From NCBI GenBank assembly GCA_949471785.1, contig CASWRE010000005.1:13342-77341 (forward strand): a stretch of 64,000 nt of DNA, read 5' to 3'. A model generated the notes under the pieces. That model saw nothing but the letters and a program-made list of their open reading frames with translations. It was not told where the DNA came from and searched no databases. Positions 1 to 64,000 of the stretch are shown piece after piece; positions within the stretch are counted from its first letter, which is position 1, and the number at the start of each line of letters is the position of its first letter. The DNA comes from an uncultured Lachnospiraceae bacterium. GTDB lineage: Bacteria; Bacillota; Clostridia; Lachnospirales; Lachnospiraceae. The translations under genes and the position numbers were made by a program.

Positions 1-749
1 TTCACAGGGAGACCTTCGACAGTTTTCTGATCATGCATATCTGCCGGGGAAGCTGTATGGTGAGTCCGGGGGACGGCATTTTCCGGGCCCAGGCAGGACA
101 GACGGTGCTGCTGGACTGCTACCGCTCCCATGCCTACTATTCGGACGGAAGAGAGTGGGAAGCTTTGTGGGTGCATTTTGACGGCCCCATGAGCCGCGGG
201 TATTACGAACATATCACGGAAAAAGGCGATATCGTCCTTTCCCATCGGAACCCGGCGGAATTTGTCTCGGAGCTGTACCGGCTGTATGAGCAGTTCCGCA
301 ATGGGGAGCGGATCAAGGAGGTGGCGATGGCCGCGCGGATCACAAACCTGCTGACGGCGCTGTCTCTTTCCGGGGAATCGGCCTCTGAGAGGGAATCCTA
401 TTCGGGGATGGTGGAGGCCAGCGTGGCTTATATCCGGGAGCATCTGTGTGAGGAAGGGCTGTCCCTGGAAACGCTGTCCCGCCAGGCCAATCTGAGCCTT
501 TACTATTATACCCGCCTTTTTAAGAGGGAAACCGGTTTTACGCCCCATGAGTATATCCTGCGTTCCCGCGTGAATATGGCGAAATATTTGCTGAAAAGTA
601 CCAGGCTGTCCGCCAAGGAGATCTGTTTTCGCTGCGGCTTCCGCAGTGAGAGCGCTTTCTGCCATACTTTTCGCAAGTGGGAGCAGGTCACGCCGGGGCA
701 GTTCCGCAGGACCGGTGATCCTGCGGACAGAAGAGAGGGCGGAAGGTAA
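1..749 (+). CDS. AraC family transcriptional regulator (5' end probably lies outside the window)
   Basis: The frame of ORF 33..749 stays open back to base 3 with no stop. It has a cupin-like N-terminal part (EALWVHFDG) and a C-terminal AraC HTH (YYYTRLFKRETGFTPHEYILRSRV ... SESAFCHTFRKWEQVTPGQFR). Confidence 0.85.
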   Translation, partial: HRETFDSFLIMHICRGSCMVSPGDGIFRAQAGQTVLLDCYRSHAYYSDGREWEALWVHFDGPMSRGYYEHITEKGDIVLSHRNPAEFVSELYRLYEQFRNGERIKEVAMAARITNLLTALSLSGESASERESYSGMVEASVAYIREHLCEEGLSLETLSRQANLSLYYYTRLFKRETGFTPHEYILRSRVNMAKYLLKSTRLSAKEICFRCGFRSESAFCHTFRKWEQVTPGQFRRTGDPADRREGGR

Positions 750-2572
750 TGGAAAAAAGTATAAAAGCGATAAAGGGATATTTTTATAAAAAGGGTATCA
801 CCGAGAGGATTGTTTTTGTGATCTCCGCTTTGATGATCGTCACCACGGCCTGTTTTATCGGCAGTGTATTTTTTATTCTGGAAAAACAGCTGGTGGATCA
901 GACGCAGTCGTCGGTGAAAAAGGATCTGGACATGGTGCTGGAGAAGATGGATATGTTTTTCCAGGGGGTGGAGAATGACGCGGTTTCGGTCCTGGTGGGA
1001 GAGAGCTGCCAGACTCTTCTGGGTAATTCGGATCAGTTTCTTTCCGGCGATATCATCAAGCAGCACGAGAAGTATATGCTGATCCAGCAGGTATTAAACA
1101 GCTATATCGGGCAGAAGGGCGGCTACGGCGCGATTGCTTTTTACGATCTGCGGGGAAACTGTTATGTAAATGAGAGTCTGGAATGCTCGGGAGAATATGG
1201 CGGACGGCAAATGGCGCGAATCGGGGATTTTCTGGCATCCGACAGGCAGAAGGATATGCTGGAACTGCACAAAAGTCCCTGGAAAAAGGCGCGGGACAGA
1301 GACTATGCGGACTGCATCAGCTATGTGCGCAAGGTATACAGTATGGACAGCGGCAGGCTGATCGGGACGGTGGAGATTGAGATTCCCAACAGCGAGGCAG
1401 TCCGCCTGTACGAGACGGTGATGAGCGGCGATATCCGGCTGTATTTTGCCAGCGGGGGCAGGATCATCCTGGCGGGGGATGAGGAGCTTTTGTACCAGGA
1501 GCTGGGAGAGAAATCATGGTACAGGCGGACGGAGGATAAAGTCGGCGGCCGGGACGGATTTTTGATGACGGAGGACAGGGAAGCCTGGTATGTGCTGAAA
1601 GATTATGACGGGCAAAACTGGACGGTGATCAGTGAGGTGGCGAAAGCGTCTTATATCCGGGCGCTCGTTCTTTACGGGATCGGTCTGGTGGGGCTTGGCA
1701 GCCTGATCTTCATGGCCAGCCTGTTTCTGGTGCGTTTTCTTGTGACCTCCATCACCAGGCCCCTGAGCCGGATCACCGAGACCATGGTGGAGATCGGTCG
1801 GGGCGATTACGACAAACGGGTGATCGTGAAGGACGGCGGGGAGATCGGGACTCTGGCTCTGGAGTTCAACCGGATGGTGGACAAGACCCGGGCGCTGATG
1901 CAGGAGATCGTTGACAAGGAGGCGGAAAAGCGGGAGTCGGAGCTGTCCCTGATCCAGATGCAGATGACGCCCCATTTTTTTTATAATATTCTTGAGAGTA
2001 TCTGCGGCTTGATCGTGATGGATGAGAAAAAACTGGCGATGCATACGATCCAACTCCTGTCAGGATTCTACAGGGGGGTGCTGAACAAGGGAAAAGAAAT
2101 CATCACTGTGAAGCAGGAACTGGATATTGCCGTCAATTATCTGGAGATTATGAAGATCTGCTGTCCGGAAAAATTCACCTATGAAGTCTGCTGCGGGGAG
2201 GAGCTCTGGCAGAACCACATATGCAAGCTGACGCTGCAGCCTCTTCTGGAAAACGCGATCCATCACGGTTTCCAGGATATGGAGCGGGGAGGGCGACTGT
2301 TCATCCGAATCCGCAGGGAGGCGGAGGGCCTGATTATGGAAGTCGAAGACAACGGAATGGGCATCGACGCTCTCACCCGGAAAAGGATCATGGTGGGGGA
2401 ACGGCAGGGATTCAGGATGGAAAGTTTCGGACTGCGCAATACGGACGAGCGGATCAAGCTGTATTTCGGAAACAGCTATGGATTGGAAATCCTGCCCCGG
2501 CCTGTGGGGACGTTGATCCGGATCGTGTTGCCGGACAGAAGCGACAGTACGGTTTTGCCGGAGGGTCAGTGA
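749..2572 (+). CDS. Sensor histidine kinase, YesM/LytS-type (HAMP + His_kinase + HATPase_c)
   Basis: N-terminal TM segment and sensor region; HAMP (ITRPLSRITETMVEIGRGDYDKRV); H-box QMQMTPHFFYNILESI; ATPase boxes LLENAIHHG, DNGMGI, GLRNTDERIKLYFG. The start overlaps the araC stop (TAATG). Confidence 0.9.
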   Translation: MEKSIKAIKGYFYKKGITERIVFVISALMIVTTACFIGSVFFILEKQLVDQTQSSVKKDLDMVLEKMDMFFQGVENDAVSVLVGESCQTLLGNSDQFLSGDIIKQHEKYMLIQQVLNSYIGQKGGYGAIAFYDLRGNCYVNESLECSGEYGGRQMARIGDFLASDRQKDMLELHKSPWKKARDRDYADCISYVRKVYSMDSGRLIGTVEIEIPNSEAVRLYETVMSGDIRLYFASGGRIILAGDEELLYQELGEKSWYRRTEDKVGGRDGFLMTEDREAWYVLKDYDGQNWTVISEVAKASYIRALVLYGIGLVGLGSLIFMASLFLVRFLVTSITRPLSRITETMVEIGRGDYDKRVIVKDGGEIGTLALEFNRMVDKTRALMQEIVDKEAEKRESELSLIQMQMTPHFFYNILESICGLIVMDEKKLAMHTIQLLSGFYRGVLNKGKEIITVKQELDIAVNYLEIMKICCPEKFTYEVCCGEELWQNHICKLTLQPLLENAIHHGFQDMERGGRLFIRIRREAEGLIMEVEDNGMGIDALTRKRIMVGERQGFRMESFGLRNTDERIKLYFGNSYGLEILPRPVGTLIRIVLPDRSDSTVLPEGQ

Positions 2573-2647
2573 TCCGGCGCGTTAAGGCGGGAGAGGCTGC
2601 GGCATGGTTTGCCGCGGACAGCGTAAATCCTGTGGAAAGGAGAGGGG

Positions 2648-4243
2648 ATGTTTCGTGTAATTCTTGTAGACGACGAATTGCTGGTCAGGAAACGGATACT
2701 GCTGGGGTTTGACTGGCGGGCTATGGGTTATGAGGTGATGGACGATGTGGGGAGCGGCGCGGAGGCCCTGCGTCTGCTCAGGGAAAAGCGGTACGATCTG
2801 GCTGTCGTCGACATTGCCATGCCGGGAATCAACGGTATTGAGCTGGTGAAAAGGCTCCGTGAGGAAAAGATTGAAATTCCCGTAATCTTTTTAACAGGGC
2901 ACAGTGATTTTACTTATGCCAGGCAGGCGATTACCTACGGCGTCAGCCATTATATATTGAAGCCGGTGAATGAGGCGGAATTTATCGGCGTGTTGGGGGA
3001 TCTGTATGAAAAGCTGACCCGGCAGCAGCGAGAAAAGATGCGGCAGGAAGCGCAAAACAAAAAGCAGCAGACAGCCCGGCTGATCGTGGAGTCCAATTTT
3101 TTCAGCGAGCTTTTTCATTATGGATTTGCCCTGGGCCGGGAGGAAGAGATCCGGGAAAAGGCCGGGGAGATGGGGGTGAATACGGACTGTGATTACCGGA
3201 TCGCCGTTTTTATGATCTGGAGATACCGCAGAGAGGATCTGCCACTGGAGGGACGCTATCGGGATCTCTATGCGGCGGGCCGGGAGGCCATGGGAGAGCA
3301 GGCCGGTTTGACGGTGATCTGCGACTTGTTCGACCAATCCTGCATCGTATTCCGGGAGTGTGCGCCCGGGGAGGAGGAGCGGCAGGATCGGGAACTTGCC
3401 CGCATGCGGGAACTTCTGGCAGGGCGGCTGTCCACCCAGGTACACTGCGGCGTGAGCGCCCGGGGAAGGGGAACCGGGCAGCTTGTCAAAACGTATAAGG
3501 AGGCGGTAAGCGCTCTAAATAATACAAAGATTTTCGCGGAGGACATTCTTGCTTATGAGACCGTCGCCCGGGAGACGGAGAGCCGCTATCAGGTGTCTGC
3601 GGCCAAGATCCGACATGTACAGGCCTGTGTAGGCAATTGTGATAAAGCGGGCTGTGAGACGGCGGTGCGGGGTATTTTTTCTCATATGAGGGAGAGTAAG
3701 TGTAATTACGAGAGCATCCTGCAGAATGCCCAGCGGCTGCTTTTGGGCATATCCGAGGCCTGTGCGGTGTCCGGGCTGGAATTGCGCTGGTTCATGGGAG
3801 AGTACAGAAGCCTGGACGCGGCTTTTGAGCATATGGCGTCCCTGGGAGAGGTGACGGCATGGTTTTGCCGCATGACGGGGGATCTGATCGACAGCCGCTC
3901 TTTCCGGGCCGGAGGGGAGCGCAGCCTGCCGGTGGTGCAGAAAGCCTGCCGGTATATGCAGCAGCATTGCGGGGACGCCGATCTGACCCAGGCCGAAGTG
4001 TCCCGGCAGATGGGAGTGACGGCGGCCTATTTAAGCGCGGTATTTAAAAAGGATATGGGGGTATCCATGACCCGGTACCTGACGGCGATCCGTCTGGAGC
4101 GGGCCCGGGAGCTTCTGGCCGGAGAGGGCGTGGAGGTACACCGGGCGGCGGAGCTGGCAGGATACAGCGACGAATATTATTTCAGCCGCTGTTTTAAAAA
4201 ATACTATGGTATTTCCCCATCCCAGGCCAGGAGGAGAAAATAG
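2648..4243 (+). CDS. Response regulator with AraC-type output domain (YesN-like)
   Basis: Receiver motifs ILVDDE, DLAVVDIAMPGINGIEL, VIFLTGH, ILKP. C-terminal AraC HTH (AAYLSAVFKKDMGVSMTRYLTAIRLERARELL ... DEYYFSRCFKKYYGISPSQ). Confidence 0.9.
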   Translation: MFRVILVDDELLVRKRILLGFDWRAMGYEVMDDVGSGAEALRLLREKRYDLAVVDIAMPGINGIELVKRLREEKIEIPVIFLTGHSDFTYARQAITYGVSHYILKPVNEAEFIGVLGDLYEKLTRQQREKMRQEAQNKKQQTARLIVESNFFSELFHYGFALGREEEIREKAGEMGVNTDCDYRIAVFMIWRYRREDLPLEGRYRDLYAAGREAMGEQAGLTVICDLFDQSCIVFRECAPGEEERQDRELARMRELLAGRLSTQVHCGVSARGRGTGQLVKTYKEAVSALNNTKIFAEDILAYETVARETESRYQVSAAKIRHVQACVGNCDKAGCETAVRGIFSHMRESKCNYESILQNAQRLLLGISEACAVSGLELRWFMGEYRSLDAAFEHMASLGEVTAWFCRMTGDLIDSRSFRAGGERSLPVVQKACRYMQQHCGDADLTQAEVSRQMGVTAAYLSAVFKKDMGVSMTRYLTAIRLERARELLAGEGVEVHRAAELAGYSDEYYFSRCFKKYYGISPSQARRRK

Positions 4244-4457
4244 GAGGCAGCCCAACCTAAAATATTTACCAAAACAGAATAAAACATTACATGGTGTAAA
4301 AACAGAAAATTGCGTATGATAAAGCCATCAACAGTACTGTAGAAAAGAAATGAATGCAAGGGTGAAAAAATTTGAGCAGTCACAAAGCAGCAAAGTGACG
4401 AGGCGTAACTGTGGGTTTATGCGGCAGTTACAACGAGGAAAAGAACGGGAGGATATC

Positions 4458-5861
4458 ATGCGTAAGAAAATAATGAGTGCAGTATTGGCTTCTGCGATGG
4501 CAGTGTCACTTTTGGGCGGATGTTCGGGCGGCGGCGCTCAGTCGTCATCCCAGGCGGCGGATCAGCCGGAGAGCAGCCAGGCGGCCGGGGATGCGGGAAG
4601 CGAGGCGGCTTCTCAGGCGGCGGCTGAAGGCGGAGAGAAAGTGAAGGTGCGTATCCTGACCAGGTACAGCAATCCGGACAGTGTGCGTGAACGCTATTTT
4701 ATGGACATGGTGGCAAAATTCCAGGAGGAGAACCCGGATATCGAGCTGGAGGATGTGTCCATCTCCGACGAGAATTCCCGGGATACGCTGTTTAAGACGT
4801 CGGTCGCTTCCGGAGACCCCATTGAGGTATTTAATTTCCTGGGCTATGCGGCCAATCTGGATTATGTGTCAAACGGCGTGGTGACGGATATTTCCTCACT
4901 GATTGAGGAGGACCCGGCGTGGACAGAGAAATATATCGACGCCCTCTTTGCTCCGGTGGATTATTCGGCCTACGGTGTGGAGGGAACCTACGGGCTGCCC
5001 ACGGCGCCCTATGGTGTGTGCTGCTTCTACAACAAGACGATCTTTGACGAGCTTAATATGGAGCTTCCGGAAACCTGGGAGGCCATTGAAACGGCGGCCC
5101 CCAAACTGATTGAGGCGGGATATACGCCGATGGCTTTCGGGGCGAAGGACAATTACCGTGCGGGACATTTTCTCACGGCTCTCTCCATGAAATACTATGG
5201 CGACCAGCTGAAGAATGACCTGATCGCCGGAGATAAAGCATGGAACGGAGCGGAGACTTTGGGCCTGATCGAGAAGATGCAGGCATGGCAGGAGGCCGGA
5301 ATCTTCGGCGATAATAATCTGGCCTACGACGCCAACGGGGAGCTGGCCAAGCTGGAGAATAAAGAAGCGGCAATCATTTTCAGCGGTTCCTGGAATATCG
5401 CGACGATCAACGAATTTGCCAATGCGGGGGATATCGTCTGCAAAGGCTTCCCGTATTTTGAGGAAAAACCGGAGTTCAAGGATGAGTGGATGGGCGGCCC
5501 GGATGATTTCATGGCCATTTCCTCCAAGCCCGGCGACCCCGATTATGACGCCACGGTCCGCGTACTGAAATATTTCACTTCCCAGGAATACTATGAAGGG
5601 ATGTACGAGGCCCAGTCCGGCGCGGGCACCTACCCGGTGAAATTCGATGAGACCATTGAGGCGGACGCGCTGACTACGCAGTTTAATGAGTATTACAATA
5701 AGGCCACGAATATGATTGGGGAGATCGAACAGTTTTCACCGATGACTTCCCTGATGGACGTGGTGCGTACAGAGGTGACCACGATCTTCTCCGGGGATAA
5801 GGGGCAGGCGATCGCCGACCGTATCCAGGGTGAGGTGGACGCTTATGGCGCCGGGAGCTGA
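4458..5861 (+). CDS. ABC transporter extracellular solute-binding lipoprotein (sugar type)
   Basis: The internal ATG at 4458 is preceded by GGGAGGA. Lipoprotein signal MRKKIMSAVLASAMAVSLLGGCSGG, followed by a Ser/Ala/Gln-rich linker and an SBP_bac_1-like body. The upstream extension to 4350 was rejected. Confidence 0.85.
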   Translation: MRKKIMSAVLASAMAVSLLGGCSGGGAQSSSQAADQPESSQAAGDAGSEAASQAAAEGGEKVKVRILTRYSNPDSVRERYFMDMVAKFQEENPDIELEDVSISDENSRDTLFKTSVASGDPIEVFNFLGYAANLDYVSNGVVTDISSLIEEDPAWTEKYIDALFAPVDYSAYGVEGTYGLPTAPYGVCCFYNKTIFDELNMELPETWEAIETAAPKLIEAGYTPMAFGAKDNYRAGHFLTALSMKYYGDQLKNDLIAGDKAWNGAETLGLIEKMQAWQEAGIFGDNNLAYDANGELAKLENKEAAIIFSGSWNIATINEFANAGDIVCKGFPYFEEKPEFKDEWMGGPDDFMAISSKPGDPDYDATVRVLKYFTSQEYYEGMYEAQSGAGTYPVKFDETIEADALTTQFNEYYNKATNMIGEIEQFSPMTSLMDVVRTEVTTIFSGDKGQAIADRIQGEVDAYGAGS

Positions 5862-5924
5862 TTGCCCGGGACGGCTGTCTGGAAAATGGCACTGTAGGTA
5901 GAGAAGACATGTAACTGTCCGGAG

Positions 5925-6002
5925 CGGGGGATTCCGCTGCAGGGGAATCCCCCGGTTCTATGAGAATGACAGGTTTGCTGATGGCGGGAGATTTTCTCCC
6001 GC
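5925..6002 (+). other. Two intra-operon stem-loops between the SBP and permease genes
   Basis: cgggggattcc (5925-5935) pairs with ggaatcccccg (5944-5954). gcgggaga (5984-5991) pairs with tctcccgc (5995-6002). There is no long U-run, which fits partial terminators or mRNA stabilisers after a binding-protein gene. Confidence 0.5.
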
Positions 6003-6026
6003 TATAATAAAAAGGAGGTGCGCGTC

Positions 6027-6929
6027 GTGTCCGGTGTGATGAGCAGGAAGAAGAAAGTAGAAGCCCTGCTGCTTAGCCTGCCCGCGTTTTTGCTGTATTC
6101 GTTCATTTTTATTTATCCGATGGCTTCCGTGTTCCGGCTATCCTTTTTTAAATGGAACGGTATCCCCAATTCACCGCTGGAGTATGTGGGATTAAAAAAC
6201 TATGTGGCGCTGTTTACGGACAGGCGGTTTTTTACGGCGCTGACTAATGTGGGGATTTTCATTTTGTCCGGCTGTATCCTGATCCTGCCGGCGGCCTTTT
6301 TTCTCGCCACAGTGATCCAGTCGAAAATGAAGGGAAAAAGACTCTTAAAGACCAGTTATTTCATGCCCCAGGTCATCAGCCGCACGGCGATCGCCCTGAT
6401 GTGGTATTTCCTGCTGTATCCCGAGGGCGGTCCTCTGGCTACTTTGATGGAAAGCCTTGGCTTTACCGATGTCAATGTGAACTTTCTGGGCAGCCAGACT
6501 TTTGCTATCTATGCGATCACCGTAATCAATGCCTGGACTTATGCGGGCTTTAATATGCTGATTTTCTCGGCGGGACTGACGGCCATCCCCGAGGATGTGT
6601 ATGAAGCGGCCCGGGTGGACGGGGCCCAGGGCTGGCAGAAGCTGCGCTATATTACGATACCCATGCTGAAAAGCAGTTTTCAGATTTTCCTCTTAAACTG
6701 CGTAGTCGGTTCCATCACCACCTTTGAGATGGTGTATGTGACCACCGGCGGCGGCCCGGGCAGCGCATCGGAGGTATTCGGTACGCTGCTGTACAAAAAT
6801 GCCTTTACCTACAATAATTACGGGTATTCCAATGCGATGGGTTCCTTTTTGATCGTGGCTTCCTTCCTGGCTAGCGTCCTTTTGACGGGGCTGTTTTCCA
6901 GGGGAGAGAAAGAGCAGGTGGCAGCATGA
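6027..6929 (+). CDS. ABC transporter permease (MalF/UgpA-like)
   Basis: Multi-TM protein with the EAA-type loop (EAARVDGAQGWQKLRYITIPMLK). The in-frame GTG at 6027 lies 8 nt after AAGGAGG; alternatives are 6018 and 6039. Confidence 0.85.
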   Translation: MSGVMSRKKKVEALLLSLPAFLLYSFIFIYPMASVFRLSFFKWNGIPNSPLEYVGLKNYVALFTDRRFFTALTNVGIFILSGCILILPAAFFLATVIQSKMKGKRLLKTSYFMPQVISRTAIALMWYFLLYPEGGPLATLMESLGFTDVNVNFLGSQTFAIYAITVINAWTYAGFNMLIFSAGLTAIPEDVYEAARVDGAQGWQKLRYITIPMLKSSFQIFLLNCVVGSITTFEMVYVTTGGGPGSASEVFGTLLYKNAFTYNNYGYSNAMGSFLIVASFLASVLLTGLFSRGEKEQVAA

Positions 6930-7753
6930 AGAAATTAAAAGTGGGAGATATCCTGTACCGTGTACTGGCGGTGTTCTTTTTCCTGATTTTTGTGTATCCG
7001 ATCTATTTTACCGTGGTTTCATCCTTTAAAAACAACACTGAGATCTGGAACACCATGTTTGCCCTTCCTTCCCATATCGAGTGGAGCAACTATGTCTCTT
7101 CGGTGGCGGACGTGGGCATACTGCGGGCAGTGCTGAATTCCTTTATCTTTTCCTTCGGCGCCTGCCTGGTGGTGGTGGTTTTTGTGACGATGGCGGCCTA
7201 TGTGGTGGCGCGGAAGCTCCTGCGTTTTTCCGGGGCGCTGAGGCTGTATTACCTGCTGGGGCTGATGATACCGCCCTATGCCATGCTGATCCCGGTGGTG
7301 ACGATGTTTACCGAGCTGGGTTTCCGGGATAAGTATTGGCCGATGATCCTTTTGTACGCCGCGGTGAATTTTCCTATGAGTTTTTATCTCATAACAGGCT
7401 GCATCGAAGGGGTCAGCAGGGAACTGGATGAGGCCGCTATCATGGACGGGTGCAGCACCACGGGCATTATTTTCCGGATTATTTTTCCGGTGGCGAGCCC
7501 GGGTATCTTTACCGGTGCGATTATATCGTTCCTGGCGGTCTACAATGAGCTGATCTTTGCCAACACATTGCTGACCAACCAGGCGATGAAGACAATCTCC
7601 GTGCGGCTTTTAGGGCTGCAGGGGGAGCGGTTTACAAGCTATGGGCCTATGTTTGCCTCCATTGTGCTGTCGATCCTGCCGATCCTGGCGGTTTACCTGC
7701 TGTTCCAGGAGAAAGTGGAGGGCGGCATCGCGGCGGGGGCCGTGAAAGGATGA
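6926..7753 (+). CDS. ABC transporter permease (MalG/UgpE-like)
   Basis: Overlaps the upstream permease by 4 nt. EAA loop DEAAIMDGCSTTGIIFRIIFPVASPG; six predicted TM segments. Confidence 0.88.
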   Translation: MKKLKVGDILYRVLAVFFFLIFVYPIYFTVVSSFKNNTEIWNTMFALPSHIEWSNYVSSVADVGILRAVLNSFIFSFGACLVVVVFVTMAAYVVARKLLRFSGALRLYYLLGLMIPPYAMLIPVVTMFTELGFRDKYWPMILLYAAVNFPMSFYLITGCIEGVSRELDEAAIMDGCSTTGIIFRIIFPVASPGIFTGAIISFLAVYNELIFANTLLTNQAMKTISVRLLGLQGERFTSYGPMFASIVLSILPILAVYLLFQEKVEGGIAAGAVKG

Positions 7754-8166
7754 GTGATATGGTACGAAGTACGTCATTGCAGCATATCGGTATTTTGGTG
7801 CCCGACGCGGAAAAAGCGGCGGACTGGTACTGTGGGAAATCGGATTTTGAGCGGCGGGCCGAATTTATGAGCCAGGGCAGCCGGGTGGTATTTGTGTATT
7901 CTCGGGGCACGGGAGTGCTGTGCGAGTTGATCCAGCGCCCGGCGGGCAGCGGAGAAGCCGCGGATATTGAGGAAAACGGCGCCAGGATCGACCACATTGC
8001 CTATGAGGTGGAGAACCTGGAGCTGGAATTTGCCCATGCGAAAGAGGCGGGCATGGATATTATAGAGGGGATTGTGGATATTCCCGAATTCTGGGACAAT
8101 GGTTTCCGCTACTTCCTGGTCAGGGGAGCCGGCGGAGAGAAGGTAGAATACTGCCGCGTGGTATAA
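7750..8166 (+). CDS. VOC (glyoxalase/bleomycin-resistance/dioxygenase) family protein
   Basis: 138 aa. N-terminal LQHIGILVPDAEKAADWY and HIAYEVENLE metal-ligand-type motifs. ATGA overlap with the permease stop. Confidence 0.7.
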   Translation: MSDMVRSTSLQHIGILVPDAEKAADWYCGKSDFERRAEFMSQGSRVVFVYSRGTGVLCELIQRPAGSGEAADIEENGARIDHIAYEVENLELEFAHAKEAGMDIIEGIVDIPEFWDNGFRYFLVRGAGGEKVEYCRVV

Positions 8167-8183
8167 AAACGGAGGTGAAGGAT

Positions 8184-9518
8184 ATGAAAGCAAGAGTGGT
8201 GCCAATGCAGTTTGCTGGGGCGTCGGATCAGGAATTTTACCGCATTCTGAACGCGCTGAAAGAGATCTATAAAGACGAAGTGGAATTTCTGGAGCCGGTG
8301 GCGGTGGGGCAGCCCTGTCCCGATGCGGACGCCGTGCTGTTTCCGGTGCTGTGGGTGGAAGTATATAAGGATATGGAGGCGCTTCTTAAGACGGTTCATG
8401 TGCCGGCCGTCGTCCTGACAACTACTGTGGGCGTATCGCTGATGTTTGACTGGGAAGCCGTTGCCTATATGAAGAGTAAGGGACTTACGGTATTCAATCC
8501 CCACAGCGTAGATCTGGCCAAGACGGTTTTTAAGGCGTTGGCCCTGAAGCGGGAGATGAAGCATCAGAAATTCCTGGTGTTCCACGACACGCCGGGGGAC
8601 GGCCTGATCCCGGAGCAGTTCAAGATTTTTTACTGGTGGAATGAGGAATGTATCCGCAGCATGAAGGAGAAGTTCGGTATCACCATCGTACATAAATCCT
8701 ACAAGGCCCTGGGCGAGCGGGCAAGGGCAGTGTCCGACGAGGCAGCCAGGGAGGAAATGAAGCGTTTCTCCATCCACGAGGAGGTCCCCTACGCCCGTCC
8801 CGTGCTGGCGGCGGTCAAATTGTTCATCGCCCTGCGGGATGAGGTGGACGAGGAGGGCGGCGTGGCAGGCTGCGGCGTCAACTGTCTGAACGAGGCGTAT
8901 TTCTGTGATACCACCCCCTGCCTGGCCTGGAGCCTGCTCTATGAAGAGCGGGGGATTATGTGGGTCTGCGAGAGCGATACATCCTCGCTGATGACCCAGT
9001 ATCTGCTGGGGAAAACCATAGACGCTTCGATTTTCACCACCAATATCTATCCCTTCCTCTCGGGTATGCCTGCCCTCTCCCATGAGAAAATACAGGAGTT
9101 CCCCGACGTCCCCGATCCGGACGACCATGCCCTTTTGGTGCATTGCGGCTATCTGGGCTGCATCCCCCAGTGCATGGCCTCCCGCTGGACCCTGCGCCCG
9201 CCGGTGCTGGGCTGGCACTCCTGGGATCTGGTGGGGGAGAACGGCGTGGCCGTGGACGCGGAGGTGGAGCCGGGGGATGTTACCCTGTGCAAGCTCCACG
9301 GCGATTTCGGTACAATCTTTGTGGAGAAGGCGAAGCTGGAGGAATACGTGCAGTATCCGGGTTCGGACTGCCGCAACGGCGGGCTGATCCGGGTGGCCGA
9401 CGGCTACGATATGATGGAGCGCATCTGTTCCCACCATGTCATCGTCCTGACCGGGAAGAGGAGTAACCAGATTAAGGCCCTGGCGGAGATTTTTGATCTG
9501 CGGACGGATATCGGATAA
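8184..9518 (+). CDS. Putative sugar isomerase of the L-fucose/L-arabinose isomerase-like superfamily (specificity unknown)
   Basis: The ATG at 8184 lies 8 nt after GGAGG. It is about 444 aa and co-transcribed with the sugar ABC genes. The overall pattern (GCGVNCLNEAYF..., VCESDTSS, HCGYLG) resembles the fucose-isomerase-like fold. This assignment is by eye only. Confidence 0.45.
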   Translation: MKARVVPMQFAGASDQEFYRILNALKEIYKDEVEFLEPVAVGQPCPDADAVLFPVLWVEVYKDMEALLKTVHVPAVVLTTTVGVSLMFDWEAVAYMKSKGLTVFNPHSVDLAKTVFKALALKREMKHQKFLVFHDTPGDGLIPEQFKIFYWWNEECIRSMKEKFGITIVHKSYKALGERARAVSDEAAREEMKRFSIHEEVPYARPVLAAVKLFIALRDEVDEEGGVAGCGVNCLNEAYFCDTTPCLAWSLLYEERGIMWVCESDTSSLMTQYLLGKTIDASIFTTNIYPFLSGMPALSHEKIQEFPDVPDPDDHALLVHCGYLGCIPQCMASRWTLRPPVLGWHSWDLVGENGVAVDAEVEPGDVTLCKLHGDFGTIFVEKAKLEEYVQYPGSDCRNGGLIRVADGYDMMERICSHHVIVLTGKRSNQIKALAEIFDLRTDIG

Positions 9519-9540
9519 AGGAAATGAGAGAATTGTAAAA

Positions 9541-9585
9541 AGCAGCGCTTCATCCTGCCGGGATGAGAGCGCTGCTTTTGGCGTA
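9541..9585. terminator. Hairpin terminator between convergent genes
   Basis: agcagcgcttcatcc ... ggatgagagcgctgct, followed by tttt; lies between the isomerase-like gene (+) and the Uma2 gene (-). Confidence 0.6.
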
Positions 9586-9640
9586 TTTGAGATGCGACCG
9601 AGCTGCGTCGGCGGTCGTGGGTTTCGATTTTGCCGCAGGG

Positions 9641-10192
9641 TTATAAGTTCAGTCCCTGAAAATCGATCCACAGGTTATCATAAATGCCGGTCTTGATTTT
9701 AGCGTGGAACGTGTAAGTGTCCATCTGAAAATCAGCCTGTTCCAGATGATAGACAATCACTCTTTCCGTGCGGGGATCTACAATCCAATATTCCCGGACG
9801 CCTGAATTTGCGTACAAATTCAGCTTGCGTATATAGTCATGGCCGGGATTGCCGGGAGAAACGATTTCAATGATCCAGTCGGGGGCTCCGTGGCAGCCTT
9901 TGTCGTCCAGTTTGGATGGATCGCAGATCACGGAGATATCGGGTTCTACATAGGTGGCGTCGTCCCTGTTTAAAAATACGGCGAAGGGAGCCGGGAATAC
10001 TTCACAATTACCGTTGCTGTCCTGAATGTAATTTCCGATTTTCCAGTCGAAGAAATGTACCAGTCTCTGATGCACGGTGTTGGGCGGGGCCATGGCGTAG
10101 ATCCGGCCGTCGATCAGTTCCGCCCGCTCGCCGTCCGGCAGGGCGTAGATATCTTCTAGCGTGTAAAATGCTTCCTTTTTCCATGCGTTCAT
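9641..10192 (-). CDS. Uma2 family (DUF820) PD-(D/E)XK-type endonuclease
   Basis: 183 aa. Typical Uma2 pattern: ELIDGRIYAMAPPNTVHQRL, YVEPDISVIC, PDWIIEIVSPG, KLNLYANSGVREYWIVDP. Confidence 0.85.
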   Translation of the reverse strand: MNAWKKEAFYTLEDIYALPDGERAELIDGRIYAMAPPNTVHQRLVHFFDWKIGNYIQDSNGNCEVFPAPFAVFLNRDDATYVEPDISVICDPSKLDDKGCHGAPDWIIEIVSPGNPGHDYIRKLNLYANSGVREYWIVDPRTERVIVYHLEQADFQMDTYTFHAKIKTGIYDNLWIDFQGLNL

Positions 10193-10604
10193 TTTTTCTG
10201 TACCTCCTCATAGACAGGCGCAGGGCCTTCTTTGACCATATGGACGGTGACGCCGGTTTCTTGTTTAACCAGTATATTCGATTTCACGGGAAACGTCAAC
10301 CGGGGTGTAACCGGGGATTTTTTGGACAGATGTAGCAGTTCGTTATTCTATAGTGAACGACAAAAATTTTTGTTTTTGTCGTTCACTTGTGCCGATTTTG
10401 GCTGCGTGAAACGCAGCATCTTTCTTACAAAATCGTGTGCATCCCCCGGAGGGGATATAGTAAGCGGCAAATTATTTTGTCGCTTACTATATATACAAAT
10501 ATATAACCGCCCCGATGCAGATTCGATGCAAATTAGATTAAAAAAAGAAATAAAGCAGTATTACAATACAATCCGGACGAAAGAGAAAGGGGAGGCTGTA
10601 AGGC

Positions 10605-12461
10605 ATGTGCGGTATTTGCGGTTTTGTAGGGGCACAGAGGGGGAAAAGGGAGGACATATTGGAAGAAATGATGGAGGCCATCCGGCACAGGGGGCCTGAC
10701 GACGGAGGGAGCCGGATAAAAGGCGACGCGGCCCTGGGGTTTCGGCGGCTCTCCATCATTGACCTGGAAAACGGTGCGCAGCCCATGGAAAATGAGGCCG
10801 GGGATAAGGCGCTGGTCTTTAACGGGGAGATCTATAATTACCGGGCGCTCCGTAAGGAGCTTGCGGAGGCAGGGCATGTATTTGCCACGTATTCCGATAC
10901 GGAGGTCCTGATCCACGGCTATGAGGAGTGGGGAGAACAGATGCTGGGCCGCCTGCGGGGGATGTTTGCTTTTGTGATCTGGGATGAGGGAAAGAAGGAA
11001 CTGTTCGCGGCCAGGGATTTTTTCGGTATTAAGCCGCTGCATTATGCCATGATCGGAGGGAATTTTGTGTTTGCTTCCGAGATAAAAAGTATCCTGCGGT
11101 TTCCCGGCTGTGGGAAACGGCTGAATGAGGAGGCCCTGGAACAGTATCTTTCCTTTCAGTATTCGGTTTTGGAGGAAACGTTTTTTAAGGGGATTTACAG
11201 GCTGCAGCCGGGAAGTTTCCTGCGCTGGCGGGTGGGGGAGGACGCGCCGGAGATCTGGAGTTATTTTGAACCGTCCCTGGCGGCCCCGTGGGAAAAAAGC
11301 GAGGAGGAGTGGACGGAGGCTGTAGACCGGGCCATAAAGGGTTCCGCAGAGGCCCATAGTATTGCGGATGTGGAGATCGGCGTATTCCTGTCCGGCGGTG
11401 TGGATTCCGGGCTGATTGCCTCGGAATTTGAGGGGAAGAAGGCCTATACCGTGGGTTTTGGGCAGGAGGGCGGAAAATACAATGAGATATCCTGGGCTCG
11501 CCGGACGGCCGGAGAATGCCATCTGGAGCATCGGGGACGGCAGATCCGGGAGGAGGAATTCTGGGAGGCTGTGCCAGAGGTTCTTTACTATATGGATGAG
11601 CCTCTGGGGGATGCTTCCGCAGTGGCTCTGTATTTTCTGGCAGGGGAAGCGTCGAAGGATGTGAAGGTGGTGGTCTCCGGCGAGGGCGCCGATGAACTGT
11701 TCGGCGGCTATCGCATCTATTGCGAGCCGGAGGCGCTGCGTCTCTATCAGCGCCTCCCCCTGAAGCTGCGGAAGATCCTGGCCCGGCTGGCGGGGCATCT
11801 GCCCAACTGGAAGGGAAAGCATTTTCTGATCCGGGGAAGCAAGTCTGTGGAGGAGCGGTTCATCGGCAACGCGAATATCTTTTCCTATAAAGAGCGGAGG
11901 GAACTTTTGCGCGTGCCGACGGCGGCTCCGGGCCCCGGGAATCTTCTGGGAATGGATTACGGGCGTTCCCGGGGGATGCCGGACGCGGACAGGATGCAGG
12001 ATATTGACCTGCGCTACTGGCTGCCGGGGGATATCCTTCAGAAAGCGGACCGCATGAGCATGGCCAATTCTCTGGAAGTGCGGGTGCCTTTTCTGGATCG
12101 GGAGGGAGTCTTTGCCCTGGCCCGCCGTCTGCCCTCCGATATGAAACAGAAAGACGGCACGACGAAATATATCCTGCGGAAAGCGGCGTCGCGTCATCTG
12201 GATCTTGCTACCAGCGGCCGGCCGAAACTGGGTTTTCCCGTGCCGATCTGCCACTGGATGCGCTCTAAGGAAGGGGAAAAGCGGCTGCGGGAGGCTTTTG
12301 GGGGAGAGGCGTCGCGCCTGTATTTCCGGCAGGAAAAGCTGGAGGGGCTTCTGGAGGAGCATTTGCTGAAACGCCGCGATAATAGCCGAAAGCTGTGGGT
12401 CGTGTTTTGCTTTTGCGTGTGGTATGAAATTTATTTTTGCGGTGGGGAGGTTTATAAATAA
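10605..12461 (+). CDS. asnB: Asparagine synthase (glutamine-hydrolysing)
   Basis: N-terminal MCGICGF (Cys2 nucleophile), GPDDGG, RLSIIDL; synthetase domain SGGVDSGLIA pyrophosphatase loop. 618 aa. Confidence 0.93.
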   Translation: MCGICGFVGAQRGKREDILEEMMEAIRHRGPDDGGSRIKGDAALGFRRLSIIDLENGAQPMENEAGDKALVFNGEIYNYRALRKELAEAGHVFATYSDTEVLIHGYEEWGEQMLGRLRGMFAFVIWDEGKKELFAARDFFGIKPLHYAMIGGNFVFASEIKSILRFPGCGKRLNEEALEQYLSFQYSVLEETFFKGIYRLQPGSFLRWRVGEDAPEIWSYFEPSLAAPWEKSEEEWTEAVDRAIKGSAEAHSIADVEIGVFLSGGVDSGLIASEFEGKKAYTVGFGQEGGKYNEISWARRTAGECHLEHRGRQIREEEFWEAVPEVLYYMDEPLGDASAVALYFLAGEASKDVKVVVSGEGADELFGGYRIYCEPEALRLYQRLPLKLRKILARLAGHLPNWKGKHFLIRGSKSVEERFIGNANIFSYKERRELLRVPTAAPGPGNLLGMDYGRSRGMPDADRMQDIDLRYWLPGDILQKADRMSMANSLEVRVPFLDREGVFALARRLPSDMKQKDGTTKYILRKAASRHLDLATSGRPKLGFPVPICHWMRSKEGEKRLREAFGGEASRLYFRQEKLEGLLEEHLLKRRDNSRKLWVVFCFCVWYEIYFCGGEVYK

Positions 12462-12539
12462 AGAAAATACTTACCTTTTGGTTTATAAGGTATATAATTA
12501 AAAATGCCAATGGGCTCGGGCCGGAAAAAGAAAAAAGGG

Positions 12540-12571
12540 TTGACATTCCATTTGGTTAGTGCTACTATAAT
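12540..12571 (+). promoter_or_regulatory. Putative sigma-A promoter for the riboswitch RNA
   Basis: TTGACA at 12540-12545. The -10 candidates are TACTAT (17-nt spacer) and TATAAT (20-nt spacer). Confidence 0.4.
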
Positions 12572-12594
12572 ATCCGTATTATTCCATATTACCA

Positions 12595-12800
12595 ATTCAA
12601 GTGCTTCTGGCGAAAGCCAGTTGGAAGAGGGAATCAGGTCAGAATCCTGAACGATCCGGTCACTGTATTTAGGGAGCGAGACTCAATATTCCATTGTATG
12701 TCCTCAACGTATGAGAAGGAGAGTCAAGCGATGATCTATAAGTCAGGAAACCTGCTTGAGTTGTGAGGTTGAGACTTCCGAGTAAAGTTGAACAGCTATC
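12595..12800 (+). promoter_or_regulatory. Cobalamin (B12) riboswitch aptamer
   Basis: Core AGAGGGAATCAGGTCAGAATCCTGAACGATCCGGTCACTGTA resembles the AGGGAA..GGTG..AATCC...CCCGC.ACTGTA consensus. CCATTG...GAGAAGGA element is present. B12 box TAAGTCAGGAAACCTGC. Confidence 0.7.
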
Positions 12801-12821
12801 CGGTGTGAGAACAGGTAAGAT

Positions 12822-12848
12822 GTCTGCTTTATTCAAGCAGACTTTTTT
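12822..12848 (+). terminator. Intrinsic terminator (riboswitch expression platform)
   Basis: gtctgctt / tattc / aagcagac, followed by tttttt. Confidence 0.75.
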
Positions 12849-13504
12849 GTGGTTATACATCCGGAAGAATCTGCCGCGCCGAAGGAGCATCTTGTGTGAC
12901 GGCGGGTTCGTAGGTGGAATATCATAGAGATGGTATTTACTTGGCCAGTAACCTTGAATACGGAATAAGTGATTAAACGGCTGGGTGAATACTCCGGCAG
13001 GACGGTTTTTCTAATTCCATCGTTTTTCCTCCGCAACGAAAATGATGTTATTTCCTCTACATGAAAACCGCGCGTGCCGGGGTAGGCGTCCTCCCTGATC
13101 TGTAAGTTCTTTCGGCGGGTTCTCGCCTTTATGGAGTACTCTGTATTCCCTTATGTCTTTTGCTTTCCCCGGCTATATACAGCGCCACGTTGTTTTGTTT
13201 AGATGCAAGCACAAGTACTTGGGCATTGTTTCCTTTCTGCTGTCTCCCATAGAAATAAAATCCTCCCGTTGATTTTAGAACATTTGTTTTGTATAGTATT
13301 TATAAGGTGGTGGACTGCAGCAGAGATAAAGTCTGTCATTTACAAGATTGTTTAGAAGCATAACTCAATTCTCCTTTCCGACTTTTTGTAATTCTTTTAA
13401 TAAAAGGAATTGTTTCCCATCACTAATAGGAGAAACGGATATGGCAAATCGGAACTGTAATGTGTATAAAGGCCGGGCAAACGGTAGAAAGGCTGATTTG
13501 ACAA

Positions 13505-14521
13505 ATGAAGAATAATGAAATGGTGGAATTGGGAAATATCCTTATCTACCAGACAGAAAAAGGCGATACCAAAATTGACGTGTTTTTCCAGAATGGCGAC
13601 ATCTGGATGAATCAGTCAGCTATTGCCAGACTATATAATACGACTCCACAGAACATCACTATGCATATCCGCAATATTTATGCTGATGGTGAACTGTACG
13701 AAACTTCAACTTGTAAAGATTTCTTACAAGTTCAAACAGAGGGAAAAAGGCAGATTAAACGGAAGAAAAAGCATTACAATTTTAAAATGATTCTTGCCGT
13801 TGGCTACCGTGTCCGTTCCAATGTGGGAATGCATTTTCGGAACTGGGCTTCTGCCATCTTAGAAGAATATTCCCGCAAGGGATTTTCCATGAATGACGAA
13901 CGCCTGAAAAATCCCAAGCCGTTTGGCGAAGATTATTTTGACGAATTGTTAGAGCGCATCCGCGAAATCAGGGCGTCGGAAAAGCGGTTTTACCAAAAAA
14001 TTTGCGACATATACAAAACATCTGTTGATTATTCCAGCAATGATAAAGATGCAGAATTATTGTTTAAAACTGTTCAGAGTAAAATACATTACGGAGTACA
14101 TGGGAATACCGCGGCAGAAGTCATTATGCAGAGGGCGGACGCCACGAAAGACAATATGGGGCTGACTGCTTTTGAGGGTGCGAAAGTCCGAAAAAAAGAT
14201 GTGGATATTGCAAAAAACTATCTCAATGCGGATGAAATGCAGGAATTAAACAGGGTGGTAACGATGTACCTGGACTTCGCGGAAGACCAGGCGCGAAGGC
14301 ATAACCCTATGTATATGAAAGATTGGGAAACTTACCTCAATAATTTCCTGAATATGACAGGACGGGAAGTGCTGTCTGGAGCTGGGCACATTTCTGCAAA
14401 ACAGGCAAAGGCACATGCCTATAAACAATATGAGCTTTATGACGAGAACCGAAAAAGAATAGAAAAAAATGAGGTTGATATGTTGATTGAGGAAACAGAA
14501 CAAATAAAACAGGAAAAGTGA
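13505..14521 (+). CDS. Virulence RhuM family protein
   Basis: 338 aa. ILIYQTEKGDTKIDVFFQNGDIWMNQSAIARLYNTTPQNITMHIRNIY... and ILAVGYRVRSNVGMHFRNWA are the characteristic RhuM N-terminal and core pattern. The gene is visibly AT-rich. Confidence 0.85.
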   Translation: MKNNEMVELGNILIYQTEKGDTKIDVFFQNGDIWMNQSAIARLYNTTPQNITMHIRNIYADGELYETSTCKDFLQVQTEGKRQIKRKKKHYNFKMILAVGYRVRSNVGMHFRNWASAILEEYSRKGFSMNDERLKNPKPFGEDYFDELLERIREIRASEKRFYQKICDIYKTSVDYSSNDKDAELLFKTVQSKIHYGVHGNTAAEVIMQRADATKDNMGLTAFEGAKVRKKDVDIAKNYLNADEMQELNRVVTMYLDFAEDQARRHNPMYMKDWETYLNNFLNMTGREVLSGAGHISAKQAKAHAYKQYELYDENRKRIEKNEVDMLIEETEQIKQEK

Positions 14522-14645
14522 TTACTGAATGTATCCTTAAATATTAGATAATTCTATTTGAAAAGTTTTTGATAGTGAAACCAGAAACAGTTCCGATTTC
14601 CCCGGCCAAAATCTCCTATTAGTGAACGGCAAGAAACATCTTTCA

Positions 14646-14672
14646 GGCAGAGCCACACGCTCTGTCTTTTTT
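14646..14672 (+). terminator. Intrinsic terminator after the RhuM gene
   Basis: ggcagagc / cacac / gctctgtc, followed by a T-run. Confidence 0.6.
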
Positions 14673-14769
14673 CTTGTTTCAAAATCAAAATAACGTAGCG
14701 GAAGTGGCATATCTATGTTAGAATGGGATCGTATAGATGTACTGATTGTTGAACGGGGATTTGCTTTCA

Positions 14770-15324
14770 CGCGATGACGAATCAGGGGGAGTTTTAGTTT
14801 GCTGGGCGACAGTCAGACAGAACAGAATAGTTGAAAAAAGCTGTTGGGATGATAAACTTTTAGACAGGGTGATTCCCGGGCATTGTTTTCGGAATTTGCC
14901 ATAGCGGGAGACGAGAGCTTTGAGGCGCATCTGAACCGCTACAATACAATTTTTTTGAATATGCAGGATGCCCATGCCAGCAGCAAATGCCCTTTGCGAC
15001 CGCTATGGTATGGACCGGGAAAGTTTGAAATGCTGGTATGACGGTTATTCTTTTGAGGAGGCGCCGTCCATATATAACCCCCGGTCGGTGGTAAGCTGTA
15101 TGAGATTCGGAAAAATAGGCAATTACTGGAATCAGACGGCGCCCGTGAATATGGAGAGTTTTTCGAATGATATGGTTACTTTCCGGACAGAGGATGATGT
15201 GCTGACCTTTCTGATTCATCTGGGGTATCTGGGTTACAGCTATGCCAATAAAACGGTGTTCATTCCTAATAACGAAGTGCGGGCAATCTGGCAGGGATGT
15301 GGCGACTGGGAGGCAGGGCGATGA
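14770..15324 (+). pseudogene. Degraded AAA-ATPase-like/PD-(D/E)XK (PF09820/PF08011-type) gene remnant
   Basis: Pieces lie in different frames: RQNRIVEKS (decayed RRFGKS P-loop), LFSEFAIAGDESFEAHLNRYNTIFLNMQD, then LCDRYGMDRESLKCWYDGYSF..IYNPRSVVSCM..YWNQT..FLIHLGYLGY..VFIPNNEVR. A large internal part is missing and the C-terminus ends abruptly at the next gene. Confidence 0.6.
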
Positions 15325-16301
15325 AACGCATTTCTCTGGAAGAACTGCTGTATACCCGCAGGGGACAGCCCTACGGAGAGCAGCATCGGTACATTATGGA
15401 ACTTATCGGGCAGGGCAGGGTCAGGCCGGTAAAGGCCGCGGGCACGAACGGGAAAAGTCCGGCGCTGCATCTGTCCTACTGGCTTTTAGAGGAAAAGCCG
15501 GACTACAGTGCCTGGGAGGAGGAGCTTACGTACCGGCTCCATCCGAAGATCGGCGTGGACTATTATCTGGCCCACCCGGAACAGTACGGGAAGGACCGGG
15601 ATGATGTGCTGGCCCTTGACCGGTATCTGCGGGAGGATGCCGCCCTTTTGGACTACCCGGAGTCCGTCAATGAGCGGAGCTTTGAGATCTGGAACCGGGA
15701 AAAGTTTCTCGCCAGGGGGCCGGGAAAAACCATTCTCAAACGCTGCGGGCTGGAGCCGGAGGCGTTGTGCTTCTATGAAACGGAGGAACCCCTGGCCTAT
15801 TATACCCGTACCCGGGAAACGCCCCAGGAGCTTTTGATCCTGGAAAATAAGGACACTTTTTTTAGTATGCGGAAACACATGCTGGCGGGAAATGCGCGGA
15901 TTTTCGGCCGGACAATTGGGACGCTGATCTATGGGGCGGGCAAACGGATTCTGCGCTCGTTTCGGGATTTCGGCCTCTGTGCGGAGCCCTACATGGCGGA
16001 AGGAGGGAACACACTTTCCTACTTTGGCGATCTGGATTACGAGGGTATCGGCATTTATGAACAGCTCTCGGAGGGCTTTCGGGAGCGTTTTTTGATTGTG
16101 CCCTTCGTCCCGGCTTATGAGGCCATGCTGTGCAAAGCAGACCGGGTAGTCCGGCTTCCCGATACCAGCGAGGGGCAGAACAGAAAAATTTCCGGCGAGT
16201 TTTTTTCTCATTTCAGTGCGGAACAGATCCGGCGGATGGAGGTTATTCTGGAGGCGGGGCGGTACATCCCTCAGGAGATTGTGAATCTTTCGGATTTTTG
16301 A
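15321..16301 (+). CDS. jetD: JetD/MksG-like Toprim (DUF2220-type) nuclease component
   Basis: The ATG at 15321 follows GGGAGG. Toprim-type acidic motifs LILENKDTFF and YFGDLDYEGIGIY. About 326 aa. Confidence 0.7.
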   Translation: MKRISLEELLYTRRGQPYGEQHRYIMELIGQGRVRPVKAAGTNGKSPALHLSYWLLEEKPDYSAWEEELTYRLHPKIGVDYYLAHPEQYGKDRDDVLALDRYLREDAALLDYPESVNERSFEIWNREKFLARGPGKTILKRCGLEPEALCFYETEEPLAYYTRTRETPQELLILENKDTFFSMRKHMLAGNARIFGRTIGTLIYGAGKRILRSFRDFGLCAEPYMAEGGNTLSYFGDLDYEGIGIYEQLSEGFRERFLIVPFVPAYEAMLCKADRVVRLPDTSEGQNRKISGEFFSHFSAEQIRRMEVILEAGRYIPQEIVNLSDF

Positions 16302-16336
16302 AGTGGATTTTTATTACGGAAAAAGAGGACGTCAAA

Positions 16337-17950
16337 ATGCAGTATGAATTTCTCCGGCAGTTTCCCCGGCGGATGAAGCATGTGGGGATGTATGCCCTTC
16401 TGATTGCGAACAGCATCCAGAAAACCACCTGGAAACAGTACGGTTTTGTGAAAGCGGACGAGCAGATCAACCTTCTTTTTGCCGTGCTTTTATATATTAT
16501 GGAGCAGTCGCTGAAAGCGGAGGCCTGCACCATGGACGATATCGGCGCATGTATCGACAATATGAACGGGCAGCATTTTAAGAAAAAGCTGACCTATGAC
16601 GAATGCCGGCAGCTGGGGGACTTTATTGTCAATGTGGTTCTTTCCAACGAGGGGAAGGCCATGTATTTTGATGGGTTTGATTTTGAACAGAACGCCTATC
16701 ATATCATGCATGTGAGCTATGTGGCTAACAAGATTGTATATGTGGATCACGAGCTGCGGCGCACGTCCTATTATCTGACGGACGACGGGTATAATCTGCT
16801 TCTGTCCACCCTGGAAATCGAGAATAATATGAAGCTGACGGTCCACGAGATGATTTTTCAGATGCATCTGGAGAAACAGAGTTACGACAAGGCCGTGGAC
16901 GAGATCAAGAACATTTTCAATATGCTGCGGATCCAGCTGCAGAAAATCCAGGAGGCCGTGGGCCGGATCCGGCGCAATGCCCTGAATTATTCTGTGAAGG
17001 ATTATGAGGAGATTCTTCTGGAAAACCTGGACGCCATCAGCGATACCAAACGGAAATTCCAGGATTACCGGGAAATGGTGAAGGGGCGCGCCCGGGAGCT
17101 GGAGGAGGAGAATATCAACGTGCGGCGGCTCAGTAAAAAAGAGGAGGAAAAGCTTGCCCATCTGCGGGAGATTGAACAGTATTTAAACCGCACCATTGAC
17201 GAGCACCAGCGGATACTGAACAGCCATTTTGACCTGAAAGAGGTATATACGAAAGAATTGGAGGCTCTGGCGCAGATGTCGCTGATCAAACGGTTTTCTC
17301 TGCGTACGGAGTTGTATGATAAGCTGCTTTCGCGTCCGGAATCTCTGGGGGATCTGGATTATTTTCTGCGCCCTCTGTTTAACCGCGATATAGAAAAATC
17401 TTACAATATTAATAAGTCCATGGAGCTGCAGAGGCCGGTGCGGAAAAAAGAAGAGGCGGATTTCGCGGAGGAGCTGGATTTTGACGGGGAGGAATGGCAG
17501 AAGGAGCAGGAGCGGCGGCGGCGCGAAAAGCTGGGCCGCTATGAGGCCTGTCTGGGCTATCTGCTGGGGCAGGCCTGCGAAAAAGGGGAGATTTCCCTGG
17601 GCGAGCTGCGGGAAAAGAGCGGGACAGAGCGGCTGATCCCCAATGTGGAGGTTTTCAAGGAGATTATGGTGGAGCTGATCAAGTGCCAGGCCATGGATAT
17701 GGCGGCCCTTAAAAAGGAGCGCAGCGAATTCATCCAGGACGGTCCGGCGGAGTTCCAGCTCCATGAGATGGCGCTGCGCCTGGTGGAGGAAAACCCGCGG
17801 ATGGCTGGCGTCACGCGGATCGAAACGTACCGGCTGCCCGGGAGGGAACCGGTGGTATTCGAAAATGTGGTAAACGAGAAGGGCGAGAAAAAGAGTATCC
17901 GGTGTTCGGACGTGGCGGTGCGGGTGATACGGGATGGGACGTCATTTTGA
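16337..17950 (+). CDS. Hypothetical protein in the JetA/MksF (kleisin-like) position of the cassette
   Basis: The ATG at 16337 follows AAGAGGA. 537 aa, strongly helical and charged, with a long coiled-coil-like centre. The assignment rests only on size, composition and position next to the JetD-, JetB- and JetC-like genes. Confidence 0.45.
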   Translation: MQYEFLRQFPRRMKHVGMYALLIANSIQKTTWKQYGFVKADEQINLLFAVLLYIMEQSLKAEACTMDDIGACIDNMNGQHFKKKLTYDECRQLGDFIVNVVLSNEGKAMYFDGFDFEQNAYHIMHVSYVANKIVYVDHELRRTSYYLTDDGYNLLLSTLEIENNMKLTVHEMIFQMHLEKQSYDKAVDEIKNIFNMLRIQLQKIQEAVGRIRRNALNYSVKDYEEILLENLDAISDTKRKFQDYREMVKGRARELEEENINVRRLSKKEEEKLAHLREIEQYLNRTIDEHQRILNSHFDLKEVYTKELEALAQMSLIKRFSLRTELYDKLLSRPESLGDLDYFLRPLFNRDIEKSYNINKSMELQRPVRKKEEADFAEELDFDGEEWQKEQERRRREKLGRYEACLGYLLGQACEKGEISLGELREKSGTERLIPNVEVFKEIMVELIKCQAMDMAALKKERSEFIQDGPAEFQLHEMALRLVEENPRMAGVTRIETYRLPGREPVVFENVVNEKGEKKSIRCSDVAVRVIRDGTSF

Positions 17951-18015
17951 TAAGCCCGGACGCGGCAGCGTCTGGAGTTGTCAAAGTGACATTAGATACA
18001 GGAGGAATATGGGGT

Positions 18016-18729
18016 ATGGCATACGAAATGGGAGAGGTGAGGCTCAGCCAGGAGATTTTCTATTATCTGCTGGAAAACCATGAGCTCAGGGAGGACGGGG
18101 AAAATGCTCTCTACCGGGCTTATACGGAGCGGGAGGAGATCCAGAACCTGGTGAAATCCCAGGGGGAAATCGCCGGGAGCACGGTAGAGCGTTACGGGAA
18201 TGTGATCTATCTGATCCCCAAAGAAGAAAATAATTTCCTGGGTTTTTCCAAGGCCCAGTTAAAGGCGGCCCTGTGCAGATCGGGGGCTACCGACAGGGAT
18301 TATTATCTATCCCAATTTGTGGTGCTGACTCTCTTGGTGGAGTTTTTTGACGGCCAGGGGAGCAGCAGCAAGACCCGGGAATATATTCGCGTCGGCGAGC
18401 TGCAAAACTGCATTTCGGAACGGCTTAAGGAGGGGGCGCAGAATACCCCGGAGGAGCAGGAGGAGGGCGGGATCGCCTTTTCCGATATCCTGCAGGCTTA
18501 CGAGGCGCTGCGTTCCGACGACAGGGGTTCCCGGGCCCGCACCACGAAGGAGGGTTTTCTTCACCAGATCCTGGTCTTTTTGCAGAAGCAGGGGCTGGTG
18601 GAGTATGTGGAACAGGACGAGATGGTGAAAACCACTAAGAAACTGGACAATTTTATGGACTGGAATTTGCTAAATCAGAACAACTACCGCCGGGTGCGGC
18701 GGGTACTGGGGGTGGCGGAGGATGAGTAA
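18016..18729 (+). CDS. Hypothetical protein in the JetB/MksE position of the cassette
   Basis: The ATG at 18016 lies 10 nt after GGAGG. 237 aa and acidic. Its stop overlaps the start of the SMC-like gene by 8 nt. The assignment rests on size and position. Confidence 0.45.
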   Translation: MAYEMGEVRLSQEIFYYLLENHELREDGENALYRAYTEREEIQNLVKSQGEIAGSTVERYGNVIYLIPKEENNFLGFSKAQLKAALCRSGATDRDYYLSQFVVLTLLVEFFDGQGSSSKTREYIRVGELQNCISERLKEGAQNTPEEQEEGGIAFSDILQAYEALRSDDRGSRARTTKEGFLHQILVFLQKQGLVEYVEQDEMVKTTKKLDNFMDWNLLNQNNYRRVRRVLGVAEDE

Positions 18730-21700
18730 GATCAAAGCGATCCGGCTGATCAATTTGAATTACAATAATAATGCGATCAAGGTCAGCGACGAAACGTTCC
18801 ATTTGAACGGGGAGAGCACCCTGCTCTCCCTCCGGAACGGCGGCGGAAAATCGGTGCTGGTGCAGATGCTGACGGCGCCCTTTGTGCACAAACGCTACCG
18901 GGACGCCAAGGACAGGCCTTTTGAAAGTTATTTTAATACGCCTAAGCCCACCTTTATCCTGGTGGAGTGGTCGCTAGACCAGGGGGCGGGATGCGTGCTG
19001 ACGGGCATGATGGTGCGCAAAAGCCAGGCCATAGACGGGGAAGAGCCGGACAGGCTGGAGATTGTCAACATCGTCAGCGAGTACAGCGAGCCCTGTATGC
19101 AGGATATCCATCATCTGCCGGTGGTGGAGAGGGGAAAGAAAGAGATCGTCCTGAAAAGCTTCGCCGCCTGCAGGCAGCTTTTTGAACGGTTTAAACGGGA
19201 AAACCCTTCCCGGTTCTTTTTCTATGATATGGGCAACGCCGCCCAGTCCCGGCAATACTTCGATAAGCTGCGGGAATACCAGATCCATTACCGGGAGTGG
19301 GAGACTATTATTAAAAAGGTTAATCTGGAGGAGTCGGGGCTGTCTAACCTGTTTTCCGATTGCAAGGACGAGCGCGGCCTGGTGGAAAAATGGTTTCTGG
19401 AGGCTGTTGAGGGCAAGCTGAACCGGGAGCAGAACCGTATGAAGGAGTTCCAGTCCATCACCGGAAAATATGTGGGACAGTATAAGGCCAACCAGTCAAA
19501 GATCAAACGGCGGGATACCATCCGCCTGTTTAAGGAAGAGGGGAGGCAGATTGAGGAAAAAGCCGGGCAGTACCAGGCAGTAGACGAGAAAAAATCACGG
19601 CAGGAAAACCGGATCGCCGCTTTTATCGGGGAATTGGAGAAGTTAAAAGAAGAGACGGCGGGGCGGCTTTTGGCCGTGGAGGAGGAGTTTTCGGAGAACA
19701 GGCGGGCGCTGGGGCGGGTACAGTATGAAAGGTTGTCCGGAGAATATCATACCCTGGCGAAAGAACAGCGCTTTTTTGCCGGGAATCGGGATATGCTGGA
19801 GGCGGAACGGGACGCACTGGAGCGGGACGCGGCGGAGTATGAGGAGCGGCTTCATCTGCTGTTCTGCGCGAAACAGCGGGATATTGTGTCGGAGGAGCGG
19901 GAGGACTTTATGGAAGCCGGGCAGCGTCTGGCCGTCTGCCATAAAAAGACGGAAGAGCTGGCCCCGGAGCGGGATTACCTGGGGTACGCGCTTCACTGTC
20001 ATTATGCGACAGCTCTTGCGGAAAACGAGGCCGGCCTGGAGGAAAAGGACGGGGAAAAACACCGGGCCAAGCAGGCTGTTTCGGACAGGCAGGAGAAGAT
20101 CCGGGCGACAGAGCTGTCCCTGAGAGAGAATGCGTCCCGGGAAGGGGCGTTAAAGAGCAGCGTGCAATCTTATGACGAGGCGGAGACGTTTTTCAACAGC
20201 CGCTATGGGGCGGGACTTGCCCGCAATATCCTGGGCCGCTATGAGCCGGGCCTGTTGGAAATCCGGAAAGAAGAAGACCGGCAGGCCCTGGAGGAAGAAG
20301 CCCGTGGTCAGCGCAGGCGGCAGCGGCGTCTGGAGGACGGACGGGAGAAGAGCCGCAGCCTGAAAAGCGCCCTGGAGGCCCTGGACCGGGAAAACCAGCA
20401 GAAACAGTGGGAGAAAAAGCATGCCCTGGAGCTGCAAGACCTTTATGGCCGGGAGCTTGCGGAGCGCGCGCCTGTCCTGAAATATCTGGAACTTGCGGAG
20501 GCGGACCGGTTTGACACGGAGAAAATCCTCCGTGCGTCGGAGAAAAAGCTCCAGGAGATCGCCGGGCTGCGCCGCATCCTGGAAAAGGAGGAGGATCAGC
20601 TTGAGAGGGACTACCGGAAACTGACCCAGGGCCGGGTGATGGAGCTGCCCGGGGAGCTGCAGCAGGAGTTTGCGGACCGGGGCATCCGGGTGGTATATGG
20701 GATGGAGTGGCTGAAAAAGAACGGCTATTCCGAGGAACAGAATAAAAAGATCGTGCGGGATCATCCGTTTCTGCCGTATGCTCTGATCCTGTCGGGACAG
20801 GAGCTGGAAAAGCTGTCCCGGCTGGAGAGCGGCGTGTACACCTCTTTCCCGGTTCCGGTGGTTCGCCGAGAGTTTCTGGAAGAAAAGGCCGGGGAAGCCG
20901 CGGAAAGCGGCGTGATCACATTTCCCCAGGTGAGTTTTTATGTGCTTTTTAACGAAAATCTGCTGAGCGAGGAGAAGCTGGCCCTGCTGGTGCGGGAGGC
21001 AGAACGGAAGATTGAGAAAAAGAAGGAGGCCATTGCTATCCGCAACCGGGAATACGAAGAGTATTTCGCGCGGAAGGAGACGGTCCGCGGTCAGGCGGTT
21101 ACCCGGGAAAAGTACGAGGCTAATGAAACGCTCCTGGCGGAGCTGGAGCGGGCCATACAGGAATTGGCCGTAAAGCGGGACGATACGGCGGCAGATCTCG
21201 CGGCGACGGAGGAAACTGTCGCGGGCCTGGAAAAGGAGATCCGGAAAACGGAGCGGAAGATCGAAGGGATGGAGCGCAGGCAGGAAGATTTCGCCCGGCT
21301 CTGCGAGGCTTACGGACGGTATGAAGAGGACTGCCGGAGGCTGGAGGGCTGCAGGAAAGAGGCCGCCTCCCTGGAGGAAAGGCAGAAACTGGACGCAGGG
21401 CAGCTCCTGCGGGAACAGGAGCATCTGGAGAGCCTGCGGATGGAGATAGAACGTCTGTCCCGGGTGCAGCAGGAGCTTACAGAATGCTGCCGCCGGTACG
21501 CCGCCTACGCCAGGAAGCCGGAAACAGCGGCGGATGAGGAACTGGAAAAACTGGATATCGCCGGCAAGGAGGCCCGGTTCAAGGCCATTACGGCCGGCCT
21601 GTCCCAGGAGCTGCAGGAGCTGGAGCTGCGGGAGCAGAAGGCCCGGAAGCGTTATGAGGAGGCCGGACGGGAACTGCGCCGCCTGCAGAAAAAATACGGC

Positions 21701-23140
21701 CTTGCGGACGGCGCCTGGGAGGGCTGCGCCTATACCCAGCAGGAGGAAGAACATACAGAGAGGCAGCTGTCCGGCGCCCGAAAGAACCTGGAAGAGAAAA
21801 AAAGGCTCTGGAATAAGGCCCAGACGCAGGTCGCCGTGCTGGAGAGCCGGAAGAAAGCCTGTCTGGACCAGATCCGCGAGGCCTGCGGGGAGGAGGGGCC
21901 CCTGGCTTTGGAAGAGATACGGATTCGGGATTTTGACGAGGCAAAAAGCCGGCTGGAGTACCAGGGAAAGCAGCTGCAGAAAAAAGCCGCGTCCCTCCAC
22001 GAGGCAGGGCAGGGGTATGAAGAAAACCTGACGGCCCTGGCGGAATACAGCGACTTGCCCCAGACGGGACCCGTTGAATGGGAGGAACCCCTGGCAGAGC
22101 TGGACCGCGGGCAGCTGCGCCGGAAAAAGGGCGAGCTGGCCAGGGATTACAAAGCCATTCTGGAGAATCGCCGGGATGCGAAGGAGGGCCTTGTCCGGAC
22201 GCTGAACCGAATCCTGCGGATGGACGCCTTTGCGGACGAGTATTATAAAAAGCCGCTGGAGATCCTGCTGGAGCTTACAGAGGACGCGTCCCAGGTACTG
22301 CGCCAGCTGGCCACCACGGTCCAGTCCTTTGACGACCTGATGGAAAAGCTGGAGGTGGATATCTCCGTGGTGGAGAAGGAAAAGGAACGGATCGTGGAGC
22401 TTCTGGAGGAATATGTCCGGGAAATCCATGCCAACCTGGGACGGATCGACAGCAATTCCACGATTACGGTCCGGGAACGTCCTCTGAAAATGCTGAAAAT
22501 ACAGCTGCCGGACTGGGAGGAAAATGAAAGCCTCTACCGTGTCCGCCTGTCTGACCTCATTGACGAGATCACCCGCCGGGGGATTGCGATCTTTGAGCGC
22601 AACGAGAATGCCCAGGAATATTTCGGCGCCCAGCTGACCACGAAAAACCTGTACGATACCGTGGTAGGTATCGGGGAGGTACAGATCAAGCTGTACAAGA
22701 TTGAGGAGCAGCGGGAGTATCCGATCACCTGGGCCCAGGTGGCGAGAAATTCCGGCGGCGAAGGTTTCCTCTCCGCTTTTGTGGTATTGTCCAGCCTGCT
22801 GTGCTACATGCGGCGGGACGACACGGACTTTTTTGCCGATCGGAATGAGGGCAAAGTGCTGGTGATGGATAATCCCTTTGCCCAGACCAACGCCTCCCAC
22901 CTGTTAAAGCCGCTGATGGATATGGCCGGGAAAGCCAATACCCAGCTGATCTGCCTGACCGGCCTTGGCGGGGAATCCATCTACAACCGGTTTGATAACA
23001 TTTATGTGCTAAACCTGATCGCGGCCAGTCTGCGGAACGGGATGCAGTACATGAAGACCGACCATATCAAAGGCAGCGAGCCGAATACGCTGGAGGTGTC
23101 GCAGATTGAGGTGGTGGAGCAAATGGAGCTGGTGTTTTAG
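18722..23140 (+). CDS. jetC: SMC/MukB-type ATPase (JetC/MksB-like), 1472 aa
   Basis: N-terminal Walker A LRNGGGKS (aa 37-44); about 1000 aa of E/R/K/L/Q-rich coiled coil; C-terminal signature NSGGEGF and Walker-B-like VLVMDNPF. Confidence 0.75.
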   Translation: MSKIKAIRLINLNYNNNAIKVSDETFHLNGESTLLSLRNGGGKSVLVQMLTAPFVHKRYRDAKDRPFESYFNTPKPTFILVEWSLDQGAGCVLTGMMVRKSQAIDGEEPDRLEIVNIVSEYSEPCMQDIHHLPVVERGKKEIVLKSFAACRQLFERFKRENPSRFFFYDMGNAAQSRQYFDKLREYQIHYREWETIIKKVNLEESGLSNLFSDCKDERGLVEKWFLEAVEGKLNREQNRMKEFQSITGKYVGQYKANQSKIKRRDTIRLFKEEGRQIEEKAGQYQAVDEKKSRQENRIAAFIGELEKLKEETAGRLLAVEEEFSENRRALGRVQYERLSGEYHTLAKEQRFFAGNRDMLEAERDALERDAAEYEERLHLLFCAKQRDIVSEEREDFMEAGQRLAVCHKKTEELAPERDYLGYALHCHYATALAENEAGLEEKDGEKHRAKQAVSDRQEKIRATELSLRENASREGALKSSVQSYDEAETFFNSRYGAGLARNILGRYEPGLLEIRKEEDRQALEEEARGQRRRQRRLEDGREKSRSLKSALEALDRENQQKQWEKKHALELQDLYGRELAERAPVLKYLELAEADRFDTEKILRASEKKLQEIAGLRRILEKEEDQLERDYRKLTQGRVMELPGELQQEFADRGIRVVYGMEWLKKNGYSEEQNKKIVRDHPFLPYALILSGQELEKLSRLESGVYTSFPVPVVRREFLEEKAGEAAESGVITFPQVSFYVLFNENLLSEEKLALLVREAERKIEKKKEAIAIRNREYEEYFARKETVRGQAVTREKYEANETLLAELERAIQELAVKRDDTAADLAATEETVAGLEKEIRKTERKIEGMERRQEDFARLCEAYGRYEEDCRRLEGCRKEAASLEERQKLDAGQLLREQEHLESLRMEIERLSRVQQELTECCRRYAAYARKPETAADEELEKLDIAGKEARFKAITAGLSQELQELELREQKARKRYEEAGRELRRLQKKYGLADGAWEGCAYTQQEEEHTERQLSGARKNLEEKKRLWNKAQTQVAVLESRKKACLDQIREACGEEGPLALEEIRIRDFDEAKSRLEYQGKQLQKKAASLHEAGQGYEENLTALAEYSDLPQTGPVEWEEPLAELDRGQLRRKKGELARDYKAILENRRDAKEGLVRTLNRILRMDAFADEYYKKPLEILLELTEDASQVLRQLATTVQSFDDLMEKLEVDISVVEKEKERIVELLEEYVREIHANLGRIDSNSTITVRERPLKMLKIQLPDWEENESLYRVRLSDLIDEITRRGIAIFERNENAQEYFGAQLTTKNLYDTVVGIGEVQIKLYKIEEQREYPITWAQVARNSGGEGFLSAFVVLSSLLCYMRRDDTDFFADRNEGKVLVMDNPFAQTNASHLLKPLMDMAGKANTQLICLTGLGGESIYNRFDNIYVLNLIAASLRNGMQYMKTDHIKGSEPNTLEVSQIEVVEQMELVF

Positions 23141-23165
23141 GGCGGCCATTGTGCGTCCCATGGGA

Positions 23166-23211
23166 AAGGGCATGGCAAAATCACAGGAATAAAGGATTTT
23201 GCCATGCCCTT
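23166..23211. terminator. Bidirectional hairpin terminator
   Basis: Perfect 17-bp stem aagggcatggcaaaatc / gattttgccatgccctt between convergent genes. Confidence 0.7.
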
Positions 23212-23247
23212 ATAGTATTGTACTGAGTACAGTTATCGGGTTTTTGC

Positions 23248-25035
23248 TTATTTATACCATGTATAGAATTTCCATTTGGATAAATCCAACTGCTTAATAG
23301 CGGATGTATCAATAACATTCGTGTCTGTGGCGGGGCAGAACTGATAACAAGTCCCATCTTCGACGGATCGCGCTATCATATGCCACGCATACCAATCTGG
23401 CGTACCATATGGATATTTGCCATACATATTTTCCAGCGGATAACCGATCATTTCTCCAAAGGCCGTTAAAATAGCGGGCGAAGTGTAAGAATTGACTTCA
23501 AATTTTGGGAATTTCCAAAAAGGTATCGCCGTATCCGCAGCTAAAGTAACATAACCGGGGCGGCCGTCTGCTGGTGTTTTACTATAAATAGAGTTTTGGG
23601 CCAGATAGCGTGTGATCGCTTCCATTTTAGCTTTTTTTGTCATGGATGCTGTAGTTACTTTGTCAATGACGGACTGCCGCCATATCCTTTCCTCCTTAGC
23701 CATATCCTTTATGTCGATATATCCCTTCCCGGCGTCTGCAGTTATCGGGGTTTGGTATAGCGGGGGGATATCTCTATAGCTTCTATAGTGTATCCTGTTC
23801 CCCTTGGCGTCAGAGAGATATTCTGTAACGGAAATCCTACATTTCCCTGGATCCAAAAATAAAAATACGCCAAGATATCCGCCATCCGTTTTATACAAAA
23901 AACCGGGAGTCATAGTGCCCATACGTTTTAAATCTGCGTAATAACAATCAGTCATAGCGACCAGCGGATCATTTTCTTTGTCAGTGGCCACATCAATGAA
24001 TTCTAATTCAAAGTTTTTGGAAGACGGATTATCGGTTTTTATATATACAAGATTGAATGCGCCATATGAATATGGCGGGTTCAAAAAGTTGATTTCATAG
24101 GTATACTGGGGCTTGGGAGCCACAACCTTGATCTTTTGGCTTACACTTTTACCGTCTACAGTGGCCGTAATGGTGGTTGTTCCGGGGTTCTCGGCATAAA
24201 TTATTACAGCCTCCTCTTCCTTCGGGCCGTTAAAAAAATCATCTACAAAATCTATAACGTCGGTATTAGATGATTTCCATGTGATCTTTCCATGCTTGGA
24301 AGAACTGCATTCGACACGGATAATGAGTTCTTCCGTTGGATACATGGTACTGACCATATCTTTAGCAAAACGGATACTGCTCTGGCTGTTTGCCGCTTTT
24401 TTTACCGTCAGCTTGCAGACGGCTTTTTTTCCGGTTCCGTCCGCCGCTTTGGCGGTGATGGTGGCATTTCCGTTTCCGACCGCTTTTACAGTCCCTTTGC
24501 TGTTCACTGTCGCAACTTTCTTATTAGAAGTTGTCCATACGATATCCTTGCTGCCGCCTGCGCTTGCCTTAACGGCCGCCGTAAGTTTTACTGTAGCGCC
24601 TGTTTTAAGCGTGTGGGAGGTCTTGTTCAGTGCAATGTTTGTTACTTTGCCTTTTAGCACTTTGACAGTGACCGTAGCTTTTACCTTCTTGTTTTTGACT
24701 GATGTTACGGTGATTTTCGCTGTACCCGGTTTTTTGCCGGTAATCACACCCTTGCTTGTGACAGTCGCTACTTTTTTGTTTGAACTTTTATAAATGACCT
24801 TTTTGTTTGCCGATTTATTTGGCGTAACGGTCACAGTCGTCTTGAGAGTAGCCTTTTTGCCCTTGGCAAGTTTGATCGTCTTGCTTTTCGTCAACGAATT
24901 CACGGAAGCAACTTTTTTAACCGTCACTTTTGGGGCCGCTTCAACCGTCCTGCCCATTATCACAAACCATGCCATTGCAATAAGGAACATCACACTTCCG
25001 ACCATAAGCGCCCGTGGCTTTCTTTGCGTTTTCAT
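23248..25035 (-). CDS. Secreted Ig-like (Big_2) repeat protein with an uncharacterised C-terminal domain
   Basis: Signal/TM MKTQRKPRALMVGSVMFLIAMAWFVIMG. Three K/T/V-rich Big_2-like repeats (..KKVATVTSKGVITGKKPGTAKITV.., ..KKVATVNSKGTVKAVGNGNATITA..). A C-terminal half of about 300 aa has no motif I recognise. The gene is AT-rich. Confidence 0.75.
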   Translation of the reverse strand: MKTQRKPRALMVGSVMFLIAMAWFVIMGRTVEAAPKVTVKKVASVNSLTKSKTIKLAKGKKATLKTTVTVTPNKSANKKVIYKSSNKKVATVTSKGVITGKKPGTAKITVTSVKNKKVKATVTVKVLKGKVTNIALNKTSHTLKTGATVKLTAAVKASAGGSKDIVWTTSNKKVATVNSKGTVKAVGNGNATITAKAADGTGKKAVCKLTVKKAANSQSSIRFAKDMVSTMYPTEELIIRVECSSSKHGKITWKSSNTDVIDFVDDFFNGPKEEEAVIIYAENPGTTTITATVDGKSVSQKIKVVAPKPQYTYEINFLNPPYSYGAFNLVYIKTDNPSSKNFELEFIDVATDKENDPLVAMTDCYYADLKRMGTMTPGFLYKTDGGYLGVFLFLDPGKCRISVTEYLSDAKGNRIHYRSYRDIPPLYQTPITADAGKGYIDIKDMAKEERIWRQSVIDKVTTASMTKKAKMEAITRYLAQNSIYSKTPADGRPGYVTLAADTAIPFWKFPKFEVNSYTSPAILTAFGEMIGYPLENMYGKYPYGTPDWYAWHMIARSVEDGTCYQFCPATDTNVIDTSAIKQLDLSKWKFYTWYK

Positions 25036-25212
25036 GATACCTTCTCCTTTATATTGTAGTTCTCATTGGCAAAATATATAATATTTATTAAAATTAGTCA
25101 ATTATTTTTACATTACATGTGAATTTTTTTCAAGCGGATATTATTCGAGGTAAGAAGATTAGTTACAGTGCATCTCAGGACTTTGCCGAAGGCAAATTAC
25201 GAATATTCCTTC

Positions 25213-25242
25213 TTGACAAACCCCGTCCCCTGCGTTTATGAT
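25213..25242 (+). promoter_or_regulatory. Putative sigma-A promoter of the valS leader
   Basis: TTGACA at 25213-25218, an 18-nt spacer, then TATGAT. Confidence 0.4.
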
Positions 25243-25254
25243 AAATCCACACAG

Positions 25255-25578
25255 AAAAAGGTAGTGAGAAAGAGGAGTATCCCAGTACTGACCGCAGAGA
25301 GGGACGTCCGTCGGCTGAAAGATGTCCCGGAGACAGGCGGGGAGAAGGTGGCTTTCGAACCGGTTCGCTGAAAATTTCCTGCAGTTTTGACTGTGGGGCA
25401 TAGTAAGCGGGCACGTTTCATCCCCGTTATCGGATGAGAGGATACGGATAGGGCGAATGAACGGATCGCTGCGTCGGGATGACGCGTTTTGTATGGCGTG
25501 TATTCGCGGTATCTGTGTTGAAATAAGGTGGTACAGCGGCTGCGTCGCCCTTTGCTTTTGGCAGAGGGCTTTTTTTTA
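25255..25578 (+). promoter_or_regulatory. T-box leader (tRNA-sensing riboswitch) of valS
   Basis: Stem I elements (GCAGAGAGGGA ... GGCTGAAAG); T-box sequence AAGGTGGTACAGCGG at 25525-25539; terminator gccctttgc/gcagagggc followed by T8. The specifier codon was not confidently assigned. Confidence 0.75.
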
Positions 25579-25637
25579 TGATTTGGTGGGTCTGGCGGAT
25601 GTACCAAAGACTGGAGAAAAAATGACAGGAGGTTATG

Positions 25638-28337
25638 ATGAAAAAAGAACTGGCAAAGACCTACGACCCCAAGGGGATCGAGGAGAGACTGTATCAGAAG
25701 TGGATGGAAAGGGGATATTTCCACGCCAGGGTAAATCCGGACAAGAAGCCCTTTACTATCGTGATGCCGCCGCCCAATGTTACCGGGCAGCTGCATATGG
25801 GCCATGCCCTGGACAATACTATGCAGGATATCCTGATCCGTTTTAAACGGATGCAGGGGTATGAGGCCTTGTGGCAGCCGGGCACAGACCACGCGGCCAT
25901 TGCCACAGAAGTGAAGGTGACAAACCAGCTCAAAGAGAAGGGGATCGACAAGGCGAAGATCGGCCGGGAGAAATTCCTGGAATACTGCTGGGACTGGAAG
26001 GAGGAGTACGGCGGGAAAATCATCAATCAGCTGAAGAAAATGGGTTCCTCGGCCGACTGGGAGAGGGAGCGCTTTACCATGGACGAAGGATGCTCCCGGG
26101 CCGTGGAGGAGGTATTTTTCAAGCTCTATGAGAAAGGCTACATTTATAAAGGCTCCCGCATCGTAAACTGGTGTCCGGTGTGCCAGACGTCGATCTCCGA
26201 CGCCGAGGTGGAGCATCAGGAGCAGAAAGGCCATTTCTGGCATATCAATTATCCCATTGTCGGGGAACCGGGACGCTTTGTGGAGATCGCCACTACCCGG
26301 CCGGAGACCATGCTGGGCGATACCGCCGTGGCCGTAAACCCGGAGGACGGGCGGTATCAGGATCTGATCGGGAAAATGCTGGAGCTGCCGCTGACTGGCA
26401 GAAGGATTCCCGTGGTGGCAGACGCCTATGTGGATAAGGAATTCGGTACGGGCTGCGTGAAGATCACGCCGGCCCACGATCCCAACGACTTTGAGGTGGG
26501 CAAACGTCATAACCTGGAGGAGATCAATATCCTGAATGACGACGGTACGGTCAACGAGCGGGGCGGCAAGTACGCCGGTATGGACCGCTATGAGGCCCGG
26601 AAGGCTATTGTGGCGGATCTGGAGGAACTGGGTCTTCTGGTGAAAGTGGAGGAGCATGTGCACAACGTGGGTACCCACGACCGCTGCCATACCACCGTGG
26701 AGCCCATGGTGAAAAAACAGTGGTTTGTCCGCATGAAGGAGATGGCCCGGGCCGCTCTGGATGTGGTGAAAACCGACGACCTCAACTTTGTGCCGGAGCG
26801 TTTTGACAAGACCTATAATCACTGGTTGGAAAACATCCGGGACTGGTGTATTTCGCGTCAGCTCTGGTGGGGGCACCGGATTCCGGCTTACTACTGCGAC
26901 GAGTGCGGCGAGATTGTCGTTCAGTCTGGGATGCCGGAGAAATGCCCGAAGTGCGGTTGTACCCACCTGATCCAGGATGAAGATACCCTGGACACCTGGT
27001 TTTCCTCCGCCCTGTGGCCTTTTTCCACCCTGGGGTGGCCGGATAAAACGCCGGAGCTGGAATATTTTTATCCCACGGACGTGCTGGTGACAGGCTACGA
27101 TATTATTTTCTTCTGGGTCATCCGCATGGTCTTCTCTGCCCTGGAGCAAACCGGGAAATCGCCATTTAAGCATGTGCTGATCCACGGCCTGATCCGGGAT
27201 TCCCAGGGGCGTAAGATGAGTAAATCCCTGGGCAATGGCATTGATCCTCTGGAGGTGATCGACAAATACGGGGCCGACGCACTGCGTCTTACTCTGATTA
27301 CGGGCAATGCCCCGGGCAACGACATGCGTTTTTACTGGGAGCGGGTGGAGGCCAGCAGGAATTTTGCCAATAAAGTGTGGAATGCTTCCCGATTTATCAT
27401 GATGAATATGGGTGAAACGGCCCCCGTGGAGCCTGCTGCGGATCAGCTTAAGCCTGCGGATCGCTGGATACTGGCGCTTTTGAATGATCTGATCCGGGAT
27501 GTGACGGACAATATGGAGAAATTCGAGCTGGGCATCGCCGTGCAGAAAATCTTTGATTTTATCTGGGATGAATTCTGCGACTGGTATATCGAGATTGTCA
27601 AATCCCGCCTGAATCCCCAGGGGAACCAGACAGCAGAAGCAGAGGCGGCCGATGGAAATGCCGGCGAGGGGGCAAAAGAGGCCGGGGAGAGCGCCAACGC
27701 GGTTCTCTGGACGCTGACCCATGTGCTGGGCGAAGCTTTGAAACTGCTTCATCCCTACATGCCCTTTATCTCCGAGGAGATCTACTGTACCCTGTATCCG
27801 GGGGAGGAATCCATCATGATCGCCTCCTGGCCCGAGGCCCGGGCAGAGTTTACTTTCCCGGAGGAAGTGTCCTTTATCAGCCATGTGAAAGACATGGTTC
27901 GCGGTATCCGCAATATCCGGGCGGAGATGAACGTGCCCCAGAGTAAGAAGACCCATGTCTTTGTGGTGACGGAAAACGAGGGGCTGGGGGCCATGTTTTC
28001 CAGTCATAAGGATGTATACCAGAAGCTGGCAGGGGCCGGTGCGGTGAGCGTCCAGGCGGACAAAGCCGGGATCGGTGAGGACGCCGTGTCGGTAGTGATT
28101 CCCGACGCGGTGGTCTATATGCCCCTGGAGGATCTGGTGGACAAAGAGAAAGAAAAGGAACGCCTTTTAAAAGAAGAGCAGCGTCTCACCAAAGAGATCG
28201 CCCGTTCCAATGGGATGCTGAAAAATGAGAGGTTCCTGGCCAAAGCCCCGGCGGCAAAGGTCGAGGAAGAAAAGGCCAAACTTGAGAAATATTCTCAGAT
28301 GATGGCTCAGGTGAAAGCGCGTCTGGCCCAGATGTAA
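25638..28337 (+). CDS. valS: Valine--tRNA ligase
   Basis: PPPNVTGQLHMGHAL (HIGH), KMSKSLGN (KMSKS), and a C-terminal coiled coil. The second ATG (25638) has better spacing to AGGAGG than 25635. Confidence 0.95.
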   Translation: MKKELAKTYDPKGIEERLYQKWMERGYFHARVNPDKKPFTIVMPPPNVTGQLHMGHALDNTMQDILIRFKRMQGYEALWQPGTDHAAIATEVKVTNQLKEKGIDKAKIGREKFLEYCWDWKEEYGGKIINQLKKMGSSADWERERFTMDEGCSRAVEEVFFKLYEKGYIYKGSRIVNWCPVCQTSISDAEVEHQEQKGHFWHINYPIVGEPGRFVEIATTRPETMLGDTAVAVNPEDGRYQDLIGKMLELPLTGRRIPVVADAYVDKEFGTGCVKITPAHDPNDFEVGKRHNLEEINILNDDGTVNERGGKYAGMDRYEARKAIVADLEELGLLVKVEEHVHNVGTHDRCHTTVEPMVKKQWFVRMKEMARAALDVVKTDDLNFVPERFDKTYNHWLENIRDWCISRQLWWGHRIPAYYCDECGEIVVQSGMPEKCPKCGCTHLIQDEDTLDTWFSSALWPFSTLGWPDKTPELEYFYPTDVLVTGYDIIFFWVIRMVFSALEQTGKSPFKHVLIHGLIRDSQGRKMSKSLGNGIDPLEVIDKYGADALRLTLITGNAPGNDMRFYWERVEASRNFANKVWNASRFIMMNMGETAPVEPAADQLKPADRWILALLNDLIRDVTDNMEKFELGIAVQKIFDFIWDEFCDWYIEIVKSRLNPQGNQTAEAEAADGNAGEGAKEAGESANAVLWTLTHVLGEALKLLHPYMPFISEEIYCTLYPGEESIMIASWPEARAEFTFPEEVSFISHVKDMVRGIRNIRAEMNVPQSKKTHVFVVTENEGLGAMFSSHKDVYQKLAGAGAVSVQADKAGIGEDAVSVVIPDAVVYMPLEDLVDKEKEKERLLKEEQRLTKEIARSNGMLKNERFLAKAPAAKVEEEKAKLEKYSQMMAQVKARLAQM

Positions 28338-28344
28338 AGAAAAC

Positions 28345-28377
28345 GGAGCCGCTGTCGTCGGCGGCTCCCCCTTTTTT
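28345..28377 (+). terminator. Intrinsic terminator after valS
   Basis: ggagccgc / gcggctcc stem followed by tttttt. Confidence 0.7.
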
Positions 28378-28480
28378 CGGGATTTTGGTCAGAAACTGCG
28401 ATATTATTTACTTGCAAATGATCGTCACTATATTATAATGTTAGGGAGCCGTGAAATTGACGTACTGACAAAAGGATAAA

Positions 28481-29791
28481 GTGGTGATCATTTTGCATTA
28501 TCAGGAAATCGTAAATTATATAGAAGAAATACCAAAATTTTCGACCAAGCATCCGCTGGAACACACCAGGAAACTGCTGGCCCGTCTGGGGAATCCTCAG
28601 AATGAATTTAAGGTGATTCATGTGGCGGGAACCAACGGCAAGGGCAGTACCTGCGCCTATCTGGCTTCTATGTTCCGTGAGGGCGGACTGGCCTGCGGCC
28701 TGTTCATCTCACCTCATCTGGTGACAATCCGGGAGCGTTTTCAGATCGACGGCCGGATGGTCAGCGAGGAAGATTTTGTGGAAGTGTTCGATCGCGTCAA
28801 AGAGCAGATTGACCGCTTTGTGGCGGAGGGCGATGGCCATCCCAGCTATTTTGAGACTCTTTTTGTGATGGGGATGCTGTATTTCCGGAAGAAACAGGTG
28901 GAATATGTGATTCTGGAGACGGGACTCGGCGGACGGCTGGACGCCACCAATACGGTGGAGCGGCCTCTGGCTGATATCATCACGTCCATCAGCCTGGACC
29001 ATACGGAGTGGCTGGGGGACACGGTGACGGCTATAGCCGGGGAGAAGGCCGGGATCATCAGGCCCGGCGTTCCGGTAATCTTTGACGGGCATGTGCCGGA
29101 TGCTTCCGCGGTCATTCGCGGGAGAGCAGAAGAGCTTTTTTCTCCCGCCTATGAGCTTGGGGAGGACATGTATGAGATTACGGACAGTGACAGGGAAGGC
29201 ATTACATTCCTGTTCCGAAATCCCTATGGCGGAGACGTCGAGCTCCATATTCCCTACATAGCGCCCTATCAGATGATGAACGCTGCGTTGGCGTTTCTGA
29301 CTATGCTGGTGCTACGAAAGGAGCATGGCATCCCTCTGGAGCGGCTGAAAGAAGGCATTGCTCATACCCGTTGGCCGGGGCGTATGGAGACCGTGTTGCC
29401 TGGAGTGGTCGTTGACGGCGCTCACAATGCGGACGGTATAGCCCGTTTTGTGGAGACGGCCCGGCGGTTTGCCGCAGAGTGCGAAATTACGCTGCTGTTC
29501 TCTGCGGTGTCCGACAAAGAGTACGACAAGATGATCGGCGAGATCTGTGAGGCCATTCGTCCGGCTCATGTGGTGACGACTCAGGTGGGCGGCGGCCGGG
29601 AAGTTTCTGCAGGACGGCTGGCAGAGTCCTTCCGGCGTGCCGGCTGCACGACTGTGGAGAGCGAGCCGGATACGGTTCGTGCCTTTCGGCTGGCTCTGAA
29701 AGAGAGAGGGGACGGCATGCTGTTCTGCGTGGGTTCCCTTTACCTGGTGGGGGAGATCAAAGCATATCTGGAGAGGAGTACAGATGATTAA
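28481..29791 (+). CDS. folC: Bifunctional folylpolyglutamate synthase / dihydrofolate synthase
   Basis: IHVAGTNGKGST P-loop, ILETGLGGRLDATN, DGAHN. The start codon is uncertain (GTG 28481 or TTG 28493). Confidence 0.9.
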   Translation: MVIILHYQEIVNYIEEIPKFSTKHPLEHTRKLLARLGNPQNEFKVIHVAGTNGKGSTCAYLASMFREGGLACGLFISPHLVTIRERFQIDGRMVSEEDFVEVFDRVKEQIDRFVAEGDGHPSYFETLFVMGMLYFRKKQVEYVILETGLGGRLDATNTVERPLADIITSISLDHTEWLGDTVTAIAGEKAGIIRPGVPVIFDGHVPDASAVIRGRAEELFSPAYELGEDMYEITDSDREGITFLFRNPYGGDVELHIPYIAPYQMMNAALAFLTMLVLRKEHGIPLERLKEGIAHTRWPGRMETVLPGVVVDGAHNADGIARFVETARRFAAECEITLLFSAVSDKEYDKMIGEICEAIRPAHVVTTQVGGGREVSAGRLAESFRRAGCTTVESEPDTVRAFRLALKERGDGMLFCVGSLYLVGEIKAYLERSTDD

Positions 29792-29933
29792 TTACGAAGA
29801 AGAACTGAAAAAATTCAAACCGTGCCTGGAGGTAAATGAGGTGGAGGAAACCATTCATAACCAGGAGCTCACGGATATTATGGATATTGTTAAGGAAATG
29901 ATGGACAGCCGTTCAGCCGGTTTCCGGCAGTAA
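29784..29933 (+). CDS. Small acidic hypothetical protein (49 aa)
   Basis: The ATG at 29784 follows GGAGAGGAG and overlaps the folC stop. MINYEEELKKFKPCLEVNEVEETIHNQELTDIMDIVKEMMDSRSAGFRQ. It is below the ORF-track size cut-off. Confidence 0.4.
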   Translation: MINYEEELKKFKPCLEVNEVEETIHNQELTDIMDIVKEMMDSRSAGFRQ

Positions 29934-29944
29934 GGGGTATAAAA

Positions 29945-31624
29945 ATGAGATGTATACGATGTCAGACCGAACTGACGGAATCCCCTTTCTGCCCGGGATG
30001 CGGATGCGATGTGACGATACAGAAGAGATCTTATCTGGTATCCGATATGTATTATAATCACGGGCTGGAAAAGGCGGAGATCCGCGATCTGTCCGGCGCG
30101 GTGGATCTGCTGGTGCGCAGTCTGAAATTTAATAAGAGAAATATTCAGGCGAGGAATTTGCTCGGGCTGGTTTATTTCGAGATGGGCGAGGCCGTGGCGG
30201 CCATGAGCGAGTGGATTATCAGTGATAATCTTCAGACCAGCGGGAATATTGCTTCAGAGTATATTGAGCGATTGAAAGCCAATGGCAATAAGCTGGATAC
30301 GATCAATCTCTCCATAAAAAGCTATAATGAAGCGCTGTCTACCTGTCGGAACGGCCATACGGACACGGCAGTCATTCAGCTGAAAAAGGTGCTGTCCCAG
30401 AATCCCAAACTTATCAAAGGCTACCATTTGCTGGCTCTGATCTATATGAAGGACGGGGAGTACAAAAAGGCGAGAAGAATTCTCAAGAAAGCGGCAAGGA
30501 TTGACAAAACCAATTCTACCACTCTTCGTTTTATGAAAGAGATCGACGAGCAGACCGGCAGTTCCGGCAGAAGGGAGTTTGTGTGGCCTTCCTTCGGCAG
30601 GAAACCCAGCGCCGAGCAGGTGCAGGAAAATGCGCCGGAGATTTTCCTGTCGGATAATGACATAGTCATCCAGCCCCCCGCTTTCCGGGAGAGTTCCGTG
30701 CTGGCTACGCTGATTAATCTGTGTTTTGGCCTGGCGGTGGGGGCTGCGGTAGTCTGGTTCCTGGTGATTCCCGCCAATACCCAGAATATCAACCAGGAAG
30801 CCAACGAGAAGGTCGTGGAGTACAGTAATACCATGGCGAGTCAGTCCTCAGAGATTACCAAACTGAAAGCACAGATTTCCGAATCTCAGGAGACGGTAGC
30901 GTCGGCCACGGCCCAGATCGAGACGGCTACGGCTCAGGTGACCAGCTACGAGAATCTTCTGAAGGCGTACAATGCTTTCCAGGAAGAGAAATATGACAGT
31001 GTGGCCAATGTGTTTAGCAGTATTGATTCCGGCGTATTGTCCGTAGACGGCCGGCTGCTTTATGATTCTATCTACAGTCAGGTCAGGAGTTATCTGTTTG
31101 AGAATTATAAAGAAACGGGAGTTTCGGCTTACATGGACGAGGATTACCAGAAAGCGGTGGAAAATCTCACCAAGGCCATGGAGATTGAGGACGAGGATTA
31201 TCACGTGATGGATTACCTGGCCAATGCTTATCGTTATCTGGGCATGCCGGATGAGGCCAGGGCCATGTATCAGAAGATCGTGGAGACATTTCCGAATACC
31301 AGCCGTTCAGAAAATGCCCAGTCTTATATTGACGCCATTGACAACGGTACAGATATTTCCGTGGAGATGAAAAATTCTGGCCGGACGGCGGATCTCGGTT
31401 CCCAGGATGACAATGCCGGTACTGGGAACGGCGATGGCGCAGGAGGTACGGCGGGAGACGGTAATGGCGGTACCGGAGACGGCGGTGGCAGTACGGGAAG
31501 CGGTGATGGCGGTACCGGAGACGGCGATGGCAGTACGGGAGGCGGCGATGGCGGTACCGGAAATAGTGGTCAGCCGACGGGAAACGGCGATCAACCGGAC
31601 GACAATATGACGCCCAATGAATAG
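29945..31624 (+). CDS. Zinc-ribbon / TPR-repeat membrane protein with a Gly/Asp/Thr-rich C-terminal tail
   Basis: N-terminal CxxC...CxxC (MRCIRCQTELTESPFCPGCGCD), TPR-like repeats, one TM segment (VLATLINLCFGLAVGAAVVWFLVIP), a coiled coil, more TPR, then GTGDG repeats. Confidence 0.75.
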   Translation: MRCIRCQTELTESPFCPGCGCDVTIQKRSYLVSDMYYNHGLEKAEIRDLSGAVDLLVRSLKFNKRNIQARNLLGLVYFEMGEAVAAMSEWIISDNLQTSGNIASEYIERLKANGNKLDTINLSIKSYNEALSTCRNGHTDTAVIQLKKVLSQNPKLIKGYHLLALIYMKDGEYKKARRILKKAARIDKTNSTTLRFMKEIDEQTGSSGRREFVWPSFGRKPSAEQVQENAPEIFLSDNDIVIQPPAFRESSVLATLINLCFGLAVGAAVVWFLVIPANTQNINQEANEKVVEYSNTMASQSSEITKLKAQISESQETVASATAQIETATAQVTSYENLLKAYNAFQEEKYDSVANVFSSIDSGVLSVDGRLLYDSIYSQVRSYLFENYKETGVSAYMDEDYQKAVENLTKAMEIEDEDYHVMDYLANAYRYLGMPDEARAMYQKIVETFPNTSRSENAQSYIDAIDNGTDISVEMKNSGRTADLGSQDDNAGTGNGDGAGGTAGDGNGGTGDGGGSTGSGDGGTGDGDGSTGGGDGGTGNSGQPTGNGDQPDDNMTPNE

Positions 31625-31805
31625 AAAAAGCAGGTTGCGAGTATGAAATACAGAGGATGTGGCCGTGAAGGTTTTCTGCGGCTGCATCCTTATTTTATGC
31701 ATCAATATGTGGACAAGCTGCCGACGGCAGATTTTCTGTATGCCGTGGTATATACAAAAGTCTCCGGCGGAGGGGGTTTCGTATATTTAAGATTGGGAGG
31801 GAAAT

Positions 31806-32129
31806 ATGAACAGCCTATTTCAGATCAGGGATAACTGCATGACGATACGGGTGCCGGAAGAGCTGGATCACCATAATGCTCTGCCCATACAGCAGGAAGC
31901 GGACGAAGTGATGATGAACAGAGATATACAGACAATCGTATTTGATTTTCGGGATACGTCCTTTATGGACAGCTCCGGTATTGGCGTGCTGATGGGGAGA
32001 TATCGCGCTATACAGCGGAAGGGAGGACGGATACAGGCAGAAAACGTGAGCGATCGAATCGAAAAAATCCTTCAAATGTCTGGTATCAGTAAATTGATAC
32101 CGGTAAACAGGAAAAGGGAATGGCTGTAG
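31806..32129 (+). CDS. spoIIAA: Anti-sigma F factor antagonist (STAS domain)
   Basis: 107 aa. DFRDTSFMDSSGIGVLMGRY contains the phosphorylatable Ser motif. It sits upstream of spoIIAB-sigF. Confidence 0.9.
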   Translation: MNSLFQIRDNCMTIRVPEELDHHNALPIQQEADEVMMNRDIQTIVFDFRDTSFMDSSGIGVLMGRYRAIQRKGGRIQAENVSDRIEKILQMSGISKLIPVNRKREWL

Positions 32130-32191
32130 AGGGGCCGGCGGCGGCCCGGCCGGAAACGCCGCAAAACAGAGAGCAAAGAAAGGGGGTTATC

Positions 32192-32650
32192 ATGGAAAAC
32201 ACCAATGAAATGTCTTTGGAATTTGACAGCAGATCCTTGAATGAAGGGTTTGTGCGGGTGGCGGTGGCGGCCTTTGCCACGCAGCTCAATCCGACCCTTG
32301 AGGAAGTGGCGGATCTGAAGACCGCCGTATCGGAGGCGGTGACAAATGCAATTATTCATGCCTATGAAAAACAGGTGGAAAAGATACGAATTGACTGCCG
32401 TGTAAGGGGGCGGGAGATGGAGGTGGAGATTGTGGATCATGGTGTGGGCATCCCGGACGTACAGAAAGCCATGGAGCCGATGTACACGACGAAACCGGAG
32501 ATGGATCGGTCGGGTATGGGGTTCGCTTTTATGGAGGCATTCATGGATGAGCTGCGGGTGAAATCCGAACCGGGTGTGGGCACCACCGTGTGGATGAAGA
32601 AAAAATTTGGCTGCCAGTCCGGGCAAAACGATTTGTCCGGAGATGCATGA
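32192..32650 (+). CDS. spoIIAB: Anti-sigma F factor (serine protein kinase)
   Basis: The internal ATG at 32192 follows AGGGGG. GHKL boxes SEAVTNAIIHAY, DHGVGIPD, GMGFAFM. Confidence 0.9.
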   Translation: MENTNEMSLEFDSRSLNEGFVRVAVAAFATQLNPTLEEVADLKTAVSEAVTNAIIHAYEKQVEKIRIDCRVRGREMEVEIVDHGVGIPDVQKAMEPMYTTKPEMDRSGMGFAFMEAFMDELRVKSEPGVGTTVWMKKKFGCQSGQNDLSGDA

Positions 32651-32677
32651 TGTGGGCATATTGGCCTGGGAGGTGGC

Positions 32678-33388
32678 ATGGAACGTACCCTTGCATTGAT
32701 TGAACGGTCTCACCGGGGCGATAAAGGGGCGAGGAATACGCTGGCAGAGGAAAATATGGGATTGGTCTGGAGCATTGTCCGGCGCTTTTTAAACAGGGGA
32801 GTGGAAAAGGAGGATCTTTTTCAGATCGGAAGTATCGGATTGCTGAAAGCCATAGATAAATTTGATACCGGCTATGACGTGTGCTTTTCTACTTACGCCG
32901 TGCCGATGATCACCGGGGAGATCAAACGTTTCCTGCGGGACGACGGAATGATTAAAGTGAGTCGCTCGCTGAAAGAGCTGTCGGTTAAGGCCTGGCAGAG
33001 CAGGGAGGAGCTGGAGCGTCGGCTGGGCCGGGAGCCCACGGTGACGGAGATTGCCGATGATCTGGGTATTGAGGTGGAAGAACTCTCAATGGCCATGGAA
33101 GCGGGGGCGGATGTGGAGTCGCTGCAGCAGGTCATCTATCAGGGGGACGGTACGGAGATTACCCTGATGGACAAGCTGGAAAATGACGACGAGCCCACAG
33201 GGCGCGTGCTGGACCGCATGCTTCTGGAGGGGCTTTTAAAACGGCTGGACGCTCAGGAAAAGCAGTTGATTTTGATGCGGTACTATCAGGAAAAGACGCA
33301 GTCGGCCATCGCCGAGAAGCTGGGGATATCCCAGGTTCAGGTTTCGCGGATGGAAAAAAGGATTTTGAAAAAGCTGCGGAATGGATGA
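32678..33388 (+). CDS. sigF: RNA polymerase sporulation sigma factor SigF
   Basis: Regions 2-4 are present: DLFQIGSIGLLKAIDKFD, FSTYAVPMITGEIKRFLRD, QSAIAEKLGISQVQVSRMEKR. Confidence 0.93.
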   Translation: MERTLALIERSHRGDKGARNTLAEENMGLVWSIVRRFLNRGVEKEDLFQIGSIGLLKAIDKFDTGYDVCFSTYAVPMITGEIKRFLRDDGMIKVSRSLKELSVKAWQSREELERRLGREPTVTEIADDLGIEVEELSMAMEAGADVESLQQVIYQGDGTEITLMDKLENDDEPTGRVLDRMLLEGLLKRLDAQEKQLILMRYYQEKTQSAIAEKLGISQVQVSRMEKRILKKLRNG

Positions 33389-33497
33389 GAGGGAAAGCAA
33401 ATCGTGAGAAAAAGAGGAGAAAGCAGTATTTTTTCTGAAATTCTGCGCAGACTACGGTGTAGGAATAACAGAAAAATACAAAAGGGAGGGAGCGTAC

Positions 33498-33641
33498 ATG
33501 TATAGACGGACGAAACGAAGGAACTGGTATCTGTGGTTTCTGGTTGCGGCGGGAGTGGCCGGCCTGGTTGCGCTGTGGCTGATGATGGGCAGAGATATGC
33601 ATGAAAATATGGCCAGGGGGGCTTTGATATTTCGCAGGTAG
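33498..33641 (+). CDS. Possible small membrane protein (47 aa)
   Basis: The ATG follows AGGGAGGGAG. MYRRTKRRNWYLWFLVAAGVAGLVALWLMM... has one TM segment. No homology was recognised. Confidence 0.3.
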   Translation: MYRRTKRRNWYLWFLVAAGVAGLVALWLMMGRDMHENMARGALIFRR

Positions 33642-33664
33642 ACAAACAGACGGGGACGCTTTAT

Positions 33665-34261
33665 GTGCAGGTGGGGCGTCACAACATGGTCGGCCCGGGG
33701 AAAGTGCTTCTCGGCGATGTGGCGGAGCTGTACAGTGTGGATCGCCGTCTGCTGGAAAAATGTATGCAGATTCCTCTGGTGGAGGTAAAGGAGGGGAAAT
33801 ACGGCCGGTATCTGGTGTCTGTGCGGGATGTTATTAAGGCGATCGGAAGCAGGTTTCCCCATGTGGAAGTGGTTCCCCTCGGAGATCCGGAGATGGTTCT
33901 GGAGTATGCCAAAAGATCTCAGGGCCATGTATGGCTGAAATACACCAAAACCGCTTTAGTGAGTCTGATTGTTTTTGTAGGGTCGGCTTTCACAATCATG
34001 ACTTTTCTGGCAGAAGCCAATGTGCCGGGGCTGTTGGCCCGGGTGAGGGAGTGCTTTGACGTAAGAGAAATCGTGGGACAGACGGGTATGGAAATCTGCT
34101 TTTCTCTGGGTATAGGATTGGGGATGATTTTCTATTTTAACCACTTTGGACGCTGGCGCCTGCAGCAGGAGCCCACACCGATGGAGATGGAACTGCATCA
34201 GTATATGGAGGATGTGGAAGAAACGGTGCTGGAGCTGGAAGACGGTATGCAGGAGGAATAA
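33665..34261 (+). CDS. spoVAA: Stage V sporulation protein AA
   Basis: Resembles B. subtilis SpoVAA (SLGIGLGMIFYFNHF, EPTPMEMEL). GTG start; lies directly downstream of sigF, as in Bacillus. Confidence 0.8.
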   Translation: MQVGRHNMVGPGKVLLGDVAELYSVDRRLLEKCMQIPLVEVKEGKYGRYLVSVRDVIKAIGSRFPHVEVVPLGDPEMVLEYAKRSQGHVWLKYTKTALVSLIVFVGSAFTIMTFLAEANVPGLLARVRECFDVREIVGQTGMEICFSLGIGLGMIFYFNHFGRWRLQQEPTPMEMELHQYMEDVEETVLELEDGMQEE

Positions 34262-34314
34262 ACCAGAGAAAAGATGACACGGGAAGAGAAACGGATAAAA
34301 GGAGAGGACGGTGA

Positions 34315-34818
34315 TTGAGGATGGAGATGGTATCGGCCGGAACCGCGCTGTTTGCCGGAGAGGCAGTCGGGGCGACGGCTGTGGCTTTTGTCACCGGACG
34401 TGCGGCAGCGGCTATCTGTGTGGCGTTTTTTTCCGGGATGGCGGTGGCCTGCAGTACGGCGGCTTTTATTCTGGCCCTGGGTATTGTTCCCCGGGTGGCG
34501 GCCATCAGCGGTACTACCCGCCTGATTCTCTGGTATGAGGATTGCATGATGGCGGGGATCTTCATCGGCATTTTGCTGGAACTGGATTTTATCCGTCTGC
34601 CCCTGGGGATGCCCGCACTGTGGGCGGTGGGCATTCTGGGTGGGATGTTTCTCGGATGCTGGACGGCGGCTCTGGGAGAGATTGTTAATATTTACGCGGT
34701 GCTGCAGCGCCGGGCCAAAATTGAGAAAGGGTTTGCGCTGGTGGTTCTGGCGCTGGCTCTGGGAAAAGCGGCGGGCGCGTTGATTTACTTTTTTTGGACA
34801 GGAGGTAATCTATGGTAA
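34315..34818 (+). CDS. spoVAB: Stage V sporulation protein AB
   Basis: 167-aa multi-TM protein between spoVAA and spoVAC. The call rests on position and topology. Confidence 0.65.
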   Translation: MRMEMVSAGTALFAGEAVGATAVAFVTGRAAAAICVAFFSGMAVACSTAAFILALGIVPRVAAISGTTRLILWYEDCMMAGIFIGILLELDFIRLPLGMPALWAVGILGGMFLGCWTAALGEIVNIYAVLQRRAKIEKGFALVVLALALGKAAGALIYFFWTGGNLW

Positions 34819-35270
34819 CGGAGGAAGAAAAGAAAGAGTATCAGGAGTATGTGGAGGAGATTACCCCCACGCACAGCCTGCCGAAAAACATGTGTAAGGC
34901 GTTTCTGGTGGGCGGCGTGATCTGTGCGGTGGGACAGGCTTTCCTGAATTGGGGCGCGGCCCTGGGCCTGGACGAGAAAACGGCGGGGAGCTTCTGCTCG
35001 ATTTTGCTGGTATTGTCCAGTGTTGTGCTGACAGGCTTGAATATCTGGCCTTACATCGGCAAATTCGGCGGGGCCGGGGCCCTGGTGCCGATCACGGGCT
35101 TTGCCAACAGCGTGGCGGCCCCTGCCATTGAGTATCAGAAAGAAGGACAGGTATTCGGCATCGGGGCGAAGATATTTACGATTGCCGGGCCGGTGATTTT
35201 GTATGGGATTTTATCGAGCTGGGCGCTGGGGCTGGTTTACTGGATCGGGAAGATGGTGGGGGTATTTTAA
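34812..35270 (+). CDS. spoVAC: Stage V sporulation protein AC
   Basis: EYVEEITPTHSLPKNMCKAFLVGGVICAVGQ ... GAGALVPITGFANS is the conserved SpoVAC pattern. 152 aa. Confidence 0.88.
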   Translation: MVTEEEKKEYQEYVEEITPTHSLPKNMCKAFLVGGVICAVGQAFLNWGAALGLDEKTAGSFCSILLVLSSVVLTGLNIWPYIGKFGGAGALVPITGFANSVAAPAIEYQKEGQVFGIGAKIFTIAGPVILYGILSSWALGLVYWIGKMVGVF

Positions 35271-35424
35271 GAGAGGTCGCAGAAAAGATATAGAAGCAGA
35301 GTTTGTATGATGAGCAGGGTGGCGATGAAATGATTTGTCAGCCTGCTTTTTATTGTACTTTTGGCTTTTTTCGCTTATAATATGAACATATTGAAACGTA
35401 GGTTATTTCTCTTATGATTTATTT

Positions 35425-36051
35425 GTGTCAAAGATCAATGCTATTGACAGTATTCTTGCAAATCAGACTTTATCTGATCTGAATCAGAAACTGGAGGAGG
35501 AGAATAAGAAGAATCAGAAACTTGATGCAGAGATAGAAAAACTTCAGAAGCTGAAAGATATTGCATCTCAGAGAGCAAACGATATCAGAGATGTTGTAGA
35601 GAAGCTTTCGAAAGACGAGCATGAAAAAGTAGGACCCGCTCTTAGTAAGTTCTATAATAAGTTGATAAGATTAAATTCTAATGAGGGAATCAACATTGTC
35701 CAGGAAAATGAGGGAATCTCATTAGTTGATGATAAGGGTAAGAATATCGTTAATGTTTTAAGTAATGGTCAGATTAGTGTCTTTATGTTGGCTCATTTTT
35801 TTGCAGGTATCAATGCAAGGAATGACCGTGAAAAGATGAAAGTGTTTTTTATCGATGACCTGACTGCCTGTATGGATGATGTAAATATGCTTGCGTTCAT
35901 GGATTTACTTAAGTATCAAATGACGTCAAAAGCAACCATGGAGCAGTTATTTTTCATTACCTGTGATGACCGTATTAGTAAGTTATTGAAGTATAAGTTA
36001 AAAGGACGTGGGATTGAATTGCGTGAACTTTTAGAAACAGATTTCGCATAG
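35425..36051 (+). pseudogene. C-terminal remnant of an SMC/RecF-like ABC ATPase
   Basis: Only about 208 aa: a coiled-coil segment, signature LSNGQIS, Walker B KVFFIDDL and a D-loop. There is no N-terminal Walker A half, and the ORF opens directly after a stop. Confidence 0.6.
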
Positions 36052-36058
36052 TATTCTG

Positions 36059-36832
36059 GTGATATGTCAAGAACTTTTAGATTTCAAATTATTTTTTACC
36101 GTAAAGATAAAAAAGAAGTATCACCTTGAATGCGAAAGCAGCCTGCCGGATGGCAGAATGATGATAAGGCTTTTTGAATATGATGCCCAGATCGCACTTG
36201 ACGAGGGGGAGGTCACAGAGGAAGTTTTGAGAGTGACATTTCCCAATACGGCGGTGTTATATCTTCGGACGTATAAAAAGACACCGGATAAAATGAAGTA
36301 TGTGATTGTTACGCCTGGTGGAACTGTACAGTATGATGTACCAATCATGAAAGTGCAGACTTATTCGTTGGATGATATTTTTGAAAAGAAGTTGCTGCTT
36401 TTGATCCCGTTTTATATTTTCTCACATGAGAAGCGGTTTCCGGAGTATAATGATAATGAAGAGAAGCTGTCAGAATTGAAAGTGGAATACCATACGATTC
36501 TGGACAGGCTCAATGAGATGGAACATTGGGGAGTGATCGGGGCATTTGATAAGAGGACGATTATAGAGTTTTCTAACGATGTGATAAAAGAAATCGCACA
36601 AAAATATGAAAATGTGCAGAAAGGCGTAGGTGATATCATGGGTGGGGCGTTGATTGAAACAGAGGCAAGAACGATATTGAATCAGGGAAAAAGCCAGGGT
36701 AGAGATGAAACAAAAAAGAAGATGGCGCTTCGAATGTTGGATGATGGAGAGTTACCTGTTGAGAAAATTGCACGGTATTCGGGACTCGAAGTTGCGGAAG
36801 TGGAGCAACTTGTAAAGGGTCGGGCAAAGTAA
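36059..36832 (+). CDS. Rpn-family recombination-promoting nuclease / putative transposase (YhgA-like), probably N-terminally truncated
   Basis: KKYHLECESSLPDGRMMIRLFEYDAQIAL (hLEFQS-type core), plus a C-terminal ...KMALRMLDDGELPVEKIARYSGLEVAEVEQL tail typical of this family. The frame only opens at 36035, so the usual N-terminal 30-40 aa are missing. Confidence 0.6.
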   Translation: MICQELLDFKLFFTVKIKKKYHLECESSLPDGRMMIRLFEYDAQIALDEGEVTEEVLRVTFPNTAVLYLRTYKKTPDKMKYVIVTPGGTVQYDVPIMKVQTYSLDDIFEKKLLLLIPFYIFSHEKRFPEYNDNEEKLSELKVEYHTILDRLNEMEHWGVIGAFDKRTIIEFSNDVIKEIAQKYENVQKGVGDIMGGALIETEARTILNQGKSQGRDETKKKMALRMLDDGELPVEKIARYSGLEVAEVEQLVKGRAK

Positions 36833-36910
36833 GGTTTTTCAGTTATGTATTGGTATTGTTAGGAATTTAATATACAAAGAAGGATTTTTGGTGGGAAAAG
36901 CGGTGATACA

Positions 36911-39442
36911 ATGCAGCAGGTTGAATTTCAGGTCAGTGCAAAAACGGCGAGACTGATTGGGCGGGAAAACATAGCGGATGTGGACGGGGCGTTGATTGAA
37001 TTGATCAAGAATTCCTATGATGCGGATGCCACCTGCGTGTATGTTGATTTTTTCATGCCGTTTCCGGATGTTCCCGACAGGGCGGCCATGGGGGCCTTTT
37101 CGGATTATCTGTCAGAGGGGGAATTATCTTTTGTACGGGATTGCTATGAAGAGGAAAAGGGAGAGTGGAGGAAGAAAAGAGACCTGTCGGAAGAGGAACA
37201 GAACGAACTGCAGAGACTATTGTTTTCCCATAACAGGATCATTGTCGCAGACAACGGTTCCGGCATGAGTCTGGATATTGTGAAAGACGCATGGATGCAT
37301 ATCGGAACCAGCAATAAAGAATATAACAGCGTGTCTGACAAGGGGCGCATTAAAACAGGGGCGAAAGGAATCGGACGGTTTGCGCTGGATAAGCTGTCGG
37401 TTCACTCTGTTATGTATACGAAAGACAAGGAGGCCGGGGAGGTTTTGCGCTGGGCCATGGACTGGACTCAGTTTGAGAAAGCAAAACTGATCGGAGACGT
37501 GAAGGCAGAGCTGGATTTTTGCGGGACGGAATACAGGGAAATTGTAGGACAAATGCTGGGGAGAGAAAATCCTGTTTTATCGGAACACGACTGGTCTGCA
37601 GGAACCGTGATCGTGCTGACGCCCATCAGGGAGGCCTGGAGCGCAAGGCTTTTTAGAAAAGTAAATGCGAATCTGAAAAGTATCAATCCCATGGGGAGCG
37701 CTGACCGGTTTGAGGTGATTGTGAATAACCATTTTTATCCGGAATTTGATTACAGGACGGAAGTCGTATCTATAGACGAGGATGATTATGATTACAGGAT
37801 AAAGGCGGAATACGATGGGAAGGATTTCCTGAGTATCCGGCTGCTTCGGAACGAAGTCAATCTTTACAAAAGGCATATCACGGTGGAAAAATATGGAAAG
37901 ACTCAGAAAAGATCTGTGGAAGAATTCTGGGCGAGAGATAAATTTCAAAAAAAGGGCTATCAGAAGGAAGACTATGGGAATGAGATAGCCTTTCAAAGAA
38001 ATGTTCAGGAGCTTCTTCCGGGGGATGGGCCGGAGAAAATACAAAAAGTGGGACCGTTTACTGCGGAGCTGTATTTTTTGAGAAATGCGAATAATGAGCA
38101 TGCCATCATGAAAAAGGTGGCCGTCAGAAAGAGAAGAAATCTGCTAAACCAGTTTTCCGGTGTGAAACTATACCGGGATAATTTTAAAGTGCGCCCTTAT
38201 GGAGACGAGGGGGCGATGTACGACTGGTTGGGGATGAGCGAACGGGCGCAGAAAAGTTCCATATCTGTGGCAAACCAAAGAACTGCCTGGCGGGTACAGC
38301 CCTATCAGATGATCGGATTGGTAAAAATCGGGCGTGAGTCGAACCCGTATCTGGAGGACATGGCAAACCGGGAAGGAATTGCATTGACGGATACCTATTA
38401 TATCTTTGTCAATCTTTTGCAGGAATGTTTGAAAGAGTTTGAATATGACCGGCAGTATATTTACAGGGAATACGCAAAATGGATTGATTCGATAGAAAGT
38501 GAGATGGCAGATTACACGAAGAAGATACAGGGGGAGGCTGTCCGCAGGGCAGAAGGCTCTGGCGGGAGCGACGGGATCACGGATGACCCAGAATCGGCGG
38601 GAGACACAGGGAGCGGGACAAAGCGGGAAAGCAAGTTTACAGAGAAGGAAATGTATGATACCGTCTATGAAATGATGAGAGAATCGGAAAGAGAGCTGAA
38701 CAGCAAGCAGATCCAGCAGGTGTTGAGTTCTTCCGGCATTCTACTGAATACGTTTTTTCATGAGTTCAATGCGATGAATACTCAATTTCATGTGGAAGCC
38801 TCCCAGATACGGAGTAGGATCAATTACATTTTAAAAGGCAAGGAATACGAAGGGCTGGCCGCATATAATCCTTATAACCGTATTGACAGCCTGGAAAAGA
38901 ACGACATGGTGACGGCAGCATTTTTGGATGTGATCATGGACGGACTGAAGAAGGAAAATCTGAAGGTACAGGAAAATTCCCTGAAAGCAATGATTACGGA
39001 GATATTGTCCAAATGGAAGGTGCTTTTGGGAGAGAAGCATATTCAGGTTCAGTCGGTTTCGGAAGAGGGCACGGCGGCAGAAGACCGTATACCACTTGCC
39101 CTGGTGGATATGTATATCATACTAAATAATTTTATCCTGAATTCTGCCTGGTTTCTGGAACAGGAGCATAACAACAGGAGAGAGATTACTTTCCGGCTAA
39201 AAGAAAAAGACGACGGACTGTATTTGATAATGGAAAATAATGGGCCGGTTCTTGCGGAAAAATATCGAGATAACCCGGATAGGATATTTGAACTGGGAGA
39301 AACTTCTAAAGAAGGAAAAGGAACCGGCCTGGGCCTTTGGGTGGTGAAGGAAACCGTGGAGCGCAACGACGGGACGATTTCAGTGATGGAGAAGCAGGCA
39401 GGCTTTGGACTGGAAATTGTATGGAAGAAAGGGAGGCAGTGA
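36911..39442 (+). CDS. Two-GHKL protein: N-terminal MORC/Hsp90/MutL-like ATPase (HATPase_c_3-type) fused to a histidine-kinase core (DHp + HATPase_c)
   Basis: N-terminal boxes: ELIKNSYDA (N), VADNGSGM (G1), GAKGIGRFA (G2); a transducer-like GVKLYRDNFKVRPYGDEG..DWLG. C-terminal boxes: H-box-like LLNTFFHEFNAMN, N ILNNFILNS, G1 MENNGPV, G2 GKGTGLGLWVV. 843 aa. Confidence 0.75.
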   Translation: MQQVEFQVSAKTARLIGRENIADVDGALIELIKNSYDADATCVYVDFFMPFPDVPDRAAMGAFSDYLSEGELSFVRDCYEEEKGEWRKKRDLSEEEQNELQRLLFSHNRIIVADNGSGMSLDIVKDAWMHIGTSNKEYNSVSDKGRIKTGAKGIGRFALDKLSVHSVMYTKDKEAGEVLRWAMDWTQFEKAKLIGDVKAELDFCGTEYREIVGQMLGRENPVLSEHDWSAGTVIVLTPIREAWSARLFRKVNANLKSINPMGSADRFEVIVNNHFYPEFDYRTEVVSIDEDDYDYRIKAEYDGKDFLSIRLLRNEVNLYKRHITVEKYGKTQKRSVEEFWARDKFQKKGYQKEDYGNEIAFQRNVQELLPGDGPEKIQKVGPFTAELYFLRNANNEHAIMKKVAVRKRRNLLNQFSGVKLYRDNFKVRPYGDEGAMYDWLGMSERAQKSSISVANQRTAWRVQPYQMIGLVKIGRESNPYLEDMANREGIALTDTYYIFVNLLQECLKEFEYDRQYIYREYAKWIDSIESEMADYTKKIQGEAVRRAEGSGGSDGITDDPESAGDTGSGTKRESKFTEKEMYDTVYEMMRESERELNSKQIQQVLSSSGILLNTFFHEFNAMNTQFHVEASQIRSRINYILKGKEYEGLAAYNPYNRIDSLEKNDMVTAAFLDVIMDGLKKENLKVQENSLKAMITEILSKWKVLLGEKHIQVQSVSEEGTAAEDRIPLALVDMYIILNNFILNSAWFLEQEHNNRREITFRLKEKDDGLYLIMENNGPVLAEKYRDNPDRIFELGETSKEGKGTGLGLWVVKETVERNDGTISVMEKQAGFGLEIVWKKGRQ

Positions 39443-40089
39443 TGTATCGGATCGGTATCATTGACGACGCAAAAAGCGAACGTGATGACATACAGGTGTC
39501 TGTTTTGGACAATGTGGGCTGGAATGCGGAAGTTGAATTTAAAGAATATGAGCTGGAAGGAAGAACGCGGGAAGAAATCGTTGGCGAAATACGGCAGGAC
39601 GTGGAAGAGGGAATGATACATGCCTTGATCGTTGATTTTAAATTAGATACGACGGCAGATGTGATAGAGGGATGGGAGATTATCGAGTTTATGCATGAAG
39701 AAACGCCGGAATTTCCCGTCGTCATCATGACGAACGCACCGGACGAAAGCAAAAGATCGCAACATACGGACGCAGATAAAGTATATGCAAAAAAGGTATT
39801 TCTGAAACCGGATCTTGATATCACAAAAGAGCTTGTGAACAACATTATGTTGAATATGGAAAAATATACTTCCCGTAGAAAAGAGCTGGAGGAGAGATTA
39901 GAAATCTGTCTGAAAAGGCTGGACGAAAACGGGGCAAGTCAGGAGACGCTGGAAGAAGTCATTACGGTAGAAAACGAACTGAGCAGATACAAACAGATCT
40001 ATCAGACAACCGTGGATACGGCGTTGGACATGTCCGACTTAAAAGAAGCGTTTGAAGAACTGGACAAATATGAAAAACTGTTAGGGTGA
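39442..40089 (+). CDS. Receiver (REC) domain protein with a C-terminal coiled-coil extension
   Basis: The ATG overlaps the upstream stop (TGATG). IGIIDD, ALIVDFKLD (candidate phospho-acceptor Asp), VVIMTN, YAKK; then about 90 aa of helical, charged sequence. No DNA-binding output domain was recognised. Confidence 0.65.
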   Translation: MYRIGIIDDAKSERDDIQVSVLDNVGWNAEVEFKEYELEGRTREEIVGEIRQDVEEGMIHALIVDFKLDTTADVIEGWEIIEFMHEETPEFPVVIMTNAPDESKRSQHTDADKVYAKKVFLKPDLDITKELVNNIMLNMEKYTSRRKELEERLEICLKRLDENGASQETLEEVITVENELSRYKQIYQTTVDTALDMSDLKEAFEELDKYEKLLG

Positions 40090-40093
40090 GGTT

Positions 40094-40732
40094 ATGAAGT
40101 ACGCACAGTTTAAAGAGCATGAGATACGCCGGACGTGTACGAAGCAATTTGATACTCCGCAGAAATACAGGCCATATCTGCAAAAAGATTTCCAGGGCAG
40201 GTGCTGTTATTGTAATATGCCGGAGGATCTGGTGACTGTCCCGTATCATGTGGAGCATTTTATTCCGGAAAAAGCTTTTAAAGGGATCAGAGACGAGCTA
40301 AAGACAGATTATAACAATTTGATGTGGTCATGTCCGAAATGCAATTTATCAAAAGGGGAAAAGTATCAGGGGAATATACACGATGATTCTAAAATAGCGA
40401 ATGAGTATTTTTATAATCCGGTAGAAATGGATTATAATCGTATATTCTACCGTAATGAGTTGGGCGGTATTGATTCGGACGACCAGAAAGGCCGTGAAAT
40501 GATAAAGCTGTTAAAGCTATACCGCCCGGTACATAATCTTGCGTGGCTTCTGGAACGGATGGAGCGCTTATGTGCTCAGTTGGAGGAACGGCAAAAGACG
40601 GAAAAGAATTTAGGAAAACGGCAGTTACTGGAGTCTGCGGCAGGTAAAGTTGCAAGAGAATGTGTGAAAAAAGAAAAGCTGTTCCGAGCGGTTTACAGAG
40701 GAAAAAGAATATTTAAGAATTCTATATTTTAG
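40094..40732 (+). CDS. HNH endonuclease
   Basis: Starts 4 nt after the REC stop. CCYCN ... HVEHFIP ... NNLMWSCPKCNLSKG (a Cys4 zinc / H-N-N type HNH core). 212 aa. Confidence 0.8.
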   Translation: MKYAQFKEHEIRRTCTKQFDTPQKYRPYLQKDFQGRCCYCNMPEDLVTVPYHVEHFIPEKAFKGIRDELKTDYNNLMWSCPKCNLSKGEKYQGNIHDDSKIANEYFYNPVEMDYNRIFYRNELGGIDSDDQKGREMIKLLKLYRPVHNLAWLLERMERLCAQLEERQKTEKNLGKRQLLESAAGKVARECVKKEKLFRAVYRGKRIFKNSIF

Positions 40733-40856
40733 ACAAATCCTTATCTAGAGCGGGCGCTAATGACGGGAATCACGAGGGTCAGCAAGGAATCAATTTTTTC
40801 GGATTCCGGCGCGGAGAATCCGGAGAAACTGCAGGCAACGATTACTTGCAGGGTGT

Positions 40857-42026
40857 TTAGAAATACTGCAGATATTCCCGGATCTGGAATGCGGCCATAA
40901 GGGCAAAACGTTTCTGCATATCTTCCAGGGGCAGCCTGAATTCCTCTCGGAGTACCCGGATTCGGTAATTGACGGTGTTGCGATGGCAATACAGGGCCGC
41001 CGCAATCTGCCGGACACTGCCGCCGCACAGCAGGTACCAGTACAGTGTGTCCAGATAATTGCTGCCGTGTCCCTCGTCGTAGCGCAGGATAGGGCCCAGC
41101 TGTTCCTCCATATAGGATTCCAAAAGGGAGCGGTCGTCCATGGAGAGCAGCAGCCGGAAGAATCCCAATTCATCAAAGGTGTAAAACAGACGTTTTCTGG
41201 CCGCCGCCATGGCCGCGGCGGCTTTGGCATGGGCATAGCTTTTGGCAAGTCCGTCCAGCGCGGGGACACGGCTGCCCAGCCCTCCGTAAAAATGCAGTTC
41301 CGGAAAAGCCGTGGAGAGCTCGCCGGGCAGCCGGGCAAGCTCCCGTTTCAGAAAATCTTGAGGAAGACCGATGGATAAAATCAGGAACTGGCGGCCCGTA
41401 TGGCACAGGTATAGGCCAGAATGAAGATCTCTGAGAATACGCCTGAGAAAAAAGGACAATCGTGAGCTTTTTTCTCCTTCCGATGGATCGGTATATTCCA
41501 GGCAACAGATACAGTAGTCTGCGTATTCCGGATAGCCGTAGCCTGCCAGAAGCGACAGGCTCCGGGCGGCATCCGGGCCGTTGTGGATCAGCTCCAGCAG
41601 GGCGGCAGTTATAGCGTGTTCCGTCTGGGTGTCGGAAAAGATGCGGTCATAGTAATCATGGGTGATGTCAAAGATCAGCACCTCCCATGGCATGGTAAAT
41701 ACAGGGAAATGATTGCGGTCGCAAAGGCGTCGGATTTCCCCGGTGATATCCTCTTCCTGTAGATATTTTCCCACGTTGATGATCAGCCCGCAGGTATTCT
41801 GCCGGATTAGGCGTGAGATAAAATCGTACAACCATCCTTCCGATTGACTGCAGGCGAAACCGGTGGTCAGCACCAGCTCGCCGCTCTGCAGGAAACGGCA
41901 GGTGGCAATGTCTTCGGAAATATGCACCCAGGTCATGATCTGATCCAGGCCGGAGCCTCCGCAGATTAATTTCAGATGATATTTCTGTCGGGTTTCTTCG
42001 TAAATATGCTGCAGGCTGAGTGACAT
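40857..42026 (-). CDS. PucR family transcriptional regulator
   Basis: 389 aa. C-terminal PucR-type HTH (IAAALYCHRNTVNYRIRVLREEF). Divergent from the aminotransferase operon. Confidence 0.8.
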   Translation of the reverse strand: MSLSLQHIYEETRQKYHLKLICGGSGLDQIMTWVHISEDIATCRFLQSGELVLTTGFACSQSEGWLYDFISRLIRQNTCGLIINVGKYLQEEDITGEIRRLCDRNHFPVFTMPWEVLIFDITHDYYDRIFSDTQTEHAITAALLELIHNGPDAARSLSLLAGYGYPEYADYCICCLEYTDPSEGEKSSRLSFFLRRILRDLHSGLYLCHTGRQFLILSIGLPQDFLKRELARLPGELSTAFPELHFYGGLGSRVPALDGLAKSYAHAKAAAAMAAARKRLFYTFDELGFFRLLLSMDDRSLLESYMEEQLGPILRYDEGHGSNYLDTLYWYLLCGGSVRQIAAALYCHRNTVNYRIRVLREEFRLPLEDMQKRFALMAAFQIREYLQYF

Positions 42027-42411
42027 GGGCGGACCTCCTGGCGTATCATTCTGGTTTTATAATTGTTCGGTGCCTTCACGGTTATAAGGCAAAAACCTAT
42101 TGTTTTGCGCTCCCGGATCATGCATTTACGGTCTCGGCGGCAAGTGCCCCGACCTGTATTGGACAGATACAATTATACTATGCTTTGCCGAGAGAGCGCC
42201 AGTATATTTTTCGGAAGGAGGCTTCCGGGAGCGAACAGTAATGGGGGAGAAACCATACCCCGGTGAGGAATCTGATTTTGCCGTGGCAGTTTAATGGGGA
42301 TGTTTCTGCATATGAGATTGCATTTGTGCTGACAGCACAAACTCATGTCGGATAATTTGTGCCACCGCCCCATGGAAACCGGGAAAAAACCGTGGCATAC
42401 TGTAACAGGAA

Positions 42412-42454
42412 AGGACAAAGAAGTGCTTTTGGCACGGCTTTGTCCTCTTTTTTT
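42412..42454 (+). terminator. Terminator-like hairpin + U-run in the gabT leader (possible attenuator)
   Basis: aggacaaag..gtgc / gcac..ctttgtcct, followed by cttttttt, about 30 nt upstream of the gabT start. Confidence 0.55.
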
Positions 42455-42482
42455 GTGAATAGCGTGTGAGGAGGATGAAAAA

Positions 42483-43841
42483 ATGTTAAGAACGGATTTG
42501 CCGGAGATCGTAACGGAATCGCTGCCGGGGCCGAAAGCGGCCGGGGTGATCGCCCGCAGGGAGCAGGCGGTACCTGCGGCGATCGGATGCTCCTATCCCG
42601 TTGTAATCGAGAGGGGTGAAGGGGCCATGATTGAGGATGTGGACGGAAATAAATTTTTGGATTGGGTGGGCGGTGTCGGCGTGCTGAACATCGGCTATTC
42701 CCATCCCGAGATTGTGGCGGCCGTGAAAGCGCAGGCAGACCGGTATTTTCACGGCATGATCAATATTGTGACCCACGAAGGGTATGTGGCTCTGGCGGAG
42801 AAGCTGGCGCAGATCGCCCCGGTGAAGGGAGAGAAAAGAAAAGTGTTTTTTGCCAACAGCGGCGCGGAAGCAGATGAAAACGCAGTGAAAGTGGCCAAAG
42901 CATATACGAAGCGGCCGAATATCATTGTGTTTTCCGGGGCTTTTCATGGGCGGACATTTCTGACCATGACAATGACATCGAAAAAAGCATATGCCGAGGG
43001 GATGGGCCCTCTGGCGGGCGGTGTTTTCCGGGCGCAGTTCCCCTATTATTACCGAAAACCGGAGGGAATGCCGGAGGAGAAACTGTTGGATCATTATATG
43101 ACCTCCCTTACGGATGTGTTTGAGGAATGCGCGGCGCCGGATACCATAGCTGCCATTGTGGTGGAGCCGCTGCAGGGGGAGGGAGGATTCATCCCGGCTC
43201 CTATTGAGTGGATGCGGGCAGTGCGGAAGCTCTGCGACGCCCATGGCATTCTGCTGGTGGCCGATGAGGTGCAGAGTGGTTTCTGCCGGACGGGACGGAT
43301 GTTTGCCTCGGAATACTGGAAAGAGGCGGGGGTACAGCCGGACATCATCGCCACGGCCAAATCCATTGCGGCGGGCGTGCCTCTCTCGGCCATCATCGCC
43401 GGGGCGGAAATTATGGACGTACTGGCGGCGGGTACCGTCGGCGGCACTTACTGCGGCAATCCTTTGGCCTGTGCGGCGGCATTAAAGACGATTGAGATCA
43501 TGGAGCGGGAGCATCTGGCGGAGCGTTCCTGCGAGATCGGAAAGAAGGTCATGGCCCGTTATACGCAGATGCAGGAGCGTTATCCGGTCATCGGGGACGT
43601 CCGCGGCCTGGGCGGCATGGTGGGCATAGAATTTGTTAAGGATCGGAAGACAAAGGAACCGGCGGCGGAATTGACCGCGGCAATTATACAGAAATGCGCC
43701 CGGATGGGCCTTTTGGTGGAAGGCGCCGGTACTTACCACAATGTCATCCGTTTTCTGGCCCCGCTGGTGATGACCGACGGACAGCTGGAGGCGGGATTGG
43801 ATATATTTGAGAAAGCGGTGACGCAGGCTATGGCCGGATAA
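42483..43841 (+). CDS. gabT: 4-aminobutyrate aminotransferase-like class-III PLP aminotransferase
   Basis: 452 aa. ANSGAEADENAVKVAK, FSGAFHGRT, LVADEVQSGFCRTGRMFA, ATAKSIAAG (PLP Lys). Confidence 0.75.
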   Translation: MLRTDLPEIVTESLPGPKAAGVIARREQAVPAAIGCSYPVVIERGEGAMIEDVDGNKFLDWVGGVGVLNIGYSHPEIVAAVKAQADRYFHGMINIVTHEGYVALAEKLAQIAPVKGEKRKVFFANSGAEADENAVKVAKAYTKRPNIIVFSGAFHGRTFLTMTMTSKKAYAEGMGPLAGGVFRAQFPYYYRKPEGMPEEKLLDHYMTSLTDVFEECAAPDTIAAIVVEPLQGEGGFIPAPIEWMRAVRKLCDAHGILLVADEVQSGFCRTGRMFASEYWKEAGVQPDIIATAKSIAAGVPLSAIIAGAEIMDVLAAGTVGGTYCGNPLACAAALKTIEIMEREHLAERSCEIGKKVMARYTQMQERYPVIGDVRGLGGMVGIEFVKDRKTKEPAAELTAAIIQKCARMGLLVEGAGTYHNVIRFLAPLVMTDGQLEAGLDIFEKAVTQAMAG

Positions 43842-43922
43842 AGGGAAAGAATCGCGGATACAGCGGTAATTTTACAGACATACCGGTAACGGGAAATAGG
43901 GATATGACGGAGGAAAAACAAA

Positions 43923-45161
43923 ATGAGATTAAAGGACACGGGGCTTACCGCACAGGACATCAAGGACAAGGTAAATACATATATGATTGAGACCTACGAA
44001 CGTTTTGATTTTCTGGCGGAGACGGCGAAAGGGATGTACATATATGATGAGGACGGGACGCCCTATCTGGATTTCTACGCGGGCATTGCGGTTAATGCCG
44101 CGGGAAACTGCAATGACCGGGTGGTGGCGGCGGTGAAAGATCAGGTGGGAGATATTATGCATACGTTTAATTATCCCTACACGATCCCCCAGGCCCTGCT
44201 GGCGGAGAAAGTATGTACGATGCTGGGCATGGACAAAATCTTTTACCAGAATTCGGGCACGGAGGCCAATGAGGCCATGATTAAAATGGCGCGGAAATAC
44301 GGCGTGGAAAAATACGGCCCCGGCAGATACCATATCGTGACGGCGGCGCAGTCGTTCCACGGGCGCACCTTCGGTTCCATGAGCGCCACGGGACAGCCGG
44401 ACAACGGCTGTCAGATCGGGTTTGGCGATATGACGCCGGGTTTCAGCTACGCAAAATATAATGACCTGCAGGCTTTTAAGGACGCCTGTACGGAAAATAC
44501 TATCGCCATCATGGTAGAGCCGGTGCAGGGAGAGGGCGGCGTTCATCCTGCCAGCCGGGAATTTCTGCGGGGGCTGCGGGAGTTCTGCGATGAGAAGGGG
44601 ATGCTGCTTTTGCTGGATGAAGTGCAGACCGGCTGGTGCCGCACGGGGGCGGTGATGTCTTATATGAATTATGGGATCAAGCCGGATATCGTTTCCATGG
44701 CCAAGGCTCTCGGCGGCGGCATGCCCATAGGCGCCATCTGTGCTTCCGCCGAGGCGGCGGCGGCATTCACGGCCGGTTCCCACGGCAGCACCTTTGGGGG
44801 CCATCCGGTGAGCTGCGCTGCCGCGCTGGCGGAGATTGCGGAGATGGAAGAGCGGGATCTGGCAGGCAATGCAAAAGAAGTAGGCGCATATTTTATAGAG
44901 AAGCTGAAAACGCTGCCCCATGTGAAGGAGGCGCGCGGACAGGGCCTTCTGGTAGGTGTGGAGTTTGACGGGAGTGTAAACAGTGTGGCAGTGAAGCACG
45001 GCTGTCTGGACAGAAAGCTTCTGGTCACGGCCATCGGGGACAGCGTGATCCGCATGGTGCCGCCGCTGATCGTGACAAAAGAGGAATGCGACAGGGCTTA
45101 CGGGATTCTCCGGGATACGGTGGAGGAACTGGCGGGGGAGACAGCGATTAACCATGAATGA
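43923..45161 (+). CDS. Class-III aminotransferase (acetylornithine/ornithine aminotransferase-like)
   Basis: 412 aa. QNSGTEANEAMIKMARKYG, SFHGRTFGSMSATGQ, LLLDEVQTGWCRTG, SMAKALGGG. Confidence 0.8.
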   Translation: MRLKDTGLTAQDIKDKVNTYMIETYERFDFLAETAKGMYIYDEDGTPYLDFYAGIAVNAAGNCNDRVVAAVKDQVGDIMHTFNYPYTIPQALLAEKVCTMLGMDKIFYQNSGTEANEAMIKMARKYGVEKYGPGRYHIVTAAQSFHGRTFGSMSATGQPDNGCQIGFGDMTPGFSYAKYNDLQAFKDACTENTIAIMVEPVQGEGGVHPASREFLRGLREFCDEKGMLLLLDEVQTGWCRTGAVMSYMNYGIKPDIVSMAKALGGGMPIGAICASAEAAAAFTAGSHGSTFGGHPVSCAAALAEIAEMEERDLAGNAKEVGAYFIEKLKTLPHVKEARGQGLLVGVEFDGSVNSVAVKHGCLDRKLLVTAIGDSVIRMVPPLIVTKEECDRAYGILRDTVEELAGETAINHE

Positions 45162-45188
45162 GTGTAATCAGGAAAGGAGAGCGTGGGG

Positions 45189-45782
45189 ATGAAGCATTTT
45201 ATTGTTACCATCGGCTGTGAATATGGAAGCGGCGGGCCGGATATCGGAAAGAGGATTGCTGGTGAACTGGGGATTGAGTATTACGACCGGGATCTGGTGG
45301 ACCAGGTGGTGGAGCGCCTGGGCGTGGATCGGGATCTGGTGGAAAAGGCGGATGCCGGGGATAAGGTGAAGTATGAGTTTGAGACAAGGCTGGGGCCCCG
45401 GTACGCGAATCTGACGAACCGGGTCATCCACACTCAGTTTGAGGTTATCCGAAAATTCGCGGAAAAGTCCTCCTGCGTAATCATCGGCAGGTGCAGCGAT
45501 TATGTGCTGAAGGACAGGACGGACTGCCTGAATATCTTTATTTACTCCCCGGAGGAGATCCGGATACGCCATATTATGGAGCAGAAAGGCGTGTCGAAGA
45601 AAGAAGCGGCGGAGCTGGTGAAATATAACGACGATATGCTGCATATGCGCTACAAGTATACCACCGGTACATACCGGGGCGACCGGCATATGCGCCATAT
45701 GATGATCGACAGCAGCGTGCTGGGGCTGGAGAAAACGGCACAGTATATCCTGCAGCTCATTGACCTGCGGTTTGAGGATTAA
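45189..45782 (+). CDS. Cytidylate kinase-like family protein
   Basis: MKHFIVTIGCEYGSGGPDIGKRIAGELGIEYYDRDL is the typical N-terminus of this family. The ATG at 45189 follows AAAGGAGAG. Confidence 0.75.
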   Translation: MKHFIVTIGCEYGSGGPDIGKRIAGELGIEYYDRDLVDQVVERLGVDRDLVEKADAGDKVKYEFETRLGPRYANLTNRVIHTQFEVIRKFAEKSSCVIIGRCSDYVLKDRTDCLNIFIYSPEEIRIRHIMEQKGVSKKEAAELVKYNDDMLHMRYKYTTGTYRGDRHMRHMMIDSSVLGLEKTAQYILQLIDLRFED

Positions 45783-45936
45783 GAGCGGGTATCCCGGCCG
45801 CAGGCAGGTTAAAGGACAAGCGTAAACGCAATTATAGTAAGAATATGTTATTAAGATTAACAAGGGTGTTAATAAACGGGGGAGGAACTCCCGGGTATTG
45901 GCGCCGTTTTTTATGCCATAGAAAGGATGAGGGCAC

Positions 45937-48588
45937 ATGGAGAAAAAGAATTCGGAATTTGATAAGGTATTCAGCGCATGGGACATTCTCGTCATTGCAT
46001 TTGGGGCAATGATCGGCTGGGGATGGGTGGTTTCCACCGGCGACTGGATCGGCAGAGGAGGCGTGATCGGAGCGGCGATGGGTTTCATGATCGGCGGGAT
46101 CATGGTGTTTTTTGTGGGGCTTACCTATGCGGAGCTGACGGCGGCCATGCCTCAGTGCGGCGGGGAGCATGTATTCAGCTACAAGGCCCTGGGACCCACA
46201 GGTTCCTTTATCTGTACCTGGGCCATTATCCTGGGATACGTCAGTGTCGTCTGCTTTGAGGCATGCGCCCTGCCCACGATCGTAACGTATATATACCCGG
46301 ATTTTCTGAAGGGCTATCTGTACACGGTGGCGGGCTTTGACATATACGCCTCCTGGCTGGCCGTGGCGGTCGTTATGGCGATCTTTATCACGTATATTAA
46401 TATCCGCGGCGCCAGGACCGCGGCCATCCTGCAGACAGTGCTGACGGTGATCATCGGCGGCGTGGGTATCCTGCTGATTGCTTCCTCGGCGCTGAACGGA
46501 GATATCGCCAATCTGGAGCCGCAGCTTTTTGCCGGGGATTCGGCGGGCAGTATCCTGAAATCTATGTTCAGCGTGGCGGTGGTGACGCCTTTCTTCTTTA
46601 TTGGTTTTGACGTAATCCCTCAGGCGGCGGAGGAGATCAATGTCCCGTTAAAGAAAATCGGAAAGATCATGATCCTGTCCATCCTTCTGGCGGTGGCTTT
46701 TTATGGGCTGATCATCGTGGGTGTGGGTTACGTCATGAGCCCGGAGGCGATTCTGCAGTCCCAGAACGGCTCCGGCCTGGTCACGGCGGACGCCATGGCG
46801 ATGGCTTTCCATAGCAGTATTATGTCGAAGGTACTGATCGTCGGCGGCATGTGCGGTATTGTCACCAGCTGGAATTCCTTCATGATCGGCGGCAGCCGGG
46901 CCATGTATTCCATGGCGGAATCCTACATGATCCCCAAATGCTTTTCCAGGCTGCATCAAAAACACAAGACTCCCGTTAATGCGCTGTACCTGATCGGCGC
47001 CCTGTCCGTATTGGCTCCGTTCTGTGGGCGGAAGATGCTGGTATGGGTTGTGGACGCGGGAAACTTCGGCTGCTGTCTGGCCTACTGCATGGTTTCCGTT
47101 TCTTTTGTGGTATTGCGGACGAAGGCGCCCGGGATGGAACGCCCCTACCAAGTGAAGCACTACAAACCCGTGGGGGCGGCGGCAATCCTGATGTCAGGTA
47201 TTATGGTGGCGATGTATATGATTCCCGGCTCCGGCTGTACCCTGGTCGCTCAGGAATGGGCCATGGCGGGAGGCTGGGCCCTGCTGGGAGTGGTATTTTA
47301 TGCTGTCTGCAAGCTGAAATATAAAGAAAAATTCGCCACGCACATCGATGTGGCCGTGGAAGATGGGGCGGCCGTACCGGACGAAGTGGAGACGGCTCTG
47401 GAAGAAGCTCTGGAAACAGTCCATACGGAAACCGTTGTCAGAGAAAATGTACCGGCTATGGACTTTTCCTATTTCCTCCCTGTCAACATTGTATTCGGCC
47501 GGGGAAAAGCGGATCAGATCGGGGATCTGGCCAGGCCCTACGGGAAGAAGGCCCTGGTGGTCACAGGCAGAAGCAGCGCGAAGAAGTCCGGCCTGTATGA
47601 CCGGGTGGCAAAGAGCCTGTCCGGGGCGGGCATAGCCCATGTATTATTTGATAAGGCGGAACCCAATCCGCTGACCACCACCGCCGAGGAGGGCGCGGCA
47701 TTTGCCAAAGCTAACGGCTGCGACATGGTGGCAGCCATCGGCGGCGGCAGCATCATGGACTGCGCCAAGGCCATCGCTTTCCTGGCGGTCAATCCGGGCA
47801 ACATTAATGATTATATATTTAACAGGCAGACGGGTACGGAAGCCCTGCCCCTGATTCTGCTGCCCACCACCTGCGGTACCGGCTCGGAGGGGAACGGTTT
47901 TGCCGTGCTCACCAATCCGGAGACAGGGGATAAAAAATCCCTGCGGACCAACGCCATCGTGGCGAAGGTATCTGTCGTGGACCCGGAGTGCATGATGACC
48001 ATGCCGAAGAAGGTATTGGCGTCCGTGGGTTTCGACGCTCTGTGTCATTGTATGGAGGCATACACTTCCCGAATTGCTCAGCCTTTCACTGACGCGCTGG
48101 CCCTGTATGCCATGACGCTGATTGCGGAAAATCTGGCTGAGGTGTACCACGGCACGGCTGCTGAAGACGGCTGGGAGAAGATCGCCCTGGCCAGCACGAT
48201 CGGCGGTATGGTCATAAATACGGCGGGGGTGACGCTGGCTCATGGTATGGAGCATCCCGCCAGCGGGCTTAAGAATATCACCCATGGCCAGGGTCTGGCG
48301 GCGCTGACCCCGGCGGTAATAGAGGCGTCCCGGAGAGGGGAGCATTTTAAATACGCAAAGATCGCGCGGATCTTCGGAGGCCTTACCGCCGCGGACTGTG
48401 CGCCGAAGATCCGGAGTCTGCTCAAAGAGCTGGATCTGGACTGCCGGCTGTCGGATCTTGGGCTTAAGGAGGGAGATGTTTCCTGGATGGCGGAAAACTG
48501 TATGAAAGTATCCGCCGCCGCGGTGGCTAATAATCCGGTGGTATTTACAGAGGAGGAGATCGCAGAGATTTACAGAAAAGCAATGTAG
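45937..48588 (+). CDS. Fusion protein: APC-family amino-acid permease (aa 1 to about 470) + iron-containing alcohol dehydrogenase (aa about 508-883)
   Basis: N-terminal half: 12-TM APC pattern (AFGAMIGWGWVV, YAELTAAMPQCGGEHVF). An acidic linker follows. C-terminal half: Fe-ADH motifs (VTGRSSAKKSG, AIGGGSIMDCAKAIA, LPTTCGTGSE, HGMEHP). It is one uninterrupted ORF. Confidence 0.8.
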   Translation: MEKKNSEFDKVFSAWDILVIAFGAMIGWGWVVSTGDWIGRGGVIGAAMGFMIGGIMVFFVGLTYAELTAAMPQCGGEHVFSYKALGPTGSFICTWAIILGYVSVVCFEACALPTIVTYIYPDFLKGYLYTVAGFDIYASWLAVAVVMAIFITYINIRGARTAAILQTVLTVIIGGVGILLIASSALNGDIANLEPQLFAGDSAGSILKSMFSVAVVTPFFFIGFDVIPQAAEEINVPLKKIGKIMILSILLAVAFYGLIIVGVGYVMSPEAILQSQNGSGLVTADAMAMAFHSSIMSKVLIVGGMCGIVTSWNSFMIGGSRAMYSMAESYMIPKCFSRLHQKHKTPVNALYLIGALSVLAPFCGRKMLVWVVDAGNFGCCLAYCMVSVSFVVLRTKAPGMERPYQVKHYKPVGAAAILMSGIMVAMYMIPGSGCTLVAQEWAMAGGWALLGVVFYAVCKLKYKEKFATHIDVAVEDGAAVPDEVETALEEALETVHTETVVRENVPAMDFSYFLPVNIVFGRGKADQIGDLARPYGKKALVVTGRSSAKKSGLYDRVAKSLSGAGIAHVLFDKAEPNPLTTTAEEGAAFAKANGCDMVAAIGGGSIMDCAKAIAFLAVNPGNINDYIFNRQTGTEALPLILLPTTCGTGSEGNGFAVLTNPETGDKKSLRTNAIVAKVSVVDPECMMTMPKKVLASVGFDALCHCMEAYTSRIAQPFTDALALYAMTLIAENLAEVYHGTAAEDGWEKIALASTIGGMVINTAGVTLAHGMEHPASGLKNITHGQGLAALTPAVIEASRRGEHFKYAKIARIFGGLTAADCAPKIRSLLKELDLDCRLSDLGLKEGDVSWMAENCMKVSAAAVANNPVVFTEEEIAEIYRKAM

Positions 48589-48688
48589 AGGCCCGGTCGG
48601 TGCGGCGTCTGCGAAATCTTCCTATGACGCGTTGCCGTCTGCCGAGTGAATTTGCAATGATTTCTTAAATAAACGCTGTAAGCGGTTT

Positions 48689-48738
48689 TGCCTGCTTCCT
48701 CTGATGCGCTGGCGTCGGAATGGAGGCGGGCATTTTTT
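48689..48738 (+). terminator. Intrinsic terminator after the fusion gene
   Basis: tgcctgcttcc ... ggaggcgggca (with G-U pairs), followed by tttttt. Confidence 0.5.
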
Positions 48739-48904
48739 ATGTATCCGAAACTTTTTCTGACATCCGGGCGATCATGCCCGCAAATGCGGCGGAAATGAAA
48801 GTAAAATAAATCCTGCAAAAAAGTTATAAAAAGTGCGGTACCGGAAAATATCTCTTTTTCATATAATTTATACAAATTTAAGAAAAGGAGGTTGAGAGAA
48901 AAGG

Positions 48905-49834
48905 ATGAAGAAAAAAGAAACGAAAACAAGACAGAAATTCTCCTTGAATCTCATGTGGAAGCAGAGATACCTTCTGTTCATGTCGGTTCCCTTCGTGATA
49001 TGGCTGATCATATTCAAGTATGTGCCGTTATGGGGATGGACGATGGCCTTTCAGGAGGTAAAGCCTGGTTCCTTTGCCCTGCCGATGTGGGAACGGAAAT
49101 TCGTGGGCTTTGATAACTTTATCAAGGCATTTACGGACCGCCTCTTCGGCCAGACCATGATCAACACCATCGGCATCAGTATCCTGGGCATTGCCATAGG
49201 AACCGTCACATCGATACTTTTTGCGCTGATCCTGAACGAACTGTGTTTTACACGGTTCAAGAAATTCACGCAGACGGTGTCCTATCTTCCCCACTTCGTA
49301 TCCTGGGTTATCATCGCCAGTATTGCGAAAATGCTTTTGAACGACGGCGGCGCGATCGATACCATGCTCAATACGAAGCTGCACCTGATGTCCAATAACT
49401 CCCCGGCTTTCTGGATCGTGGTCTGCCTGATCAATGTCTGGAAGGAGATGGGCTGGGACGCCATCATCTACCTGTCCGCCATGGCCGGTATCGACCAGGG
49501 GCTTTACGAGGCGGCAAAGGTGGACGGGGCCAACCGGCTGCAGAGGATCTGGAATGTGACTCTTCCCAGCACCAAGCCCACGATCATCGTCCTGCTGATT
49601 ATGAGTGTCGGCGGCGCCCTGAATGTGGGTATGGAGCGCCAGATGCTCTTAAGCAACAGCATCGTGCAGGATCACGCCATGGTTCTCTCCTGGTTCGCTT
49701 ATGTCCGCGGTATCGGAAGCAACAATTACGGCCTGGGTACCGCCATCGGTATGTTCCAGTCGGTGGTCGGTATTATCCTGTTGTTCATTGCCAATAAAGT
49801 GGCGGGAATGATGGGCGAGAGCAAGCTTGTGTAG
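48905..49834 (+). CDS. ABC transporter permease (LplB/YteP-like)
   Basis: 309 aa. N-terminal ..WKQRYLLFMSVPFVIWLIIFKYVPLWGW.. and EAA loop YEAAKVDGANRLQRIWNVTLP. Confidence 0.85.
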   Translation: MKKKETKTRQKFSLNLMWKQRYLLFMSVPFVIWLIIFKYVPLWGWTMAFQEVKPGSFALPMWERKFVGFDNFIKAFTDRLFGQTMINTIGISILGIAIGTVTSILFALILNELCFTRFKKFTQTVSYLPHFVSWVIIASIAKMLLNDGGAIDTMLNTKLHLMSNNSPAFWIVVCLINVWKEMGWDAIIYLSAMAGIDQGLYEAAKVDGANRLQRIWNVTLPSTKPTIIVLLIMSVGGALNVGMERQMLLSNSIVQDHAMVLSWFAYVRGIGSNNYGLGTAIGMFQSVVGIILLFIANKVAGMMGESKLV

Positions 49835-49844
49835 GAGGCGGAAA

Positions 49845-50740
49845 ATGGCAAAAAAAGACAGTAACCAGATTAAATATACCGGAAGTGAGAAGGTTCTGGA
49901 TTATATCCTGCTGGTATTTTGTATACTTCTCGTAGTTATAACCGTCTACCCGTTTTTGAACGTGCTGGCTATTTCCCTGAATGATTCCATGGATACCATG
50001 CGGAATGTGAATTTCATCATTCCCCGGAAGTTTACGCTGAGCAACTACATTTACATATTTAAAGAGAATAACCTGGCCGGCGCCTTTATGATGTCGGTGG
50101 TGAAGACCCTCGTCGGAACGATCATAGGCGTGATCTGTACGGCCATGCTGGCTTATGTGCTCAGCCGGAAAGATTTCTATTTTAATAAACCGTTTACGAT
50201 CCTTTTTATCATTACGATGTATGTCAGCGGCGGTATGATTCCCGAGTACCTGCTGATCACCAGGACCCTGAATTTGGGCAACAATTTCTGGGTGTACATT
50301 ATCCCCGGCCTGATCTGGGTGTACAATGTGATCCTGATGCGGTCATTTATCGAGGGACTGCCCATAGCCCTGCAGGAGGCGGCCAAGCTGGACGGCGCCA
50401 ATGACTTTGTGATCTGGCTGAAGGTGATCCTTCCCCTGTGCACGCCGACCATCGCGACGGTAGCCCTGTTCCTGGCAGTGGGCCAGTGGAATTCCTTCAT
50501 GGATAGTATCTGTACGCCAGGGATCTGCCCACGTTGCAGTATGTACTGTATGAGATTATGGAGCAGGCTATGATCCAGATCGATCCCCATGCCGCTGCCT
50601 CCCAGATGACAAAGGCGGTATCGCCGGTGTCCGTGCGTATGGCCATTACCATCGTGGCCACCGTGCCGATCCTGATCGTGTATCCGTTTCTGCAGAAATA
50701 CTTTGTGGGCGGCATGACTTTGGGAGCTGTGAAGGATTGA
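49845..50740 (+). pseudogene. ABC transporter permease (LplC-like), frameshifted near 50508-50512
   Basis: ORF 49827..50573 carries the body (EAAKLDGANDFVIWLKVILP). The conserved C-terminus (RDLPTLQYVLYEIMEQ...VPILIVYPFLQKYFVGGMTLGAVKD) continues in another frame (50534..50740). Confidence 0.7.
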
Positions 50741-50773
50741 TGATAGTTTAAAATATTAAAGGAGATAAAACGT

Positions 50774-52232
50774 ATGAAAGCAAAGAAAGTATGGGCTTTA
50801 GTATTGGCGGTCTCCATGGCCGTGGGCATGTTAGGCGGTTGCGGCGGCAAGGGCGGAGACGGCGGCAGCGCCGCCGATGCGGCCGGAAGCGGTTCTGCCG
50901 CGGGCGAGGACGGCGTGGTGGAATTGACATTTTACAATGCGGACGGACAGGAGGACGATCCCTGGAGCGATCCTGTAGCGCAGGCATTGACAGAAAAGAC
51001 CGGCGTAAAGCTGCTGATGGACCATCCGGTGGGCGAGGACAAGCAGCGGATTTCCCTGATGATCGCCGAGCAGAAATACCCGGATATCATCTATGCCAAG
51101 GGCGACGCGGGCAGCCTGATCGACGCGGGTGTGCTCATCGACATGACGGACTTGATTGAGGAGTACGGCCCCAATATTAAAAAGCTGTACGGGGACGAGT
51201 TCGACAAGCTGAAATATTCCGCGGACGACCCGTCGATCTATCAGCTCTCTTCCTATGGCAAGGGCGGCGAAGTGTACAAACACTCCGGTACGGCTCAACT
51301 GCAGTGGGCTGTTCTGAAAGAAAATAATTATGAGGTTCCGAAGACGCTGGAGCAGTTTGAGAAAATGATCAAAGACTATCTGGCCGCCCATCCCCAGACC
51401 GAGGACGGTATGGACACAATCGGCCTGAGCATGTCCGCCTCCGACTGGCACTGGATGATTACTCTGGGCAACCCGGCAGGCTATATCGCCGAGGGCGCAC
51501 CGGATAATGGCCAGTGGCTGATCGACGAAAACTATAATGCTATTTATAAATTTGCTTCGCCGAAGGTGCGCGAGTACTTCAAATGGCTGAACCGGATGTA
51601 CAATGAGGGGATTTTGGACCCGGAATTTGCCACCCAGACCCATGACGACTATATTGCCAAGATCTCTTCCGGCCGTGTGCTGGCGCTTACGGATACTGAC
51701 TGGGACTATGCCGACGGCGAGAAGATCCTGAAACAGGACGGCAAGCTGGATAAAACTTACGCAGGCCTTCCGGTGACGATGGACGAGGGCACGAAAGCTC
51801 CCTGCCTGATATACCAGGGCCTTCCCCAATTATCCCTTCCCCCGCGACGGCGACGGCGTGATGGATGAGACGGGCAGCACCTACCGGGTGGTGGGCAAGG
51901 ATTCTGTAATCGCAGAGTATGACGAGGAGCAGAAAGCGGCCTGCGAAGCGTGGAATACAGAGCTTCTGATGGATATCTTCCCCCAGGCTTCGGAGTTTGA
52001 GACTCCCGCCTATTCTCCTGTGTGGGCTCTCTCCAAGCCGGTGGAATTTGACGAGATCGGCAACAAGCTGGATGAGATCGCCCAGGCGGATCTGATCAGC
52101 TGCGTCATGGCCAGCGAGGCGGATTTTGACGGTCTGTATGACAAGATGATTTCCGAGCTGGAGGGTTCCGGTATGGCGGACGCGGCAAAAATGCTGACAG
52201 ACCTGATCCAGGCCCAGGTGGCGGCCCAGTAA
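50774..52232 (+). pseudogene. Extracellular solute-binding lipoprotein (LplA-like), frameshifted near 51818-51824
   Basis: Lipobox LGGCGG at the N-terminus. The reading continues naturally (..IYQG / FPNYPFPRDGDGVMDETGSTY..) only after a 1-nt frame change joining ORFs 50774..51868 and 51858..52232. Confidence 0.7.
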
Positions 52233-52280
52233 AAGGCAAAGGCTTCAGGATAATTCTATTTCTTATACTCCTTTTAAAAA

Positions 52281-52314
52281 AGAGGACAGCGGATAAAAAC
52301 GTTGTCCTCTTTTA
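52281..52314 (+). terminator. Intrinsic terminator
   Basis: agaggacagcg / cgttgtcctct followed by ttt. Confidence 0.6.
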
Positions 52315-52454
52315 TCTTAGTTTTGAATATGAATGTAAAGAAAACGCTTTACAAACACTCGTAATGCGATATAATAAATGTATTCTCGGAGTCTCTTTGT
52401 GCCTGAATTTGCGAGATTCCGAGAGTACATATAAGGAAAAAGGAGGGATGATCT

Positions 52455-52718
52455 ATGGCGCAGGCCAGTGTAAATTTCCGTATAGATGCGGAGCTAAAAG
52501 AAAACGTCGAAGATATATGTAAAAAAATGGGCATGAACCTTACAACAGCAATAACGGTTTTTTTGACAAAAGTTGCGCAAGAGAGACGGATACCCTTTGA
52601 GATCACGGCAGATGCCGATCCGTTTTACAGTGAAAGCAATATCCGCTATCTGGAAAAGAAGATGGAAGATTATAAAGCGAGGCGGCTGAGGCTGGCAGAA
52701 CATGATTTGATAGATTAG
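52455..52718 (+). CDS. Type II antitoxin, RelB/DinJ family
   Basis: 87 aa. N-terminal ribbon-helix-helix pattern VNFRIDAELKENVEDICKKMGMNLTTAITVFLTKV. The C-terminal toxin-binding tail ends 20 nt before the toxin frame. Confidence 0.85.
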   Translation: MAQASVNFRIDAELKENVEDICKKMGMNLTTAITVFLTKVAQERRIPFEITADADPFYSESNIRYLEKKMEDYKARRLRLAEHDLID

Positions 52719-52740
52719 ATAGCAGGGAGTTGTTATACAA

Positions 52741-53001
52741 ATTAAGCGTATACAATGGGATTATGACGCATGGGACGAATATTGTGAATGGCAGCAAACG
52801 GATCGGCCTACCCTGAAACGTATAAACCAGCTAATAAAAGATATGCGGAGAAACCCATTTGACGGCATTGGCAAACCGGAGCCATTAAGAGGAAATCTAA
52901 GCGGGTTCTGGAGTCGGCGTATAGATGGAGCAAACAGGATCATTTATGCTGTTGAAAAGGAAACTGTTATTGTAATTTCCTGTAAAGGGCATTATGAGTA
53001 G
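52741..53001 (+). CDS. yoeB: YoeB/Txe family toxin (no canonical start codon; possibly ATT/ATA-initiated or inactivated)
   Basis: [80 protein letters not shown] is a full-length YoeB pattern. The frame opens at 52723 and contains no ATG/GTG/TTG before the conserved W. Confidence 0.7.
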
Positions 53002-53100
53002 TATAATACGGATGTGGCAGGATAAAGGCTGCAAAGAGGCTGCCGTTGCGGTAGATTCTCTTTGCAGCTTTTCTTGTGGCGGACTGTCCGTAGACAGCGG

Positions 53101-55187
53101 TTAACCCATGATCACCGTCACCTGATATTCCGTTTTCGTCCCGTCCGGGCAGATCCGGTTGCCGTCGGCGGGCTGCCCGTCGATCGCCATGGAGCGGATG
53201 CCTTTCTCCACATGAACCGGATTCTTGATCGTGATATGGATATCTGCGCCCCGGTAGCGGCGCGTGATTTCCAGTTCTCCCAGATCCCCGGGCAGGCAGG
53301 GATCGATCCGCAGCCCGTCGAATTCCGGCCGGATGCCCAAGGATGTACTGGGAGACATTGACGAAGGTCCAGGCGGCGGTGCCGGTGAGCCAGCTGTTTT
53401 TCGCCTCGCCGTGTTTCGGCGCGTCCCTGCCCGCGATCATCTGGGAGTAGACATACGGTTCTGTCCGGTGGATTTCGCTGATATCCTCGATATAAGCGGG
53501 GCAGGTCTTTTTATAGATCTCAAAGGCTCTGCCGCCCCGACCGACGCAGGTCTCCGCAATGGAAATCCAGAGATTGTTGTGGCAGAATATCCCCGCGTTT
53601 TCCTTGTATCCCGGTGGGTAGGAGGAAATTTCTCCCAGGTTCACATAATAGTGGCTGTAGGCGGGCTGCTGCAGCACGATGCCGTAGCGGGTGTCCAGGC
53701 GCTCCTTCACGGAATCCAGAGCCTTTTTGGCATAGCCTTCCCGGATGCCGATACCGGCAAGCACGCAGAAACCCTGGGGTTCAATGTAGATTTTTCCTTC
53801 CTGGCATTCGTCGGAGCCCGCCTTATGGCCGTTGGCGTCGTAGGCCCGGAGAAACTATCCGCCGTCCCAGCCGGCGTCCAGCACGGTCCGGGTCATGGCT
53901 TCCACGGCCTGATCGGCCCGATCAGCTTCATCTGTGCTGCCCGCAAGACGGCAGATGGCCGCATAGTCCCGTCCGTATTTGACAAACATGCCCGCGATGA
54001 AGACGGATTCTGCCACCGGCCCTTCCGAGGGGCCGAAGGTTTGGAAGGATTCCCCGGTCTCTTTGATATAGGCGGCCGTTCCGGCGATCAGCCACAGGGG
54101 GTCGTCGTTAAATCCGCTGCCGATATCCGCGTTGCCCTTTTTGGTAAGGGGCTGGTACTGGTGGTAGGCGCTCCCGTCTTCAAACTGGGTGGCGGCGATG
54201 TCCAGGATACGCTGCCTGGCCCGGTCAGGGATCAGGTGGACGAAGCCCAGAAGATACTGGCAGGAATCGCGGAAGCCCATGCCCCTCCCGGTGCCCGACT
54301 CAAAATAGGAGGCGGAGCGGGACATATTGAACGTGACCATACACTGATACTGGTTCCAGATATTGACCATACGGGAAAGCTTTGTATCGGCGCATTCCAG
54401 GGTGAACCGGGACAGCAGCCCTTCCCAGTAGCGGTTCAGGGCGCTTAGGGCATCTTCGATTTTCTCATCGGTGTCCAGGCGGGAAATGGCCGCCAGCGCG
54501 GGCGCTTTCCCTCACAGCTTTCGGGTTTTCCACGCTGCCGTAGGCGCCGAGGAAAACGTCCCTGTCCGTGTCGAAGCCGTCGATTGCCGCATTGACGGTG
54601 TAGTAGGCATAGTGGCTTCTGCGCTCCCGGTATTCGGTCTTGTGGTAAATGGTGGAACCGACGACCTCCACCTCGCCCAGGCTTAAGTTCCGCTGGAAAT
54701 TCGTTGCGTCGTCCACCGCGTTCCAGAAACAGAATTCCACATAGGAGCTTAAAGACAGGGTCTGGTTCTCCCCGGTTTCGTTGCAGAGGACAAGGCGGTT
54801 TACCTCGCAGGATTCGCCCAGGGGGACAAAGGCGGTGAGGTCGGCCCGGATACCGTTTTTTGTGGAGATAAACCGGCTGTAGCCCAGGCCGTGGCGGCAC
54901 TCATAGGTGTCCAGGGGAGTTTTCACCGGCTGCCAGCCCGGCGTCCAGACGGTCCCGTTGTGATGGATGAAGTAATACCGGCCGTTGGTGTCCGCGGGCA
55001 CATTGTTGTAGCGGTAGCGGGTCAGCCGCAGGAGCTTGGCATCTTTGTAGAAGCTGTAGCCCCCGCAGGTGTTGGAAATTAACGAGAAAAAGGCCTCGTT
55101 TCCCAGGTAATTGATCCAGGGAAGCGGGGTCTGCGGCGTGGAAATCACATATTCCTTCCTCACGTCGTCGAAGTGTCCGAATTTCAT
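53101..55187 (-). pseudogene. GH94 cellobiose/chitobiose phosphorylase, disrupted (2 frameshifts + 1 in-frame TAG)
   Basis: The N-terminus MKFGHFDDVRKEYVISTPQTPLPWINYLG.. is typical GH94. The frame changes near 54505-54517. An in-frame TAG at 53855-53857 sits where WDG-E-W-FLRAYD is expected. A further frameshift lies near 53335, before ..[14 protein letters not shown]... Confidence 0.8.
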
Positions 55188-55261
55188 GATGATTAATCCT
55201 TTCTTTATAAAGTTTAGCGGATATCCAAAAGCCGGCGGCGGGTATCCGCTTGTTTACACAT

Positions 55262-55942
55262 TCAATACTGCGATGTCCCGGCTATTATGTCGGCGTGTTC
55301 ACGCAGGATGCCCTGCCGGTGTTCCGCGGTTTCCTTCTCATAGGGGAGAAAGATCTTGTTCAGTATGCGGCATCTGCAGAAGGCCGTAAATACGAGGCCG
55401 AAAGTGGACAGGACCATGAGTACGACAGACAGGGAGGCGAACAGCAGGAAACAGGCGGCGGCCGCGTCTATGGCCAGCAGGCCCAGGGTTCCCTTCAGAT
55501 TTCTGACGGCAAGGCCCCAGGCGTTTTTTATGGCCTGTACAGGCGTGCATACAAATTTTCCGATCAGGGGGAAGGTGTAATGGAAAATGACCAGCCACAT
55601 GACCGTCAGGGCAATCAGCAGGCCGGTGACGGCGGCGGAGAGGGGATTTCCCTTGAAGGGCCAGAAAAACAGGTTGAAAACCAGCAGGGCGCCTACGGCA
55701 AAAAGGATAAGGAAAGAGACGGCGCCTGTCCTGAAATTGCGCCGGAATTCCCGCAAATAGGTGCGCACCAGATAGCCGTATTCGCCCCGCGATTCTTTGA
55801 TGAGTATATAATACAGGGAAGCGACGGCCGTTCCCACGGTAAAAACGGGGATGCATGTGACCATAAAGACCATATTCAGCACCACAAAGTTAAATATCGT
55901 GTTGATAAAATCAATGAATGGATTTATTTTACCTGCATTCAT
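55262..55942 (-). CDS. YesL/DUF624 family membrane protein
   Basis: 226 aa. N-terminal FIDFINTIFNFVVLNMVFMVTCIPVFTVGTAVASLY is the typical DUF624 pattern. Confidence 0.8.
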   Translation of the reverse strand: MNAGKINPFIDFINTIFNFVVLNMVFMVTCIPVFTVGTAVASLYYILIKESRGEYGYLVRTYLREFRRNFRTGAVSFLILFAVGALLVFNLFFWPFKGNPLSAAVTGLLIALTVMWLVIFHYTFPLIGKFVCTPVQAIKNAWGLAVRNLKGTLGLLAIDAAAACFLLFASLSVVLMVLSTFGLVFTAFCRCRILNKIFLPYEKETAEHRQGILREHADIIAGTSQY

Positions 55943-56223
55943 ATCCGCAACCTCCGAGTCCTGTTTTGAACAATCTGTCCGGACAGCTCCCGTCCGGCGT
56001 GCGTCGTGGGACGGGGATCTGTTTACTCTGATTATAGCCGTAGGGAGACCGGCCCGGCTACGGAAGAAAAGCGTACAGAACTATGTAGAAAATTTGACAT
56101 GATGGGCGCAGGCCCCCCGTCCGGTCAATTTCAACCTGTCTTTCCGGCGAAATTTGTTGTATACTGAGCTTAATTAATAACGATTCGGCCGGTGTACGGC
56201 CGGCACAGGGAAAGAGGAAGTAT

Positions 56224-57547
56224 ATGAAAAAGAAAGGGATCGTTTTTTTGCTCTGCCTGGCATTGCTGGCGGCCGGATGCGGCGCCGGTTCCGGGGAGGT
56301 CGGACGGCGGGGATACCCTGTTTCAGACCCGTTCGGCGGCGGGAAATCTGGGAGACCTGATCATCGTCAATACGGCCAACGGCAAATTCGACGATCTGGT
56401 GAATGCCGGTCTGATTCTTGACTGTGAAAAGCTGGTCAGAGATAAGGCGGTGATGAAGAATTACGGCGATGCGGTGGCCAGGGCCAACGACCTGGTGGAA
56501 AAGGACGGGATTTACTGCTTTCCCAATTCCATATCCACCCAGGCGGCCACAGAGGCGGCCGATTGGGCGGCGCCCACATTTGGTCCGTATATCCGCTGGG
56601 ATTATTATAAAGCGCTTGGCTATCCCGTCATGCGTAATCTGGAGGATTTTCTGGATGTGCTGGAGGATATGCAGAGACTGGCCAGGGAAGAGGAAGGCTG
56701 TCACGATATTTATGCGATCTCTCTGTTTAATACCTGGGATGATAATATGATGAATAACGCCAAGCAGCTGGCGTGTATGTACGGTTACGACGAGCAGGGG
56801 TTTGTGCTGTCAAAGGCGGACGGGGCAGGTACGGAAGATCCTCAGAGGCTGGTGGATTTTATTGACTGGCTGTATTCCCCGGAAGGGGTGGAGATAAACT
56901 GTCAGACAAACGGCGCCCAGGGGCCTGAGGGGCTTACCTGGGAAGTGGGGGAGGATGGGCGTCCGGTACTGACGGAATTTGGTAAAGCGGCGCTTCCCGA
57001 CAATCCGGTGGAGGTTCCGGAAGAATATGGCGGCGGAAAGTGGAGCAGCGGAGTGTCCGCCCTGAATTTTAAGACGGTCAATCAGGAAGAGATTGACCCC
57101 AACGCGGGGGAACCCTATAATTATCTTTGCTGGGAGACAACGCTTGAGGGGGACAGACCGTCTTTGGAGAAGGATTGGAGTGAGCGGATGAAGGCGCGGA
57201 CGGTGATGGAGTACCTGGAAAATCAGGGCATGCTCCTGATCGCTCCCGGGTCCGGTTATTCCACGCCCAGGGAAAATGCCAATATCACGACGGTCCGCGC
57301 CCAGTGTAAGACCGCGGTGGTAAACGGCTCCTGGGAACTGGTATTCGCCCCGGAGGAAGATTTCGACGCGATTTTGCGGGAAATACAGACCACGGTCAGG
57401 GGCCTGGGCTACGACGACGTCTACGCGGTGGATCTGAAAAATGCCCGGGACCAGAACGAAGCGCGGAAAGCTTCGGCGGAAAGATTTCCCGGAGAAGAAC
57501 AAGTGAAAGACACGCAGAAGGAAGCTCCACCGGAGAAGAGCAGGTGA
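56224..57547 (+). pseudogene. Extracellular solute-binding lipoprotein, frameshifted and N-terminally shortened
   Basis: The lipoprotein signal MKKKGIVFLLCLALLAAGCG is in one frame (56224..56421). The SBP body (GDTLFQTRSAAGNLGDLIIV...) is in another (to 57547). The segment normally found between the signal and this motif appears to be missing. Confidence 0.55.
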
Positions 57548-57650
57548 AAAAATGTGCAGAGGGAAAGCGCCTCCGGAGAAAAGCAGATGGAAAATCTGAA
57601 AGAGGAAGCGCTTCGAAAAAAGAATTGCGAAAACGTGCAGGAGGAAATAC

Positions 57651-59687
57651 ATGAAAAAATACAGTGATAAAGTAAACAAGATCGTCTATGGCGGGGATTA
57701 CAACCCGGAACAGTGGCCGGAGGAGATCTGGGCGGAGGATATGCGCCTGTTTAAAAAGGCGGGGATCGATATTGTGACGCTGAATGTGTTCTCCTGGGCG
57801 GCTATCCAGCCCTCGGAAGAGGCCTATGATTTCGGCACGTTGGACCGGATCATGGCCATGGTGCGGGATAACGGGCTGAAGGTGTGCCTGGCCACGTCCA
57901 CCGGCGCCCACCCGGCCTGGATGGCCCGCCGCCATCCGGATATCCTGCGGGTGGATTTCGAGGGGAGAAAGCGCAAGTTCGGCGACAGGCATAATTCCTG
58001 TCCCAACAGCCCCACGTACCGGAAATACGCGCCGAAGCTGGCGGGCATACTGGCGGAACGTTACAAAGAGTATGACAATATCGTGGCCTGGCATATTTCC
58101 AATGAGTTCGGCGGCGAGTGCTACTGTGAGAACTGCGAGCGGGCGTTCCGCCTCTGGCTGAAAGAAAAATATAAAACCCTGGAGGAGCTGAACCGCGTGT
58201 GGAACACGGCTTTCTGGGGCCATACGTTTTATGACTGGGAGGAAATCGTCCTTCCCAATATGCTCAGCGAGCATTTCCGCTACGACCGCAGCACTTTCCA
58301 GGGGATCACGCTGGACTATAAGCGGTTCAATTCGGACAGCATTCTGGACTGCTTCCGCCTGGAGTACGACGCCGTGAAAGCGGTCACGCCGGAAATCCCG
58401 GTCACGACGAACCTGATGGGCTTTTATCCCGTGCTGGATTATCAGAAATGGGGAAAATACATGGATGTGGTTTCCTGGGATAATTATCCGGCTGTGGGCG
58501 CAAAGCCGGCGGAGATCGCCATGTCCCATGACCTGATGCGGGGCGTCGGCGGGGGAAAGCCTTTCCTGTTGATGGAACAGACCCCCGGCGTGTCCAACTG
58601 GCACGATTACTGCGCCCTGAAAAGGCCCGGGGTCATGCGGCTGTGGAGCTGGCAGGCCGTGGCCCACGGCGCGGATTCCGTCATGTTTTTCCAGATGCGC
58701 CGGAGTATCGGCGCCTGTGAGAAATACCACAGCGCGGTTATCGACCATGTGGGTACCGGCGATACTCGCGTATTCCGGGAGGTCGCCGCTTTGGGCGGGG
58801 AGCTGGAGAAGCTGGGCGACGCCACTCTGGGGGCGGCCGTGGAGGCCCGGGTCGCCGTCTATTTTGACTGGGATAACTGGTGGGCGCTGACCCATACCGC
58901 GGGTCCCAGCGTCGATCTGGATTATAAAGAACAGATCCTGAATTACTACCGGGCCCTGTATGACCTGCATATACCGGTGGATTTTGTGGGCGCGGAGGAT
59001 GACCTGGACTCCTATAAGCTGCTGATCGCGCCGGTACTGTACATGACTAAGGAAGGGTATGACGAGAAAATCCGCCGGTTTGTGGCCGGCGGAGGCGTGT
59101 TTGTCACTACGTTTTTCAGCGGCATCGTGGACGAGCACGACCTGGTGGTTACCGGAGGCTACCCGGGGCGGCTTCGCGATATCCTGGGGATCTGGGTGGA
59201 GGAAATCGATGCCCTTCCAAAAGATAAGGAGAACGGCTTTATCTACAACGGCAGCCGGTATCCAGCACGGCTTCTGTGCGATCTGCTCCATCCGGAGGGA
59301 GCGGAAGTCCTCGCCTCTTATCAGGAGGATTTTTATGCCGGAATGTCCGCCGTGACTGTTCATGCTTTCGGAAAAGGGAAAGCCTACTACGTGGCCACCT
59401 GTTCCGACGCCGGATTTTACAATCAGTTTTTGCAGGATGTGTGCAAAGACGATTGCGGGATACAGCCGCTTCTGGAACAGGCCGAAGGTGTGGAGGCCGT
59501 CCTGCGCAAAAACGGGACGGGCAGTTATCTGTTCCTGCTGAACCACAACGACGCTTTCTCCCGCGTATGGCTGGAGGACAGCTATATCGATATGCTGTCC
59601 GAAGAACGTATCCACGGCGCCGCTGAGATCAAACTGGCGCCGAAAGACGTGCGGATTTTAAAGCGGCTCCCCGGGAATAGCCGGTAA
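57651..59687 (+). CDS. GH42 beta-galactosidase
   Basis: YGGDYNPEQWPEEIWAEDMRLFKKAGIDIVTLNVFSWAAIQP, WHISNEFGGECYCENC (Cys zinc cluster). 678 aa. Confidence 0.92.
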   Translation: MKKYSDKVNKIVYGGDYNPEQWPEEIWAEDMRLFKKAGIDIVTLNVFSWAAIQPSEEAYDFGTLDRIMAMVRDNGLKVCLATSTGAHPAWMARRHPDILRVDFEGRKRKFGDRHNSCPNSPTYRKYAPKLAGILAERYKEYDNIVAWHISNEFGGECYCENCERAFRLWLKEKYKTLEELNRVWNTAFWGHTFYDWEEIVLPNMLSEHFRYDRSTFQGITLDYKRFNSDSILDCFRLEYDAVKAVTPEIPVTTNLMGFYPVLDYQKWGKYMDVVSWDNYPAVGAKPAEIAMSHDLMRGVGGGKPFLLMEQTPGVSNWHDYCALKRPGVMRLWSWQAVAHGADSVMFFQMRRSIGACEKYHSAVIDHVGTGDTRVFREVAALGGELEKLGDATLGAAVEARVAVYFDWDNWWALTHTAGPSVDLDYKEQILNYYRALYDLHIPVDFVGAEDDLDSYKLLIAPVLYMTKEGYDEKIRRFVAGGGVFVTTFFSGIVDEHDLVVTGGYPGRLRDILGIWVEEIDALPKDKENGFIYNGSRYPARLLCDLLHPEGAEVLASYQEDFYAGMSAVTVHAFGKGKAYYVATCSDAGFYNQFLQDVCKDDCGIQPLLEQAEGVEAVLRKNGTGSYLFLLNHNDAFSRVWLEDSYIDMLSEERIHGAAEIKLAPKDVRILKRLPGNSR

Positions 59688-59765
59688 AAGCAATAATCAA
59701 TATCTGCGCCCCATCTGTCGGCGCTTTATGAAATCCAGCCCATTGAAAGTTTGCTTTCGGCAAAG

Positions 59766-61254
59766 TCATGGGCTGGATTGGTCTGTTGCATGAAATTCTC
59801 CTCTGCTTTTCCGGTACTCCGCCGGGGATGTTCCCTCGTATTTCTTAAACTTCCGATGGAAATAGTCTACGCTCTTATAGCCCACCTGTTCGGCGATCTC
59901 ATAGACCTTCAGGGAATGATCGTCCAGAAGCTTTTTCGCCTCGGCGATGCGTACCTGGTCCAGGTAGGCGTTGAAATTTACGTTCAGTTTCCTGGTAAAC
60001 AGCCGTCCAAGATAAGAGCTGTTGTAGCCAAAGAGGGGAGCGATGGACTCCAGTTTCAGATTATCGCGGTAATTGTGCTGGATATAGTAAAGGATCTCGT
60101 CCAGCACATTTTCCCCGGAGGAAAAGCCCACCGAATGCATCCACATCTCAAACTGTTCCGCGAGAAAAGCGATAATCTCGTAGAGGTAATACTTTTTTCC
60201 ACAAGGACAATGACGGATGCATTGGCCGGAAAGGGCAGGTTCGTCTGGGGGAAAGCCTGCATGATCCGCTGCTTAACCATAATATACAGGTCGATCAGGA
60301 AATGCTTGATATCCATGATTTCAGCCGCACATCCCGTCAAGTAATCCGACAGCTCTTTTAATGTTTCCGTGATGAGGGTGGGATTGTGGGCCTGTATATA
60401 CCTGGAAAAGGTTTCCGTGTACTGCGAGGCCAGGGAAGGATCGGGTTCGTGGGCATTCTCCAGGTACCGGTGGAGCTCGGGAAAGCCCAGTACATGCTGG
60501 TTTTCCTCACAGAAAAACCGGCGTTCTTCCAGCCTGCAGACATCCCGGTAGGAGAGATGGATATCCTCCGGGACGGATACCGGGCGGCCATAGGTCAGAA
60601 AAATCGTGTCAAAGGGAGAACCTTTCTGGGGGCCGGCATGATAATGGGACAGCAGGTTTCGGAAACGTTCGATGGCGAAATCCCCTTTCAGCAGGATAAT
60701 ATTGCGCTGCTCCATCTCCAGGATATCAAAGGAGTTGTTGTCCTGATTGGTCACGCGCATCAGTTCGGCGAAATCCCAGACAGGGCAGAGGGAGTCCTGA
60801 TTGTATTGTCCATAGGTGATGACCTGGTATACCCCGGCCTGCAGATGGAGTTCCTTAAGATCGAGGGAATCATACAGGCAGGTATCCAGAAGGATTTCCC
60901 GGAGAATATTTTCTTTGGCTTTATCCCGGTAACGGGTGTAGGAGGAGGATCTTCGGGATTCTTTTTCTATTAGTTCCCGGACGGTACGTACCGCCTGTTC
61001 CAGTTCGTCTTTATCAATGGGCTTCGTCAGGTAAAAATCTACGCCGAAGCGCATGGCGGTTTGCGCCAGCTTAAAATCCGTCAGTCCGCTGAGAATGATA
61101 AATTTGCCGGTAAAGCCGGCTTCTACAGCCGCCTGCACCACTTCGATGCCGTTTAAAATCGGCATACGGATGTCTAAGAGCACCAGATCCGGCCGTTTAT
61201 CCAGAATCTTATCCAGGGCGTCTTTTCCGTTGGACGCGGTTCCGCAGACGGAGA
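59766..61254 (-). pseudogene. AraC-type response regulator remnant (N-terminus deleted; frameshift in a poly-A tract)
   Basis: The receiver starts mid-domain (CGTASNGKDALDKILDKRPDLVLLDIRMP). The AraC HTH tail (59766..60146) is in another frame. The frame change maps to the A6 run (plus-strand T6 at 60193-60198). Confidence 0.7.
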
Positions 61255-63018
61255 AGACGCAGGTTCCGTAATTTCGCTTGCTCCTGATTGTGATGCCATA
61301 TTCCTCCCCGTAGAAAAGGCGGATGCGGTTGTTGGTGTTGTAGAGTCCCACGCCGTGGCCGCTGTCTTTCGGGGGCGTGTTCATGTGGGCGACAACGTCG
61401 GAAAGCTTTTCCCTGGACATGCCCTCGCCGTTGTCAAAGACGGCCGCCGTCAGACATGTCCGGTCTTTGGCGGGGTAAAGCTTCAGGATGATGCGGCCGT
61501 TTTCCGCCCGGTTTTCCAGCCCGTGGGAAAAAGCATTTTCGACAATGGGCTGCAGGAGGATGGGCAGGATCTGGATGCGGGCGGGCTGCAGGCTTTCGTT
61601 CACCTTGATATCGTAGCTGATGCGGGAGCCGAAACGCAGCTTTTGGTTGGCCAGGTAGGTAGCGATGTAGTCCAGCTCATTCTCCAGGGTGGTGGAGGTG
61701 GCCTGGGTGGTGCCGAGTACATAGCGCATGGATTTGCTCAAAAGCTTAATGGCGTTGGCGACTTCCCTATTGCCCTTCGCAAAGGCTTTCATGCGGATGC
61801 TCTCCAGGGTATTGTAGAGAAAGTGGGGATGGATCTGGCCTGCTAAAAGCTTTAACTCCATCTTCTGCTGTTGGTTTGTGATGGTCTGCTCGCGGATCTG
61901 GGACTGATAGATCTCCGCTTCCGCTTTTTTCAGCTTGCGCACCATAATTTTAGGTCATGAAAAGCTGCCGTCAGCTCGTCGTCTCCCCGGATCGTATCGA
62001 CGATCTCGTAATCGTTGTTGCTGACCTTGTACATGGCCAGCCGCAGGGTGTCGATGCGGCTGCCGAAATAGGACGCATACAGGAGGATGATCGCCCCGGA
62101 GACCAACAGCGCGGAAAATAAAAGCAGGAGCAGGATGGCAAACAGGCGGTGGGCCGTGGGAAGGGCGTCCTTGTCGGCGGAGTGATAGAGGGTGGCTGTT
62201 TCCAGGGAACCGATCACCTTCCTCCCGGACAGGGTAAAAATCCCGGTACCGGAATCTGCGGAGCCGTCCTCCAGGCTGATGGGGAAGGGTTGGCCGGCGC
62301 AGCTCCTGTCGGAGCTGATGAAAACGGGCTCGTCATTCACATTCATATAGATCTGGTAATTTTTGTTTGCGATCAGGTTGCGCAGATAGTCGTTGGATAT
62401 GGACATGACGAGCACGGCGTGGGAGCTTTTCTGCGGGATGGGAATGCGGCAGCAGTAGTGGAGCTCCCAGTAGTTCACATCGTTCTGCCCGGTGCGGATG
62501 TCGCTGATCCAGAAATTACCGATGATTTCCTCTGATTTCTGATACAGGCGGGCGGCTTTCAGCTCGTCAGTGACAGGAAGGATATATTTATTCCGGGGGA
62601 CATGCTCCATCAGTTCCGCGGGCACATAGAGCGTCAGGCTGTTGAGCATGGCCGTGTTGGTCAGGGTTTCCTCGAAAGCCGCCGCCTGGAGCCCGGCGGC
62701 CTGCGTATAATCATAATCAGAGCTGTCCGCGCACAAAAACTCCTGGAGCCCGTTATCGCTGACCACTGTTTCATAGATGGCATGCAGAGATATGGCGGTA
62801 GAAACAACGGTGGCATGTACCAGCTTGACCTGGGAGCGGGTCAGGGCTTCATAATGGGAAGCCGTCCTTCTATAGGTGAGAAAACTAATGACGCCGCTGA
62901 CACAGAAAACAGGCACAATAATGGCGCAGATAAACAAGGTGATGAGCTGATGTTTCATGTTCTTTTTTGAAAAATAATTCAGGAGCAGTGTTTTTTTCAT
63001 GGTCATGTTTCCTCGCAT
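61255..63018 (-). pseudogene. YesM-type sensor histidine kinase remnant (frameshifted; 3' end fused in frame to the regulator)
   Basis: The N-terminal sensor/HAMP part (61930..63018) and the kinase core (QIHPHFLYNTLESI, LQPIVENAFSHG, DNGEGM, GVGLYNTNNRIRL) are in different frames. The shift is at an A4 run (plus-strand T4 at 61948-61951). The core runs straight into receiver sequence at about 61255. Confidence 0.7.
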
Positions 63019-63336
63019 GCTTGCGGCCTATATATGTTCCTATTGTAATATAACCGATGCGCGAAAAATATGGTATTTTTTTGTTTATTTTCATGGTGAA
63101 TATTTGATGATTTTCTGGATGATCCTGTCCTGCAAATGCGGGAAATGGAAGCGTGAAAAGAGAGGGCTGCCTGTGAAGGTGGAGCGGTCAGACAATTAAG
63201 TTATTTATAGAATATTTTCGCATGTTTCAAGTTCGGGCAAATTTTTGGAGCAAAAAAAGTATAAAAAGTACCGTAGGATTTCTACGGAATGTATTATAAT
63301 CTAACACAAATGAATGGATATAAGGAGGAGGCACAT

Positions 63337-64000
63337 ATGAATTTCAGTAACGGATGCTGGCTGCAGAAGGAAGGCTGCGCCTGCTTTAGCCCGGCGGAGG
63401 TATCGTTTACCAGAATGGAGGAGGCAAAGGTCACGCTGATCGCGCCCACGTCCCATATACTGAAACGCGGGGACGCCCTGGGAGGGGTCAACCTGACGGT
63501 GGAGATAAGCTGTCCGGCTCCGGAAGTGATCCGGGTGAGAACCCGCCATTATATGGGGGTGAGAGAGGACGGTCCCGCCTTTGAACTGGCCATGGATGAG
63601 GGGGCGAAAGTTTTTGCCGAGGACGGGGACGAACGCCTGGTGATCCGAAACGGCGGCCTTCGGCTGGAAATAGAGAAAAATCCCTGGCATATGGTCTATT
63701 ACTGGGAGGATACTCAGCTGTGCGCCAGTGGGAAGCGGGATCTGGCCTACATGAAGACGGACTGGAAAGGGGACATGTATGTAAAGAGCGGCGATAAAGA
63801 CGCCTATATGCGCCAGCGGCTGTCCCTGGGTGTGGGGGAATTGATCTATGGCATGGGAGAGCGTTTTACGCCCTTTGTCAAAAACGGCCAGAGCGTGGAT
63901 ATCTGGAATGAGGACGGCGGGACGTCCACGGAGCAGAGTTACAAAAACATACCGTTTTACCTGTCCAGCCGGGGCTACGGCGTGTTCGTCAACCACACGG
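63337..64000 (+). CDS. GH31 alpha-xylosidase/alpha-glucosidase (YicI-like), 3' end outside the window
   Basis: The ATG at 63337 follows AAGGAGGAG. MNFSNGCWLQKEG..., LSLGVGELIYGMGERFTPFVKNGQSVDIWNEDGGTSTEQSYKNIPFYLSSRGYGVFVNH is the GH31 N-terminal pattern. It is absent from the ORF track because there is no stop inside the window. Confidence 0.85.
   Translation, partial: MNFSNGCWLQKEGCACFSPAEVSFTRMEEAKVTLIAPTSHILKRGDALGGVNLTVEISCPAPEVIRVRTRHYMGVREDGPAFELAMDEGAKVFAEDGDERLVIRNGGLRLEIEKNPWHMVYYWEDTQLCASGKRDLAYMKTDWKGDMYVKSGDKDAYMRQRLSLGVGELIYGMGERFTPFVKNGQSVDIWNEDGGTSTEQSYKNIPFYLSSRGYGVFVNHT

What the first reader, a model, noticed from the sequence alone, without database searches (positions are those of the whole stretch)
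15321..23140. Wadjet/MksBEFG-like SMC-Toprim cassette with non-canonical D-A-B-C order and divergent subunits
Four co-directional, closely packed genes match the parts list of Wadjet (JetABCD) / MksBEFG plasmid-restriction condensins. (1) A 326-aa protein carries Toprim-type motifs (LILENKDTFF, YFGDLDYEGIGIY), as in JetD/MksG. (2) A 537-aa helical, charged protein has the size of the kleisin JetA/MksF. (3) A 237-aa acidic protein has the size of JetB/MksE, and its stop overlaps the next start by 8 nt. (4) A 1472-aa SMC/MukB-type ATPase closes the cassette. Several things are unusual. The nuclease gene comes first rather than last. The SMC is roughly a third longer than the roughly 1100 aa usual for JetC. 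The JetD-like protein is short, with apparently no long N-terminal arm. In the two middle proteins I cannot recognise any family motif, so they may be too divergent for current Wadjet models. It could be a new Wadjet subtype or a distinct SMC-based defence or DNA-surveillance system.
Basis: partly seen in the sequence, partly recalled or inferred. Interest (0 to 1): 0.8.

Follow-up and report, generated by a model that had tools for sequence, protein, structure and literature searches.

The report
Ordinary type III Wadjet anti-plasmid operon
The four genes are a standard, already catalogued type III Wadjet system (an SMC-type DNA motor plus a nuclease, thought to destroy incoming plasmids), and the "odd" gene order and protein sizes are simply the norm for that type.

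Summary
The four co-directional genes are there exactly as described: 15321-16301, 16337-17950, 18016-18729 and 18722-23140, with an 8-nt overlap between the last two.

They are not divergent or non-canonical. PADLOC's 2023 models match all four end to end:
- JetD3, E = 6.9e-117
- JetA3, E = 2.8e-262
- JetB3, E = 8.2e-130
- JetC3, E = 0 (profile 1471 positions, protein 1472 aa)

The D-A-B-C order, the ~330-aa JetD and the ~1470-aa JetC are the family norm. All 76 complete related loci from species-representative genomes share them; the other 4 of 80 are cut by contig ends. So do distant (18-32% identical) type III operons on Bacillus mycoides and Clostridium perfringens megaplasmids.

Published work already defines type III partly by its operon organisation and notes its longer coiled coils.

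The likely function is restriction of small circular plasmids: JetABC senses the DNA and the Toprim nuclease JetD cleaves it. This is inferred from types I and II and from in vivo data on a Bacillus thuringiensis type III system.

One point is worth following. Every type III JetC examined has Asn, not the catalytic Glu, after the Walker B Asp (VLVMDNPF).

Verdict: already known, low interest.

The parts
14831..14858 (+). Candidate promoter of the jet operon: TTGAAA, 16 nt, TAAACT, with TG before the -10 element.
   Evidence: Found by the consensus scan. The same TTGAAA...TG(A/G)TAAACT element lies upstream of jetD in the two nearest relatives, L001 and L002, although the surrounding sequence differs. 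This is inferred, not shown.
15321..16301 (+). jetD (type III), 326 aa. An N-terminal winged-helix/CAP-like region is followed by a Toprim nuclease domain. The catalytic candidates are E175 (15843-15845) and D237-x-D239 (16029-16037).
   Evidence: PADLOC JetD3 PDLC00592, E = 6.9e-117, residues 1-326. Pfam JetD_C, 22.9 bits. E175, D237 and D239 are invariant in 20 homologues and in the Bacillus and Clostridium type III JetD. The AF2 model has pLDDT 82, and its best PDB match is an M. mazei topoisomerase VI chain (E = 6.4e-4), followed by type II topoisomerase Toprim domains.
16337..17950 (+). jetA (type III), 537 aa, the presumed kleisin subunit.
   Evidence: PADLOC JetA3 PDLC00561, E = 2.8e-262, residues 1-532 of 537. 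It sits between jetD and jetB in all related loci. The kleisin fold was not tested here.
18016..18729 (+). jetB (type III), 237 aa, DUF6063, the presumed KITE subunit.
   Evidence: PADLOC JetB3 PDLC00572, E = 8.2e-130. Pfam DUF6063, E = 3.5e-79. The AF2 model is low-confidence (pLDDT 52), yet its ten best PDB matches come from JetABC and MukE-containing entries, with weak E-values of 0.05-0.4.
18722..23140 (+). jetC (type III), 1472 aa, an SMC-type ABC ATPase. Walker A GGGKS is at aa 40-44 (18839-18853). A hinge-like conserved block is at about aa 641-760 (20642-21001). The signature motif SGGE is at aa 1344-1347 (22751-22762). Walker B VLVMDN is at aa 1379-1384 (22856-22873), with Asn in the place of the usual catalytic Glu.
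   Evidence: PADLOC JetC3 PDLC00583, E = 0, 2013.6 bits, residues 1-1472 against profile 1-1471. Motifs and conservation are shown. hhalign against E. coli MukB aligns SGGE with STGE and VLVMDNPF with LLFLDEAA (E = 0.0018, probability 14.6%). The profile search of PDB sequences found only coiled-coil matches.

Best explanation
This is an intact, chromosomally encoded type III Wadjet (JetD-JetA-JetB-JetC) system in a gut Lachnospiraceae bacterium. It sits in a small variable island between a cobalamin-riboswitch block and the valS T-box leader.

Most likely mechanism, inferred by homology to types I and II:
1. JetC dimers, bridged by the kleisin JetA and the KITE protein JetB, load on DNA and extrude it.
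2. On a small circular molecule, extrusion runs to completion and the motors stall.
3. The stalled complex recruits or activates the Toprim nuclease JetD, which cuts the DNA.
4. Plasmids are therefore destroyed, while the much larger chromosome and linear DNA are spared.

Shown here: family membership of all four proteins, the conserved gene order, the conserved Toprim and ABC-ATPase motifs, and the patchy, island-like distribution.

Inferred: the subunit roles, loop extrusion, and plasmid specificity.
For: - **HMM matches.** All four proteins match PADLOC type III models over their full length.
- **Cross-lineage check.** A Bacillus mycoides plasmid operon with the same order hits other sub-models of the same four type III families.
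- **Gene order.** 76 of 80 related loci are D+A+B+C+; the other 4 are cut by contig ends. No conserved fifth gene flanks the block.
- **JetD.** E175, D237 and D239 are invariant. The fold matches topoisomerase VI and type II topoisomerase Toprim domains.
- **JetC.** Walker A, the signature motif and the Walker B Asp are conserved in 72-77 homologues. The layout is head, coiled coil, hinge-like block, coiled coil, head.
- **JetB.** The best structural matches are from JetABC and MukE-containing entries, though weakly.
- **Literature.** Three Wadjet types are distinguished by operon organisation and domain composition, with B. thuringiensis as the type III representative. The B. thuringiensis operon blocks transformation and conjugation of circular plasmids in B. 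subtilis, and a JetD Toprim Glu-to-Ala mutation abolishes this. Types I and II cleave circular but not linear DNA by extrusion-cleavage. Wadjet-III tends to have longer coiled coils.
- **Context.** The adjacent RhuM gene matches the PADLOC candidate defence family PDC-S05 (E = 1e-135). The flank between the riboswitch block and jetD differs between near-identical genomes.
Against: - No experiment exists for this Lachnospiraceae subfamily, and type III is described as largely uncharacterised.
- JetC3 carries Asn where SMC and MukB ATPases have the catalytic Glu. ATP hydrolysis, and therefore loop extrusion, may not work as it does in type I.
- Sequence searches of the PDB with the JetD, JetC, JetB and JetA profiles found no solved relatives.
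- No JetD structure appeared among the 50 best fold matches of the JetD model.
- The kleisin fold of JetA was not tested, and the JetB model is low-confidence.
- The published residue number for the B. thuringiensis JetD Toprim Glu is E298. This does not fit the 326-351 aa JetD3 proteins seen here, where the Glu is E175 or E205. I could not obtain that sequence to resolve the mismatch.
Confidence: 0.85

Rival explanations
1. It is a new Wadjet subtype, or a distinct SMC-based defence system, with rearranged gene order and divergent subunits.
For: Pfam and NCBIfam barely recognise the proteins. JetD_C scores 22.9 bits, ORF2 and ORF4 have no significant hit, and no NCBIfam model matches. No PDB relative is found by sequence.
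Against: All four proteins match 2023 PADLOC type III models end to end, with E-values from 1e-117 to 0. Order and sizes are identical in 76 of 76 complete relatives and in the Bacillus and Clostridium operons. NCBI already names homologues as JetD domain-containing proteins and DUF6063 proteins.
Confidence: 0.03
2. It is a type III Wadjet system by descent, but it works differently from types I and II. JetC3 lacks the Walker B catalytic Glu, so the motor may be a slow or non-canonical ATPase. It might clamp or sense DNA by ATP binding rather than extrude loops processively, or it might use another catalytic residue.
For: The motif hhhhDNPF is present in all 72 type III JetC C-termini surveyed, including C. 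perfringens, and MAFFT alignment shows the same DNPF in B. mycoides. hhalign places N1384 opposite the Glu of the MukB LFLDE motif. Type III is described as uncharacterised.
Against: The Walker A Lys, the signature motif and the Walker B Asp are strictly kept, which argues for a working nucleotide cycle. The hhalign probability is only 14.6%. A type III system restricts plasmids in vivo just as types I and II do. From my own knowledge, other ABC-type ATPases lack this Glu and still hydrolyse ATP, for example DndD-like proteins with a 'DTP' motif.
Confidence: 0.1
3. It is a housekeeping MksBEF-like condensin used for chromosome organisation, not defence.
For: The parts list is MukBEF-like, and the location is chromosomal, next to asnB and valS.
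Against: A conserved Toprim nuclease gene is always part of the block. Distribution is patchy: relatives matching two subfamily-specific peptide patterns were found in 395 stretches of a collection of 185,579 species-representative genomes, which is a lower bound. The flanks vary even between near-identical genomes. Defence-type genes lie next to it, and in relatives some are nested inside the operon.
Confidence: 0.02

Closest known systems
Wadjet type III (Doron et al. 2018 classification; PADLOC JetA3/JetB3/JetC3/JetD3; tested representative from Bacillus thuringiensis)
   Same: All four proteins match the type III HMMs over their full length. The order is D-A-B-C, with a JetD of about 330-350 aa, a DUF6063 JetB and a JetC of about 1450-1520 aa. 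This is the same as in the B. mycoides p481 and C. perfringens pJFP838A type III operons.
   Different: Nothing at family level. It belongs to a Lachnospiraceae sub-cluster (models PDLC00592, 00561, 00572, 00583). Its identity to the B. mycoides and C. perfringens proteins is only 18-32%. I could not compare it directly with the B. thuringiensis proteins that were tested.
Wadjet type I (E. coli GF4-3, P. aeruginosa PA14, B. cereus Q1 JetABCD; C. glutamicum MksBEFG)
   Same: The four-part logic is the same: kleisin, KITE, SMC and Toprim nuclease. The Toprim Glu and DxD motif are conserved, and the presumed function is plasmid restriction.
   Different: The gene order is A-B-C-D. JetC is about 1100 aa and has a Walker B Glu, which is the E1022Q mutant site. 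JetD is longer, with an arm-CAP domain. Type I Pfam families are absent here, and JetD1 models give only E of about 3e-4 over about 50 residues.
Wadjet type II (Neobacillus vireti; PDB 9QE0)
   Same: It has an enlarged SMC with long coiled coils and, according to the literature, a hinge without a channel. It cleaves circular DNA.
   Different: Type II has a tandem, double-size KITE protein and DUF2397/2398/2399-type subunits. Here JetB is a single 237-aa DUF6063 protein, and JetD2 models give only E = 0.0015.
MukBEF / MksBEF condensins
   Same: The architecture is SMC-kleisin-KITE. The C-terminal head of JetC aligns weakly with MukB across the signature and Walker B motifs. The best fold matches of JetB include chains of MukE-containing entries.
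   Different: These condensins have no nuclease subunit and act in chromosome organisation. MukB keeps the Walker B Glu.
Topoisomerase VI subunit A / Spo11 (CAP + Toprim)
   Same: The best structural match of the JetD model is a chain of the M. mazei topoisomerase VI complex, over about 300 columns (E = 6.4e-4).
   Different: Sequence identity is about 10% and the TM-score is 0.31. JetD acts as a nuclease within an SMC complex, not as a topoisomerase (literature).

Membership tests
Wadjet type III | All four type III subunit families (JetA3, JetB3, JetC3, JetD3) are encoded together in one cluster. | tested here: met
   One search gives full-length best hits of E = 2.8e-262, 8.2e-130, 0 and 6.9e-117. 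The genes are adjacent and co-directional.
Wadjet type III | The operon organisation typical of the type, in the order jetD-jetA-jetB-jetC. | tested here: met
   76 of 76 complete related loci share it, as do the PADLOC-verified B. mycoides type III operon and the C. perfringens operon. The literature says the types differ in operon organisation. The explicit published order for type III could not be read, because Doron et al. 2018 is not held.
Wadjet (any type) | JetD has a Toprim nuclease domain with a conserved catalytic Glu and a DxD motif. | tested here: met
   E175 and D237/D239 are invariant. Pfam JetD_C scores above its cut-off. The fold matches topoisomerase VI and type II topoisomerase Toprim domains.
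Wadjet (any type) | JetC is an SMC-type ABC ATPase with Walker A, a signature motif, Walker B, long coiled coils and a hinge. | tested here: inconclusive
   Walker A GGGKS, signature SGGE and the Walker B Asp are conserved. The composition and conservation profile fits head, coiled coil, hinge, coiled coil, head. The weak hhalign match to the MukB head has E = 0.0018. The Walker B catalytic Glu is replaced by Asn, as in every type III JetC seen. No structure model was made, because the protein exceeds the 1200-aa limit.
Wadjet (any type) | JetB is a KITE protein with tandem winged helices. | tested here: inconclusive
   The AF2 model has pLDDT of only 52. Its top ten Foldseek hits come from JetABC and MukE-containing entries, but with E = 0.05-0.4. 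hhalign against E. coli MukE found nothing.
Wadjet (any type) | JetA is a kleisin that bridges the SMC head and neck. | not tested
   Only the JetA3 HMM match is available.
Wadjet (any type) | The system restricts circular plasmids and needs all four subunits. | not testable with these tools
   This rests on literature only. The B. thuringiensis type III operon restricts pHCMC05, pC194 and pLS20 in B. subtilis.
Wadjet type I | Type I subunit families: DUF3375, DUF4194, a JetC of about 1100 aa, and a DUF3322/DUF2220 JetD. | tested here: not met
   No type I Pfam or PADLOC model matches JetA, JetB or JetC. JetD1 models give E >= 3e-4 over the DxD region only.
MukBEF/MksBEF condensin | A three-gene SMC-kleisin-KITE system without a nuclease. 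| tested here: not met
   A conserved Toprim nuclease gene is part of every locus.

The most novel reading that the evidence does not exclude
Type III Wadjet as a whole, this operon included, runs on an SMC ATPase that naturally lacks the Walker B catalytic glutamate. The motif is D-N-P-F in the 74 type III JetC sequences examined (72 relatives by tblastn, plus the window and B. mycoides by alignment). If so, plasmid sensing by type III may not rely on canonical ATP-hydrolysis-driven loop extrusion, or it may use an unrecognised catalytic residue. This would be a property of the known family, not of this locus.
Probability: 0.12. Interest if true: 0.5.

Novelty: already known. Interest (0 to 1): 0.1.

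Why it matters
For this locus it matters little. It adds one more instance of a catalogued defence system that is common in gut Lachnospiraceae. In practice it predicts that this organism will resist small circular plasmids, so deleting jetD or the whole operon should help make it genetically tractable.

The wider value is as a reminder that type III Wadjet is abundant yet biochemically and structurally unexplored. No PDB relative is detectable by sequence. Its JetC has Asn in place of the catalytic Glu, and that is directly testable.

Tried and rejected
- **NCBIfam** gave no model for any of the four proteins.
- **Pfam** recognises only JetD_C (weakly) and DUF6063.
- **PDB sequence and profile searches** with JetD, JetC, JetB and JetA returned nothing, or only coiled-coil matches.
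- **JetB structure prediction** was low-confidence (pLDDT 52) because the available homologues are more than 80% identical. Its fold matches are therefore only suggestive.
- **hhalign of JetB3 against E. coli MukE** found nothing.
- **Doron et al. 2018** could not be read. The published type III gene order is therefore supported only indirectly.
- **The supplement of Liu et al.** gave no identifiers for the B. thuringiensis genes, so the E298 numbering mismatch remains open.
- **A conserved fifth gene** next to the cassette was looked for and not found.
- **The cobalamin riboswitch upstream** was checked as a possible general feature of these operons. It is present in only the two nearest relatives among 80 loci.
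- **The related-loci set is narrow.** It came from two peptide patterns specific to this subfamily, so it says nothing direct about all type III lineages. The two plasmid operons were used to widen it.
Full report
**1.

One search lists four co-directional + strand ORFs.

- 15321-16301, 326 aa from MKRISLEE. An earlier ATG at 15297 is possible, but most of the aligned homologues start at MKR.
- 16337-17950, 537 aa.
- 18016-18729, 237 aa.
- 18722-23140, 1472 aa.

The spacers are 35 nt and 65 nt, and the last two genes overlap by 8 nt. The quoted Toprim-type motifs (LILENKDTFF, YFGDLDYEGIGIY) and the Walker A motif (GGGKS, K43) are present. The block has 52-60% G+C and is flanked by lower-GC stretches of 41-45% at about 13-15 kb and 23-25 kb.

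**2. What it is**

PADLOC-DB v2.0.0 models match all four proteins from end to end.

| Protein | Best model | E-value | Coverage |
|---|---|---|---|
| ORF1 | JetD3 PDLC00592 | 6.9e-117 | residues 1-326 |
| ORF2 | JetA3 PDLC00561 | 2.8e-262 | residues 1-532 of 537 |
| ORF3 | JetB3 PDLC00572 | 8.2e-130 | residues 1-237 |
| ORF4 | JetC3 PDLC00583 | 0 (2013.6 bits) | 1-1472 on a 1471-position profile |

Each protein also hits several other sub-models of the same type III family. Type I and II JetD models match only around the DxD motif, with E >= 3e-4.

Pfam gives DUF6063 for ORF3 (E = 3.5e-79) and JetD_C just above its cut-off for ORF1. It gives nothing significant for ORF2 or ORF4, and NCBIfam gives nothing. 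This explains why a reader working by eye found no family motif. That is what happens.

**3. The "unusual" features are the family norm**

- **JetD homologues.** ORF1 has about 2000 homologous 90%-identity clusters with E <= 1e-5. The 120 best are 319-365 aa and mostly 326 aa. They come mainly from Lachnospiraceae gut genomes and MAGs. NCBI names some of them [quoted passage not shown].
- **Related loci.** A scan of one genome per GTDB species, using two subfamily-specific peptide patterns, found 395 relatives, and I fetched 80 loci.
- **Gene order.** tblastn with the four window proteins shows the order D+A+B+C+ in 76 loci. The remaining four are cut by contig ends. JetC spans about 4.4 kb in the loci where it is complete.
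- **Distant operons.** Operons at 18-32% identity on the 481-kb plasmid p481 of Bacillus mycoides and the 404-kb plasmid pJFP838A of Clostridium perfringens have the same order and sizes. JetD is 351 and 339 aa, JetA 503 and 547 aa, the DUF6063 protein 249 and 240 aa, and JetC 1519 and 1450 aa. The B. mycoides proteins hit other PADLOC type III sub-models at E = 1e-66 to 1e-157.
- **Literature.** The three Wadjet types are said to be distinguished by operon organisation and domain composition, with B. thuringiensis as the type III example. [quoted passage not shown]
- **No extra gene.** No conserved fifth gene flanks the cassette.

**4. Anatomy of the subunits**

*JetD.* E175 (ILENKD), D237 and D239 (GDLDYEG) and the C-terminal PQE motif are invariant across 20 homologues and across the Bacillus and Clostridium proteins. 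An AlphaFold2 model (pLDDT 82) is best matched by a chain of the Methanosarcina mazei topoisomerase VI complex, over about 300 columns (E = 6.4e-4, probability 1.00). I take this 359-aa chain to be the A subunit (CAP + Toprim) from its length. Toprim domains of gyrase, topo IV and topo II follow. The TM-scores are low (0.3), and no JetD structure appears in the top 50. The fold assignment is therefore at domain level only.

*JetC.* The conservation and composition profile shows the following layout.

- Conserved heads at about aa 1-240 and 1200-1472.
- Two long, poorly conserved arms rich in E, K, R, Q, L and A.
- A conserved block rich in Pro, Gly and aromatic residues at about aa 641-760, as expected for a hinge.

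Walker A, the signature motif SGGE and the Walker B Asp are conserved in 72-77 homologues. A profile comparison with E. coli MukB gives a weak but sensible alignment (E = 0.0018, probability 14.6%). It pairs SGGE with STGE and VLVMDNPF with LLFLDEAA.

*JetB.* The model is poor (pLDDT 52) because the retrievable homologues are more than 80% identical. Even so, its ten best PDB matches come from these entries:

- P. aeruginosa JetABC and E. coli JetABC
- several entries that contain MukE
- the N. vireti type II JetABC complex

The E-values are 0.05-0.4, and unrelated membrane proteins follow. I take this as suggestive of a KITE fold, not as proof.

*JetA.* This was not tested beyond the HMM match.

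*Solved relatives.* None of the four profiles finds a solved relative by sequence. This fits the published statement that type III is largely uncharacterised.

**5. How it most likely works**

This section is inference. By homology with types I and II, JetABC is a dimer-of-dimers SMC motor that extrudes DNA. Complete extrusion of a small circle stalls the motors. The JetD Toprim nuclease then cuts the trapped DNA, while linear and very large DNA escape.

For type III itself the evidence is in vivo only. The B. thuringiensis operon blocks transformation by pHCMC05 and pC194 and conjugation of pLS20 in B. subtilis. This depends on the JetD Toprim Glu.

Two caveats apply.

- **The Walker B asparagine.** In the 74 type III JetC sequences I examined, the residue after the Walker B Asp is Asn (hhhhDNPF). 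SMC and MukB ATPases, and type I JetC (the E1022Q site), have the catalytic Glu there. This is a family-wide trait, not a peculiarity of this locus, and its effect on the ATPase cycle is unknown.
- **The E298 numbering.** The published residue number for the B. thuringiensis Toprim Glu is E298. It does not fit the JetD3 proteins seen here, where the Glu is E175 in the window protein and E205 in the 351-aa B. mycoides protein. I could not obtain the B. thuringiensis sequence to resolve this.

**6. Context**

The cassette lies between asnB (10605-12461) and valS (25635-28337). valS is preceded by a T-box leader at 25255-25555, which scores 83 bits, below Rfam's gathering score of 93, with E = 1.7e-18.

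Upstream of the cassette are three features.

- A cobalamin riboswitch.
- A RhuM-family gene that matches the PADLOC candidate defence family PDC-S05 (E = 1e-135).
- A decayed AAA-ATPase_like/PDDEXK_9 gene.

The nearest relative is L001, a mouse-gut Lachnospiraceae MAG. It is 97.6% identical from jetD to valS, but it lacks the RhuM segment and has a different upstream neighbourhood.

A promoter-like element, TTGAAA-16 nt-TAAACT at 14831-14858, is shared with L001 and L002. It may drive the operon. This is inferred.

**7. Verdict**

The interpretation as a Wadjet-like system is right, but the claim of a non-canonical or new subtype is wrong. This is an ordinary member of the already defined type III Wadjet family, so novelty is "already known" and interest is low. 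The only lead with some wider value is the Walker B Asn of type III JetC, which concerns the whole family.

Noticed in passing
window 22856-22873 (JetC aa 1379-1384); also L081, L082 and 70 other loci: Type III JetC has Asn, not the catalytic Glu, after the Walker B Asp (VLVMDNPF). This holds in all 72 relatives surveyed by tblastn, including C. perfringens, and MAFFT alignment shows the same DNPF in B. mycoides (L081). hhalign places it opposite the Glu of the MukB LFLDE motif.
   Followed up: partly
window 14862-15285 (+); L033 11002-12591; L065 11043-12620; L021 and L022 at about 11100-11640: Directly upstream of jetD is a two-piece remnant of an AAA-ATPase_like + PDDEXK_9 gene, covering aa 65-106 and 239-365 of a 525-aa homologue. 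Intact copies of this gene sit inside the operon, between jetD and jetA, in two Dorea loci, and decayed copies are present in two more.
   Followed up: partly
L034 11129-13206: A complete Septu system (PtuA1 E = 2.3e-141, PtuB1 E = 8.9e-44) is nested between jetD and jetA of a Wadjet III operon in a Dorea MAG.
   Followed up: partly
L033 14277-15727; L045 13541-15072: Other genes are nested inside Wadjet III operons. A split SLFN_AlbA_2 + HATPase_c_4 + HTH gene lies between jetA and jetB in L033. Three small ORFs (DUF4869, an ORF with a sub-threshold AAA_22 match, and one unknown) lie between jetB and jetC in L045.
   Followed up: partly
window 12530-13125 (riboswitch 12582-12773); L001 9035-9626; L002 9265-9860: A cobalamin riboswitch (RF00174, 93.6 bits) has its own promoter-like site and terminator but no B12-related gene downstream. 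The riboswitch plus a conserved non-coding tail of about 290 nt is 94-97% identical in three genomes. In all three it lies 0.15-2.2 kb upstream of jetD. It is absent from the other 78 loci. It may be a riboswitch-controlled small RNA or a relic of a displaced gene.
   Followed up: partly
window 13505-14521 (+): A RhuM-family gene (Pfam E = 2.9e-109) matches the PADLOC candidate defence family PDC-S05 (E = 1e-135). It lies in a low-GC segment that is absent from the near-identical genome L001.
   Followed up: partly
window about 35400-40750 (+): A second low-GC island (40-46% G+C) holds an AAA_13/LmuB-like C-terminal fragment (35425-36051), an 843-aa protein with two GHKL ATPase domains (36911-39442) and a PtuB-like HNH protein (40094-40732). 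It may be another, possibly degraded, defence locus.
   Followed up: partly
L081 (B. mycoides p481, 481 kb); L082 (C. perfringens pJFP838A, 404 kb): Type III Wadjet operons are carried on very large plasmids, well above the roughly 50-100 kb size limit reported for Wadjet targets. On p481 the operon is followed by SLATT, DUF2971 and RES-domain genes.
   Followed up: no
literature compared with L081 4682-5737 and window 15321-16301: Liu et al. give E298A as the Toprim Glu mutation of the B. thuringiensis (type III) JetD. In the JetD3 proteins seen here the Glu is at position 175 (326 aa) or 205 (351 aa). This could be a different gene start, a different protein or a numbering slip, and it is unresolved.
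   Followed up: partly
window 25255-25555 (+): A T-box leader lies upstream of valS. It scores 83.1 bits, below Rfam's gathering score of 93, with E = 1.7e-18. It has a promoter-like site at 25213-25242 and a terminator at 25547-25569. This is ordinary.
   Followed up: yes

Follow-up and report, generated by a model that had tools for sequence, protein, structure and literature searches.

A kinase, receiver and HNH nuclease gene triplet in an uncultured Lachnospiraceae bacterium as a probable reduced variant of the Ambrosia anti-phage system

Introduction

In a 64 kb stretch of DNA from an uncultured Lachnospiraceae bacterium, which was analysed as a whole and is called the window here, three consecutive genes encode a histidine kinase with a MORC-like ATPase module, a receiver protein and an HNH nuclease. 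The question raised by this locus is whether the triplet is a defence system against phages and, if so, whether it is a new one. An initial annotation, made from the letters alone, had tentatively answered yes to both: it proposed a candidate three-gene defence operon whose architecture matched no named system that it recognised.

Results and discussion

The locus and its genomic setting

The features of the locus, in window positions, are the following.

34812-35270: spoVAC, the gene at the upstream border of the low-GC island
35001-41000: low-GC island holding the triplet
35425-36051, plus strand: remnant (208 aa), C-terminal fragment of an LmuB/AAA_13-type SMC-like ATPase
36059-36832, plus strand: remnant-like ORF (257 aa) with a weak likeness to the C-terminus of Rpn-family nucleases
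36911-39442, plus strand: gene 1 (843 aa), AbrB homologue, soluble MORC-like GHKL ATPase with transducer and DHp/catalytic histidine-kinase core
39442-40089, plus strand: gene 2 (215 aa), AbrC homologue, receiver with charged helical tail
40094-40732, plus strand: gene 3 (212 aa), AbrD homologue, HNH nuclease with helical C-terminal tail
40857-42026, minus strand: PucR-type regulator gene, convergent, downstream of the island

The initial description of the locus was accurate in all its coordinates: the TGA stop of gene 1 and the ATG of gene 2 have one base in common (TGATG), and a gap of 4 nt separates gene 2 from gene 3. The AT-rich island is also confirmed (40-46% GC against about 54% in the flanks), and the gene remnants adjacent to the triplet are real. 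The first matches Pfam AAA_13 (E 2.2e-10) and PADLOC LmuB (E 1.3e-14), the latter over the C-terminal part of the profile only (positions 402-582 of 713). The second gave no match in a Pfam search; NCBIfam TIGR01784 (recombination-promoting nucleases/putative transposases) matched it with E 2.4e-4, below the cut-off and over positions 191-273 only. Directly upstream of the island lie spoIIAB, sigF and spoVAA-AB-AC. A search of the 78 bp that precede gene 1 gave no sigma-70-like promoter.

The three proteins

The domains and residues discussed below, all on the plus strand, are located as follows.

36911-38590: gene 1 residues 1-560, GHKL ATPase and transducer-like domain, then a long helix
37010-37012: codon of N34, GHKL ATPase of gene 1
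37250-37252: codon of D114, GHKL ATPase of gene 1
38198-38200: codon of Y430 (RPYG motif), transducer-like domain of gene 1
38759-38761: codon of His617 (FFHEF), predicted autophosphorylation site of gene 1, followed by Glu618
39101-39421: gene 1 residues 731-837, kinase catalytic ATP-binding domain
39634-39636: codon of D65, predicted acceptor Asp of gene 2, in the receiver domain (about residues 1-122, with D8/D9, D65, T97 and K117)
40256-40258: codon of H55, predicted catalytic His of gene 3

Every motif quoted in the initial annotation is present in the translations. The lack of a TM segment, stated there for gene 1, holds for all three proteins, none of which contains a hydrophobic stretch of transmembrane strength (the highest Kyte-Doolittle 19-residue mean is 1.38).

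The reading of gene 1 as a MORC-like ATPase with transducer, joined to an H-box kinase, is borne out by Pfam, by Foldseek and by profile matches to solved kinases. Pfam places HATPase_c_3 at residues 107-198 (E 7.5e-13) and HATPase_c at residues 734-829 (E 4.7e-12), with HATPase_c_5 also matching in the catalytic domain. The ATPase module carries a GAKGIGR loop, and its N34 and D114 are invariant among 57 divergent relatives, D114 also among 125. For the AlphaFold2 model of residues 1-560 (mean pLDDT 84.3), the best Foldseek matches were MORC2 with DNA, MORC3/4, Topo VI-B, Hsp90 and SMCHD1 (E 2e-11 to 1e-8). As for the kinase core, the profile of the gene 1 family (391 clusters at 50% identity, E<=1e-30) matches HK853/ThkA-type kinases with both DHp and CA covered (E 1e-17), and His617, invariant in 125 relatives, falls where this profile aligns with the DHp helices of solved kinases. 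The N-box residues N740 and N744 are both invariant in the relatives, and the G2 box reads GTGLG. The G1 box is NNG; its position 776 is D in 103 of 125 relatives and N in 22, the Asn-for-Asp form being typical of gene 1's own clade.

Gene 2 alone matches Pfam Response_reg below threshold (E 0.006). A profile of its family finds solved receiver domains (PhoP 1mvo, E 1.7e-8), whose acceptor Asp aligns with D65, and the 60 listed matches of this profile are all receivers or response regulators by name except one, a de novo design. Judged from its sequence, gene 2 is thus a genuine receiver. Across an alignment of 11 sequences from several phyla, D65, T97 and K117 are invariant and D8 nearly so, while among 31 more divergent relatives D65 is the sole residue still invariant. 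The tail, of about 90 residues, is charged, poorly conserved and predicted to consist of helices only, without a beta wing (the AlphaFold2 model of gene 2 is of low confidence, pLDDT 62.8). A scan of HTH families against gene 2 and five relatives gave no match, in agreement with the receiver without recognisable DNA-binding output described initially.

Gene 3 had been called an HNH nuclease, and this assignment stands (Pfam HNH, E 1.2e-7). In addition, it matches many PADLOC PtuB models (E down to 3e-14) and TIGR02646 (E 1.2e-9); its PtuB-type scores are under the NCBIfam cut-offs, and gene 3 is therefore a relative of PtuB, not a member. Residues conserved in 20 relatives include a CxxC...CxxC zinc site (C37, C40, C80, C83) and the predicted catalytic H55 with N75, N84 and K87. 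By the PtuB models and TIGR02646, gene 3 resembles the Septu nuclease PtuB and retron-associated HNH nucleases; however, the partner of PtuB is the ABC-type ATPase PtuA, whereas those of gene 3 are a kinase and a receiver. Septu is reported to cleave a tRNA (PMC13096335); the target of PtuB-type HNH enzymes may be something other than DNA.

Relationship to Ambrosia and to other systems

The claim of a novel, unnamed architecture did not survive comparison with the literature. The architecture is that of Ambrosia, a five-gene system of P. aeruginosa (AbrR-AbrA-AbrB-AbrC-AbrD) with validated phage protection, described in a preprint of September 2025 (bioRxiv 10.1101/2025.09.30.679545); moreover, the kinase-receiver pairing was described in 2021 (PMC8011034) and the paraMORC-HNH link in 2008 (PMC2292703). 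HMMs built solely from the window's relatives were searched against the Abr proteins. The gene 1 family matched AbrB with E 4.7e-84, the gene 2 family matched AbrC over its full length with E 1e-36, and the gene 3 family matched AbrD with E 2e-51; the HMM of the methylase adjoining the window's relatives matched AbrA with E 1.9e-57. In BLASTP, gene 1 aligns with AbrB (27.6% over 496 aa, E 2e-46) and gene 3 with AbrD (E 6e-11), whereas the pairwise match of gene 2 with AbrC is weak (E 0.06), this link being strong in the profile alone. Because the AbrB match includes the transducer-specific motifs RPYG and NREG, a likeness confined to generic GHKL/HNH motifs is unlikely. Point mutations in each Ambrosia domain tested, including AbrB N40A, AbrC D60A and AbrD H60A, abolish protection (bioRxiv 10.1101/2025.09.30.679545); the equivalent residues are N34 of gene 1, D65 of gene 2 and H55 of gene 3.

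The order of kinase, receiver and HNH genes is the same in both systems, and Ambrosia likewise has an Hsp90/MORC-like kinase (AbrB), a stand-alone receiver (AbrC, about 210 aa) ending in a helical tail, and a PtuB-like HNH protein (AbrD, about 213 aa), which in the authors' table gives the same PtuB/TIGR02646 matches as gene 3. The differences are an identity of only about 22-28% to the Pseudomonas proteins, about 55 extra residues between ATPase motifs I and II of gene 1, Asn instead of Asp in its G1 box, and a Firmicute host, whereas the authors' survey found Ambrosia in Gammaproteobacteria only (bioRxiv 10.1101/2025.09.30.679545). Since the AbrA methylase and AbrR regulator genes of Ambrosia are absent, the triplet represents a known system in reduced form rather than a novel system. 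That it is a defence operon, as first proposed, is supported by the homology of its three proteins to the validated AbrB, AbrC and AbrD.

Earlier computational work had come close to this type of locus. The paraMORC ATPases of restriction-modification systems, for which a link to HNH was noted (Iyer, Abhiman and Aravind 2008, PMC2292703), are comparable to gene 1, whose ATPase module is structurally like MORC2/3/4 by Foldseek and can be likened, by description, to paraMORC1 in particular; the kinase core and receiver partner, both present in the window, were not recognised in that paper. The HEF_HK/Response_reg_2 kinase-receiver pairs found near restriction-modification genes, known from a computational description only (Bellieny-Rabelo et al. 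2021, PMC8011034), share with gene 1 the soluble succession of HATPase_c_3, DHp with a His-Glu motif and HATPase_c, and with the window a divergent stand-alone receiver in the neighbouring gene. These pairs, judged paraMORC-derived, are linked to methylases and to HNH or other nucleases, but mainly to C5-cytosine methylases, Vsr and HNH_2 (PMC8011034), as opposed to the Eco57I-type N6-adenine methylases and PtuB-like HNH of the window's family. Pfam PF19191 and PF19192 matched neither the window proteins nor any relative scanned.

A phosphorelay with a soluble kinase in anti-phage defence is also found in Detocs (kinase DtcA, receiver DtcB, receiver-effector DtcC), which in this respect resembles the system proposed here. 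Detocs, however, has a TPR sensor, two receiver proteins and a receiver-fused effector, whereas the window has a MORC-like ATPase, one receiver and a separate HNH protein. The contrast with Detocs drawn initially was thus fair, and the PADLOC models of all systems gave nothing beyond noise for genes 1 and 2.

Conservation and transfer

In every related locus with enough sequence, in several phyla, the kinase, receiver and HNH genes occur together and in the same order; therefore, their juxtaposition is not due to chance. While this bears out the triplet as a conserved set, it is not the complete unit: 29 of about 35 informative relatives, representing at least five phyla (Bacillota, Bacteroidota, Pseudomonadota and Deinococcota among them), have an Eco57I-type N6-adenine methylase next to it, with an HTH regulator gene upstream of the methylase at two loci (L003 and L019). 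The unit is normally one of four or five genes, namely N6-adenine methylase, kinase, receiver, HNH and, in some loci, the HTH regulator.

No AbrA-type methylase was found anywhere in the window, nor a remnant of one upstream of the triplet. The closest relatives (at least 79% identity) also lack it. One closely related methylase-less triplet lies within a BREX operon, directly after pglX, and triplets of this kind, 79-83% identical, were found in four or more distinct genomic settings, suggesting that the three genes travel and are maintained together. The cassettes of relatives are found on plasmids and beside integrases, BREX, Ppl, nSTAND NTPase and toxin-antitoxin genes. Decay does occur, as indicated by the deletion of the receiver and nuclease genes in one lineage (loci L102-104, same site).

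Between the window and Lachnospiraceae bacterium 3-1, identity is 77-83% in the cassette but only 32-69% in the flanking core genes, and the base composition of the cassette is foreign to the host. The disparity between cassette and flanks indicates, at the sequence level, horizontal transfer of the cassette into a Lachnospiraceae-like host that forms spores. None of the three reading frames is interrupted or truncated, and no conserved catalytic residue has been lost. The dN/dS values (0.04-0.09 against two relatives) show strong purifying selection on each of the three genes; dS is, however, saturated, so that a recent inactivation would be invisible in these values.

Proposed mechanism and alternatives

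The most likely mechanism that we infer is one in which the kinase senses, His617 passes a phosphoryl group to Asp65, and the nuclease is released. Gene 1 would be a cytoplasmic sensor whose MORC-like ATPase and transducer detect an infection-associated signal, most plausibly on DNA. The signal would cause the C-terminal kinase core to autophosphorylate at His617, and the receiver of gene 2, once phosphorylated, would unleash the HNH activity of gene 3 on its presumed substrate. Without a methylase, this copy may or may not act by itself. We favour a switch at the protein level, through the helical tail of gene 2. Such a coupling of receiver and effector is suggested by distant relatives, in which larger C-terminal domains are joined to the receiver and the HNH gene was not found.

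[quoted passage not shown] The phosphorylated receiver would then be a transcription factor inducing the operon, and the nuclease would be active once made. For the window this appears rather improbable, considering the negative HTH scan, the nature of the gene 2 tail (low-confidence model), which the AbrC tail shares, and the domain fusions just mentioned. Furthermore, translational coupling to the preceding kinase gene would lead to kinase and nuclease being made together.

A different doubt concerns whether the triplet still defends the cell at all, or is the leftover of a four- or five-gene system deprived of its methylase and regulator. A point mutation in the methylase domain of AbrA abolished Ambrosia defence (bioRxiv 10.1101/2025.09.30.679545), the methylase is missing here but adjacent in most relatives, remnants adjoin the triplet, same-site relatives have lost two genes, and no clear promoter precedes gene 1. 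These points give the idea of an inactive relic some weight, yet we regard it as unlikely in view of the intact frames and catalytic residues, the low dN/dS (saturated dS notwithstanding) and the recurrence of methylase-less triplets in several settings. Ordinary two-component signalling for host physiology, e.g. sporulation, is suggested by the upstream sporulation genes and by the public annotation of relatives merely as 'sensor histidine kinase', but it is hardly credible. It is already contradicted by the conserved neighbourhood, in which every informative relative has an HNH nuclease gene and most also have a DNA methylase gene, over several phyla, plasmids and integrative islands; besides, a DNA-binding output is absent, the cassette is foreign in composition and far better conserved than the flanking sporulation genes, and its homologues defend against phage (bioRxiv 10.1101/2025.09.30.679545).

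Conclusions

The initial interpretation, taken as a whole, is partly supported. In our judgement, the triplet probably consists of the abrB, abrC and abrD homologues of an anti-phage system of the Ambrosia family, acquired horizontally, lacking AbrA and AbrR, and one that would act through a phosphorelay.

Organization of the triplet and its genomic context

The three reading frames are placed exactly as the initial annotation had them, and all the motifs it quoted were found in the translations. Two gene fragments lie upstream of gene 1, giving the following features in the window:

35425-36051: fragment, C-terminal third of an LmuB/Lamassu, AAA_13-type SMC-like ATPase
36059-36832: fragment, ORF weakly matching the C-terminus of an Rpn-family nuclease
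36911-39442: gene 1, 843 aa, kinase with MORC-like ATPase
39442-40089: gene 2, 215 aa, receiver; its ATG and the TGA of gene 1 share one base (TGATG)
40094-40732: gene 3, 212 aa, HNH nuclease, 4 bases past the stop of gene 2

The triplet is part of an island with a GC content of 40-46% (35-41 kb, compared with about 54% around it), preceded in the window by a sporulation locus (TPR protein, spoIIAB, sigF, spoVAA, spoVAB, spoVAC) and followed by a convergent gene for a PucR-type regulator. A simple scan gave no convincing promoter before gene 1 and no convincing terminator after gene 3; the one good promoter candidate on the upstream side is a sigma-70-like site (TTGAAA-16 nt-TATGAT, 35391-35418) ahead of the first fragment. 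DNA searches of plasmid and phage records returned no match for the island, nor did a protein search of complete phage genomes.

Low GC was also observed at 13-15 kb (41%), where a gene for a RhuM-family virulence protein (13505-14521, Pfam E 3e-109) is probably another acquired element, and in a third patch at 23-25 kb (44%), which encodes a 594-aa protein carrying Big_2 (bacterial Ig-like) domains (23248-25035, minus strand).

The three proteins

Gene 1 matches the Pfam families HATPase_c_3 (residues 107-198) and HATPase_c/HATPase_c_5 (residues 731-837). An AlphaFold2 model of residues 1-560, built from 35 sequences (mean pLDDT 84.3), found its best solved-structure matches in the ATPase modules of MORC2 (with DNA), MORC3 and MORC4, followed by Topo VI-B, Hsp90 and SMCHD1 (E 2e-11 to 1e-8 over both groups; TM-scores of 0.4-0.47, which are moderate). 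ATPase motifs I-III are conserved, and gene 1 shows the combination of GHKL ATPase and transducer (S5-like) by which MORC/paraMORC proteins are recognized. Given the structural matches to MORC, Topo VI-B and Hsp90, the N-terminal part of gene 1 is a GHKL ATPase plus transducer, in support of the MORC-like module first read from motifs. The C-terminal histidine-kinase core was likewise borne out: the profile of 57 divergent relatives matches ThkA, HK853, ZraS and other solved kinases (E about 1e-17) over the DHp helices and the catalytic domain. As had been noted for gene 1, there is no transmembrane segment, a hydrophobic stretch of transmembrane strength being absent from all three proteins.

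D114, H617, N740 and N744 never vary in 125 relatives of gene 1 at 24-51% identity; N34 does not vary in the subset of 57 sequences, and across all 125 its conservation is 90% or higher. In the G1 box, the Lachnospiraceae clade (22 of the 125) has Asn-Asn-Gly, with Asp in the other 103. This Asn (N776, codon 39236-39238, in the window copy) is common to the whole clade, including the copies that keep a methylase, and is therefore no sign of decay. It was also observed that Lachnospiraceae-type kinases carry about 55 additional residues between ATPase motifs I and II (window 37040-37225, residues about 45-105); this insert is missing from many others and is modelled confidently (pLDDT above 90) as a small unit of helix and strand.

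Gene 2 alone gives only a sub-threshold Pfam match to Response_reg, and its AlphaFold2 model is poor (pLDDT 62.8) and consists of helices only; weak LysR/OxyR-type Foldseek matches to this low-confidence model were discarded. Its identity as a receiver rests on the profile search instead: solved receiver domains were matched by a profile of 31 family members (PhoP, E 1.7e-8), and of the 60 matches listed all but one de novo design are receivers or response regulators by name. D65 falls on the acceptor aspartate of the solved receivers. In an 11-sequence cross-phylum alignment D65, T97 and K117 are invariant and D8 is nearly so; of these, only D65 is still invariant among 31 more divergent relatives. 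The last ~90 residues form a charged, helical tail of low conservation, and no HTH family matched gene 2 or its scanned relatives, in agreement with the receiver without DNA-binding output proposed at the outset.

Gene 3 is an HNH nuclease, as predicted, with two CxxC pairs, H55, N75, N84 and K87 conserved. It resembles PtuB, the nuclease of Septu, which according to the abstract of PMC13096335 cleaves a tRNA. The closest models are PtuB and retron-type HNH, with scores below their cut-offs (38.5 bits against a cut-off of 150 for NCBIfam PtuB), and a PADLOC PtuA1 match falls on an HNH stretch of the PtuA1 profile. PtuA-type genes are absent, so that both the PtuA partner and the above-cut-off PtuB by which Septu is recognized are lacking.

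Homology to the Ambrosia system

Ambrosia is an anti-phage system of P. aeruginosa consisting of the XRE regulator AbrR, the N6-adenine methylase AbrA, the histidine kinase/Hsp90-like ATPase AbrB, the receiver AbrC and the HNH protein AbrD; it blocks two phage groups, does no harm to the host, and is reported to require each of its proteins, as judged from point mutations in each predicted domain (10.1101/2025.09.30.679545). The sequences in Table S1 of that study (AbrC and AbrD in full; AbrB and AbrA over their first ~400 residues) were compared with the window proteins and with family HMMs built solely from relatives of the window genes.

Matches to the Ambrosia proteins
Kinase family HMM, AbrB (first ~400 residues): E 4.7e-84
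Receiver family HMM, AbrC (residues 1-206, full length): E 1e-36
HNH family HMM, AbrD: E 2e-51
Methylase family HMM, AbrA (first ~400 residues): E 1.9e-57
Gene 1 BLASTP, AbrB: 27.6% identity over 496 aa, E 2e-46
Gene 2 BLASTP, AbrC: E 0.06
Gene 3 BLASTP, AbrD: E 6e-11

The residues mutated in Ambrosia have equivalents in the triplet (AbrB N40 = N34, AbrC D60 = D65, AbrD H60 = H55). From these matches and corresponding residues, genes 1, 2 and 3 are therefore homologues of AbrB, AbrC and AbrD. Gene 1 and AbrB share the same Pfam set (HATPase_c_3, HATPase_c, HATPase_c_5), gene 2 is a stand-alone receiver like AbrC (about 209 aa, acceptor Asp60), and gene 3 is an HNH endonuclease like AbrD (about 213 aa, catalytic His60). 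In contrast, AbrA and AbrR (the HipB-like XRE regulator that heads the cluster) have no counterpart in the window: the cassette methylase HMM matched nothing in the 64 kb, no methylase remnant was found between spoVAC and gene 1 (35201-36950), and no HTH gene adjoins the triplet, so that a regulator of the AbrR type is absent. AbrC is stated by its authors to contain a winged helix-turn-helix; gene 2 gave no HTH match, and its model, of low confidence, is all helices.

Judged from its sequence, the window triplet is a reduced, methylase-less variant of Ambrosia from a Firmicute. The defence role originally ascribed to it was a good guess, the homologous system being named and experimentally supported; the novelty claimed for it has to be given up for the same reason.

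Conservation and breadth of the cassette

The gene 1 family comprises 391 clusters (50% identity) at E<=1e-30, mostly full length. Conservation of the three genes as a unit had been put forward as a check on the proposed operon, and the kinase-receiver-HNH order is indeed kept in all loci with enough sequence, whether from genomes, plasmids, metagenomes or a viral-contig collection. In 29 of about 35 informative distinct loci the triplet is directly flanked, upstream or downstream, by the gene for an Eco57I-type N6-adenine methylase. Annotated examples occur in a K. pneumoniae island that is integrase-flanked and on plasmids of Bacteroides finegoldii, Bacillus sp., Salipiger profundus, Deinococcus gobiensis and Klebsiella variicola. 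In locus L003 (HTH_26, Cro/C1-type, E 5e-16) and in the Deinococcus plasmid (L019; HTH_31, E 5e-9), a small HTH gene lies ahead of the methylase gene. The cassettes are nearly always lower in GC than their surroundings. The family, found in Bacillota, Bacteroidota, Deinococcota and Alphaproteobacteria, on plasmids and on contigs of the viral collection, is far broader than the reported Gammaproteobacteria.

Among distant kinase relatives on contigs of the viral collection, the receiver next to the kinase continues into an unannotated C-terminal domain 200-250 residues long, in some cases with Cys/His clusters (L050 6433-7665; L054 5323-6471; L061 10387-11409; L081; L093; L041 10250-11353; L048). 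No HNH gene of the gene 3 family was detected at these loci, and the proteins may be receiver-effector fusions. The kinase relative of L041 (6831-8030) is extended at its N-terminus by about 400 residues, which weakly match the N-terminal DNA-binding domain of EcoRII (E 1.6e-4, below cut-off); this would fit DNA sensing by the kinase.

Comparison with other described families

The paraMORC ATPases of restriction-modification systems were defined by Iyer et al. (2008; PMC2292703), who noted that their paraMORC1 family has a C-terminal extension and co-occurs with HNH genes, a description that fits gene 1. Bellieny-Rabelo et al. (2021; PMC8011034) described soluble kinases composed of HATPase_c_3, a new DHp domain (HEF_HK, PF19191) and HATPase_c, which adjoin divergent stand-alone receivers (Response_reg_2, PF19192) and are linked to restriction-modification genes. 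The window pair shares this architecture (HATPase_c_3, a DHp domain with His followed by an acidic residue, and HATPase_c in a soluble protein), as well as the adjacent divergent stand-alone receiver and the restriction-modification neighbours. However, neither model, used without a positive control, matched the window DHp or receiver region at E up to 10, or any of 57 relatives at E<=0.001, nor did either match the further relatives scanned, which came from plasmids and from hosts such as Klebsiella, Dickeya, Serratia, Stenotrophomonas and Bacillus. Formal membership of the pair, whose PF19191 a 2026 preprint treats as current, is thus not supported, and since the models of the 2021 paper never matched, the present family is by that criterion at best a sister group. 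A Stenotrophomonas plasmid (L112, 3751-8465) carries a C5-cytosine methylase, a kinase of the gene 1 superfamily and two ORFs of 212 and 226 aa recognized by neither our family profiles nor Pfam; this neighbourhood resembles that of the 2021 paper, yet HEF_HK was unmatched there too.

No Detocs model (DtcA/DtcB/DtcC) was among the PADLOC matches for genes 1-3, and for genes 1 and 2 PADLOC gave noise only. Three further candidates were set aside: MADS, whose preprint names a histidine kinase merely as a boundary gene of an island; a predicted HATPase + REC system of DefensePredictor, mentioned without detail in a figure legend; and WASA of Vibrio cholerae, a GHKL-Shedu fusion different in architecture from the triplet.

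Methylase-less copies, transfer and decay

All the examined relatives at 79% identity or above also lack an adjacent methylase and regulator, while a dedicated methylase is present at 75% identity and below. The methylase-less copies occur in the following settings:

Lachnospiraceae bacterium 3-1: triplet at the same place, after spoVAC
Beside small SAM-dependent methyltransferase genes, not of DNA methylase type
Short contig
Complete type 1 BREX operon (L099 8001-11834; also L100, L101): triplet 82% identical to that of the window

The triplets of the window and of Lachnospiraceae bacterium 3-1 are 77-83% identical, compared with only 32-69% for the flanking core proteins. Vertical inheritance at the spoVAC site was therefore rejected in favour of horizontal transfer, landing at the same spot twice. 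The same insertion point after spoVAC was observed in a different genus (window 34812-36910; L001 7334-8001; L102 7334-18529). No spoVAD homologue is found anywhere in the 64-kb window, and in L102 spoVAD and spoVAE lie about 7.5 kb further on, beyond cargo genes; the spoVAC-spoVAD gap may be an integration hotspot.

In the BREX operon, the order is brxA, brxB, brxC, pglX, kinase, receiver, HNH, pglZ, brxL, with gaps of 16 bp from pglX and 27 bp to pglZ. PglX is an N6-adenine methylase from the same superfamily as AbrA and sits where AbrA sits elsewhere; its match to the cassette methylase HMM (E 4e-13) falls on the catalytic core. Methylase-less triplets might then be a portable nuclease arm working with a methylase encoded elsewhere rather than relics, a reading that we consider unlikely; if true, methylation by an unrelated defence system would be what the triplet reads or relies on, and BREX would gain a nuclease effector. 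Likewise improbable, though a little less so, is that the window copy is a relic without function. Decay does occur in the family: in another lineage at the spoVAC site (L102 10517-10681; also L103, L104) the kinase is intact, but all that stands in place of the receiver and HNH genes is a 54-aa remnant which matches the end of the HNH gene, a clear deletion. For the window, dN/dS relative to two relatives is 0.04-0.09 for each of the three genes, values in which a recent loss of function would not show since synonymous sites are saturated.

Proposed mechanism and significance

The homology, the fixed gene order and the conservation of the catalytic residues (those of both ATP sites and of the nuclease, and the His and Asp that would accept the phosphoryl group) are established, and the equivalent residues are experimentally required in Pseudomonas, where AbrC D60A abolished defence (10.1101/2025.09.30.679545). 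The MORC-like module of gene 1 would sense something on DNA; this is proposed because the closest structural match is DNA-bound MORC2 and a distant relative has a weak EcoRII-N-like domain. Sensing would lead to autophosphorylation of His617 and transfer to Asp65, and the receiver would then gate the nuclease.

As to how the nuclease would be gated, the Ambrosia authors prefer transcriptional control by the two-component pair, and infection induces reporters at abrA or abrD (10.1101/2025.09.30.679545); this is a serious rival. We favour gating at the protein level because the receiver has no detectable DNA-binding domain, because receiver and nuclease both end in charged helical tails, and because distant relatives fuse the receiver to other C-terminal domains where the HNH gene was not found.

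A conserved domain of AbrA is needed for defence, and phage grown in an AbrA-expressing host stay sensitive, the methylase not protecting phage DNA (10.1101/2025.09.30.679545). The natural methylase-less set, under purifying selection, bears on whether the role of the methylase is in sensing or in self-protection. For the window alone the result is modest, namely a reduced member of an already named system. What gives the case moderate interest is how broad the family is, that a methylase-less clade exists in nature, and that one copy is embedded in BREX beside PglX; these natural variants offer tests of what the MORC-like sensor reads and of how the receiver gates the nuclease.
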